Positions 1 through 64,000 of a stretch of 64,000 nt of DNA are shown here, piece after piece. The notes under the pieces were generated by a model. That model made no database searches. It had not been told where the DNA came from and was given only the letters and a program-made list of their open reading frames with translations. How positions within the stretch are numbered: position 1 is the first letter of the stretch; each line of letters begins with the position of its first letter. Made by a program: the position numbers and the translations under genes. Source of the stretch: Lingula anatina (Eukaryota; Animalia; Brachiopoda); NCBI GenBank assembly GCA_051362555.1, contig CM120642.1, forward strand, positions 21,576,001 to 21,640,000, in the 5' to 3' direction.

Positions 1-420
1 AGTAATTGTGCAAGAGAGTCCGCTTATTGTGTGTTTAATGAATGCCTGTTAAATTGGTGTATACCATCTTACCTCTTTCGATCTTTAATGCTCTCAGCAT
101 CTGACATACTCTTTCTGTCTTTTATGTCGCCTGAAAACAAAAAAATGGAATAGAAACTATCTGTGTACAAATAGGATTTGGGCAAAAATACAGAACTGAA
201 AACTCATTCAAAGTCTATTCATTACAAAATTAATTATTTTCATGAAGACCAGATTTAGTATTATAAGACCAGGTTGCTTGAGCAACACTGTTCGTATGTA
301 TGTGTGCATGTTAGTGTGTGTGCATGCATGTGCACATTTAATATGTGTATAATATCATAATTTAATCTGGGCTCCATTCGACCAGATGCATGGGGAGGCA
401 TGTGAGAGGCGAGATATATT

Positions 421-697
421 ACAAGGACCAAAACTTTCACCCTGAAAATCAACAGCTACAAGAACCAAGACTTGCACCCTGAGAGTCAACAGCTACAAGG
501 ACCAAGACTTGCACCCTGAAAATCAACAGCTACAAGGACCAAAACTTGCACCCTGAGAGACAACAGCTACAAGGACCAAGACTTGCACCCTGAGAGTCAA
601 CAGCTACAAGGACCAAAACTTGCACCCTGAGAGACAACAGCTACAAGGACCAAGACTTGCACCCTGAGAGACAACAGCTACAAGGACCAAGACTTGC
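421..697. repeat. 37-bp minisatellite, about 7.5 copies
   Basis: Unit acaaggaccaagacttgcaccctgagagacaacagct recurs at 421, 458 and onward with 37-bp period. Confidence 0.95.
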
Positions 698-699
698 CT

Positions 700-1020
700 T
701 GGTTGCCCATGCACATGTTGGCCCAACGTTGGGTTTCCATCTAAGTGCTCACTTTGGCCGACGGTTGGCTGAATGTATTTGGCCAACGTTGGCCCAACGT
801 TAGTCAATTTCAATGCTAAAGCATTGCCAACATATTACCAACCAAACTATGTTGGCCCTACATTGGGTCAACTAATATTCAACATGGGCCCAACAATTAC
901 CCAACCTGAAACCAACAGTGTATTTATGTTGGTTCTACTAATAACCAACATCGATCCAACATACCTCAAACCAACATTGCATTAACATTGGGCCAACGGT
1001 AGGCCAACGGGTCACTGAGG
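700..1020. repeat. Cluster of palindromic ccaacgttgg-type motifs, probably the arm of a non-autonomous DNA transposon
   Basis: Repeated gttggcccaacgttggg, ggccaacgttggcccaacgtt and aacattgggccaacgg variants; the partner arm is not seen. Confidence 0.5.
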
Positions 1021-2799
1021 TATCTGCAATTTGCACAATGATTAACGACCCAACCTAAAACCAGGAGCACAGTGATTTACATCATTGAACCAAAGGCAAA
1101 ATAATTTTATCCAGAATCACATACGTAGTAGGGCACTGTAATAACATGTCTGATGCACAGGCAGATCAGTGTCCTGATGAAATATCTTAAGCATCTGAAA
1201 TCTGCAGACTGCAAGGTATAACTGAAAAATTAGCAAGCTGATTAATGGATGAATTCTTCAAAGGACTTGATCTGCCTGTGTTGTGGTTGAAACAAAAAGA
1301 TTAGTGATATATTTTAAACTGTTTAATTAATTCATAACATTACACTGAACAAATACCTTCAACCAACTAAGTAATGTGATGTGAATGGAAAAATAATACA
1401 AAAATACATCTCAAAGAAACTTTTTATAAAGATATTTTAATATTAAATTCAAACAATTGTTAAATGATTCATGTCAAGAAAATTATTACCAGTCCTGTGA
1501 AAGAACTTTCCACCTTATTCCTGGAGTCAAGGCAGTTTTTTCACCCAATCCAAGAATCACAATTATTTCAATTTTTAAAAAATCTTCATTAAATTAAATT
1601 TAAATCCAGAAACCCTTGATTAATATCAGGTAAGATGTTTAAAATTCAAAAGAACTGTCATTAAGTAGATAAGTTACTAGTAAGTCTATAAAATCACATA
1701 AAGTCTCTTCCTTCAGGCAAAATCTCAGACATTGTCTATTTAAATAAAATCAGTGGTCATATGAATGTAATCTTCATTTTTCTCTCTCTTTCCTGTCCTG
1801 CACCTGCATGATCTTTGGCAAAGCATGATTAGTTAGGTGTATCTTCAACATCTTTTTCTTAACAGTCACAGAGGAGTGTACTTCATCTACAAATTAAAAT
1901 ATTAAAAATTTAACTTGAAATATAATGCTGGAATTGATATGCATATGCATTATATGCATAACATTTTTAGGTGCTTGACTATACCTCTTCCCACATCACT
2001 GTGTTCATATACATTATATTAGTAGTTGTGTATTATAATATAATATGATAATCTCCCCATATTCTCTAAGTTAGGCAAAAGCTAATATCTAACTTTTACA
2101 ATGGAGTGTCTGTGTGCAGTTATTTATAGCAAAATTACTAGTAGTTCTTTCATGTACACTTGACCATGAATTCAGTTTTAAAGGGTTCAAAATCCCATAC
2201 AACTGTACTGTACCACTGAATACTACAATGTATATTATTTAGTCATTCCAACAACTCTATCACAAAATTCACTGGCAAGGATTCATACAGACACATAAGA
2301 ACAATTGGCTTTCAAGGACCTTTAAGGCTCTAACTCAAGTATTTTTCAGGGATTTTTAGGTAATAGCCCAGGCAAGTTATACACTAATACATGTTCTGTA
2401 CAGTTATTCTAAAGTGTATATGCCAAAGGAAAAAATTATTTCTATTCAAGCCTAGAAGAAATTAATAGAGTTTTCAATAGAATATCTCTAAAAAAAAATT
2501 CTAACTACATAATATTTATTGCACACTCACACACATACATACTGAAATTAATAATCATAAATTGCAATATTTGTAATAGGTAAACTTAAACAGCACCATT
2601 TACAATCAATCTTTACCTTAAACTGCACTATTTATACTTAATTCATGACAGTATTGATAAACAAAGTTTATCTGGAATTGAACTTTGGGCAAAGTTGCAC
2701 ACCCATCATTCAATTAAAAACCCAATTTGAATCAAGGCCTGAAAATGTTAGAAAACATATGCAAGTCGGGGCACCACAAAATGTGGTATACCCACTATC

Positions 2800-3268
2800 C
2801 AGGGCCGTAGCCTGAGCAAAATGCCAGGGGGGCAGTAAGCGGACACGAGGGGGCAAAGCCCCCGAGGGGGGAGGGGGTGTCCCCCTCCCATGGTGTGGAA
2901 AATTAAAAAAAAAAAAGTATGTATAATACTGCATTCTGGTGCATTTTAACTGTTATTCATTGCTCAATCAGAAGTCAGAAATTGTGGGTTCATTTTGCCA
3001 TAAGTACAGTCATTTTTTCAATATAACACGCCAATTGGCCTGGGGGATAGCTCCCTAAGGGAGGGTGAGCTTTTTGGCATGAAGTGAGTTAGCTAAAAAC
3101 AGTACTCCTTTGTAAACAGATTGTTGAATGATTGTCTAGTGGCCATGAGCGCATTTTCTCACAGAATTGATACCAACTTTGCAATTTTTTTTACCTTTGC
3201 GATTATTATTATTATTATTTTTTTTTTTGCACCTCAAATGCCGGGGGGGGGGGGGGGGGGGGGGCAGC
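2800..3268 (+). mobile_element. MITE, 3'-truncated copy of the family at 44963-45411
   Basis: Starts cagggccgtagcctgagcaaaatgccagggg and is colinear with 44963-45380, but lacks the terminal ggctacggccctg. Confidence 0.85.
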
Positions 3269-3507
3269 AAAATTATAAACATACTTCTACATAGCTATAT
3301 TCTATGCAGTAACAGTACAAACAAAATTATAAACATACTTCTATATAGTTATATTCTATGCAGTAAAAGCACCACAAATGCTATAAAGAATAAATATTGT
3401 ACTTATGAAATGATGTATCTGAATGTTTGATATGTTCTTTATTTTTGTGAAACAACTAATTTCCTTTTAAAGGCTGGCACAAATTAACTTAGAAGTGATG
3501 CATTTGC

Positions 3508-3509
<2 letters not shown>

Positions 3510-3567
<58 letters not shown>
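3510..3567. repeat. Compound (GT)n(GA)n microsatellite
   Basis: Read directly from the sequence. Confidence 0.95.
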
Positions 3568-3569
<2 letters not shown>

Positions 3570-5882
3570 TTAATCATATGTAAGAAGCGACTGAAGGACC
3601 TCCACAGAATAAGAACCTGTAGATTTATTTATGGTACATGAAGTGCAGGCCCTCTGGACCTTCAGCACCTTCAAAGTTTAAATTTGCAATACACAAATGG
3701 AAAATAAAGGTATGATAACAAAACACAGATGCTAGCTGTCATATCCTCAAGAGCATTAAGATTGGTTCACCTAACCAGACTAAAAACCAAAGTTTTGCTT
3801 GCAAAAACAATTCCGTAATGGTCAAAACCAACAGTCCCTTAAATGATTATTTGCCTATCACTTACTGACAAGACATACAAACACAAATATATATTATTCA
3901 TCTGTGTTATATTGCCATTTTTATGACGCTATTCCACTCAAAATGTCAAACCAATGGCGCAATAAAACATATTTTGGGTTAATGTTTTTTTTTTTCTCAA
4001 AATTGATACAATACATTTGCACACACACCCACACCCCGCAGGCAAAAAGTAAACATGTTTAAAGCCAAATTTAAGATTCATATATTTTAAAACATGCCTA
4101 TGGTTAGTTTACAATGTTGTATCTTTCACAACTTCTAGTACCAATTTTGCTACTCGCCAGTAACTATATTATAAGAGAACATTCAGTGAAATCGATGCAC
4201 GGATATTCCTTTGGTGTATAAAATGTTACATAATTATATACTATATCGTCTCGTTAAGTTTATTAGTATAAAACTCGAAAGGCCATTGTATAAACACGTA
4301 TTCTACATATTACCGGTCTCTATGCTATTTTCTCTTGGAGCTGCGCCCCCCTCCCCTCTTTGAAAACGAGGCCAAGTCTAATAATTTCCTAAATAACCGC
4401 CATGCGAGCTAGCCGTCTGCTCCCACAGGGTATTCTGTACATTATTATGTAATTCAGGTGACAAATGATCATAGAGGTCAGTAGAAGATGGAGAAGACAG
4501 ATATTTAGGGTACGTTGCTACAATTGCCACATCTCAGCCAAAAATTAAGCACAAAAAATGACATCAAGTTGCAGGGTATGAAATTCGTATAAATTTGAAG
4601 CCGGGCAGCAGGGCTGGCAACTTGAAAAGTATCCAGCCCTGACCAAAAGTAGCCAGTCCTGATTTTTTTTTGAAAATTGCCTGATTAAACCAATTGCAGG
4701 CAAGAACGATATTGAAACAGGGACTCTTAGTCTCAAAGTGAATTTATTCAAGTAGATTCTTCACTGTCAGCATCTGAAACGTTATGCTCTGAACCCAAAT
4801 CGGAAAAGTCTGATTCACTGTGATTGTCATAATCAGAGGTTAGTTGCATAACCCGCTTGTTACAAATGCTCCATGGGCATACTTCTGAAATCTTTCTGGT
4901 TGTTCATCAAAACCATTTTTTTCCATTAATACCTCTTGGTAAACTTTGTAAACATTAATATGTGTAGTCATACATGTAATGTATTTTTTACCAAGATATT
5001 CAGTCAAATGAGCCTGGAAAATGCAGTGGATTTATTTTCAGATAAAAAGTCATTTCTTCATACTTGTGAACTCCTGAATATTTAATCTTGCATATATGTC
5101 CAATTTAAAGTCATAATAACTCTTCGTTTTGGCCAAAAATTGAATTTTCCTGGCATAAACGGCAATTTTCCCGTACTTACCAATGGTCAACAACCCCATT
5201 CCTGCATTCAAAGTAAGTCCAGGGTTTTTTTCCTAAATGCTTGTTTTTTTGTTAAAATCTCTTAAGAGATTTTAACTGACGGAGCCCTCTCTGACATTGC
5301 ATAAGTCACGCGATATCGAGCGGGGTTTTCTGATGACCTACTTAAAACCGCGGGAAAAGCAGACAACAACAACACTTTATTACAATAAAATAAGATTCAT
5401 ACGATATAATCGCCTTACTGCTCAGAATGCATTTATATCTACAACGTGTGCAGTTCTGGGCTTTTCATTATCCGACACATTGAACAAAAACTCGCAACTT
5501 ACGTTTGAGGATTGTGTCATGCGCCTGCTATATCTTATCCTGCCACATGTTATTTTGGTCTCGAATGCACGCGAGAATCTGCGTGATGCACCAACATCCT
5601 TGGCAACGGATGCCTTGACGACCGGGAAGAAAGGCACCGAAAGCCCTATTGACAAGCAGTTTTTAGTTTTACTACAATAACAGCCGTTTTAGTGGTGAAA
5701 TGCAAAATAATATATTTCCATGTGTTGTTTAGAATGTATTACTTGCGGAATTTTGAATCTCAAAGGAAGAGTTATTATTGTTTTAACATGGTTTCGATCA
5801 GGGCTTTTCCCAGGGTTTGGGGTGCAGGGTCCACTTATTGTAAATCTGAAATTTGATAACAGATTCACATGAAGTTTAACCA

Positions 5883-6168
5883 ACCCGCATGAAAATGCAG
5901 TAGTATCGAAGTAGCAAAGAAGCATTAACGCAGTAGTGGTGTGGAGCATATTTGCAGTAGAAATGCAGTATAGCCTACTGCAATTCTACTTCAAAAATTA
6001 CATAGGGTTGTACAGAGGAGGAGCATTAATGCAGTAGATTAGCAGCATGATAGAAGCATGTTTCAAATATGCTAATTAGCTCCCACATCGAAGCAGATTT
6101 GAAGCATGTTTGCAGTATGATTGCAGTAGTCTACTGCGCTGGAGCATCTACTTCGTTTTCGTGCGGGT
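5883..6168. mobile_element. MITE with imperfect 21-bp TIRs
   Basis: acccgcatgaaaatgcagtag versus reverse complement of ctacttcgttttcgtgcgggt (3 mismatches); internal gcagtag/gaagcat motifs are repeated. Confidence 0.65.
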
Positions 6169-7328
6169 TAAGTCTTTAAAAAATACTGTGAGCTGGAGGT
6201 GGGGGGGGGGGGGGGGGCAGTGTTATTTTATCTTATTAAAATATTCAAAATTTGTAATATTTGAATAAATTTCATTAAAAATGGAAGAATATTCATTGTA
6301 TAATAGTTTACTTATATAAATGTCACAAATTTTAAAGTTTTTAAATTGATATTGCTTTCTTCAATTTGCTTTCTTTAGGGGTAACATGTGTTTGGTTTTT
6401 TTAATATACAGTATGAATTAAATTAAGTCAGTCATTAAAAAAATTCCCCCTTTTTATTTAAATTCTCATATTTTTATTACTAATTTTCTTCCTTACATCA
6501 ATACCACACTGGTATATGATAGCATTGCTTATTTATCAAATTCCAGCACCAAATTTTGAACTGTAAATAACACAGGTGGTGCTAGAGTCATAAAATAAAA
6601 CAAATAAAGCAAAATTTTAGGCTATGCAAATAAACAACATTTCAACAAAATCTTCAGTCCCAAAGTTTGAATTTCCATGTTCATATGGTTGTGAGGAGAT
6701 AGCGTGCAACACATTTGATTGACGGGCAGTATGCCTTGACAACAAACTAGATACAACCAGTCCAATCTGGCTGTTGTACCCAGTACTTGTGTAGTTTCTA
6801 TTTAAGGAATGGTCTTTGTTACTAGAGCACTTAGATTTTTAAGCGAATAAATATTCAGTATTCAGCCTGTTATGTGGATAAATTTTGTCTTGTGAAGTTC
6901 TGGAAGGTGTTCACTTTCATAATTTGGTGGTAAGTTTGCTTAGACTTCGTTTTGGGACCACATGTTTTGTACCAAATGTAGGCCACTCTTTTCAGTGCAA
7001 TCCAGGAAGAGAATATGCAACAAAAATTTACTTTTTCAAGATTTTTGTTCTTAAGTTCTAATAAAACATAACCTGTTCGTCGGACAGCCCACCCTGCAAA
7101 TTCACTAGTCCAAACTGAATTTTTACTTGTGGAGCCCTGCTTTGGTGTCATCATACACTTTATTTGACTGTCTGATACCTTCCTGTGTTCTTTTCTTACA
7201 TGCTGGGGCATCACATACGTTATTAGCACCAAAATACTTACAGAGGGTAGACTGCGACAGGGGTACTCCTGACTGCGACTTGGGCGCAATCTTGTATAAT
7301 CCACGTGCGTCGTGACGTCATTCAATTA

Positions 7329-10080
7329 ATTGTACCACCAGCGTTAGCGCTGGCGGTACACATGGTTTTAGTCCCGTCCGGATCGTTCCGCCGGCTCCGC
7401 CGGACGGCTACCGTTACCGCTTCTCCTCCTAGATGGTAAGGGCCCCCGTACCCATCTCTTGGATTTAGGTCACCTATAATCTCAACTCGTTCCACGTAAA
7501 ATTTGGGCTTTGTCGGTTTTGGGGTCTAGATGTGGCACTCATTGCAATGCACCCTTGTCTAAAAATGGCAAAATTAAATGCTAATTATCTACCCTACGGA
7601 AGGAATTATGGGAAAAATTTCTACAAAAGTCATATGTGTAGATTTCAAATATGCCCTTGGATTTGACCTTTGACCTTTATTGCAAGGTCAAACGGGCCAA
7701 AATTTTCAAAAAAATGAATTTTTTTACGAAAAAAAAATTATTTGCCCTGTTATTCAGACACCACACAGACTTAACCAATAATATTATTGGAAAGTGTTAC
7801 CCTTCAGGTCATCTTTCATCTCAGTGAATTTGGGGTCAATCGGTGCATTTTCACAGGAGTAGCGGCCATAAGATACCGAAACTGAAAACTGTCTCTAATT
7901 CGGGAACCGTTAATGCTAGAGACCCATTCTTTTTTGCATTTTATAGAGCATGTAAAGCCCAACACTGGAAGTGGTCTCGGTTTTTTTGTATTCCATACGG
8001 TTTTCGAGTTACGCTGTATCAAAAAGTACATATTGGTGATGAAAGCAAAATGTGCAGTATGGTAATGGATAATAAATTTTGAACTCCGGAAAAATAAAAC
8101 ATAAGGCTTGGCAAAGCAGACAACTTGAGGTCAAAAATGACATTATTTCATCAAATTTGAACATCTGGAACTTCAGAGCACGTCCCATTTCAAAAATTTT
8201 GACCAAAATGACCTTTTCTTTAATTAATTTTTTCTGTAGGAAATTTATGGCACATTATGGTTACTCCAAAATTATAACATTTAGTCCCTTATTTCTCCAA
8301 AACTGGCAGAGATAGGTCCATAGTTACTATTGAAGTTGAATAGGAAGTCATATACTGGCCATCTAAATGTGACCTTGAAATTGACCTTTGACCTACTTTT
8401 CACCATGAACTGAACTTCGCAAATTTTGCTTCCCTTTTTATCTCCAAAACTGGCAGAGATAGGTCTATAGTTACTATTGAAGTTGAATAGGAAGTCATAT
8501 ACTGGCAATCTAAATGTGACCTTGAAATTGACCTTTGACCTTTTTTTCACCATGAACTGAACTTTGCAAGTTTTGGTTCCCTTTTATCTCCAAAACTGGC
8601 AGAGATAGGTCCATAGTTACTATTGAACTTGAATAGGAAGTCATATACTGGCAATCTTAATGTGACCTTAAAATTGACCTTTGACCTACTTTTCACCATG
8701 AACTGAACTTTGCAAATTTTGCTTCCCTTTTATCACCAAAACTGGCAGAGATAGGTCCATAGTTACTATGGAAGTTGAATAGGAAGTCATATACTGGCAA
8801 TCTAAATGTGACCTTAAAATTGACCTTTGACCTACTTTTCACCATGAACTGAACTTTGCAAATTTTGCTTGACTTTTATCTCCAAAGTTACGCTGTATCA
8901 AAAAGTACATATTGGTGGTGAAAGCAAAATGTGCAGCACGGTAATGGATAATAAATTTTGAACTCCGGAAAAATAAAACATAAGGCTTGGCAAAGCAGAC
9001 AACTTGTGGTCAGAAATGACATTATTTCATCAAATTTGAACATCTGGAACTTCAGAGCACCTCCCATTTCAAGAATTTTGACCAAAATGACTTTTTCTTT
9101 ATTTTAATTAATTTTTTCTGTAGGAAATTTATGGCACATTATGGTAACTCCAAAATTATAACATTTAGTCCCTTATATCTCCAAAACTGGCAGAGATAGG
9201 TCCATAGTTGCTATTGAACATGAATAGGAAGTCGTATACTGGCAATCTAAATGTGACCTTGAAATTGACCTTTCACCTACTTTTCACCATGAACTGAACT
9301 TTGCAAATTTTGCTTCCCTTTTATCTCCAAAACTGGCAGAGATAGGTCCATAGTTACTATTGAACTTGAATAGGAAGTCATATACTGGCAATCTGAATGT
9401 GACCTTGAAATTGACCTTTGACCTACTTTTCACCATGAACTGAACTTTGCAAATTTTGCTTCCCTTTTATCTCCAAAACTGGCAGAGATAGGTCCATAGT
9501 TGCTATTGAACATGAATAGGAAGTCGTATACTGGCAATCTAAATGTGACCTTGAAATTGACCTTTGACCTACTTTTCACCATGAACTGAACTTTGCAAAT
9601 TTTGGTTCCTTTTTTTCTCCAAAACTGGCAGAGATAGGTCCGTAGTTTCTATTGAACTTGAATATGAAGTCATATACTGGCAACCTTAGTGTGACCTTGA
9701 AATTGACCTTTGACCTACTTTTCACCATGAACTGAACTTTGTAAATTTTGGTTCCCTTTTATCTCCAAAATTGGCAGAGATAGGTCCATAGTTACTATTG
9801 AAGTTGAATAGGAAGTCATATACTGGCAATTTACTGTGACCTTGAAATTGACCTTTGACCTACCTTACAATGAACTTAACTTTGATTGTACCATTTTTAG
9901 TCATATATATTTTTTGCATATTTTGAAAATTCTTGTTGATTGCATTTTTACAGCTTGTCAAGCACAAGACTGGTGGCTGTGTCCCTTATTTTGTGTATGT
10001 GGGGGTCTATATGAATGCGCTTGCTCCAGCTGGTGGTACAATATTCGGAGGCGGTATCGCCTCTCTGATACTCTAGTTTT
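7329..10080 (+). mobile_element. Non-autonomous Helentron-type element (HINE/DINE-1-like), family 1, with central tandem array
   Basis: 14-bp sub-terminal IR attgtaccaccagc (7329-7342) pairs with gctggtggtacaat (10029-10042). There is a 5' hairpin tgtaccaccagcg-ttag-cgctggcggtaca and a 3' hairpin gaggcg-gtat-cgcctc (10048-10063), followed by ctag and a T-run. No TSD. Confidence 0.8.
8295..9870 (+). repeat. About 146-bp tandem repeat in two blocks, within an ~880-bp higher-order duplication
   Basis: ctccaaaactggcagagatagg at 8295, 8442, 8588 and onward; gttacgctgtatcaaaaagtacatattgg at both 8008 and 8887. Confidence 0.92.
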
Positions 10081-11340
10081 TTATGAGAAAGACATCGTAC
10101 AATTATAATTACAGATTATAGAAGAAGCAAAACTTAAACTGTGTAATTAGATGAGATTGTGTGAATTTGAATGACCACACATCGTTCGTCACTTGTCTCA
10201 GAAACAAGCATATAAATGCTGCGTTTGATACTTTGTATCAGATGTTTCATAACATGGGTCTTTGCGTTAGGCATGCAGGGAACACATTGAATAACCATGT
10301 ACTTTCGGTTTTCGTTCATTTTTTGAGAGTGTCGATTTCTTGAAGGGCTAGCCTTATTGTTTTCGTTTTATTTTAGCCAAATCTGCTTAATGTGAACGTG
10401 CATATTGATATACAATTATTTTAGGGGCCAGAAAATGGCCAGACCGACGGACTGGCAACTTTTGGAAAGAGACCGCCCGGGTGACAATTGAGCCGTCCCG
10501 GGCTGCCGGTCCTTATTTCCTACCCTGCCTTAAGGTTGAAAAAAAAAGTGTTGATCACTGTTGATATTTAGCAACGGTTGCCATGGAAATAATGGATGAG
10601 TTATAGAAAATAATATCTTGTCAGATTTTTCTTGGCATACTGTAACTTTCCAGAAAATTTCAAATGGATATTTTACTCCATTCAAAAGTTGTGCCAATTT
10701 TGTTTTATTTATTGGGCAATGAGGTGACACTTTTGGCTTCCACTGTTACATATATGCTTGGATACCAGACTTTTTCAAAATTTTGTGGGCGACTTGCATT
10801 CTTTTAAATTTAATAACTTTTGATTGGCTTGCTTGATTTCCAAAAAATAAAATGTTTTGGAAAGATCATGAATTTTTCTATCACATAAGATCCTTTTGGC
10901 TGATATTTATCTTACTATCAAAGTTGACCTGACCTCTCTAGTGGAATGAAACAAGGCAAGATCTAGATCATCAATATGCCCTACAAATAACTGTTAAAGG
11001 GATAACAACTGGTTGTTTTGGCAAAGAAAGTATATACCTGGGGAAAACAATGATTTTCCAAAAATCCCGTACCCATACTAACAAATGTTTAAATTAATCC
11101 ATTCCAAAATTCAAAGCTAGTCCATGTTTTTTTTTCTAAAAAGTTTTTTTCTGGTAATAATCTGTAAAGTGATTCTTACAGAGGCATAAACAGCCACCTG
11201 GTTTGTTGACAAGCATTGTAAAGTCTGCTACTGAAGAAAATGTGGTGCTTCATTAAATATGTTAATATTATTTCAAGGTTGAATAAAATTTTATATATAA
11301 ATGCCAAAATAAGATGTTGTAATGATCTACATACTGTATG

Positions 11341-11427
11341 TTCTTGCAGAGTTTTCGAGAATGGATGAAAGTGAACATGTTGGCTTTAAATGATAGTATG
11401 ACTTAGTTGATATGGTTTACATCAATG
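11341..11427 (+). mobile_element. Short L2/CR1-type LINE RT fragment, duplicate of ~17555-17635
   Basis: tcttgcagagttttcgagaatggatgaaagtgaacatgttggctttaaatgata is nearly identical to 17556 onward and encodes WMKVNMLALND. Confidence 0.7.
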
Positions 11428-11671
11428 TTCAAGGCAAATAGGAAAAATGCAGCAAATGCCAACATTGCATAGGAGATGTTCTTATAAAACCATCTAGTTC
11501 TGTAAAAGAATGCCAAAATATGATGTTGTAATGATCTGCACATTGCTGTATGAAATAGTTTTTTTTTTTCATCTGATTTTCTTCTTTTACTTTCAGGGAC
11601 TCCCGGCTACTGAATTTCCAGGAAATAGGATATATGCTCCATGAAAGATCTAGGGTTCAGATCCAGACTGA

Positions 11672-14600
11672 CATGATGCTGTCAGACTTGGCTGTCCAGC
11701 CATGTAGCTGGCAGATTGGGTTGTCCTGCTATTCTGATGTCAGTCTCCGTTGTCCTGCCATGTTCTGGCAGTCTCAGTTGTCCTGACATGTTGGCAGTCT
11801 CGGTTGTCCAGTCATGATGCTGGCAGACTTGGTTGTCCTGCCAGAGTTCTCGCAGATTCGACTGTCCTGTCATTCTGATGGCAGGTTCGGCTGTCCTGCC
11901 ATGAAACTGGCAGTCTATGTGGTCCTGCCATGTAGCTGGAATACATTGGTTGTCCTACCAGAGTTCTCGCAGATTCGGCTGACCTGTCATTCTGATGGCA
12001 GGTTCGGCTGTCCTGCCATGAAACTGGCAGTCTCAGTTGTCTTGCCATTTAGCTGGCAGACATTGGTTCTCCTGCCAGCGTTCTTGCAGATTCCGCTGTC
12101 CTGTCATTCTGATGGCAGGTCGGCTGTCCTGCCATGAAACTGGCAGTCTACGTGGTCCTGCCATGTTCTGGCAGTCTCGGCTGACCTGCCATGAAACAGG
12201 CAGTCTCAGTTGTCTTGCCATGTAGCTGGCAGGCATTGGTTGTCCTGCCAGCATTCTCGCAGAATCGGCTGTCCTGTCATTCTGATGGCAGGTTCGGCTG
12301 TCCTGCCATGAAACTGGCAGTCTACGTGGTCCTGCCATGTTCTGGCAGTCTACGTGGTCCTGCCATGTTCTGGCAGTCTCGGTTGTCCTGCCATGTTCTG
12401 GCAGTCTCAGTTGTCTTGCCATGTAGCTGGCAGACATTGGTTGTCCTGCCAGCGTTCTCGCAGATTCGGCTGTCCTGTCATTCTGATGGCAGGTTCGGCT
12501 GTCCTGCCATGAAACTGGCAGTCTCAGTTGTCTTGCCATGTAGCTGGCAGACATTGGTTGTCCTGCCAGCGTTCTTGCAGATTCGGCTGTCCTGTCATTC
12601 TGATGGCAGGTTCGGCTGTCCTGCCATGAAACTGGCAGTCTCAGTTGTCTTGCCATGTACCTGGCAGACATTGGTTGTCCTGCCAGCGTTCTCGCAGATT
12701 CGGCTGTCCTGTCATTCTGATGGCAGGTTCGGCTGTCCTGCCATGAAACTGGCAGTCTCAGTTGTCTTGCCATGTAGCTGGCAGACATTGGTTGTCCTGC
12801 CAGCATTCTCGCAGATTCGGCTGTCCTGTCATTCTGATGGCAGGTTCGGCTGTCCTGCCATGAAACTGGCAGTCTCAGTTGTCTTGCCATGTAGCTGGCA
12901 GACATTGGTTGTCCTGCCAGCTTTCTTGCAGATTAGGCTGTCCTGTCATTCTGATGGCAGGTCGGCTGTCCTGCCATGTAACTGGCAGTCTACAAGGTCC
13001 TGCCATGTTCTGGCAGTCTCAGCTGACCTGCCATGAAACTGGCAGTCTCAGTTGTCTTGCCATGTAGCTGGCAGACATTGGTTGTCCTGCCAGCGTTCTC
13101 GCAGATTCGGCTGTCCTGTCATTCTGATGGCAGGTTCGGCTGTCCTGCCATGAAACTGGCAGTCTACGTGGTCCTGCCATGTTCTGGCAGTCTCGGTTGT
13201 CCTGCCATGAAACTGGCAGTCTCAGTTGTCTTGCCATGTAGCTGGCAGACATTGGTTGTCCTGCCAGCGTTCTTGCAGATTCGGCTGTCCTGTCATTCTG
13301 ATGGCAGGTTCGGCTGTCCTGCCATGAAACTGGCAGTCTCAGTTGTCTTGCCATGTAGCTGGCAGACATTGGTTGTCCTGCCAGCTTTCTTGCAGATTCG
13401 GCTGTCCTGTCATTCTGATGGCAGGTCGGCTGACCTGCCATGAAACTGGCAGTCTACGAGGTCCTGCCATGTTCTGGCAGTCTCGGCTGACCTGCCATGA
13501 AACTGGCAGTCTCAGTTGTCTTGCCATGTAGCTGGCAGACATTGGTTGTCCTGCCAGCGTTCTTGCAGATTCGGCTGTCCTGTCATTCTGATGGCAGGTT
13601 CGGCTGTCCTGCCATGAAACTGGCAGTCTACGTGGTCCTGCCATGTTCTGGCAGTCTCGGTTGTCCTGCCATGAAACTGGCAGTCTCAGTTGTCTTGCCA
13701 TGTAGCTGGCAGACATTGGCTCTCCTGCCAGCGTACTTGCAGATTCGGCTGTCCTGTCATTCTGATGGCAGGTCGGCTGTCCTGCCATGTAACTGGCAGT
13801 CTACAAGGTCCTGCCATGTTCTGGCAGTCTCAGCTGACCTGCCATGAAACTGGCAGTCTCAGTTGTCTTGCCATGTAGCTGGCAGACATTGGTTGTCCTG
13901 CCAGCGTTCTCGCAGATTCGGCTGTCCTGTCATTCTGATGGCAGGTTCGGCTGTCCTGCCATGAAACTGGCAGTCTACGTGGTCCTGCCATGTTCTGGCA
14001 GTCTCGGTTGTCCTGCCATGAAACTGGCAGTCTCAGTTGTCTTGCCATGTAGCTGGCAGACATTGGTTGTCCTGCCAGCGTTCTTGCAGATTCGGCTGTC
14101 CTGTCATTCTGATGGCAGGTTCGGCTGTCCTGCCATGAAACTGGCAGTCTCAGTTGTCTTGCCATGTAGCTGGCAGACATTGGTTGTCCTGCCAGCTTTC
14201 TTGCAGATTCGGCTGTCCTGTCATTCTGATGGCAGGTCGGCTGACCTGCCATGAAACTGGCAGTCTACGAGGTCCTGCCATGTTCTGGCAGTCTCGGCTG
14301 ACCTGCCATGAAACTGGCAGTCTCAGTTGTCTTGCCATGTAGCTGGCAGACATTGGTTGTCCTGCCAGCGTTCTTGCAGATTCGGCTGTCCTGTCATTCT
14401 GATGGCAGGTTCGGCTGTCCTGCCATGAAACTGGCAGTCTACGTGGTCCTGCCATGTTCTGGCAGTCTCGGTTGTCCTGCCATGAAACTGGCAGTCTCAG
14501 TTGTCTTGCCATGTAGCTGGCAGACATTGGCTCTCCTGCCAGCGTACTTGCAGATTCGGCTGTCCTGTCATTCTGATGGCAGGTCGGCTGTCCTGCCATG

Positions 14601-17390
14601 AAACTGGCAGTCTACGTGGTCCTGCCATGTTCTGGCAGTCTCGGTTATCCTGCCATGTTCTGGCAGTCTCAGTTGTCTTGCCATGTAGCTGGCATACATT
14701 GGTTGTCCTGCCAGCGTTCTCGCAGATTCGGCTGTCCTGTCATAATGATGGCAGGTTCGGCTGACCTGCCATGAAACTGGCAGTCTACGTGGTCCTGCCA
14801 TGTTCTGGCAGTCTAGGTTGTCCTGCCATGTTCTGGCAGTCTCAGTTGTCTTGCCATGTAGCTGGCAGACATTGGTTGTCCTGCCAGCGTTCTCGCAGAT
14901 TCGGCTGTCCTGTCATTCTGATGGCAGGTTCGGCTGACCTGCCATGAAACTGGTAGTCTACGTGGTCCTGCCATGTTCTGGCAGTCTCGGTTGTCCTGCC
15001 ATGTTCTGGCAGTCTCAGTTGTCTTGCCATGTAGCTGGCAGACATTGGTTGTCCTGCCAGCGTTCTCGCAGATTCGGCTGTCCTGTCATTCTGATGGCAG
15101 GTTCGGCTGACCTGCCATGAAACTGGTAGTCTACGTGGTCCTGCCATGTTCTGGCAGTCTCGGTTGTCCTGCCATGTTCTGGCAGTCTCAGTTGTCTTGC
15201 CCTGTTGCTGGCAGACATTGGTTGTCCTGCCAGCGTTCTCGCAGATTCGGCTGTCCTGTCATTCTGATGGCAGGTTCGGCTGTCCTGCCATGAAACTGGC
15301 AGTCTACGTGGTCCTGCCATGTTCTGGCAGTCTCGGTTATCCTGCCATGTTCTGGCAGTCTCAGTTGTCTTGCCATGTAGCTGGCATACATTGGTTGTCC
15401 TGCCAGCGTTCTCGCAGATTCGGCTGTCCTGTCATAATGATGGCAGGTTCGGCTGACCTGCCATGAAACTGGCAGTCTACGTGGTCCTGCCATGTTCTGG
15501 CAGTCTAGGTTGTCCTGCCATGTTCTGGCAGTCTCAGTTGTCTTGCCATGTAGCTGGCAGACATTGGTTGTCCTGCCAGCGTTCTCGCAGATTCGGCTGT
15601 CCTGTCATTCTGATGGTAGGTTCGGCTGACCTGCCATGAAACTGGCAGTCTACGTGGTCCTGCCATGTTCTGGCAGTCTCGGTTGTCCTGCCATGTTCTG
15701 GCAGTCTCAGTTGTCTTGCCATGTAGCTGGCAGACATTGGTTGTCCTGCCAGCGTTCTCGCAGATTCGGCTGTCCTGTCATTCTGATGGCAGGTTCGGCT
15801 GACCTGCCATGAAACTGGCAGTCTACGTGGTCCTGCCATGTTCTGGCAGTCTCGGTTGTCCTGCCATGTTCTGGCAGTCTCAGTTGTCTTGCCATGTAGC
15901 TGGCAGACATTGGTTGTCCTGCCAGCGTTCTCGCAGATTCAGATGTCCTGTCATTCTGATGACAGGTTTGGCTGTCCTGCTATGAAACTGGCAGTTTTGG
16001 TGGTCCTCCCATGTTCTGGCAGTCTCGGTTGTCCTGCCATGTTCTTGCAGTCTCGGTTGTCCTGCCATCATTTTGGCAGTCTTGGCTGTCCTGCCATTAA
16101 GCTGCAGTGTTGGTTGCCTTTCCATTTTCTGGCAGTTTCAATTGTCTGCCCGTGCTTTGATAGACTTGATTGACCTGTCAAGGTGCTGGCAGAATTGGTT
16201 GTCCATTCATGATGCTGGTAAGGTTGTTTGTTCTGCCATGATACTGGCAGTCTCAGTTGTCCTGCCATGTTATTGGCAGTTAAGGTCATCCTGCCATGAT
16301 GCTGGCAGTCCTGGTTGTCCTGCCATGACATTGGAAGTCATGGTAGTCCTGCCATGACATTGGCAGTCCCGGTCGTCCCGCCATGACACTGGCAGTCTCG
16401 GTCGTCCTGCCATGACACTGGCAGTCTCGGTCGTCCTGCCATGACACTGGCAGTCTCGGTCGTCCTGCCATGACACTGGCAGTCCCGGTCGTCCTGCCAT
16501 GACACTGGCAGTCCCGGTCGTCCTGCTATGACATTGGCAGTCTCGGTTGTCCTGCCATGACATTGGCAGTCTCGGTTGTCCTGCCATGACACTGGCAGTC
16601 CCGGTTGTCCTGCCATGACACTGGCAGTCCCGGTTGTCCTGCCATGACACTGGCAGTCCCGGTCGTCCTGCCATGACACTGGCAGTCTCGGTTGTCCTGC
16701 CATGACATTGGCAGTCTCGGTTGTCCTGCCATGACATTGGCAGTCCCGGTTGTCCTGCCATGACATTGGCAGTCTCGGTCGTCCTGCCATGACATTGGCA
16801 GTCCCGGTCGTCCTGCCATGACATTGGCAGTCCCGGTCGTCCTGCCATGACATTGGCAGTCTCGGTCGTCCTGCCATGACATTGGCAGTCTCGGTCGTCC
16901 TGCCATGACATTGGCAGTCCCGGTCGTCCTGCCATGACATTGGCAGTCCCGGTCGTCCTGCCATGACAGTGGCAGTCCCGGTCGTCCTGCCATGACATTG
17001 GCAGTCTGGGTCGTCCTGCCATGACATTGGCAGTCTGGGTCGTCCTGCCATGACATTGGCAGTCTGGGTCGTCCTGCCATGTTCTGGCAGTCTCGGTGGT
17101 CCTGCCATGTGTTGGCAGTCTCGGTGGTCCTGCCATGTTCTGGCAGTCTCGGTGGTCCTGCCATGTTCTGGCAGTCTCGGTGGTCCTGCCATGTTCTGGC
17201 AGTCTCGATGGTCCTGTCATGTTCTGGCAGTCTCGGTGGTCCTGCCATGTTCTGGCAGTCTCGGTGGTCCTGCCATGTTCTGGCAGTCACGGTGGTCCTG
17301 CCATGTTCTGGCAGTCTCGGCTGTCCTGCTATGATGATGGCAGTATTTGTGGTTCTCCTATGAAGCCGTTAGTCTCGGCTGCCCTCCCTT
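11672..17390. repeat. 5.7-kb satellite of 28/29-bp monomers with higher-order repeats (117, 173, 692, 811 bp)
   Basis: Monomers ctgccatgacattggcagtctcggtcgtc (29) and ctgccatgttctggcagtctcggtggtc (28). Periods read from ORF-track offsets: 39-aa repeat = 117 bp; 13019/13830 and 13339/14150 = 811 bp; 14842/15015/15188 = 173 bp. Confidence 0.97.
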
Positions 17391-17399
17391 GATGCTATG

Positions 17400-17635
17400 T
17401 TAAGTCCAATCCTATTCTCATTATTATACATGTAACCTGTAGAAAATATCATACTTTAACATGGTCTGAACACTGTCATTTTTGCAGCTGACATACAAGT
17501 TTATGTTACATGCAAGAGCAACCAGTCTGCAACAATCACTCCTATGGAGGATTGTCTTGCAGAGTTTTCGAGTAATGGATGAAAGTGAACATGTTGGCTT
17601 TAAATGATACTAAGGTCGAGTTGATATGGTTTACA
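17400..17635 (+). pseudogene. Decayed reverse transcriptase fragment of an L2/CR1-group LINE
   Basis: Reads SPILFSLLYM*PVENIIL*HGLNTVIFAADIQVY...MEDCLAEFS, frameshift, WMKVNMLALNDTKVELIWF. These are degenerate GPxLF / YADDxQxY / WMxxNxLxLNxxKTE motifs. Confidence 0.75.
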
Positions 17636-17636
17636 T

Positions 17637-18063
17637 CTACCCTCGCCCAGGGCCGCAGTTATTATTGTGGACATATTTGCTGAGGCGACCCTGTTATGTT
17701 TGGCCAGGAGGAAACAATTAATTCTGCACGCAGGCAGAAGGCTTTGTACTTGCTCTGCAGGACCTCAATGAGAGCTGGGCTTTGCGCCAATATGATTAAC
17801 ACTTGTTATGCAACCTGCCTTGTCTTGTCTGTCTGTTAAAGGGCTGTTTTATTGTCACAGATGAGAAATTCACTATCTTGATTACTGTCAAGGGGACTTT
17901 GCAGGGACTTGCTAAGTGACCATGCCTGAGTAGTTATGCAAACATTTACAAGCCATGTAATCATCCTTGAGATTTCAGTACAGGGTGACATCAGACCAAA
18001 ATGATCGTCTACTTATCTAGAGACGTATCTGTGAATATCTGTGGAAAATCAATCTGTTGCCCT
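17637..18063 (+). mobile_element. Longer member of the MITE family at 40649-40791, right TIR cut off by the hAT element
   Basis: Starts ctaccctcgcccagggccgcagtt (compare cttccctctaccaaggccgcagtt) and ends gaatatctgtggaaaatcaatctgttgccct (compare gaatatctagtgaaaaatcaatctatggccct|ggtagaggg). Confidence 0.65.
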
Positions 18064-18439
18064 CAGTGTTCATTTTAGGATGCGCCCTTGCGTCATTGGC
18101 GCAGAAAAAATTAGGTTGACGCAATTCCTAGAGTGAGCTGCGCCAACAAAATTCAAGAGAATTAACAGCGGCGCATTTTTGTGTTCTAAACGCGCCCTCC
18201 AATTTGGCAAATTCACGACCGAAGTTTGATTGTTTACTCGACATCTCTTGACATCAAGATCTTATGTTCGACGTAATGAAGATATTCTTTGCTCGTCGCA
18301 GTTTTTAACAAATATCTTAATTTATGCTGACCTCATGATTTTTATGCAAATCAGTGGCGATCGCCCCTCCTTTGTTGAATCCCTGATAGGCTGAGATTAA
18401 TTGTCCATGTAAATCAATTGATCAACCCGTACATTGTAC

Positions 18440-21400
18440 ATGATGGCGGAGAAGAAGCAAAGTGTTATTTTAAGTTTTTTTAAGAAAGTCGATCCCAAAG
18501 ATCACCCTAAAACGGATCAGAATAGTAGCGACGGAGACAATGATCATACACAGCAGACATTTCCACCGGAGAAGAGAGCTAAAGTAGATGTATGTGCTGC
18601 TGTCACGACTTCTGATACCGTGTCAACTAGCAATGCAACTTGAAGGTCATTCCAAAAAAAGTGGAGAGATACTTACAAGTGGCTTGTATACGACAATAAC
18701 GCGAACTTGATGTATTGCAGCTGATGTGTTGAAAAAAAGAAGGACAATATATTTTTTCAAGGGACTAATAACTTTCGAACCAGTACCCTTATGCGCCATG
18801 AGACATCTAATGACCACAAGCTTGCCATACAAGAAACGTCGGAATCAGCTCAAGCTAAACAGGCTTTTTGCAGAGCTTTAGAAGGTAAGATATTATTTTT
18901 GGTCAATATTTATTTGTAACACGGAGCATGAGCCAGCAAAGTGACACTAGTGTACGTTGTTGATTATCGTGACGGTCCCGGACCCACGTGTTGTAGTTTT
19001 ATTTGTGTAGGTTGAAGAACTCTCGAAAGTGCATTCTGGGATATCGCAATGCTGAACAACTATGTAAACAATGCGTTTGCTGCGTAGCATTGACACAGGG
19101 CGTTACGCTCATGTTTTTTCCCTGAACATTATTTTTTGTATATATATAGATAAAATTTTCACATTCATTTTTATGTACAGACACAGATGTGTCTGTACAT
19201 ATTGCCATCACCTGCGTCTGTCGTCGCCGATCATGTCGCCGTCGCCGTCGCCGTGCACTTTCAGCGTTAACACGATAAGTGGAGGGCAGTTTTACTTTTT
19301 GGCTTTATATTTACAGAGCTGACTAATATTCATAAAACGCAGGTCAAGTTCGAAAATCATCATAATCAGGCCATTATTGTAGAATTTATGCTGTTTTTTC
19401 ACTTTTTAGTATATATGCAATACTGTTAACACATTTCAAGGAAAACTGATAGGCCTGTTGTCATGAAACTCACAGGAGTAATCAATCTTACTAAAACGCA
19501 GATCAAGTTCGAAAATCGGCATGATCGGGCCACTATTTTTTCATTTTTCAGCATATATGCAACACTGTAAACACAATATAAGAAAAACAGATGGGCCAAT
19601 TGTCATTAAACTCACAGGAGTGGTCAATCTTACTAAAACGCAGGTTGAGTTCAAAAATCAGCATAATCGGGCCATTATTTTATAAGTTATGCTTTTTTTT
19701 TCACATTTCCTCAGATTCAATTCTTAGGCATGTTAACAGTCTCATTATTTAACTAATAAGATTCGTAAAAGTGTTTGTTTGACATTTCCTGCAGCTTTAC
19801 AACATTGTTAGTTGATTATATAAAAATGATGGTAAACTTGTTATCATGTATTGTATAATAGAGTTTCAAAAATGGAAATAAACTCATATCATTGCATTTT
19901 GTCAGATTCATTCATTCACTATGTTCAGAAACTCAGAATGGAGGAAATTGGACATTAAACACTGTTCTATTGATATTTTTCCCATCTCATCTATTTTCTT
20001 AGTTGATCATATATAAATGGCAGTAAATTGTTAATTTTGTTATATGTTAAAAAATTGTTAAAAATGGAAAAAAACACATTTCAGAACAGTGCTGTCTTGT
20101 CTACATTTTGGCATTTTCAGGTTGTGACTTTGAAGTTCCTTGGGCCTGAAGACCTTTGCTAAGAACATTTTCTGAATATCCATGATACTAATATTTTATT
20201 ATTAAAAATTGATGGTAATTATCCTGTTAAACATTATGTAATATTGCATCAAAATTTGAAGACACCCCTATTTTGGACACTGCTCCCATGATGGCCATTT
20301 AAGGAAAACCATGTCACTTACTGTTCTCAAACTTACAGGAAGAAACATGGGACTTAAATAAAGCTTCAGTGGGCAATGCAGTCTATTTGGTAAATTTTTT
20401 TGGCAGTTATACTGTTTTTTGTTTTTTTGTTTTTTTTTTGTGAAAATTTAATTTTTCACATATTGGCATTTTCAAGGTGTGACGTAAGAACCTCCACGAG
20501 CTTGAAGACCCATGCTAATCACATTTTCTGAAAATCCATGATACCGATTTTTTATTATTAAAAACTGATGGTCATTATGCTGTTAAGCATTATGTAATAT
20601 TGCATTAAAATAGAAGAAAACACAATTTTGGGTGCTGCTGCCATGATGACCATTATGGGAAAACCATGTTACTTATGATTGTCAAACTTTCAAAAAAGAA
20701 ACAAAGGACTAAAATGCAGCCTGAGCTGGAAAAGCAGTCTAATTGGCTTCTTTTTTTGGAAGTTATACATTTTAGTGAAATATTCATTTTTATCATGTTG
20801 GCATATTCATTGTGGGACTCTAAGCTCCCATGGACATGAAGCCAAATTGTAAGCAAATTTTCTACATGTCCATGCTATTTATAGTCAATAATCAAAAATT
20901 GGTGATAATTATTCTGTAATTTATTATGTAATGTTACATCAAAATTGACAAAAATCTTTTTGCACTGCTACTACAAACATTATGAAAAGAAAACTGTGTT
21001 ACTTATTATTATTTTCAACTTACAAGTCTGATTTGTAGGATTGGCATGCAGTTCAAATAAGAAAGCCAGCTCAAGTGGGTTATCATTTATTATTGAATTT
21101 AAGCAGTTTTATGTGAAATTTTCATATTTCTCATTCTGGCATTTTCAAAGTGTGAACTTAAACTCCCATGGGCCTGAAGCCTTATGCTTGTTACACATTT
21201 CACTTACATTGGTATTACCTGTTGAGCATAATTAAAATTTGATGTTGAATTTGCAGTTACACATAATGTACTTTTGCATCAGAATTGACAGTAGCCTGTT
21301 TTGTGCATTGTTATTGTCTGCTTTTTGTCTGTACATTTGACAGCTTTGCTGCCTTGTTCATAATTTTAGTGTGTCGAGAGATTTGGTCTCTGTTCATGGT

Positions 21401-23034
21401 GATTAAGGGAAAAATAAAGTAAGGGATTGTGTGCTGGAGTAATGTTTGCAGGTACCTTCAACACTATTTAACATTTTATGCAGGTTATAATGTCCAAATT
21501 CAAATTTAAAGTAACGCTTATAAAACATTTTTAGGTAAAGATGGAGCAATCATGTCAGCAATGAAGTCCGTGTACTGGCTAGTTCAAGAGGGCATAGCAT
21601 TTCGAAAGTTTGGAAGCCTAATAGAGTTGCTACGGCACCTGGATTGCCCCAACCTTTCATACTTAGACCAAGGAGACAATGCAAAGTATAATTCTCATAC
21701 AGCAGGGTGGGATATGGTTGCTGCTATTGCTGCCACAGTTGAGGAAGACTTGCTTCAGAAAATGAAGTCTTCACCATTTCTAACAATACTAGCAGATGAG
21801 AGCACTGATATAACAGTAACAAAAAAGTTGGTTATATGTGTCAGACTTTTAGATGATAACTTTGTTCCTTCTACCCACTTTGTAGCCGACATAAATGTCA
21901 CAGATGGCAAGGGTGCCACAGTTGCAGCAGCTATCAAAGACCATCTTAAATCAAAGGAGATCCCCCTTAGTAAGATATATGGTTTTGGTTCTGATGGTGC
22001 AGCGAGCATGACCAGCATGGGAAATGGAGTTGCAGGCAGACTGCTTGCTGAAAATCCTGCGATGGTTCACATACACTGTATTGCCCACAGATTGGCTTTA
22101 TGTACTAGCCAGGCAGCAAATGCTATAGACTATATGAAGGACTATCAATCAACTATTACCAGTATATTTTATTACTTTAAAGCATCATCTGTCAGGGTAA
22201 ACAGAATCACAGCTATTCAGGAGCTGCTGGATGAACCTATTTTAAAGTGCAATGAAGTCCATGAGGTTCGATGGTTGCCCTACTACAAAGCAATAGAAAC
22301 AATCTACAGGACTTATGGGTCATAAGTGTCCTATATGTCTGAAATGGGGGCAAGTGATGCCAAGGCAAAAGGTTTTGCAAAGAAACTTTCACAATTCAGT
22401 TTTGTTTTTGTCACCCATATGCTTTTGTCCATCCTCAGCATTGTCACAGAGCTATGTTTACTCTTCCAAAAGAAAGATCTTGACCCAGCCTTGGTGGATG
22501 TTAATGTGAAGCATGCATTGAGAGAACTGCAAAAGCACAGGGACCATGCCACAAGTAGTGAAGGGTTGTCTGGTAAACCTGGCAGCTACATCGAGGAATT
22601 TCTCCTGAAGGTGGGAACAGGTCAATGTAAATTCTTCAGGGACCACCTTCTGACTTGTTGTGCTAATTATGAAAAACAATGCAAGGCAATTTAGTGTCAA
22701 TTTATTGACAATCTCATTAACAACATAAATGCCAGATTTCCCCAGGATCACTTGGATATGGTAACAGCATTTGGGTATTTGAGCATGAGACCACTAAGCT
22801 TTTTGTCTGAGTCAGAAAGAGAAAATTTGGGTTAAGTCCCTATACAGAAACTTGCTAGCCATTATGGTAACATTATTGAACATCATGGGTCCAAATCAGT
22901 GCCAATAATAATTGAAAAACAAGGTATGAGTGAATGGTCTAAACTTGAAGAATTGGTTTTCAGAATGGGGTATGCGAGAGATGCCACCTGCAAACTGTGG
23001 AGCATTATCAAAACACACCATAGTGAAGACTTTC
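18440..23034 (+). pseudogene. ZNF862-like hAT transposase pseudogene, 2 exons (18440-18884, 21535-~23034)
   Basis: Exon 1 has a TTF-type zinc finger (FQKKWRDTYKWLVY..MYCS*C..FFQGTNNFRTSTLMRHETSNDH). A phase-1 GT-AG intron (18885-21534) joins in frame. Exon 2 has ADESTD, GFGSDGAASM, HCIAHRLAL and EVRW. In-frame stops at 18641, 18722, 22323, 22692 and 22833; C-terminal dimerisation region absent. Confidence 0.88.
19170..21358 (+). mobile_element. Helentron-type non-autonomous element, family 2, copy A (inside the hAT transposase intron)
   Basis: 5' T-run, palindromic tgtacagacacagatgtgtctgtaca, (gtcgcc)n microsatellite, ~160-bp internal repeats, then 3' subTIR tgtctgtacat, hairpin cagc-ttt-gctg and ttgtt. 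Confidence 0.82.
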
Positions 23035-23359
23035 TAGGTAGTTATCCTCAATGAAAATGGCACTGTGTGGGGAAGCATGTATCTGAAGTGTGTAAATCAG
23101 CATCTTATGCACATTGGAAAAGTAAGAAAAGTGTTTTATAACAGAACCACTGAAAAATTAGTAAATACATTTTAAAAAATCATCAAGATAAGATTACTGC
23201 AAGTCTCCTCTTTGGTACATGTGACTATCAGATTAAAAAAATTAATTACAAGTTATTCAAAACTCGGCTGCAAAACTGGTTTGTCAAATAAAGTGCAACA
23301 GTGCACATCATATAACTCCCATTCTGAAAGGATTACAATGGCTGCCATTGAAGCCATCC

Positions 23360-23500
23360 AGCTAGCAGTCTCGGTTGTCCCGCTATGTTCTGGAAGTTTC
23401 AGTTGTCCTGCCATGATGCTGGCAGTCACACTTGTCTTGCCATGTTTTGGCAGTCTGGGTTGTCCTGCCATGCTGCTTGCAGTCTTGGTTATCCTGTGAT
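23360..23500. repeat. Degenerate copies of the 29-bp satellite monomer
   Basis: gcagtctcggttgtcccgctatgttctgg, gttgtcctgccatgatgctggcagtc and similar. Confidence 0.8.
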
Positions 23501-23535
23501 GCTCAAATTAGAAAACCAGTTCTATAGGATTATCT

Positions 23536-24830
23536 TTTTATGTACAGACACAGATGTGTCTGTACATATTGCCATCACCTGCGTCTGTCGTCGCCGTCGC
23601 CGATGCCGATGCCGTCGCCGATGCCGGCGCCGTGCACTTTCAGCGTTAACACGATAAGTGGAAGAAAGTTTTACTATTTGGCTTTATATTTACAGAGCTG
23701 ATGAATATTCATAAAACCCAGGTCAAGTTCGAAAATCAGCATGATCGAGCCATTATTGTAGAAGTTATGCTGTTTTTTCACTTTTCAGCATATATACAAC
23801 ACTGTTAACACATTTCAAGGAAAACCGATAGGCCTGTTGTCATGAAACTCACAGGAGCAATCAATCTTACTAAAACGCAGGTCAAGTTCGAAAATCGGCA
23901 CGATCGGGCCACTATTTTAGTAGTTATGTTGTTTTTTCACTTTTTAGCATATATGCAACACTGTAAACACAATATAAGAAAAACAGATAGGCCAATTGTC
24001 ATTTAAACTCACAGGAGTGGTCATTCTTACTAAAATGCAGGTTGAGTTTGAAAATTAGCATAATTGGGCCATTATTTTAGAAGTTATGCTGTTTTTTCAC
24101 ATTTCCTTAGATTCAGTTCTTAGGCATGTTAACAGTTTCATTATTTAATTAATAAGAAATGTAAAAGTGTTTGTTTGACATTTTCTGCATCTTTACAACA
24201 TTGTTAGTTGATTTCGTAAAAATGATGGTAAACTTGTTATGGTGTATTGTGTAATAAAGTGTCAAAAATGGAATTAAACTCATATCATTGCAGTTTGTCA
24301 GATTCAATTATTCAGTATGTTTAGAAACTCAGAATGGAAGAAATTGGACATTTAACACTATTCTATTAATATTTTTCCCATCTCATCAATTTTCTTAGTT
24401 GATCATATATAAATGGCAGTAAATTGTTAATTTTGTTATATGTTAAAAAATTGTTAAAAATGGAAAAAAACACATTTCAGGACAGTGCTGTCTTGTCTAC
24501 ATTTTGGCATATTCAAGGTGTGACTTTGAAGTTCCTTGGGCCTGAAGACCTTTGCTAGGAACATTTTCTGAATGTCCATGATACTAATATTTTATTATTA
24601 AAAATTGATGGTAATTATCCTGTTAAACATTATGTAATATTGCATCAAAATTTGAAGACACCCCTATTTTGGACACTGCTCCCATGATGACCATTTAAGG
24701 AAAACCATGTCACTTACTGTTCTCAAACTTACAGCAAGAAACATGGGACTTAAATAAAGCTTCAGTGGGCAATGCAGTCTATTTGGTAAATTTTTTTGGC
24801 AGTTAATCAGTTTTTTGTGAAAGTTTAATT
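23536..24830 (+). mobile_element. Helentron-type family 2, copy B (interrupted by copy C)
   Basis: Same 5' structure; internal repeats at 23713, 23872, 24032; colinear with copy A until a T-run where copy C starts. Confidence 0.8.
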
Positions 24831-27031
24831 TTTATGTACAGACACAGATGTGTCTGTACATATTGCCATCACCTGCGTCTGTCGTTTCCGTCGCCGTCGC
24901 CGGCGCCGTGCACTTTCCTTGTAAACACGATAAGTGGAGGGCAGTTTTACTTTTTGGCTGTATATTAACAGAGCTGATGAATATTCATAAAACGCAGGTC
25001 AAGTTCGAAAATCAGCATGATCGGGCCATTATTGTAGAAGTTATGCTGTTTTTTCACTTTTCAGCATATATATGCAACACTGTAAACACATTTCAAGGAA
25101 AACCGTTAGGCCTGTTGTCATGAAACTCATAGGAGTAATCAATCTTACTAAAACGCAGGTCAAATTCGAAAACCGGCATGATCGGGCCACTATTTTAGTA
25201 GTTATGCTGTTTTTTCATTTTTCAGCATATATGCAACACTGTAAACACAATATAAGAAAAACAGATAAGCCAATTGTCATTAAATTCACAGGAATGGTCA
25301 ATCTTACTAAAACGCAGGTTGAGTTTGAAAATGAGCATAATCGGGCCATTATTTTAGAAGTTATGCTGTTTTTTCACATTTCCTCAGATTTCCTCAGATT
25401 TAATTCTTAGGCATGTTAATAGCCTTATTATTTATGTAATAAGATACGTATAAGTGTTTGTTTGACATTTCTTGCATCTTTACAACATTGTTAGTTGATT
25501 ATGTAAAAATGATGGTAAACTTGTTATCATGTATTGTGTAATAAAGTGTCAAAAATGGAAATAAACTCATATCATTGCAGTTTGTCAGATTCAATCATTC
25601 ACTATGTTCAGAATCTCAGAATGGAAGAAATTGGACATTTAACACTGTTCTATTGATATTTTTCACATTTCATCAATTTTCTTAGTTGATCTTATAAAAA
25701 TGGCAGTAACCTATTAATTTTGTTTTATGTTAAAAAAGTGTTAAAAATGGAAATAAACCCATTTCAGAACAGTGCAGTCTTGTTTACATTTTGGCATTTT
25801 TAAGGTGTGACTTTGAAGTTCCATCGGCCTAAAAACCTTTGTTAGTCACGTTTACTATTTGTCCATGATACTAATATTTTATTATTAAAAATTGATGGTT
25901 ATTACAGTGTATGAAATGGCCGCCAGCCCGCCAGCCCTAGGCTGGTAACTTTCAGGCTGGGCGGGTAAGATTTACAAATTACCCGCCCGACGGGCTGGCT
26001 ATTTTTACAGCCTATTTTCACCTTTTATTTTGCCTATGTTCACAAGTGATTTCAGCAAAATATCAAATCAACTCACTGTTTTCACCCACTATCATTGAAG
26101 CAATCAAAGAACTATCGTATCGAAATGTAACCAACAGTCTCCCTCTCAGTGGCCTCGTTTTCAAAGTTCCGTCTGTGTGATATGAAGTTGAAAGACAATT
26201 TGAAATGAGGCACATTGTTCTTAACCAGCTTCAGTGCACAGCAGATAACGTTACGTCATTGTTTTGTGTAGAGGAGATACCGCGAGTAGCAATTTGTAGG
26301 TTGAGAGTAATAAAAATGTGAAAGTATAAAAATGATATCCTGTAAACACATTTCAAGGAAAACCGATGAGCTTTTTGTCATGAAACTCACAGGAGTAATC
26401 GATCTTACTGTAACGCATGTCAAGTTCGAAAATCGGCATGATCGGGCCACTATTTTAGTAGTTATGCTTTTTTTTTCACTTTTCAGCATATATGCAACAC
26501 TGTAAACACAATATAAGAAAAACAGATAGGCCAATTGTTATTAAACTCACAGGAGTGGTCATTCCTACTAAAACGCAGGTTGAGTTAAAAAATCAGCATA
26601 ATCGGGCCATTATTTTAAAGAAATGCAGTTTTTTCACATTTCCTCAGATTCAATTCTTAGGCATGTAAACAGTTTCATTATTGAACTAATAAGATATGTA
26701 AAAGTGTTTGTTTTGACCATTATGACCATTATGGGAAAACCATGTTACTTATGATTGCCAAACTTTCAAAAAAGAAATACAGGACTAAAATGCAGTCTGA
26801 GTTGGAAAAACAGTCTAAGTGACTTCTTTTTCTGGAAGTTATACATTTTCAAAGTGTAAACTTGTCACATATTTTAATTACATTGGTATTACCGTTGAGG
26901 ATAATTAAAATTTGATGTTGAATTTGCAGTTCAACATAATGTATTTTTGCATCAGAATTGACAGTAGTCTATTTTGTGCATAGTTATTTCCTGTTTTTTG
27001 TCTGTACATTTGACAGCTTTGCTGCCTTGTT
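24831..27031 (+). mobile_element. Helentron-type family 2, copy C (rearranged, contains foreign insert)
   Basis: 5' atgtacagacacagatgtgtctgtaca at 24834; 3' tgtctgtacatttgacagctttgctgccttgt ending ~27031. Confidence 0.8.
25905..26340 (+). mobile_element. Foreign fragment in copy C, resembling one end of a hAT-like DNA transposon
   Basis: Homology to copies A/B/D stops abruptly at cagtgtatgaaatggccgccagcccgccagcc (GC-rich sub-terminal repeats) and resumes at ~26340. Confidence 0.5.
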
Positions 27032-27040
27032 TTCATTAAA

Positions 27041-28740
27041 TTTTTTATGTACAGACACAGATGTGTCTGTACCTATAGCCATCATCTGCGTCTGTCGTCG
27101 CCGTCGTCGCCGTCGTCGCCGTGCACTTTTACCGATAACACGATAAGTGGAAAACCATTTTACCTTTTGACTTGAAACTTGCAGAACTGATGAATATTCA
27201 TAATACGTAGGTCAAGTTCGAAAATCAGCATGATCGGGTCACTTTTAGGGAATTTATGCTGTTTTTTCACTTTTTTCAGCATATATGCAGCACCGATAAC
27301 ACGATAAGTGGAAAACCATTTTACCTTTTGACTTGAAACTTACAGAACTGATGAATATTCATAATACGCAGGTCAAGTTCGAAAATCAGCATGATTGGGC
27401 CATTTTTAGGGAATTTATGCTGTTTTTTTACTATTTTCAATATAAATACAACACTGATAACACAATATAAGAAAAACGGATTGGCCAATTGTAATCATAC
27501 TCACAGGAGTGGTCAATCTTACTAAAACGCAGGTTGAGTTCGAAAATCAGCATAATCAGGCCATTATTTTAGAAGTTATACTGTTTTTCACATTTCCTCA
27601 GATTCAATTATTAGGCATGTTAACAGTCTCATTATTTAACTAATAAGATGCCTAAAAGTGTTTGTTTGATATTTCCTGCATCTTTACAACATTGTTAGTT
27701 GATTATGTAAAAAACATGGTAAACTTGTTATCATGTATTGTGTAATAAAGTGTCAAAAATGGAAATAAACTCATATCATTGCAGTTTGTCAGATTCAATC
27801 ATCCACTATGTTCAGAATCTCAGAATGGAGGAAATTGGACATTTAACACTGTTCTATTGATACTTTTCCCATCTCATCAATTTTCTTAGTTGGTCATATA
27901 AAATGGCAGTAAAATGTTTATTTTGTTTTATGTTAAAAAAGTGTTAAAAATGGAAATAAACCCATTTCAGAACAGTGCTGTTTTGTTTACATTTTGGCAT
28001 TTTCAAGGCGTGACTTTGAAGTTCCATGGGCCTGAAGACCTTTGCTAGTCACATTTTCTGAATATCTGTGAAACAAATATTTCATAATTAAAAATTGATG
28101 GTCATTAAGCTGTTAAACATTATGTAATATTGCATCAAAATTTGAAGAAACCCCTATTTTGGGCACTGCTTCCATGATGACCATTTAAGGAAAATCATGT
28201 CACTTACTGTTCTCAAACTTACAGGAAAGAAACATGGGACTAAAATACAGCTTCAGTAGGCAATGCAGTCTGTTTGGTATTTTTATTTATTTATTTATTT
28301 ATTTTGGCAGTTAAACAGTTTTTTGTGAAAATTTAATTTTTCACATATTGGCATTTTCAAGGTGTGACTTTAAAGTTCCATGATCTTGAAGAATTTTGCT
28401 TGTCACATTTTCTGAATGTCCATGTTACTAATATTTTATTAATAACAATTGATTGTCATTATGCTGTTAAACACTATGTAATGTTGCATCAAAATTTGAA
28501 GAAACCCCTATTTTGGGCACTGCTCCTATGATGACCATTTAAGGGAAATCATGTCACTTACTGTTCTCAAACTTACAGGAAAGAAACATGGGTCTAACAT
28601 ACAGCTTCAATAGGCAACGCAGTCTGTTTGGTAAATTTTTCTGGCAATTTAACAGTTTTTTGTGAAAATTTAATTTTTCACTTATTTGCATCTTTATTTT
28701 CTGTTCTTTGTCTGTACATTTGACAGCTTTGCTGCCTTGT
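27041..28740 (+). mobile_element. Helentron-type family 2, copy D (head-to-tail after copy C)
   Basis: 5' atgtacagacacagatgtgtctgtac at 27047; 3' tgtctgtacatttgacagctttgctgccttgt ending 28740. Confidence 0.8.
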
Positions 28741-30470
28741 CTTATTCTGGCATTTTCAAAGTGTGTACTTGAACTCTCAATAGTCTGAACCTTTTGGTTT
28801 TTTTACATTTTATTAAAATCAGTTTTATCTGTTGTGCATTTTTCAGGGAGTGGTTACAAGGCAGCAAGAGAACTGGTATAGACCTGTCATTCAGGATTAA
28901 TTAGTGATTCATGTCATCCAGTGATTCATGTCTAGATGTCTTACCAGTACACCTGTGGCAGAGCACCCCAGAATGGACCTTTTTCTGACAAAAAGGGCAG
29001 TTCTTTCGAACCACGAACCCCCCTGGCTACAGGCCTGCTACCTGACAGCAGCAGCCAGCAAACAAAGCCACGTGTTATCCTTTCCACCTTACTTAACTGC
29101 AAGTAATCCGTCAATAGAGAGTGCAGTGAAAATATTACAAATGGTTTAAAATTAACATTTAATATGTAGTATGCATTTTCAACTGAGAACAAGATTATTA
29201 AAGGCATTTCTTCATCTGAATCATAAATGGTACCAGACAGTACCAGAAGCGATATACTGTTTATACTATACTGTCAATATTCCTGTTTATATTCCTCCAA
29301 TGAAATGTAGATTATGTATTTGTAAAAAACACATCAACTTATTAGCTCTTGGTAGTTTTCATGCAGCTTGGTTTTGGTTGAAATAAAAATTTTCCTCGTG
29401 TACTCTTAAATATGAATCTGCACTTAAGTGTAATACTGAGTGATCCTGATGACAACAGTGTACAGCTCTTCATATCTTTTGTGATATGTGGGCAATTTGC
29501 CTCTATGACATATACTAGTATATATATGAACAATGAACAGTGCACTTAATAATGTGATGCTCATATAGACCAATATATATCTTGATCATAAAGTTTGTTC
29601 ATTGTTAACATTGCATAATTTAGTCTTTTACATAGCCTTTTTCTGTTTTTTTTTTTGTTTTTTTTGCTTGCAGTAATGAATAAACCTAGAATAGTTATCA
29701 TTGAAAGGAACATGTTGATGGTTGTTTTCTTTGTCATTTCCTGGGTAAAGTATGAAATGGCAGTTTGCACTATTTAACACACATTGGTACTGTAGTGAAG
29801 ATGTAGATGGCATCCTATTCAAATTGATTATTTTTTATACCACTTGGGTACAGTCTTCTGTTGAGCATTTTTGTAATTCGAGTGTTTAGAAACACTTCTG
29901 TGGATTTTTAGTTTATTTCTCTTTAACAATCTCCAAACAGTGAAGGGAAACATGGAAGGAAGCAATTATTGCAAGTATATTTTGTTTGAAATGAAATGCA
30001 GTTTTAGTATAGCCCGGGAGCCACTGGCTCATATGACAGTTACTTAGGAATATATTAGATTTGGCCTTGTTTTCAAAAAGAAAGCGGATAGCTCTAAGAA
30101 AAAATGGTGGGAGAAGAAGGCATTGAGACAGGTAAGATGTACATATGTTTATACGATGACCAGTTGATTTATATACTAATAAATTCAAAAAGACGATACA
30201 GCATATGCTTCAGTTACATCTTATACCCCAAAAGAATGTTCGTGTATCAATTTCACTGAGTATTTTCTGAAGTTACATTCGTCTTCCAAAATAGCCGCAC
30301 ACAAAGCGGCATTGTAACTGTGTTTTTGAATTGTGCCAAATGTAGATGGACTTTTTCCTTTGTCTGTTCAGGTTTTTCCATAGTTTGACATTCATTTTTG
30401 AACATATAAAATTTTTGAGCACTGACCAAACCTGTAACTTGGTGGTTTTCGATATTTCCAACGAGGTTTA

Positions 30471-33400
30471 TATACTGACAGTCGATGAAAACGCATCAGA
30501 AAACTTTCTTGTACTTTTGTACTCTTGTACTTTTACCTAGAATTGATTCCAACCATATAAACGAGTACAGTATAAACGAGTATTTGGTCAAAAGAGAGTG
30601 AGCTGACGACTCGGATGTTTAAAATTTCCACTTTATTGATTTTGTGGTCAGCTGTTACAAAATTATGTTTTTTTCTGTTTCGTGATTGGTGTGAATTAAT
30701 CGGGTTCAATATCACTTACGAAAATTTCCTATAGGATCCTATAGGAAATTGTCCCTTTTTCCTATAGGATCCTATAGGAAATCTTATAGGATCCTATAGG
30801 AAGTCTTATAGGCTCCTATTGGAAATCCTATAGGAAATCTTATAGGATCCTATAGGAAATCTTATAGGAACCTATAGAAATTCATGATAACTGCTTTGAA
30901 TATTTTTACAGCTTTTTATATATTGTTGGATCTTTGGCAAAATTGGTAATAGGCACTGGTCCCTCAAAACAAAAGAGAATATCATGTTTACATACTTTAT
31001 TCAATATGTATAAATGTATGTACATATTCCACAGAATGGTATGCAACCAGCTTACTAGAGAATTGTTTTATAGATTTTTGCCAATTTAATGGTGTTGCTA
31101 CTGCTTTTTAATTATAAGTTCTATAAGTTATCACAAGTATCCAATATGTCTTGTCAAGCTGTGGCGTCACTGGCTTTTTCTTGTGTGAGTTCCAACTCCT
31201 GCCAGAATGAGTGGCTAAAACCTCCCTTGGCCAGACCGTGTCCAGCATACTGCTTTAGTCACTTAATAATTGAAGAATTTCAGACAAAAGTCTTTTGCAC
31301 ATTGTTCAACTTTACTGTGATAAGTCTTTTGCACATTGTTCAACTTTACTGTGATGGCCTTCTTAACCTCCGGCTGAGTTGTGTTGAACCATTTGCAGAT
31401 GTATTCTGAAAGATAGATATTGTGAATTTCAATTAATTGTACATGTCTACAAAAATGCAAAATGATGAAGGAAAAATTTTCTAATGAGATCAATAATAAT
31501 CATTGCACCAATTCTATTTTGAGCAATTCATAGCCTTTAATTGTTAACTGAATTTTTTTCAAAGACAAGGTATTTAAGCTGGATAATTTGTAAAAAAAAT
31601 ATATAAAGAACATGAACATATTTCATAGGACCAAGTCCACAGGAACAATCAGAAATGAATTTTAAAATGCAGAAATTTGCAGTGGAGAAAACTCTACTCT
31701 GGTTAAATATGCAATTGGGCCATTACAGAGCTGCCAGGGCCAAAAAAGTCCCAAAAAGTATAAGAAAACTCATTTCCGAGGGTAAACAGTAATTCCCTAT
31801 TCTCACCAGTCTTTTCTTGACCTAAATCATCAGTCCAAACCACAAAAAAACAATCCCCAAGTTAAAATTTATAGCTTTTGTGTAAGCAAAATGGTCAGAT
31901 TTTCACAATGCACATTTCATTTCCATTATGTATAGGTTGGCAAAAAATATTTTTAAACAAACTATGGTGTTTACCTCACATTAAGGGTTGAAAAGAAATT
32001 AAAGGGAAAGAAAACTTGGCAAATAATTGCACTTTCACTTTTTAAAACAGCCAAGGTCATGCAAGTAAAATCCGATTAGATAAGGTTGACGTTCAATATA
32101 ATAGAAGAAATATGAAGTAAGTGAATATGATCACACAAAAAGTAAAAATACATTATATACTGATATTAAGACCAGTTTCATTATTTTTCATTCAACCCAG
32201 CTTTATAAAAAAATCACTATATGAATTAGCATAGGATTTCCTATAGGTTCCTATAGAAATTCCTATAAGATTTCCTATAGGATCCTATAGGAATTTTTGT
32301 AATGGTCTGGAAATATATTAAAAATTATATACTAATATTTAGACCAGTTTCATTATTTTTCATATAACCTGGCCTTAAAAAATTCCCTGTATGAATTAGC
32401 ATAGGATTTCCTATACGTTCCTATAGAAATTCCTATTAGATTTCCTATAGGAATTTTTGTAATGTTCTGAACATATATTAAACATCAAAATCATATACTG
32501 ATATTTAAACCAGATTCATTATTTTTTCATTCAACCCGCCCTTATAAAAATTCCTGTATGAATTAGCATAGGATTTCCTATAGGATTCTATAGGAATTTT
32601 TGTAATATTCTGAACATAAATTAAAAATCAAAATCATATACTGATATTTAAACCAGATTCATTATTTTTCATTCAACCCGGCTTATAAAAATTCCTTATA
32701 TGAATTAGCATAGGGTTTCCTATAGGTTCCAATAGAAATTCCTATAAGATTCCCTATAGGTTCCTATAGAAATTCCTATAAGATTTCCTATAGGATCCTA
32801 TAGGAATTTTTGTAATGGTCTGAACATAAATTAAAAATTAAAATTATATACTGATATTTAGACCAGATTCATTATTTTTCATTCAGCCCGGCCTTATAAA
32901 AATTTCCTGTATGAATAAGCATAGGATTTCCTATAGAAATTCCTATAAGATTTCCTATAGGATCCTATAGGAATTTTTGTAATGGTCTGAACATAAATTT
33001 TAAAAAATAATTTCAGCTTCAATGATTTGGTACAAAAACATTCCTAATGATAAAATATTTCCCCATAAAAGATTACTTTACAAATGATCAATTTTTCAAG
33101 ATTTCTTTAAAATAGAATCCTATAGAAGACTATAAGATTGTGCATTATAAACAATAAAAAGCATTTTTGCTTTAACAGTGATATATAATTGACAATTCCA
33201 CTGATAAAATTGACCTATATCAAATATCCTATAGGAAATTTTCGTAAGGGATATGGTGATTAATTAAGCCTATTTAAGGTAGTCACCAAATCCAGTATGA
33301 CTCATGACAAAAAAGTAATGTGATGCCAAGTCTGACACTGGAAGAGCGACTGGGGATGCTGGAGGCTGGGCGGAACCAAAGAGATTTGATCACGTGACCT

Positions 33401-33553
33401 TGCATTTTAATGATCTTTTCTGATCTTTATTTCACCTTGTGTGACTGAATAATGGGTCATATTTCACACGAAAACTTATTTTCTTAATGTGCCAAAAGAA
33501 CTTAAAATACTATTCGAAAAATAAATGATGCGTTTTCATTGACTATCAATATA
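30471..33553 (+). mobile_element. Internally deleted Tc1-like element split by a younger insertion
   Basis: TIRs tatactgacagtcgatgaaaacgcatca (30471-30498) and tgatgcgttttcattgactatcaatata (33526-33553), 3 mismatches, TA ends. Relic N-terminus MPSLTLEERLGMLEAGRNQR from ATG 33323. Confidence 0.72.
30713..33250. mobile_element. 2.5-kb non-autonomous TIR transposon, CMC/EnSpm-like, with cctatagg palindrome arrays
   Basis: TIRs cacttacgaaaatttcctataggat and atcctataggaaattttcgtaaggg, flanked by atat on both sides. Dense cctatagg repeats at 30726-30880 and tandem blocks at 32220-33000. Confidence 0.82.
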
Positions 33554-33955
33554 TTTAGCGTATACGTAATCAATCTTCTCTTTTTTTTTTTTTTTTTTTT
33601 TTTGAGTGCTAGAGTATCTGCTGGATGTGGCAACAAAACTGTGGTTCTTTAGTTAGGAGAACAGATTCTAATGCTTTTGAGAATACGGCATCGTACATTA
33701 CATGTATGCATTGTTTTTTTTTTGCCATAACTTTATTTTTGTCTTGCAAGTTGACTGCTATATATGCTCTCTTTCTCTCTCATCACACGCAAACTCACAC
33801 ACACACACACACACACCTGCGTACACATTGCTTATTAGTTTGTGAAAGAAAATTGTTTCATGATATAAAAACCTGATATATGTAAAACTATTCCTTTGTT
33901 TTAGGTTAGAAATGTTGTGTATTTTGTGAAACAAAATGTACCAGTACAATAATTA

Positions 33956-34170
33956 GGCTCTATTCCCATAGATTTTAGATCGATCTATCCCCGCAGGGAG
34001 TCTCACTAGATTACTTTCTGATAATCCGACTTAAATGTCCGTCCCGCCTACTACAAGCTGTAAGGGGATAATTAATTTTCGTGTCCGCCTGGCTGACAGC
34101 TATTTAGCTTGAACCCCCAAGGAGTTAGGTCGATCTAAAGTAGGTCGATCTAATCTATGGAAATGGGGTG
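33956..34170. mobile_element. MITE, PIF/Harbinger-like
   Basis: Imperfect TIRs ggctctattcccatagatt and aatctatggaaatggggtg; tta on both flanks. Confidence 0.6.
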
Positions 34171-37100
34171 TTAGTGTGGTAGTTGTGAACACTGTAGTTT
34201 GTAGACATGTACCCCAGTTTGTATTTTCTACCAGCTTTATTACCAAGATAGTGGTTTATTATTTATATTGATTTTAGTGTGCGTGTTGTTGTGTGTGTGG
34301 AAAGATATTTGCAGTTAGAAAAGTGTTTTTATGTTACTTTTTAATTTGATATTTTTCTAGGCTTGAAGAACATGAATGGGACCAGGATTAATCATTTTGC
34401 CATTCCTTGGCCTGCAATTATTATGACAGAAGCACCTATCATTTCCAAATGCTGTGTAGCATTGAGCACCGTCACAATCTCTGACATTCTTTTAAGAGAT
34501 GGAAAATATTTTTGTGCTGTGCTAGCTGATGCTAATAATAATAATATTTATTAATCATCAGTATAACTAGTTAGTCATATTATTTTACGGGTAGGTTTGA
34601 ACCATGCACCAAAAGTAGGGTATATTAAGTTTAATGTGCAAGCTTTTGCATACATGACGTGGCTTGTAGACAAAAATTATTCTCATAGGCCTAAAAACAA
34701 AAGTTATCTCAAATGCAAATATGGATTGGTACAGGAATAACTTGGTGTCGGTGAGAAAAGAACTGCTGACCTTGGGTAAATTTATAAAATATTATTTGTT
34801 AAAATTGGTCCTGTTTTTAAAAGTGGGTGGTGTGTTTGTTGGCTAACTGTATATGTACTGATCTAGATGTGTAAAATAAATCGCCATATCAGTGTTGCGA
34901 AAATAAAAAAAACTCTTTTTGCCACAAATCTGCATGTATATTTGCAAAGCTTTAATCCCTGTTGGCTGTCACAATATTGATACTTTGTTGACTCATATGT
35001 AAAAAATTTATAAATTGAGTTAATTGATAAAAAGTACTCATTTGTTTTTTATTTGTCTTTTCATAAAAAGAAACTTATCAATCCGCGTCGTGTAATAGAT
35101 AAATGCTTATTTACAAAGAGAAAAAATGAGATAATTATATTTTCATTTTTCCCATTCTTCCTGTGCAAGTTTTGTTTCTCAATATAGACAATATTGTGCG
35201 AAGAATAATCCAAAACGAAGCTAGATTAGAATGTACTAAGTCAAAACGAGGCTGGCACGAGGATATTGCAAGTACGACTTTTTTCTGCATACTCTGCTGT
35301 GAATTGATTTGTGCCAATGCTGGATGAAGGTAAAGTTCCTTACATGTTTACATTGACATGAAGCTGAATAAATTTGCCACAACTTGCTGTAATTTAAAAT
35401 TCCGACCTGTTCTCTAAGAATGCAAGCACTGGAGATAAAGTTAAATTTCCGTACATAACGAAACTCTTATACCCTTAATAGCCGAGATATTCCACCTTTT
35501 CTAACATCCTATAAATAAAAAAAAAATTCCCATTTCAAAAATCTATAACTTCCGGGTTTTTTTTAAACCACCTAGCGGCAGACCGGTGGGTCCCGGGCTG
35601 GTAATGTTTTTTATAAAAATTTTTAATGGCATACTTTTCTTAGCTTCAGAACATTTCAAGTATAAATGCTTCTGACACTACAATAGGCCTATTAATTCAA
35701 TAATACTTATTTTTGAAGTGTATTTTTTCATTGCCAACAAATTACATTAGGCCCTACATGTTTTTAAACAGCTGCACTGGCTTTAAGTTAGAGCACGGGT
35801 CTTACTTTAAATTTAAGCTATTGTTCATACAATATTTTACCAGTCACCCAGTCCTTACTGTACTAAGTCCAAAAGTATATTCTAAATGGTAACTTAAGAT
35901 AATTTAATAAATAACTTCTTACACCATGTAAATAACCGAATTTGTCTTGAAATAATAGCAAAAAATACATCTTTTCTGTCAATATTGTTCTAACTCCCGG
36001 TTTTTATTATCAGTTCTTGGTTTGTCATTCTTAATTTGCAGAGTATAATTTATCTTGATCTCCCAGTGTTAGTGTGTGTGTGTGTCGTCCAAATTCACAA
36101 TATATTTAAAGAATATTAAAAAAAAAATATTTCGTTGTAGTTTTCCTTATATCTGATCAACAGTGTATTGTATATAAAATGCAAAAAAGGGTACACAGTA
36201 AAAAACGCGTTCTGGGAAGGGCAGAGAAATATGGGGAAAAAGAGGATCTTAATAAGTATTTTCCGTTTATACAGTCCATAAAAGTGTCTTATTTTTCTTC
36301 CAGTAGGCGTTTATATGTGTACCACAGGCGGTACAAATAACCGCCAACCTGCGCATAGTTACTGTAGGCCTACTCCCGCTCCACCAAGCATTTTCTTCAG
36401 CTAGCCTTTTTTTCAAAAACCATATCGGTCAAAAAACATTTTATTTGTGATGAGACAAAAAAAACTGAAGCAACTCTGCTTGTACCTATGTAAATTGTAT
36501 CGAATTCCGGGCTGTTGTGCAAATGGACCAAATTTATCCAGAGTGGACATTTTCCCAGCAAACAGAGTTATTTCGAACAGCTCGACCCACCCACCCCACC
36601 CACCCAACTTGGCTACGAACCCGATTATGGGTACTGATACCTAAAATCGTTGAGATTCGGATTTTGTCTTCGGAAAGTGGAACATTAAGTGACACCGTTT
36701 CAAAATAATCGTTATCTTATTCATTTATCTTTTCATCACCATCACTGGAGGATCCAGTTAAGGTGCAAATAACCTGACGTGTTAGCCTCTCTTCCTTTCT
36801 TTTCCTCTGGATTTTCCTGTAGTCCGTCCCCAAGAAGAATACCACAGGCGTCACAAATAACCTGGCAGCTAGTGTACATGTATATGTAGGCCTTGATCAG
36901 CTTCAGTGATTTCAGCCATCGCCCCTGTGGATATCCAAGCGCATTTTGGTTTTTGTCGCGAGTACCAAAGATGAAATAAACAGTGTAATAACATAGGGAA
37001 ATTTGTTCTCAACCACAACATTTTCTTATGCGTCAGGAGAGCGCTGGAGAACAAAGTGCTGCACATAGCTGTCACAAGGAGGGACTCTAGTCAAATGTTG

Positions 37101-37285
37101 CATTTTCTTAAATTAAAAGAAACATCTTCTTGGAAAAACAAAGAATATTTTTTAAGATTTGGCATTAACTCATTGCATTTAGACCCCCTACAAAGAAAAT
37201 GCCGAACTTTCTCCATTCTTAGTTCACACAGCTGTACTCGCCTAGTGAAGAAATGGCACATTAAAGATGAACAATTATGTACCTC

Positions 37286-37440
37286 ACGTGGAGAAGGCCG
37301 TAGAGAGGGGCAAGGACGTGGAGAAGGCCGTGGGGAGGGGCTGGGACGCGGAGAAGGCTGCGGGGAGGGGCAGGGACCTAAAGATAGCCGGGGGGGGGGG
37401 GGGGCAGGGACCTGGAGAAGGCCACGGGGAGGGGCGGGGT
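37286..37440. repeat. G-rich 30-bp minisatellite, 3-4 copies
   Basis: acgtggagaaggccgt... at 37286, 37316 and 37346. Confidence 0.75.
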
Positions 37441-37451
37441 GGGGTCAATAC

Positions 37452-37619
37452 CAGGAGCGGATCCAGAGCTATTTTCTGACAGTCTTCCAAATTATCTTTA
37501 TTGATCTATCTTCCAATTTTGACCGTCTTCCAACAGAAAAAAAAAGATACCTTTTAATGTAAACTTGAAAATCTGACCGTCTTCTGGAAGACCCAGAAGA
37601 CGGCCTAAATCCGCCCCTG
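37452..37619. mobile_element. MITE with CAGG termini and 5-bp TSD
   Basis: caggagcggatccag and cctaaatccgcccctg; aatac on both flanks. Confidence 0.75.
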
Positions 37620-37825
37620 AATACACACTCTACACATCAGAACTTGACTTTTTAATGATGGCAATGGGTCAGTCTTGGCTGTTTACATGTTTCTCAGACA
37701 ATCCCTTCAAGACATCCCCCACTCCGAACAATTCCCCCAAGACACCCCCACCTTCTCAGCAAAAACACTCTGGTTTTGAATTATCTATATCATACATCTG
37801 TTCCATTAAAACATTTCTTGTTTAC

Positions 37826-38125
37826 CCACCTCTGCCTGAAGACAGAATTTTATTAAAAACAGGCATTTATAATTTTTCTCAATATGACATTTTCACTCTC
37901 ATTATTATATTATTACAGGGGGAATGTCCGGGAGGGGGGGGGTCCTGATTACCTGGATAGATTTTTGAGCTCTAAGATTATCTAAAGACGAGGATGAATA
38001 AGAACATTTGAAGCTTTTTTTCAAATAATACGTCCATGAAATTTTTGGGAAGACAAGGATTAAGAAATTTTAGTTGACTTATCAACTCATCATTTATGGC
38101 AGCAGTTTCAATAAAATTTTTGTAC
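37826..38125. repeat. About 300-bp dispersed direct duplicate of ~43905-44205
   Basis: Shared cctctgcctg..ggcatttataatttttctcaatat..tacctggatagat..gttgacttatcaactc..tatggcagcagtttcaataaaa. Confidence 0.8.
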
Positions 38126-38931
38126 AGCGTATGTGCAAATGAAGCGTTACGCGTGTTTCGACAGTGATTTCCTTGGTAGATACACAGCGTGGTGAGCTGC
38201 CGAGTTCTATTAGTCTGTGGTTGGGACAAGTTGAAGGCAGAATCCATGGACATGATCCCAGAGCTGTGGTTATCTGTCGCTGGGATCGTGAACTAAACGT
38301 TATCTGAAACAAACATGGAAACAAAACTTGAAATTCTGCTGATACACACCATTATTCAATCTTGCAGTTTCGGACAAAGTTCACAATTTCACACCTGTTT
38401 TAATCCAGACACGAGGTCTATTTTTTGAGAAAAGAACACCAAACAATTTATAAATATACATACAAATGAACAATCTGTTTTAATAAGGGTAATGTGCCAT
38501 TAGTCTGCGGTGTTTCGCTTCTGATGCTGTCTCAACCATGATTGTGACGGACTCCACAAATATCACCCCATTGTGTTAGTGAAGGCTGAACGTAAGGCGA
38601 GAAGTGGGGGGTACCTCCCTCTTGTGGTGTACGGCAGATAGCATGTGCGTGCATTTCAATGATTGGAGTGTTTGAAGGGGAATGTGGTGGAGTGGGGGGG
38701 GGGGGTGGATAACGGGGATGGATGTAGGAGAGAGGAAGGGAGACATACAAAAAGGTCAGTTCGTTACAACAGTCGACCTACCTCACGGGGAACAGATATC
38801 CTCAAGCTGTCCCCGACAGCACGTTGAGTCTAAGAGATTTCTGGAAACTCACCTCAGCACACCTGTGGAGCGGTGTAAGTTGTAGAACCAGTACATGTAG
38901 TAGTTGTAGTACAGTGCAGTAGGACTATATG

Positions 38932-39008
38932 ATGTAGTAGTAGTAGTAGTAGTAGTACACCATGTAGTAGTAGTAGCAGTAGTAGTAGTTGTAGTTGTAG
39001 TTGTAGTA
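38932..39008. repeat. (TAG)n/(TTGTAG)n microsatellite
   Basis: Read directly from the sequence. Confidence 0.9.
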
Positions 39009-39092
39009 TAGAAGACAATGATAATAATTACTGACAAAGGCTGTATATCAGTAATACTCACAAACACGTGGCTGTGAATACAATACAGTTAA

Positions 39093-39656
39093 TGCCCCTA
39101 TTTCACACAGACCACGAATCGCCAGGAGTTGACAAATTTCAGGATTCGTGGTTGAATTGTAAACAGTAATGAGTTCGTGAAGTTCTCAACAGATTCGTAT
39201 ATATTCGTAATCAGTTCTTGCAATTCTTGACCAACAAGAATTCGTGGCAAAAACTTTGATGCCCCTATTTCACACAGACCACGAATCCCACGAATCGCCA
39301 GGAATTGACAAATTTCAGGATTCGTGGATGAATCGTAATCAGTTCGTGGAGTTCTTAACAGATTCGTATATAATCGTAGTCAGTTCTTGCAATTCTTGAT
39401 CAATCGGGAATTCGTAGCAAAAATGTTGAGCTGTTCAAAATTTTGGCCACGAACTCCCGATTCCGAAAAAATCATAGTGAATACTTAACAATATTCGTGC
39501 GATTCCAGTCGAATCCCACGAATATTCGTAACACTATCGCACTGTATCGTAGAGCGTGTCGAATTAGGCCAGAGAATTTGCTAAATCTCACGAATCCTCA
39601 CGAATCCTGAAATTTGTCGATTCGTGAAATTCGTGGTCTGTGTGAAAAAGGGGGCA
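39093..39656. mobile_element. MITE, PIF/Harbinger-like, with duplicated left arm
   Basis: tgcccctatttcacacagaccacgaat at 39093 and again at ~39260; right TIR attcgtggtctgtgtgaaaaagggggca; taa on both flanks. Confidence 0.8.
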
Positions 39657-40648
39657 TAAATACAGTTAAACAATGTGCGGGTCTCGTTACAGCACGCTTA
39701 TTTAATGGTTATATCATACAGCAACAAGGAGACAAATTACCTCTAAATCAAACAGCTCCATGAAACGTGCCGTGCATCATTTTTCGGACTTTGTTGTAGC
39801 ACGTATTTGTAAACACAGAGTATATTTACCCCTGGAAATTAACTTAAAATGTGTAAAAGACCGATTTCACACACACACACACACACATAAACATAAAAAT
39901 AAATAAATAAATAAATCACATAACATAACATAACATAACATAACATAACATAAGACCAAAACATTTAGAAATTGCACGCATAATTCCCCGACAAATATAG
40001 TTAATTTTTTTTAATATCCAATCTTGGGTTACATTTGTTGTACATGCGATGTCCGCATGGTGTCCTTGCATTGCCCATATGCTACTCGTGGGGCGTCCGC
40101 TACTTAACTTCAAGGTCATGTGGGAGAAATGGTACGGCGCCCGTACCGAACGTAAGCATGCTAGTCCATAGACACTTACGGTACAAAAATACGGAAAATT
40201 AATTTCTATTTCATCGTACGGCGTCTGTGAAAAATGTAACCTAGGCTTTAGTAGAACGTAAATCTTTACACCTAATGCGTTCGTTTATAGCCGTTTTAAT
40301 CTTTTTTTATTATGGCAGGTGTGATTTTTTTGCATTTTTGCCCAGAAATTGACTAGTTTCTGACAATAATGATGATACCCCCCCACACACACACATTAAC
40401 AATCTCCGACATATGTTCTAAGATATTTTTGTGAACTTTAATCATCATTAAAGATGTTCCTGCTCATAAATGAATTATTTTGTTTTCCGATTTTATTTGT
40501 CTCAGATAAACCTGTTTAAAATATTTTTCTCTTCCCCTCCCTCTCTCGCTCGTTTTCTTAATCTTTGTTGCTAACATTAAATATGTTCTCTGTCACCGTG
40601 AAGACATTTCAAATGAGCAATCTCAGTTAATACGGGAAATGTGCCATA

Positions 40649-40791
40649 GGCTTCCCTCTACCAAGGCCGCAGTTATTGTGCTGTGGATATTATTTGCTTT
40701 TACAGTACAGAGATTAGCCATCTATTTAACCAGAGACGCATCTTTGAATATCTAGTGAAAAATCAATCTATGGCCCTGGTAGAGGGTAGCC
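40649..40791. mobile_element. Short MITE
   Basis: TIRs ggcttccctctaccaaggcc and ggccctggtagagggtagcc; paralogous empty site at ~38490-38590. Confidence 0.78.
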
Positions 40792-41901
40792 AGAGGCTGC
40801 GGTGTGTTGATTATGATGCTGTCTCAACCATGATTGTGATGGACTCCACAAATATCACCCAAATGTGTTAGTAAAGACAACGCGAGACGGGGAGGGGGGA
40901 TGAAATGTTTATAAAGAAATTACCTAATAAATCAATGGAAATGAAAACATGCTATTTTAGTTTCAATTGGATGTTGACGAATCTTTAAGCAGAGAAAGTT
41001 GGATTAAAAGGAAATATGTTGAAATAAATCACCACTAAAATGATGGGTGGGGGGTATGATGATGGTATATAAGGTTTGGGAGAGTCGGAGAAATTGAATT
41101 TTGAGAGCGTTCGGGTGATTAGTGGTGTCTTTTAACTTTAACACACCAGGTTATGCAAACTTTAACAACTTTTGTCTCTAAAAAAACCATGTACAGATTA
41201 TCTTTTTAATTTATATAACCACCGTATGTTTCAGCTATAGTATTCCTAAAGATGAACTTAAAATATGACGTCTATTGAGAAAGAGCGCCATTTCAAAAAT
41301 CGCAGCACTGGAAAACTAATTGGCAAAGCGTGAACGATACGAAAGGAACTAAAATTCAAATGGGCTAAAAATGGAACATAAAGTGCCGACAGAATTTACT
41401 TGGAGTCAAAGTTTGCTATTTTTGAACTATACAAACTGTCAGCGATAATTTTTTTCACATCAAGTATGTTTGCCGACTTGCACGAAATATTGCACATTTT
41501 CATTTATGCACTGGGGCCTATTTGCGTGACAATCCAGAATATACATCAGAAAACATAAAACAGAAGTGCTAATGGATGAGCCGAATTGTCGAACTGTCAA
41601 CATTGGCAATGGAGTAAAATAGTACAGTTTGAAGGACAGAAAGATAATTTTATCTTATTTTTAAATTAAAAATGAACTTGTTACGAAGTGATATATTTGG
41701 GACTTCACAAAGAAATCTGAACAATATTTAAAAAATGTTCCATTTCTTAACTGCCGATTTAATTTTTTCTGTATCATTTTGTATAGTCAAAGTATTTTAG
41801 CAAACTGCTAACAACACAATTTTCTATATCATTTTGTATAGTCAAAGCAATTTAGCAAACTGCTAACAACACATTTATAACCAAGGCGTTTCTTTCTAAT
41901 A

Positions 41902-41938
<37 letters not shown>

Positions 41939-42559
41939 GGGCGGGGGCGTAGGTCGTGCACGGGAATCTTCCTCTCTGGCAATTGTCAATGTTGACAGGT
42001 ATGTAATGGTCCGGGAGAATAGAGGAAGTGGAGTTACAACAGGGTTAATGCTACAGTATTTGTCCTCAGAGTCTGTCTCAACATGATTGTGACGGCGCCC
42101 ATGAATTTCATCATATTGTGCTAGTGAAGACAACGATAAATGATAGAGGGCGCTGATATGATCATTTTCATATAATTTCTCCGGAGTATAATAATAAAAA
42201 TTTTAAAATACTCAAAACTTTTTGTACTTATTAGTTACACTTATTTCAAAACTGTCCAAATTTCTTGAATTTCATTTATATGAAAAAAGAGTACCATGTA
42301 ACAGTGATAACTGTACTTGAAGCCCCTGCATGCGATAGATTTTTTTACTCTGGGAATTCACGTCGAGACGTTGTCTAGGATCAAGAAGCCGAAACAACTA
42401 AAGCTAATTATTTTAAAACTTTTACCTATTTATAATAACACGCTTTATATTAAGGATCATTGGTCTACTTGATCAATGCTTTTATCAAGCTTTATTATTT
42501 TCTCTCGTAGCGACTCATAATATATCATAAATACACCCCAGTAAGTTTGAGAATAGCAA

Positions 42560-42650
42560 AAAATCCACTCGGTTATCAATTTAGTGCCATAACAGTGAAA
42601 TATGCACGGTGACGACGACGGACGCAGGCGATGGCTTTACTTGTACAGCT
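42560..42650 (-). mobile_element. 5' fragment of a relative of Helentron-type family 2
   Basis: Reverse strand reads gccatcgcctgcgtccgtcgtcgtcaccgtgcat, matching gccatcacctgcgtctgtcgtcgccg..ccgtgcac. Confidence 0.5.
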
Positions 42651-44962
42651 ACCGGGTATATACACACATACACTGCATGCGACTTTTGGTAGGCCCCAGA
42701 TAAATAAAGTTTTTTAAGTCGGGCCTAGTCCGTAGTACTATACATGTATTATGTGCAACGAATAACATTTACTTCAATTGGAGAATATCTTCTTTTTGTT
42801 TTATCACTGATTAAAAATATTGTGTTACTTGAAAGCTTAAATAAAATATTGAAAGATCGCTCAACATGAAATGTCTTCTATTTGCCCCTTGTTTTTATTA
42901 TTATTATTTATTCACTTTGAAATTTTCCTTGGTGGGATGGTCTACGTTACATTTACTTCAATTTTGCTGAGAGGTTAGAACAGGAAACATAACGAACTTT
43001 GTACATTTACAGTGTATGGTTGATATGTTTATATTTAGTACAGTGTTGATTGATGGCCAGATGGGTCAGAAGACCACGCGAGAACAGATTCAAACGGAGG
43101 AATATGTAGTCTGTGACTGCATACTGACGGCTGAGTGCCCAGATCAATTTCGTTCAATACACAAATTTGAAGAACGTTTTCGCTAGTCTTCGAATTACGG
43201 ACGCACGTAAATGTAGACCTTGTTTGGCTAAATATTAGTAAAATATTGTTAAAACCTGTATATAATAATATAGATTGCTGATGTTATTGTATGTGGGAAT
43301 AAAACCACCAAACAGACGCAGACCGTGAACAGACCGACAACATTCGAAAAGGAAATTAATCTTCTGAGAGAATTTGTTTTGAGGTGATCATTAATTTGCA
43401 TAATGCTAAACAAATACAAAACAAATGAGGACTAAGAGATACAGATTTCAGTCGTTTTTATGCGTATAATTTACCACGCGTCATCGTAAAAAACTGAATG
43501 AACATTTTAATTTAAACGATCTGATTTGCAACGTATTGTTGATTTTCAGTTTTTTTATATATTCTTTTCCTTTTATCATTATTTTTCCTCGTCAATATGC
43601 TGTCTTTATTAATTTGTTTCCAATTCCTCATTTATTTTTTTATTTTTTTATTCATGCATTTTTAATCAAATTAATACTACCATTTCTCTATTTTTTTCTG
43701 AAAGCAAACAAACATAATTTTATCTGCATTTCGTTTGATGTTAGGGAGGATTCTGAATAAGAGGTTAAGCAAATAATAATGAAACTGGTAAAAAAAGATA
43801 AGTTTCGAAACTTATTTATTTCTGTCAAGGGCAGTGGTAAATCAATTAAAACTTCCAGTAATTTCATCAAAGAGATACCTGAATGAGTGAGATTATCTGT
43901 TTCCCCTCCTCTGCCTGGATATAGAATTTTATGAAAAGCTGGCATTTATAATTTTTCTCAATATCACATTTAAAATCTCATTATTATATTCATTTCAGCG
44001 GGGAATTGTCCGGGGGGGGGGGGGGGGGGTACCTGGATAGATGTTTGAGCTCTTATATTATCTGAAGACCAAGATGAATAAGGACATTTGAAGTTTTTTT
44101 TCCAAATAATACGTCCACAAAATTGCTTTGGGAAGATAACGATTAAGAATTTTAAGTTGACTTATCAACTCTATCATGTATGGCAGCAGTTTCAATAAAA
44201 ATTTGTTCGGGACTTGTTAGAGTGTTAGAGCTGAAAGATCTGCAGGTGGTGTTAGTAAACACCTAATTTGTTTATATGGCCCCACTTCTAGGCAGCATAC
44301 CAATTTGACTATATTTTTAAAGTCAACAACAACTCCATGGGCGTAACTAGGCATACGCACGGATGCACTGTGCGTACAATTTTTTGAGCCAATCATGATA
44401 TTATTCTCTATAAATTTAGTGTATTTTTCACGAAAAATAATCGAAAATCCTCTTCGATTGCAAGTTAGAGTCACCTGAATGTACAAATCTTCTGTATGAA
44501 TCGTATACGCACCATTGTTCTGACGCCCCCCGTCTCGTTTGCTTTCACAGAGCTGAGGTAAATAAACAATACTAGCTACCTCCAGAAGTCCTATCTTCCT
44601 TTGCCTCTTAATTGGTAGCCTTTGTCTTAAGTGTGTCGAATGCACACTCGCTGGCGAGATTTATCTCAGATAAAAATCTACCTGTGTTATTTTCAAAGAG
44701 CAGCTCCAGCAGACCTGGGGACACTAGATAAAATCTGGACAACGGGCTTTATCAGGAGCCAGAGAAACAAAAAAAATATTTCCTGCAAAGCTCTAAAGAA
44801 TTTTGACACGGACTTGACCCGGCTTAACCCTCTAAACTAACAGGGTGATATGGGCAATTTTCACAAACAAACAGAGCTTTATCCTGTAATATAATTATTT
44901 GATTTTGGATGATACCATATATAAGTTCAACTTTTAGAAGATTCATCATTAAGCTGACCATG

Positions 44963-45411
44963 CAGGGCCGTAGCCTGAGCAAAATGCCAGGGGGGGGGGG
45001 GGCAGTAAGCGGACACGAGGGGGCGAAGCCCCCTAGGGGGGAGGGGGTGCCCCCCTCCCACGGTGTGGAAAATTTTTAAAAACTGTATGTATAATACTGC
45101 ATTCTGGTGCATTTTAAATGTTATTTATTAGTCAATCAGAAGTCAGAAATTGTGGGTTCATTTTGCCATAAGTACAGTCATTTTTTTCACACAACACGGA
45201 GGGTGAGCTTTTTGGCATAAACTGAGTTGGCTAAAAACAGTACACCTTTGTAAACAGATTGTTGAATGATTGTATAGTGGCCATGAGTGCCTTTTCTCAC
45301 AGAATTGATACAAACTTTGCAATTATTTTTTTTACCTTTGCGATCATTTGCACCCCAATTTCCAGGGGGGGGGCAGCTGCCCCCCCCTGCCCCCCGGAGG
45401 CTACGGCCCTG
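44963..45411 (+). mobile_element. Complete MITE with 13-bp TIR and 5-bp TSD
   Basis: cagggccgtagcc and ggctacggccctg; ccatg on both flanks. Confidence 0.9.
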
Positions 45412-46361
45412 CCATGGATAGCAAGAAGGTGTAAGAATCCTACAACGATCAACTGTTCTTAAGATTATTTTCTGACAACTCGGGATAACCGCAACAAACC
45501 ACATCGAACAAAGGTGCCTCACCGTTATTTAGAATTTAGCTTGATACAGGTTTTAGTAACAACCCAAACTGAATTGCTTGGTCTACTTTTAGCCCTGCCA
45601 AGTGACAGTGAGTATTGTATTGTGTAAGTTTGACCAAGGACGTGTAAGTTTGACCAAGGACGCGGGTAGAAGGCCCTAGGGTTGACCAAATATGACACCA
45701 TGACGCTGTCTCTGCGGCAGGGACATGGTGGCAACAGAGCAGAGAGTCTGGTTCATAAAGGGATGATCTGTTGTAAAATCTATTGCATGATTCGTTAAAT
45801 ATTAACATAAGAATATAAGTGATCCATTAAGATATATTAAAAGGTGGACCTATCACTGTAAATATGCCACTATCAAAGATAGGCGTTCTGCAGTTAGATT
45901 GCCTGTTATGTACAAATTAATATTTATTACAACTTATGCGGTAGCATGTACTGGTGTAAATGAACAACAAGAGGTCGCTAAACTACAGTAAAATCTTACA
46001 AGTGGCTTGTTTCCAAATAATATTTCTATTCAAAGAGGACAGTGTACAGGATAGGTAGTGTATGGTGGCTGATTAGTAGTGTGCTAGGAACCGTAGTCCG
46101 TTCCCCATTTCTTTGTACAGATGACATTCGTCCCATATACTAACCCCAATACTTCCACTAACCCTAACGTGTACTAATTATCATATGGGAAACGGGACGC
46201 AGCTTCGTTCAAATTTCCATAAACTTCGTTTTATCGTGGACTTCATGAATACTTGTGGCCGTCACATTTCAAAAGATTTTGGGGTTGTTTGTGTTGTTAT
46301 TTATGTTTTGTTAGTCCTGGGGTGGGGTGGGGGGGGGGGGGCTGAGGGGTTGCTGTTCTGG

Positions 46362-46480
46362 AAAGCATCACGCGCTGCGACCCAGAGCAAGAGTCTCGAT
46401 TCCATAACCCCCATAAGGGGCGAGTATGGGTGAGTTATGGAATCTAGACGCTTTTGCTCGGTCACAATGCGCAATGCTTT
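46362..46480. repeat. Imperfect ~120-bp inverted repeat (fold-back)
   Basis: aaagcatcacgcgctgcgacccagagcaagagtctcgattccataac pairs with gttatggaatctagacgcttttgctcggtcacaatgcgcaatgcttt. Confidence 0.7.
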
Positions 46481-46865
46481 GGAATTACGGGACCCTGTTC
46501 TGTCGAAGAGCGAGAGCCATGTTCATTTAAAAAACTAGTAAAATACTACGGAAGCCGACTGGTGCCATATGTTGAAAAAATTTTTTTATCTCGAAATTTC
46601 GAGATAGCATTTTGAAATTTGAACAAAAAAAATTTCATCTCGAAATTTCGAGGTAGCATTTTGAAATTTGAATTAAAAAAAATAATAATAGATAAAATAC
46701 CCACAATGCATGAGGGATGTGAAACCGGAACTACACGAGAAAGCCTCATGCTTTACATTCATTCATCTTAGCCTATCTGTTATGCCCGAAAAAGCTGTTT
46801 TTTTGTAGAGTCACATAAATTTGACCAAAGGGACTCAATTATTTCTGCCAACGGGAAGTAACGAT

Positions 46866-46945
46866 ATGGACCAGGATTTGGAAGACTTCATGAGGGGAAG
46901 AGGGATTAGCGACACCCAAATTAATAAGCTATATTGGAAGAAAAG
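46866..46945 (+). pseudogene. Probable first exon of the HECT gene (SAM-like start), apparently frameshifted
   Basis: MDQDLEDFMRGRGISDTQINKL..LEEK followed by donor aag|gtatgt. The 80-nt length does not fit the phase-0 HECT exon, so either a 2-nt insertion or missing middle exons. Confidence 0.45.
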
Positions 46946-49392
46946 GTATGTTTAGACACGTTTAGCAGCAGAATTTTTTGGATTTAAAGGAAGCACTACT
47001 GCAGTAGTTAGAATCCTATATCGTTATATCCTATATCGTTAGAAACCTATAGTATATTGTAAAAATATACCAGTAGTACGTGTTCTTTCCTCAGAATGGA
47101 GTGCATACATTGTACTGGTACTACATGTAGTACTCCCATTGGGGGTAGTGATCACAGTTCACGGGAAGTAAAATTCACAAATCACAGTGAATAAAAAAAC
47201 TAAAAATTTCGAATCACCGGGTATAATTATCGCATTCCACGAAGGTCACAGAATAAAAAGTTGCATTCATGTGTCAGGGAAATGGGGAGCTTCACAGATG
47301 GGACCTTTGTTTACCTCTGACATTGATATCTGAGCAAGAGATAAAAGGCACTCTGAACTTTTTGTTTTATTATACTGATTGTCCACCAAATTATTCTAGA
47401 ATAACCATCTCAGTGTTAATACAAACATGTCAACCATTGACGGACCTATTCCCATACATTTTTACGCAATGACACAACCAGCCATCCAAGGCTCCTATCC
47501 AATTTTATAATTCAGGGCTCAACATAGGTACTGGCATTACTTGCCTGGTGCAAAAAAATCTGATCAAAAAACACCTCACTGACTTTTTTTATTTTATATC
47601 CATTGATGTTTTAGTGCTCTCCACAATATACTCTCACTCCACCCTCTATATCTCACATTATAAACAACCCTTTATGCATTAATTTATTTTACTGATACAA
47701 ATGTTGTTCTCCAAATTTTTGGTGTGTTTATTCCTCTGTATGTGAGTGATGTTAAGGCAAAAAAAAAAAAAAAAAAAATTAGGATTAAAAAAATAATAAT
47801 TTAGGAAAAATAGTAAAAATTAGTAAGCATCTGGGAAGGACGTGAAATGGACATGGAATTTTAACGTTCAACTTTAACACCAAAACTCTGCTCTGTCTGT
47901 GGAGATATTCTAAAAATCAAAGCAAAATATAAATATTTGATTATTTCTCTTTCTAAATATGTGTAAAGTGTATTTCCAAAATTTTTTTTAATTTGAAAAT
48001 TTTGCAGATCTATATAAAAATCAAGTAGGCATCTGGGAAGGACACATTTGGGAAGGACATTTTGTCCATTGCTAAAAAAATGTGAAACAAGGCTAAATAG
48101 AAATATTTAATGATATATTTACTGTGCCAAGATAAGTTTGATGAATGACATCAAAAGTAAGCAGAGTCTTCTTTGATCATATATTTCATCACCAAACATT
48201 TGACTATTTTTGGCTATGATAAAAGGTCTCATCTTCTATGATTATGATTGAATAGTATTGTGACATTTTATAGTAAGTCTAACCAAATTCATTGATTAAA
48301 ATTTTATATATTGTCTAGATTATAATAATTTCAAAATTATTCATTCAAATGAAATGTTTCAAAGTTAAAAAATATTTGGTAGATAATTTAAAGTTCTAGA
48401 TTATCTTGAAAAGACATAAGGGTTTGGGTGTCATTGGTCACATGACCTCTTATTGTCCTATCAAAATGCCTCATGCCCTAACAAAATGCTGGGTGTTATT
48501 CTGAAATGATTATTAATTTTTATTTAATTTCTCATTGAAATGTTTCTTATTAAAATTTCTTTCATGGGTTGTTGACCCATGTCATGTTTGAGGAGAATGT
48601 GAAGTGAAAAATTTTTAGCTTTTGTATTACTGAGAAAGCTTAAAAAATACCGGTAGGTACCAAAATCATCTAGGAAGGACAAATTGATATTAATTAATCC
48701 ATTATTTCCTAATTAAATAAATTTTCATCAAATGCTCTTGGCCAAATATGGGAAATAACCTATATTAAATGTCTTAAGCCTTTATTATTAAAAATGATCA
48801 ATATTTTGAAAACCATATCAAAAATAAAAATGTCCTTCCCAAACACTATTTTATAATTTTTCCAGATAAAAGTGTCAATAAAGTCATAATTAATCATCAA
48901 AACCTAAAAATTATTTTGGATTCTGGTGTCTTGGGATGTCTGATTTCAGAAATTGTAAGTTTTGTAAGTAGCAGTCTTTTTTGAAATTTTAAGGTCTGCA
49001 GACCAAATACCACGGAATGGCCCTTAAATAAATTTTTAAAAGCACTCCACACGCCACAGGCAGCAGTGACCTACTTTTGGTATGAAGCATGTGTAAACAA
49101 CTATGACTGTGAAAACTAATTACTGTAGCCATGTATAAAATGATGTGGTCTGTGCCACAGTGTGGACACCTTCAAATGGTGCAAAGGCAAATTTATTTAT
49201 ATAACAGGCTGAGATAGTAACACTTTATCTTAAAAATACATAGCCATTCCACATTTTGCAATTATGGCAAAAGTAATGTATTACTAAGTGGCTTAGCTGT
49301 GAACAGCCTTTTAAAGATACAAGTAAATGTTTTTGTGAGTGTCAGTGTACATGCCATTTCCCTCCATTAATAACATTCCTTTTCTATTGCAG

Positions 49393-50700
49393 ATGGACAA
49401 GGAAGTGGTGACACCTGCAGAAACAGAAAATCCATCAACAATGCCTATAGAAATGTCACCTGCCCAAAAGAGTGATATTCAGGATTCACAAGATTTCCTT
49501 GATTCGCCAATATGCTTTGAAGGTCATTATACTGATGGTGAAATCTCCTTTTATATACCAGTACACAGTGAAATGCCAATACTCACAGAAGCAGAAAATG
49601 CTACTGCTGTGGTGGTAGACGATGACACCATGCCACAGAATGAAGGGCCTTCTGTTGTGTCTATGGCCGCATTGAATGATGCAACAACTGAAAAAAGTCC
49701 ATATTCTGTTCAAATGATAGTTCACATGGGGACATCTTCCTTCTTTGAAGTTATGTCTTACTTTAAAGATCCTGAAATATCAGATAAACTCATAACAATC
49801 ACCAGGATTCTAAGTAATGGTGAGAGGGAAATAGCAGAAGATACTGGGGGAGTTCTCCGCGACGTGCTGACTGAATTTTGGCAAACTTTCTACCAAATGT
49901 GCACGGTTGGCCGTGAAGTTAAGGTTCCTGCTCTACGCCATGACCTAGGTGAAACTGAATGGCAGGCAATTGGCAGAGTCCTTCTGTATGGGTTTAAGTA
50001 CACTGGGTACTGGCCTATCAAGCTTTCAAAAGCATTTCTCTTTTCAGTCATCTGTAGTGATGAGGAAGAAGTCAAATCATGCTTGCTTGAAGACTTTTGG
50101 AAGTTTGTACCAAAACAAGACATGGAGGTTCTTCACCAGGCCTATGAAAACTACACACAAGTTGATGAGGATGAATTATTGGACTGTCTAGAGACATATG
50201 AATGTAGAGCAAAACCAAAAGAAGACAACATCAGATCTGTAATCCTTGAAATTGCACACACGCAATTGATCCAAAAACCAACATTTGTTGGTAATTGCAT
50301 GAGGGAATGTCTCTTGGATGCAAAGATTAACCCCAACAAAATTGAGGAAATTTACAGCAATGTTTATCCCACTTCTCGAAGAGTGATCAAGTCTTTCAAA
50401 TTTCCTGAGTTTATGGATGCAATGGAGTCAGAAGTTGCAAAACACATTAAAAGATATGTCAAAGACGCAGATGGTGACAAATTAGGACAATTCCTAAGAT
50501 ATTGTACAGGATCAGATCTGTTAACAGTGCCGCAGATTTCTGTGGAATTCTCATCTCTCACTGGTTTTCAGAGGCGCCCAGTAGCACACACATGTGGGTG
50601 TGTCCTCCAACTACCAAGGCTGTGCGAAAGTTACATGGACTTTAGGTACGAATTTGATAACATTCTAAACCAAAACATATGGGTTATGGACATTGTGTAA
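49393..50700 (+). CDS. HECT-domain E3 ubiquitin ligase (G2E3-like), uninterrupted terminal exon, transposon cargo
   Basis: Acceptor ttgcag|ATG, then 435 open codons. HECT motifs AEDTGGVLRDVLTEFW, GYWPIKLSKAF, FLRYCTGSD and RRPVAHTCGCVLQLP (catalytic Cys codon 50593-50595) near the C-terminus. Confidence 0.85.
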   Translation: MDKEVVTPAETENPSTMPIEMSPAQKSDIQDSQDFLDSPICFEGHYTDGEISFYIPVHSEMPILTEAENATAVVVDDDTMPQNEGPSVVSMAALNDATTEKSPYSVQMIVHMGTSSFFEVMSYFKDPEISDKLITITRILSNGEREIAEDTGGVLRDVLTEFWQTFYQMCTVGREVKVPALRHDLGETEWQAIGRVLLYGFKYTGYWPIKLSKAFLFSVICSDEEEVKSCLLEDFWKFVPKQDMEVLHQAYENYTQVDEDELLDCLETYECRAKPKEDNIRSVILEIAHTQLIQKPTFVGNCMRECLLDAKINPNKIEEIYSNVYPTSRRVIKSFKFPEFMDAMESEVAKHIKRYVKDADGDKLGQFLRYCTGSDLLTVPQISVEFSSLTGFQRRPVAHTCGCVLQLPRLCESYMDFRYEFDNILNQNIWVMDIV

Positions 50701-52584
50701 GCTACAAACTAAAGAAGAAACTAATGCCTCGATATACATGTAGACTGTCCAAAAGTGAAGCAGTATTAATATCTGGATTGTGCCTGGTTGTTTCTGACTT
50801 TTGTTGAAAAGGGAAGTTGACATTTCATGGTCATTAAGGTAAATGGGACGTGAAGCTTACTCTAAATATGATGTTGAACAGAGCTGCAGTTTTTCCTTGT
50901 TTTTGAAAGTGCATTAAGCCTGTTTCATTTTACACTTGTACTGCATGTAATGGGATCCTTCTTTTAGTCAGCGAGGATTTAAGACACTTGGTTTATGTCT
51001 GACAAACATTTTTATACTGGTTTTTATGTTCATATGTGTAATTTTCATTAATAATTTTCTCTTGTGATCAAACATTGATGATAAAAGTGTGATCATGCTA
51101 CAAAACATAATGAACTGTTGGTTTTAAAAGTGCTTTGTAAGTTTATGCAAGTTGCAAGTGATTTGTCTATTTTTGTTAACACACCAAAGAAGTACCCTTT
51201 GTTCCATGTTGTTAAAACGTGTTATGGGCATTGTCATAATATTATATTATAACCTTTGTGCTCTGAACCTCACTGTTCATGTCTCTTGTTGATGGAATGG
51301 AATATCCATATCCTGGTCAGTCTGATACATATAATGCTTGCGTTTTTAATTTCTAGTTTGATTTAGCCAAATTTTCTGCTTTTCATTTTACACTTATATT
51401 ACATGTTATGGTAGAGCTCTTTTGGTTAACCAATATTTCAGACACTTGGCTGATATCCAATAGAGATATTCTAATATTGCTTTTAGACACTTGGTTAATG
51501 TCTGACAAACATATTTTGATATTGATTTTTATCTTAATATAATGTGTAATTTACCATAATAATCCTTTTCCCTTGTGATCATACAATAATGATAAATTCA
51601 AAAGTTTAATTTCTGAATCACAAAAGAAGTGTCTTTTGTGCATTGTTTTTAAAACATTATGGATGTTTTCATTATAATAGCAATCTTTGTGCTCTACACC
51701 TGATGGTAGACCGGGTGTTTTTCTTTTTGTTAATAAAAGTTACACTAATAAAATGATTTTTTTTCACTTTTATTTTTGTTTTGGGGTCAATTATAGAGTA
51801 AAAGTTGAATAATATATTGGATATCAATCCAAGGATCAAACTGTGGGTTAAAGTTTCATGCCAGGTATGTGTCATAGCGCAAATACTGAGAGAACTATCA
51901 ATTTTACTGTATCACCCAACTAATTTTCAATATACATGCACTAGCACTTTATATTTAAACATGATGAAGAATGTTACTCTCAAAAAAAAAAAACAAAAAA
52001 AAAACAGCATTGTCAGATTACCTTTACATAAGTTATTCCCAAACAAATTGCAGAAAAAATAAATACATGACTGTAATTCATAATTATCTAAAATGTTTAT
52101 TTAAAATCCTGATGATAGAAGTAGGACTGCGCCAGACAATGAAAGGATTTTCAATGGAATGTTCACTCTTGATTATACATGTTTTTTCTAAAAATTACAT
52201 CAGCAAAAGTCAGTTCTATATGTTTGTGTTGAAGTTCTAAGGTAAGTTGACTTAAATATTATGTCAAAAGGTAGTCCATGCAGTATGTTTTTGTTATCCT
52301 AGAAAACTAATTTAAGTCATGATAGTGACTTTTCATAATAATAGTAATACTAATAATAACCGGCATACTATTAAGTTTATCTCAGCAAAAAATACTGATG
52401 TTCTGTGTCTTGTTGTACTGCATGGCCTGCAGATTTTAGGGCTGTTCTGTTTTTACACTGTACTCATTATTTGTTATCATGAATAAAGTTTATAAGTAAC
52501 ATGACTTGATATGCATTGATCATCAAGACTTCCCTGAACAATCATTGTTACTGCGACACAGCTGATATGTACCAATGCGACACA

Positions 52585-53497
52585 CTATAGATCCTGTCGA
52601 ATAGCTAATCGCAATGCATGGTAAACCTGCTGTGCCTACTGTACATTGGTAGGAAAGTCCAAAAAAAGTTCAGCCATGTAAATATTGAAGAGTTCAAATA
52701 ATTCTTCATCACAGGGAAGGCCATCCCTGAAGCTGCATTCGGTTAAACATGCTTCGATATGTCCTTGGTTGACTGGTCGCAGGTAGTCTCGTCGGCCATA
52801 CAATTCTGGCATAGAGAACAGAACGATTGGTCTTCCATTGGGAACGTTCTGATTCTTTGTGCGTCGTATGCGGTGACAGTTCCATACAGACGTGACCCTA
52901 TCCAGATCAGTCTATTATAAATATAAAGAAAAAGAAAAAGGCTATTTTGTTAATTAGCATACAATTTACCACAACTCAAAACTGACATTACTTAATATTG
53001 CAGTCACCATTCAACTACACCCTGATGATTATATGCAGTATTGTATTTGGAGATGTTTTAACATCTAAAACTATTTAAAACATTAAAACTATTTAACGCC
53101 ATTATGTGAGATTAAAACAAAAAAGAAATGGATTCTCGACTCTTAGAAAGACCCAGTAAATATAAGAAGCGCTAAAGTTAATTATGCATTACCAACAATC
53201 AATTAGTCTCATTTCAGCAGCCGAAACAGATAGAACTATAAAATGCTTTAATACCTGGACCAAAGTCATGAAGCAGAATTGGACGAGGCTTGTGTCTAGC
53301 GGGTCTCCTGCAAAATCCCCAACATCCTTCAATGCTTTCAGAACATCCATCCAAAATTGTATGCATTCTTTACGCAGCATACACCAAAAGGCTTCAATCC
53401 GCTGGTTGTGAGTGCTCCGCCCATAAATAAAGCTATTCTGCTCCGACAAGAACTCTTGCATCTGTGCTACATGACCGTTCTCGGTTCCCATGTCTCC
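52585..53497 (-). pseudogene. Integrase-core (DDE) transposase, last two exons (53497-53255, 52911-52585), 5'-truncated
   Basis: GDMGTENG..YGRSTHNQRIEAFW..CFMTLVQ, GT-AG phase-0 intron, then TDLDRVTSVWNCHRIR..PNGRP..PELYGRRDYL..RQDL*. Premature TAG at 52636-52638; region with the first catalytic Asp not found. Confidence 0.82.
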
Positions 53498-53986
53498 TTA
53501 GTTCAGATTTTATCGTTGATAAAGCAAAATGACACCTTTGTTTACTAATAATCTGTACTCAAGGCCTCATGGCTCTATAATAAAAGCATTTAAACCAAAA
53601 TGATGACACCGGATTGTAGCCTACATATATACACTCCTGGTCAGCTCTAACAATTTCGTGATAAAATCTAGTTCAGGGACGAAATTACTCTTCATACCGA
53701 TTGCTAATAAAAAAATACAAAGGTGTTAAATTGACGATTAAAGCTTTGAGTTGCCTATGCTATTGAATATACATCGAAAAGAAAAAATATAAAAACCGAT
53801 ATTTTACATTTCCGGGAGTTTTTTCATTGTTTCAAATCTGCACAAAGACAGATGCATTATTGAATAATTGGATGCAGGAAAAAACTCTTTCGTTATTAGG
53901 ATGATAACAAAGGGTTACAATGTCCTTAATTTTAAAAACAAGGCGGCAAAGCTATTTTCACAACTGGTTTAAGTGTTATAGTAATC

Positions 53987-54225
53987 TCACCTGTCATCCC
54001 TCTTTCCCTCAAAAATACTTCCAAGCCCTGGTCTATATCTTTCACATCCCTTTGGTGAAATAATTGAGCCCCTTTGTTCAAATTCATGTGACTCTACAAA
54101 CAAAGCTTTTTCGGGTATAACAGATAGGCTAAAATGAATCCTTTGAATGTAGAGCATGTGGTTTCCTCGTGTAGTTCCGTTTTCACATCCCTCATGCATT
54201 GTGGGTATTATTATTATTATTATCA
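53987..54225 (-). promoter_or_regulatory. Inverted paralogue of the left-arm module 46686-46912 (putative promoter and first exon)
   Basis: Shared aatacccacaatgcatgagggatgtgaaa.cggaactacacgag..ttagcctatctgttat.cccgaaaaagct..tgtagagtcacat.aatttga. ATG is changed to ATA and the copy ends in donor cag|gtgag. Promoter function is inferred. Confidence 0.55.
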
Positions 54226-54493
54226 TTTATAATCTGCAGAAGCGACTAAATAATAATTTGCTAGTTTTGATGATTATGCAAAAATGTTATGGCGTAAACG
54301 GGAGTCGTCTTATTCTAGCTGAGGTTTAGATGGTGTGAAAACGCATAATCATTAAAGGTGGGGAAAGTAAAGCGCCGCACCGCGCCGTAAAGCGTCTGAG
54401 CGGGATAGATGTTATATATATCACTTGTAGTTGAGGGGAGGGAGGAGGAAACAAATTTTAAGATTTCTTACCTTAACTTTGTCTATTGTTATA

Positions 54494-54830
54494 TCAAAAT
54501 GCTATCTCGAAATTTCGAGATAATTTTTTTTTTTGTTCAAATTTCAAAATGCTATCTCAAAATTTCGAGATAAAAATTTTTTTTGTTCAAATTTCAAAAT
54601 GCTATCTCGAAATTTCGAGATAAAAAATTTTTTTGTTCAAATTTCAAAATGCTATCTCGAAATTTCGAGATAAAAAATTTTTTTGTTCAAATTTCAAAAT
54701 GCTATCTCGAAATTTTGAGATAAAAAATTTTTTTGTTCAAATTTCAAAATAGTATCTCGAAATTTCGAGATAATTTTTTTTTGTTCAAATTTCAAAATAG
54801 TATCTCGAAATTTCGAGATAAATTTTTTTT
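54494..54830. repeat. About 7 copies of a 50-bp sub-terminal repeat with palindrome tatctcgaaatttcgagata
   Basis: tcaaaatgctatctcgaaatttcgagata at 54494, 54544, 54594 and onward; about 2 inverted copies in the left arm (46585-46680). Confidence 0.93.
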
Positions 54831-55444
54831 TTCAACATATGGCACCAGTCGGCTTCCGTAAAATCCCGACCACAATTCGACAATTCTCTTCATTTGAAAC
54901 GACCAGCAATATTTTTCATGGACCAATAAGCGTGCCGTCACTCTTGGGATAATCTTTCCCGGATATATATTTTGGATAGCTTTTGTTCCATTTGTTAACA
55001 CATCTTCTCTACTGCCCATTTCAATGCACTGCATGTAGTTTGTACATTTATATGGGTTGATAAAGTAAAATATATGCTTACATGGACTTTATGTGTGTAG
55101 TTATTGAAAAAAAACAACGCTTCTAAAGTACAAATATAATTTCTCAACATGTAATCTCTAAAGGTTCTTGAGCACTCGTTAAGGAGAATTTCAGTACGAA
55201 TATCATAGCAATATACGTGTACTTCACCTCTGTAATATCATAGCAATATACATGTACTTCACCACTGTAATATCATAGCAATACACTTCACCTCTGTAAT
55301 ATCATTGTGTTTTAAGGAGGGTGAAGTGTCTTAAGGGTATTATGTTTAGATTAGTGTTATCAATCAAAACCAACGAGTAATGAACCTGCCAAGTTTCCTG
55401 GTCTAGACCATTATGTTCTATAGTGTAAGTTAATACATCACTAA

Positions 55445-55784
55445 GGGACGGCTCATCATTCGAATTGGAGGGGGGAGGAGAAAATGTCCCCCCCCTCCCA
55501 ACCAAAAAATAGCTGAAAAAATCCCTGATAACATTCAAATTTTTCGGGATCTCCCTTCCACATTGATTGAATAACTCGGCCACCCCCTCAATAAAACTAG
55601 TGAAAAAGTAGTGTGAAATTTATATTTTTCACTATGTCTTGTACGACAAGTCACAAAAATTATTTTTCTCAAGAACCCCTTATTATTTTCAAATTTCGAG
55701 ACCCCCCAATATTTGCTCGGAAATTTTCAGGCCCCACATTTTCTCCTCCACCTCCCCCCTCTTACTTAAATAATGACCGGTCCC
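55445..55784. mobile_element. MITE with GGG/CCC ends and TAA TSD
   Basis: taa-gggacggctcatcatt ... aataatgaccggtccc-taa. Confidence 0.7.
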
Positions 55785-55924
55785 TAAGTGGCGTTTCAGC
55801 CGGTGTCATTCCTTTTCCACCGCTTTCCCACGCGTTCACATATCTATTGATAACTTTTAACCTTCCTGGTTGAATCGATGCCATGTTATGAGTACATCGT
55901 CATTGGAAACGCAACACAGATGTA

Positions 55925-56499
55925 TACATGGTGGTCCATAAAAAACTACCTATATAGCTTTCCATCTCAATTTTGATGTACATATAATTAAGATATTCCC
56001 AACTTTCTTTCGCCAAATTTTTCCATAAATACGATTATTTTATCCTTCCACATTCTGCAAAAATTGGAAAAGTAATCAAATTTCAATTGATAATGTGTTC
56101 TATCCACACTCCTCTCTGCTGAATAACGACGGCCACACTAACGTTGAAATTTGCATTTGCTATTGTAATCATGTCAGCCGGACTGTTCCTTACTTTGTCT
56201 CGAATGTTAGTCTTCAGAGAGTCTAGAGTTTGTGGCTTTTAAACAGAAAATTTCCTTAAGGTGACCCCCAAAGGAAGAAATCTGGGGGGTTGAGATCTGG
56301 CGAATAGGGTGGCCAAGGAAAGTCCGTGCGGCGTGAGATGATGATGATTGAAATTTGACTACCTTAAAGGTATCAATTTCTGCAGAATTTGCAAGGATAA
56401 ATTGGTCATCCTAATGGAACACTTTGGTGAAATAAAGTTGGATATATCTTATTTATATCAAATTTGAGATGGAAAGAAATAATTTTGGACCACTCTGTA
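55925..56499 (-). mobile_element. Internally deleted Tc1/mariner-superfamily element
   Basis: TIRs tacatggtggtccataa and ttttggaccactctgta. Minus-strand relic ISRRTDFPWPPYSPDLNPPDFFLWG..KPQTLDSLKTNIRD..QQRGVWIEHIIN* (~56340-56083). Confidence 0.85.
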
Positions 56500-57303
56500 A
56501 ATAGTGGAGATTGAGACAAACATATTAAATTAAGCTTCTGTTCTTCGGGATAAATAAATATTAAGTAGGTTTTCTCTCTACATTTGTTTTAGGACCATTG
56601 TGAATATTGCCTGCAATATACATAAAAAGAAAAATCATACAAACTATATCACTCATATCATTATCGGTATTTGTTGTGTTAAATACATTGTCAGTGGGAC
56701 ATTGGGGCAAGGCAGTACATGGTAGGTGGGTGTTCACTTTCATAGAGGAAATTACACTTTTGGCGACGTATCCATAGAGATCAAGTTCTTGTTCAAAGGG
56801 TCTGGGGAGGAAGGGGGACTTTCTTCTGTGAGCGCAATAGTGTGTCTTTTTGACCTTTTAGAATGGTTGAAATAAGTTCACCGCATCTGACCCTGCATGT
56901 ACGCACGCGTTTACAAAAAGGGTGGATAAAATAATTCATACATAAAGCATAACGAGTAGGATGTTGGTATCTGGTGCATATTTTTTAAATACACATAAAG
57001 ATCGCTATGGCAAAGTATAAACATTTGGGTGGAAGAAAAATAACTTAATTGATTAAAAGAAAACCGTTTTTCTTTTTCTTTTTTTTCTGAATTAGAAAAA
57101 ACAATGCTTGTAATGTTATATTTTAAACTATTGTCCTGTGGTGTCTCGTTTCAAATTTGAATAAACGTTTTCAGAGCGTCGATCCCTAAGTCAGCCAAGA
57201 TAGAAATGTTGATCTTCTAACTCTCCTTCTTGATAAGATATACTTTTCATTGGAAGTATAACGATAAACTAGATGATTAAATAACCTCACTCGAAGGAGA
57301 GAC

Positions 57304-57715
57304 ATGGAATCGACCGGAGTTGGAGGGAAATTCCTCTCCGTCTTTTTCATAATTTTCGGGACTCTTTCGGCGATTTCAAATGCTTATACTGTCATATATA
57401 CCTCGCCTACCACGGATTTGACGTTACGTTTATCAGATCAACCGTTCCACGTCAACAATTCCATCCCTGTGCCGCCAGGGGTAACGCTGAATGTAGAACC
57501 TGGCGTTACCGTTAAATTCGGCCCGGCTGTCGGTGTGCGCGTTGAGGGACGGCTTTTGGCAGTGGGACAACCGGACAAACGTATACTTTTCACGGCTGCA
57601 GACGAACCTAATGTTGAAAGGGATGATAAGCAGCCACCTATTTGGTTTGATGGTGCACGATTGGCCGGGGACTTCACGGAAAGTCATCATGGACGCCTGG
57701 AACTTTTATACCAAG
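57304..57715 (+). CDS. Bark beetle/anakonda-like SRCR protein, coding exon 1 (signal peptide, N-terminal beta region, SRCR start)
   Basis: Hydrophobic leader; PFHVNNSIPVPPGVTLNVEPGVTVKFG..VEGRLLAVG..ILFT; ARLAG..GRLELLYQG; donor aag|gtatct; UTR acceptor at 57174. Confidence 0.85.
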
Positions 57716-58381
57716 GTATCTGCAGAGTAGAAATTACTTTCTTTGTGTTTTTGGAGCGTTTTAACTTTCTTTTTTATATTTTATTTATTTATATTTCTTT
57801 TTTTGTAAGTTACAAAATGTTAATTATGTGTTACAACCCTAGTTTTCATTATTAGAAAATGACGGAACAAAACTCTCACCTCGAAGTTGGGGGAATGAAA
57901 TCCGTCTACATTTCCTGCAAAGCAATTAATATTTCCCAATTCAGACCTTACAAACTGTTACAACAATAATTGGTGCTGCCCAGTTATTTAGAACTATGTC
58001 AAAAAATTAAAAATTAAATTTATGTTCTACGTCGGATCCAAGTGCAGTCGAGAAATGTTTCGTCAGGGGGAGAAAAAATTATTCCCTTCGAACATAAATA
58101 TTGGTAAACCACATAAAGAGTACATGTAATCATTATTTGGCTTATTATCATAGGAGCCTAGTGGATAGGGGCCAAAGCGAAATTACTATCCCTTCTCACA
58201 TATTTAAATACATCAGTTATAAATGCAAGAGTCTCACCCCTCCCCCCCCCCCCCCACGACCACAGACAGGCGTTATTCTTTATTCGTTTTGAATTATTAG
58301 CCCCCATCTGACTTTCTACTAACCTGAATATTCATTTCCACAAATGTTTGTTAAAGAGTACGTATAATTTTCCCCTTTCAG

Positions 58382-58606
58382 GTAGTTTTGGCACCGTTTG
58401 TCGGAATGGCTGGGATAGCTCCTACTACTACAACATCAACAACAACAACAGAGTTGTTGCTAGGATGTTGGGATATAAAACATGTACCAAAGTATATAAC
58501 AGAGGCAGTGGCACTGGAAGTATTCTTCTGAACAACGTGAGATGCGATGGACATGAGAGCTCCCTCTGGGACTGTCCTCACGATGGGGTCCGTGTGCACA
58601 ACTGTT
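58382..58606 (+). CDS. Bark beetle-like protein, coding exon 2 (SRCR core)
   Basis: tttcag|, phase 1; GSFGTVCRNGWD..VVARMLGY..GSGTGSILLNNVRCDGHESSLWDCPHDGVRVHNC; |gtgagt. Confidence 0.9.
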
Positions 58607-59699
58607 GTGAGTATCTTACTGACCTGTTATCTTTATTCATGTATTTACTACTTTTGAGAACTATGATATTGCAATTGTGTAATCTTTTATAATAGCCTAA
58701 GGCCAACGTCAGGGATGTTTCTTTGTTTGGTGATTGTCAGAGTGATCTATCACGAAAAAATTAAACTTAATAATCAGGCCCTTTTTTCACTGCTAACCAC
58801 AGAAAAGATAAACTCGACACTTTTACAGACGACTGTGTCTACATCATTTATATTAACCTAATTTTTTGTTTGTTTATTTGTCCATTTTATTTCGAACATG
58901 AAAGTTTGCACATGTATTAAATGGAATATAATGTAAGTTCAGGTATTAATATCACTAGTATTTTGTCTTTAAGTGATTGCAAAAGTTCTCTTTGTGCAGT
59001 GTTTGATACATTCCTGACAACCGGAGGAAGTTAGACAAACTTAATTAGTTAGACAGTCAGACAGACCATTTTACCAAAAAAGACAAAAAGTGAACTGTGG
59101 TCACAAGTCTGCTAGAATGGAAAACAACACAAATCATTTTCTATTTTACCAGTACCGATGATGGAATTTGGACCATTTACTCCACGTACGACATGCGCTC
59201 ATTCTGGTCGGTTTCAAATAGCTGTTGTTGGTACGTTCTTAAACATTACGTACAATGTGGGCATGGGTGCTATATACCGATGTCAAATGTAGGAGGTTGA
59301 CCATTTGATTTTTATCAGGTAGTTTGTAAAGGGTTATCATGATTTCTATACCGCTCTGTTATAATATGTATTGTGGCAGATCCAGGAGGTTGCTAACAAG
59401 AGAGGGGCGTCAACATAAGTATCAATAAATTCTGCCTGGTTTCTCGTGGCAATATTCAATGTTAGGCTAAGGTAACATAACTGTCATATATACCGTACAG
59501 GTATGGAACATGCTTGTTTTAAGAAAGGCCTGCCCTGTTCACCTGAGCTTCAGGTTACCCTGTCCTTGGGTATGTCTTTGCATGGGAACCAAAATGATAA
59601 AGTATCATACAGTTATTGTCTGTCTTTCTGTGGTTAGTAATCTATAGCTAAGATGGAGATATGGTGATATCAGTTTACAGTTAGAACAATATAGAGGAG

Positions 59700-60010
59700 C
59701 TGAATGTCAGTTTGGACCGGCCTGACAGGAATGGCAGTCCGTTAGGAAGCGTAGTCCTCTCCCCGTTATTTTGTACAGATGACATTCGTCCCACCTGCCC
59801 AAAATGAATGAGTAACTCTGTTTGCTTGCTGTGAATAAGGTCAGTTTGACATCGTGACAAGCGTGACAGGAATGGAAGTCCGTTAGGAACCGTAGTCCTC
59901 TCCCCGTTATTTTGTACACGTCCCATATTCTTACCCTTATACGACGACTAACCATAACCTGTACTAATAATATGGACTTCCATTCCTAAAGGCCCACCAT
60001 TCCTGCCACA
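59700..60010. repeat. Dispersed repeat with internal tandem duplication; relatives at ~46085-46200 and ~61020-61095
   Basis: taggaaccgtagtcc..tttgtacagatgacattcgtccc and ctaacc..aacctgtactaat..atatgg are shared among copies. Confidence 0.65.
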
Positions 60011-61444
60011 CAGTTTTTTTCCTATTTTGCTGACTGATGCATGAAAACAAGGATTAAAATCTGTTTTTATAACTTATAATATCTTTGATGTCATTGTGAC
60101 ATCAGTTCATTAATTGAATTTGCCAGTGAAGCAATTAAAAATGCATTCCCTATTCTAAGTCACACGACAAACATTAAAAACGAGAATTTAGATCTCCCTA
60201 TTTTCCAAATTATCGTCTGTTAAAGAGTAACACGCACCACAAAGGACCCTCATGACAGTGTCTAGTCACAGCAATGGTTGCTATTACACAGTGACCTCAT
60301 CTGGCTCGTACCAAGGCTTTGAAGCGCCAATTAAGGCATTCCTTGGGATAAGTTTTTAGAGTTTCACCAAGAATAACATTCCAGGCATCGGCATCTGTCA
60401 AAACTTGTCCAGTTTGGTTCAGTTTTGTTGTAGGACATATAGGCCGTTGATTCGGCGAGTAATGACCTACCCACTTATTGTCTGTTTGGTTCAAATATGG
60501 CGATTCTAATGAGCAAGGTAGCTGCTCATTTTCTTGGTTCTGTAAGTTATCTGCTATTAAAAGTGCTCTTTGTGAACCGGTAATTTCATTGTGCACCCTA
60601 AAATTGTTCCTAAGGCCCCCTATCAAATGATAGTCAAATGAGAGGCACAGATTTAAAAAAAATGTTTAACACTGCTCAACTCATTTTACGCACTGCAAAA
60701 CCGACCGCTTGCATGCATGATGTCAAATTCTTCTATGCAGTAGTTGCCGTCATATGGATACTTTTTTGACAGAACCATGCTTCGCCTAAACCAATCTTTG
60801 ACCAGCCCAAAGGAGCACTACCCAATTGAATCACTGCATATTACACAATGCAGCATTGCAACAAAGATGGTGGTCAGTTAATTAGTAGCGACACACCTGA
60901 CTACACACTTCTTCATTCACATATCTTATATAAGATTCTTCTACTTTTTGAAAAAGAACGTATTTTTACCTAGGCATGCCTTTGAAAATGAAATGTTCCA
61001 TATCAAAATGTCAAGTCTGTGCAACTAACCCTAGCCTGTACTAATCATATGGGGCCCCTGACATCCATTCCTATAGAACCACCATTCCTGCCCCACCGGC
61101 TCAGACCAACACAACTATCATTATTTATACATAAGTCGAACATAGAGCAACGTTAGATCAACTGTATGATGCACAATCTATTAAAGGGTAATTGTGTTAA
61201 TGAAATTCAGGACTGCAACCTGCTTCCTGCCCTTCACTGCTACCCTAGGTTTTAGATTCCGGTATTGTCAGCTCGATCTTGATTTCATATACATGTATAA
61301 CCCATATCAGCAATACCAGGCTCTAGCGAACACCGTCAAGCTGTGGGCGTTCTTCTTCAAAATTTTGCCTGGGGCGCTTGGAAGCCATAAGTCTCGTACG
61401 TCACAGGTTTGGCCGCCTGGAGCTGCCTTTCCCACCTTGCGCTG

Positions 61445-62425
61445 ATGTTATCTTGTGCTGACGAGACAAGAAGCAAAGTGGCTGATCATGACGCGGAGTT
61501 AGAAGTTTGAATTAAGCATATCTTGCAGTCGAAGGTCAGTGCCAGGAAAACAGTGAATAGAATCTTGAGGAGAAGGGCTGTGACAGGAAATGTGACACCT
61601 GTTAAATCTACGGGTAGACCGCGAAGTGGAAACACCAGAAGTGATCGTGTCATCATTAACCTGGCAAGAAGAAAGTGGACAAAACCTACCAAAGCCAGTG
61701 CCTTGGAGCTACAGGCCCGACGTTTGGCTTGATTGTCTCGCCATGGCTACGCTTCAAGAATAATGGTGGAGAAACCACGCCTGACACCTGCCCATCAAGC
61801 AAATAGGCTGCAGTGGGCGCGCCATAACCGTAACCTCACGGTCCAACATTGGAATCTCGGGGTGTTTGCTGGTGAGTCCCGTTTTCCACTGTATCCAACA
61901 GATGGAAGAATGAGAGTGCGTAGTCTCGTTGGAGAATGGCTGTTGACTGAAAATATCCAAAAAACAATAGCTGGGGGGGTGCCAATTGCAGCAACGGTAT
62001 TTGCCCATTACTTCCTCTGGATGAAAACCTTAACGCTGCCAGATACCGGGACATTCTCCAACAGAACCTGGAGCCGTTTGCAAGAGGGATATACAGACAC
62101 AAATTTTGGATTGCAACATGACAACGCAACTCCCCATACAGCCCGCTAAATTAACGACTATATCTGCCAAAACAAGATTCAGCTCATGCCACAGCCAGCA
62201 AGCAGCCCAGATGTATACCCAATTGGGACAAACTTGGTAGTGCTATTCAAAGGAGAAACCATCCCGATGCAAATTTAGATCAACTTCGAAATGTCCTTCA
62301 AATTGAAAGTACCACAATTCCTCTCCAAAGAGCTGTGGCTCTAGTTCACATGCAGTATTCCACGCCGTCACATGCAGTATTCCGCGACCATTATCCAAGC
62401 TTGCGGTGGAGCATTCCCCCTACTG
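61445..62425 (+). pseudogene. Tc1-like transposase pseudogene in intron 2 of the bark-like gene
   Basis: KTVNRILRR..KSTGRPR..RSDRVI, KPRLTPAHQANRLQWA, VFAGESRF, QHDNATPHTAR, PASSPDVYPI; stops and frameshifts present. Confidence 0.88.
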
Positions 62426-62848
62426 CGATTAATAACTTTGTCTGAAGGGTTTTTATGACAATCTTCCCAAATTTCATCTTGATTGTCGATCACAATACAA
62501 ATTTATGTTTAACTTTTGTTTTGTTACTGTTGAGTAAAAACATACTCATTTTGGAGGGATAAAACCTAAATAAATAAACGCTTTTCTTACATTTGCATTG
62601 TTTGTTTCTCTTTCACTTTCCTAATCCTCCAGCGTCACATATTTAGCAATATAAGCGGTACAATTTTGGTAATAATAATAATTATGAAAGAAACAGGGCG
62701 AAACGTATATCGAAATTTCCGTGTACCAACCATTTTGAGCAAGAGCGTATGTGTAAAATGTATACAAAATAACCTGTGAACAATAACGTGGAGTATACCA
62801 ATTCCCCGAGTTCATAATAGCATGTCGTAATGTTGTTTAATTTTTCAG

Positions 62849-63396
62849 TTCACAGTCAAGACGTGTGGCTGCAGTGTTCAGGTTACTCTGGTTATCGTGG
62901 GATTGCCAACGAAACTGCCAAGTACTGGTCTGGTATAGAGCTGGTGACAAACTCTTCTGTGAAAGGAATAAGTGATCTCCAATATGTCGACATCGAATTC
63001 GCTGGTCTTCCTAACATCGGGACGCACTCAAATGATACAGCAGCCATATCGATTAGTGGAATCCCACCTGTGCTTGATAACCTGAATATCACAAATGTCA
63101 TCGGAAATGGTGTTCTACTCAGAGATATAACTGGACATGCGGCGATCAACAATAGTAGCATTGAGAACAGCATGGGAAACGGGGTTTCCTTCAGAAGCTA
63201 TGGTGGTAACCTGGCACTGGACAATGTCCAGATTTCTAATGCCCATAAAGCAGGTTTATATTACAACAGGACATTTCCGCTGCCCTCCTATAAGATGTGT
63301 CAACTGCCGGAAACAACGGTTCCTGATGGAGAACCGCTCATAGTCAGCTTTGACAGTACTGACCTTCATCTGGGGTCAAAGTCTTCCTGTTCTCAG
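62849..63396 (+). CDS. Bark beetle-like protein, coding exon 3 (SRCR end plus parallel beta-helix repeats)
   Basis: ttttcag|, phase 1, completes HNCFHSQDVWLQC; YWSGIEL, LQYVDIEFAG, LDNLNITNVIGNGV, INNSSIENSMGNGV; donor cag|gtaggc. Confidence 0.88.
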
Positions 63397-64000
63397 GTAG
63401 GCCACTCGATACTTATTAGACCTTTACAGCTCACTGATTTGTTATATTTAAGAATTAGCTTGTTCAACGCGGAGCCTATATTGTAAAAAGAACGTTCCAC
63501 AAAAGTTTCTGGCCATACATCTTTACATTTTGAGTAAATAATCATTCAGCTCAAGCGTTGAATTATTTAAGTACATGGGTAGATTATAGTAGTTACGCAA
63601 GAGACGTTGTTTCATAAAACACGTGTTTTAATTAGCTGTGTTCCATCATATAGGTGTTTCGAAGTCAAAAACCAGGGTATATTTTGGCGGTGCGCGTACT
63701 ATATATAAGGGCACGTTGGTATACTCGCCGTAACGTACTGGATATATTTGATGGAAACAGTTCGTCCTCCCGGCGGCTGGAGAGAGTGTATACGTACGGT
63801 GCCGAGGTAAACATGCCGTCTCCTCTCTACACTACCGGCGGCTCAGTCTTGCTGTCATTTTCACGACTAGATATTGGCTCTAGCGAACGGTATCAAGGAA
63901 TGTTTACAGTACAGTCCGTTGCCGGTGAGTTAACATTAAATTTGAGAAAGAAAACTTTCTCTTGTCTCTTTTCAACACATACAAATGTATGCTTGAATTT

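What the first reader, a model, noticed from the sequence alone, without database searches (positions are those of the whole stretch)
46547..54860. TIR transposon coupling an integrase-core transposase with a HECT E3 ubiquitin ligase
Seen: perfect 34-bp TIRs (TACGG...CCGTA), a 6-bp flank duplication aaatac/aaatcc, a + strand HECT exon with catalytic AHTC, and a convergent - strand transposase with GDMGTEN and GRSTHNQRIE motifs. Known: TAY..RTA ends with a 6-bp TSD and two genes describe the little-studied IS3EU superfamily, as I recall from Repbase classification. Inference: the E3 ligase is native cargo of the element, not a host gene. It may ubiquitinate a host silencing factor or control transposase turnover, making a mobile ubiquitin-based regulatory or counter-defence system. 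Gene predictors would likely mis-annotate it as a host G2E3-like gene.
Basis: partly seen in the sequence, partly recalled or inferred. Interest (0 to 1): 0.85.

Follow-up and report, generated by a model that had tools for sequence, protein, structure and literature searches.

The report
Broken transposon carrying own ubiquitin ligase
This is a broken copy of a cut-and-paste jumping gene in a brachiopod that carries its own ubiquitin-ligase-type gene; the same gene pair recurs in many related jumping genes, so the ligase belongs to the element and likely helps it spread.

Summary
Confirmed, with one major correction. The 8,314-bp element (host Lingula anatina, by 99-100% protein matches) has perfect 34-bp TIRs. 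An empty site lacking exactly 8,314+6 bp occurs in 3 of 4 DNA runs, showing a real insertion with a 6-bp TSD. The transposase is IS3EU/GingerRoot-type.

The HECT gene is native cargo:
- a convergent transposase follows it in 24 of 30 informative metagenome loci, among at least 14 divergent families;
- the two genes are neighbours at 5 of 5 listed loach loci;
- one complete foreign element has a near-identical TIR and a perfect TSD;
- dN/dS is about 0.2 between families and about 0.85 among recent copies.

Correction: this copy is dead. Its transposase lacks the N-terminal half, including the first catalytic Asp, and has a stop codon. Its HECT gene is frameshifted and lacks the SAM and ubiquitin-like domains of relatives. 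Sister copies are transcribed. The ligase's target is unknown; my best guess is the element's own transposase complex.

Ten literature searches found no report of the pairing (Repbase unseen). This scan noted it before in at least 8 other windows. New here: the empty site, the selection pattern, a promoter shared by both arms, and a possible brachiopod-sea star transfer.

The parts
46541..46546 (.). Left TSD copy AAATAC (one change from the empty-site AAATCC)
46547..46683 (+). Left TIR: 34 bp perfect, then two 49-bp subterminal units with a palindromic core
46672..46906 (+). Inner left arm: presumed promoter/5' UTR and first codons of the HECT gene; 85% identical to the inner right arm
46866..46945 (+). 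HECT gene exon 1 (first SAM helices); 80 nt, 2 nt longer than the in-frame RefSeq copy, so frameshifted
46946..49392 (+). HECT gene intron 1 (GT..AG); contains pieces of high-copy repeats
49393..50700 (+). HECT gene exon 2: acidic linker plus whole HECT domain with catalytic Cys (AHTC). SAM/Ubl region missing; probable deletion junction at 49402/49403 (inferred)
52588..52911 (-). Transposase last exon, in-frame stop at 52636-52638
52912..53254 (-). Transposase intron, spliced in RNA reads of sister copies (7 and 13 reads)
53255..53498 (-). Truncated transposase exon with the second D and the E of the DDE triad; deletion breakpoint at 53498/53499
53991..54233 (-). Inner right arm: inverted copy of the HECT promoter/exon-1 start with ATG changed to ATA, ending at a GT donor; likely the non-coding first exon of the transposase
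54494..54860 (-). Right end: 6.8 copies of a 50-bp subterminal repeat and the 34-bp TIR
54861..54866 (.). Right TSD copy AAATCC

Best explanation
This is a deleted, non-autonomous copy of an IS3EU/GingerRoot DNA transposon whose family carries a HECT gene as its own second gene, and the intact protein likely acts as a ubiquitin ligase that helps transposition, most likely by tagging the element's own transposase complex. Shown: insertion with a 6-bp TSD; both genes inside the TIRs and convergent; the same pair across many families; purifying selection between families; both genes broken in this copy. Inferred: each arm's promoter drives one gene inward; the SAM and ubiquitin-like domains recruit the target; the HECT Cys transfers ubiquitin from a host E2; ubiquitination removes or limits the transposase, for example by taking apart the stable post-integration complex. 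Odds: native cargo about 0.95; active ligase about 0.8; transposase complex as the target about 0.45 overall.
For: Empty site lacks 8,314+6 bp in 3 of 4 DNA runs. Triplophysa tibetana: all 5 listed HECT accessions are adjacent to a transposase accession, with one identical HECT at four loci and one identical transposase at four loci. Metagenome loci: convergent rva_4 transposase in 24 of 30 with at least 2 kb downstream and 31 of 58 with at least 500 bp; hAT/Tc1 control queries hit 1 of 80; 20 families at 80% and 14 at 50% HECT identity among 26 pairs. L001 is a complete element with a near-identical TIR start and perfect ATATTG TSD. dN/dS median 0.21 (43 pairs, dS 0.3-1) against 0.85 (45 pairs, dS under 0.08). 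Catalytic Cys in 69 of 69 aligned proteins. Model of relative P0008: HECT Z 23.0 to UBR5, Ubl Z 9.4, SAM Z 7.8. Some clades match in both gene trees. That the second gene of two-gene DNA transposons often serves transposition (Harbinger Myb protein, CACTA TnpA) is recalled, from no call.
Against: No direct evidence on the substrate. HECT and transposase distances correlate only weakly (Mantel rho 0.17, p 0.024, 20 families), with clear discordance, which a tight cognate pair would not predict. The -4 residue is Met in 66 of 69, not the Phe recalled for canonical HECTs. The window protein scores under Pfam's HECT cut-off. Four of the 30 informative loci (L041, L042, L067, L075) show no transposase even by HMM. 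Three of five species checked (Sarotherodon, Phaedon, Astyanax) gave no adjacent accessions; possibly different families were picked.
Confidence: 0.45

Rival explanations
1. Same element and native ligase, but the target is a host silencing or chromatin factor, so the gene is a counter-defence. The SAM plus RAWUL-like pair could dock on Polycomb PRC1.
For: Weak co-phylogeny fits a host target that does not depend on the partner transposase. Rust-fungus IS3EU carry TET/JBP and an alpha-kinase opposite the transposase, read by the author as escape from silencing (PMC12730594, passages). Three of the top Ubl matches are Polycomb RAWUL/ULD domains (Z 9.4, 8.5, 8.1).
Against: Those Z-scores are tied with ATG8/12, USP11 and other beta-grasp folds. 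The family spans molluscs, fish, insects and echinoderms, so the target would have to be very conserved. No substrate data.
Confidence: 0.35
2. The protein is a non-catalytic or non-canonical adaptor (binds E2, ubiquitin or the transposase), like the reportedly non-functional HECT of mammalian G2E3.
For: Very divergent HECT (10-18% identity to solved HECTs); -4 Met; G2E3 HECT described as non-functional (PMC3673628, passage).
Against: Cys, the preceding Thr and several N-lobe residues are invariant in 69 of 69; both lobes are modelled with high confidence.
Confidence: 0.12
3. A host HECT gene captured once, or lying inside the TIRs by chance.
For: GingerRoot elements do capture host gene fragments, 22 of 77 in Selaginella (PMC6839031, results part read). 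The HECT exon is expressed in one RNA run.
Against: Same convergent pair in at least 14 families at 24-72% identity; multi-locus identical pairs in loach; near-neutral decay among recent copies; the empty site removes the gene.
Confidence: 0.04

Closest known systems
IS3EU/GingerRoot superfamily (Repbase; Kojima and Bao 2023, PMC10045372; Cerbin et al. 2019, PMC6839031), subgroup of IS3EU-1_CGi, -1_DR, -1_TC, -2_SK
   Same: TA..TA ends, 6-bp TSD, TIR of 100-150 bp, and transposase core motifs matching the supplement alignment by eye.
   Different: The passages I read mention no HECT or ubiquitin gene (0 occurrences in the main texts). Two Repbase names end in _2p, so a second protein is annotated there; I could not see what it is. 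This copy is non-autonomous.
Rust-fungus IS3EU with alpha-kinase and TET/JBP (Kojima 2025, PMC12730594)
   Same: TAYGG..CCRTA ends, 6-bp TSD, and a second enzyme gene in opposite orientation to the transposase.
   Different: The second gene is a kinase (plus a dioxygenase), not a ubiquitin ligase.
Class IV HECTs: UBR5, G2E3, GL-Metazoa (Grau-Bove et al. 2013, PMC3673628)
   Same: Divergent HECT domain; best fold match is UBR5 (Z 23.0, rmsd 4.2, 319 residues).
   Different: N-terminus is SAM plus ubiquitin-like, not RING/PHD fingers; multicopy, patchy and inside transposons. Placement in class IV was not tested by a tree.

Membership tests
IS3EU/GingerRoot | TA..TA (TAY..RTA) termini with TIRs over 30 bp | tested here: met
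   TAC..GTA, 34 bp perfect, about 134 bp at 90%; definition
IS3EU/GingerRoot | 6-bp TSD | tested here: met
   Empty site lacks 8,314+6 bp in 3 of 4 runs; perfect 6-bp TSD at L001; CATTTT on both flanks of a second site, pairing inferred from loose ends
IS3EU/GingerRoot | DDE transposase of the IS3EU lineage | tested here: met
   Pfam rva_4; sister copy P0195 and Patiria P0286 match the Repbase IS3EU cores motif for motif by eye; D, D, E in 25, 25, 24 of 26 rows, the rest gaps. No tree with Repbase references was built.
IS3EU/GingerRoot | No HHCC motif upstream of the core | not tested
   Feature; that region is deleted in the window
IS3EU/GingerRoot (autonomous copy) | Intact transposase ORF with full DDE triad | tested here: not met
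   First D absent and in-frame stop
HECT E3 ligase | Bilobal HECT fold at the C-terminus | tested here: met
   Model of relative P0008: top 19 VIA rows are HECT structures; Foldseek E 1.5e-10; Pfam HECT in 68 of 69 members at E up to 1. The window protein itself was not folded.
HECT E3 ligase | Catalytic Cys in the C-lobe | tested here: met
   69 of 69; aligned to the UBE3C and Tom1 xxTC motif
HECT E3 ligase | Phe at position -4 from the C-terminus (recalled feature, no call) | tested here: not met
   Met in 66 of 69, Trp at -6 in 65 of 69
HECT E3 ligase | Ubiquitin thioester and transfer activity | not testable with these tools
   Needs an assay
G2E3 | N-terminal RING/PHD-like zinc fingers | tested here: not met
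   The ordered N-terminus of P0008 is accounted for by SAM and Ubl; no zinc-finger family among the 25 of 57 Pfam rows shown
G2E3 | Grouping with host G2E3 in a HECT tree | not tested
   No G2E3 sequence was returned by any search

The most novel reading that the evidence does not exclude
A large animal branch of IS3EU is a two-component transposon whose second component is an active SAM-Ubl-HECT ubiquitin ligase, needed for or boosting transposition. It travels between phyla (brachiopod and sea star transposases are 86% identical sisters), swaps its two promoter-bearing arms as modules, and accounts for many reported 'HECT/G2E3 expansions' in animal genomes.
Probability: 0.4. Interest if true: 0.82.

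Novelty: new variant of a known kind. Interest (0 to 1): 0.58.

Why it matters
IS3EU has been listed in Repbase for over ten years, and a 2025 paper says its structure and function are largely unexplored (PMC11934779, passage). A ubiquitin ligase kept under purifying selection by the element itself would show a selfish element steering protein degradation. Intact, identical multi-locus copies in loach make this testable without repairing anything. It also warns that multicopy 'HECT/G2E3' families read as host adaptations may be transposon cargo. One candidate is the 20 G2E3 copies reported in a hadal sea cucumber (PMC9700323, passages), which I did not test.

Tried and rejected
Contig depth suggests a few long copies and many short ones but is not a copy number. 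IMG/VR scan: 74 pattern hits, none confirmed. No RNA holder was listed; raw RNA runs were laid instead, and no read joint between HECT exons 1 and 2 was listed. The ORF at 48778-48984 as a lost SAM exon was rejected: no tblastn support from 120 relatives (best E 0.35). Run X2 shows little cover over 50950-53400; a hole proves nothing. The atlas feature search gave only a 0.78 lead. dN/dS at dS over 1 (132 pairs, median 0.42) was set aside as saturated; 242 of 3,160 pairs passed the filters and pairs are not independent. Literature: ten searches; IS3EU+HECT gave 0 papers. Kojima's 2020 review is not held and Repbase Reports are not searchable, so the pairing may be recorded there. bioRxiv supplements were closed, and supplements of PMC12730594 and PMC6839031 were not read; they could list further IS3EU cargo.
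Full report
OBSERVATION. The element spans 46547-54860 (8,314 bp). The TIRs are identical for 34 bp and 90% alike to about 134 bp. They run into subterminal repeats, 2 units of 49 bp on the left and 6.8 units of 50 bp on the right. A second inverted segment, 46672-46906 against 53996-54233, is 85% identical over 242 columns. The flanks are AAATAC and AAATCC. In Logan contigs of 4 DNA runs, 3 (X1, X2, X7; one contig each) join 46537 to 54858, skipping 8,320 bp, which is the element plus 6. So an empty site with one AAATCC exists, and the insertion and 6-bp duplication are real. RNA loose ends give two more flanks that each put CATTTT next to a TIR; I infer they are the two sides of one other insertion. 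Joints 46608-54576 and 46609-54775 in RNA reads point to short derivatives that keep both ends.

HOST AND COPIES. The HECT ORF is 99% identical to Lingula anatina LOC106182062 (6 differing residues). The transposase exon is 100% identical to LOC106150459 and LOC106162499. These lie on three contigs of different length, so the family has several copies. No genome was held, so they were not counted.

THIS COPY IS BROKEN. The transposase has only two exons here (53255-53498 and 52588-52911). Residues 1-187 of the 378-aa Patiria relative, including the first catalytic Asp, have no credible match, and a stop lies at 52636-52638. Contigs of three runs continue past 53498 with other sequence (788 letters in X1). 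RNA reads continue there into sequence encoding the residues upstream of GDMG, so sister copies hold what is deleted here. HECT exon 1 is 80 nt against 78 in the RefSeq model. Relatives are 600-730 aa and carry an N-terminal region that the Lingula protein lacks. Contigs end at 49402 in 4 of 4 runs, and the next starts at 49403 in 3; I infer that longer copies hold the missing region there. The small lesions could be assembly errors, since laid reads and contigs mostly show other letters (stop absent in 9 of 9 and 6 of 6 RNA reads). The large deletion does not depend on them.

EXPRESSION. In 4 raw RNA runs (6-25% of each read), the transposase intron 52912-53254 is spliced in X11 (7 reads) and X12 (13) and not in X14 or X17. 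The HECT exon is covered on the sense strand in X14 (depth 2.4-4.2), barely in X12, and not in X11 or X17. Reads carry letters that differ from the window, so they likely come from sister copies. Antisense-oriented reads cover the inner right arm. That arm is a copy of the HECT promoter and first 14 codons with ATG changed to ATA, ending at a GT donor. I infer it serves as the transposase's non-coding first exon, so both genes start from homologous arms. In L001 the inverted arms stop before the genes, so this is a family trait, not a general one.

THE LIGASE IS NATIVE CARGO.
(a) In Triplophysa tibetana the five listed HECT accessions (KAA0706550, 0710797, 0715546, 0719390, 0721623) each neighbour a transposase accession (…551, 798, 547, 391, 622). 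One HECT sequence and one transposase sequence are each identical at four loci. Holothuria (HOLleu_00032/33) and Mytilus (VDI78323/25) agree. Sarotherodon, Phaedon and Astyanax gave no adjacent pair.
(b) Of 105 confirmed metagenome loci the best 80 were kept. A transposase lies downstream and convergent in 24 of 30 with at least 2 kb of DNA and 31 of 58 with at least 500 bp. All 32 loci with a hit have it on the opposite strand; one (L078) is upstream. hAT and Tc1 control queries hit 1 of 80. Of the six misses, L074 has a fragment by HMM and L031 is 99% identical to L077 and ends early. L041, L042, L067 and L075 have none.
(c) The 26 usable pairs fall into 20 families at 80% and 14 at 50% HECT identity.
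(d) L001 is a complete 7.7-kb element with a TIR start nearly identical to the window's, a perfect ATATTG TSD, HECT and transposase.
(e) HECT dN/dS has median 0.85 among close copies (45 pairs, dS under 0.08), 0.29 at dS 0.08-0.3 (22) and 0.21 at dS 0.3-1 (43); 242 of 3,160 pairs passed the filters and pairs are not independent. Constraint between families with decay within them is what a gene selected during transposition shows, not a host gene.

PROTEIN. The AlphaFold model of relative P0008 (mean pLDDT 81.8) has three ordered parts: SAM (residues 2-64, Z 7.8 to tankyrase SAM, below the tool's caution line of 8), a ubiquitin-like fold (103-204, Z 9.4, rmsd 2.3, 80 residues, tied among many beta-grasp domains) and, after a disordered linker, a full HECT (Z 23.0 to UBR5; Foldseek E 1.5e-10). 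The catalytic Cys is invariant in 69 of 69 proteins; the tail is W-x-M-D-I-x, with Met at -4 where I recall Phe in canonical HECTs. A profile search finds 1,262 clusters at 50% identity with E up to 1e-30. It is not G2E3 by architecture; no tree against G2E3 was possible.

MECHANISM. Shown: the anatomy, the linkage and the selection pattern. Inferred: an active ligase (about 0.8). Target: I put the element's own transposase complex first (0.45), because second genes of two-gene DNA transposons often serve transposition (recalled), a self-contained pair would work in any animal host, and some clades match in both trees. A host silencing factor is close behind (0.35): co-phylogeny is weak (Mantel rho 0.17, p 0.024), and fungal IS3EU carry TET/JBP and an alpha-kinase in the same opposite orientation. 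The convergent layout, one gene per arm, would let families swap arms by recombining between the 3' ends, which could explain the discordant trees (inference).

POSSIBLE HORIZONTAL TRANSFER. Lingula and Patiria miniata transposases are 86% identical over 273 aa and sisters at 100/99 support in a 37-row tree; the next named animal hit is 62%. No host-gene control was available, so this is a lead.

KNOWN OR NEW. The element meets the tested IS3EU features. What I saw of each paper: PMC10045372, passages and supplement passages; PMC6839031, passages and the first third of Results; PMC12730594, PMC11934779, PMC10853768, PMC4455052, PMC3673628, PMC9547173, PMC9700323 and bioRxiv 2021.09.26.461848, passages only. 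PMC10853768 describes an ancestral IS3EU as encoding two proteins. None of ten searches found the HECT pairing (0 papers), but Repbase entries and Kojima's review were not visible. This scan has already noted IS3EU plus HECT in at least 8 other windows; those are unchecked AI notes and my evidence does not rest on them.

VERDICT. A real, dead copy of a real and apparently undescribed two-gene variant of IS3EU; function untested. Interest 0.58.

Noticed in passing
window 11800-17400: About 5.6 kb GC-rich (52-55%), strongly AT-skewed tandem array giving many repetitive ORFs; probably satellite DNA.
   Followed up: no
window 21510-22694: hAT-like transposase remnant with a stop (DUF4371, E 1e-6); used only as a control query.
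   Followed up: partly
window 61733-62149: Tc1-like transposase fragment (HTH_Tnp_Tc3_2, E 2e-4).
   Followed up: partly
window 57277-63486: Exons of a probable host secreted protein with an SRCR domain (E 6e-13) and a weak beta-helix match.
   Followed up: partly
window 46362-46480, 55439-55790, 55982-56458: Short inverted-repeat elements beside the transposon, possibly MITEs.
   Followed up: no
window 53500-53900 and 54234-54490: High contig depth and many loose ends: other repeats nested in transposase intron 1 and between the right inner arm and the tandem array. RNA molecules begin at 54362 in two runs.
   Followed up: no
L041:4978-8529: THAP + DDE_Tnp_4 gene with a convergent exonuclease-like gene, directly downstream of a HECT gene; a different two-gene transposon, either an insertion or a swapped partner.
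   Followed up: partly
P0084, P0468, P0167, P0171 (Sarotherodon): Database names such as fumarate hydratase, SLAM family member 8, KRAB zinc finger and neurogenic differentiation factor 6 are attached to these HECT or transposase proteins; apparent mis-annotation.
   Followed up: no
L001, L003, L024, L025, L038, L049, L079: Both ends carry inverted arrays of short tandem units, as in the window; subterminal tandem arrays look like a family trait.
   Followed up: partly
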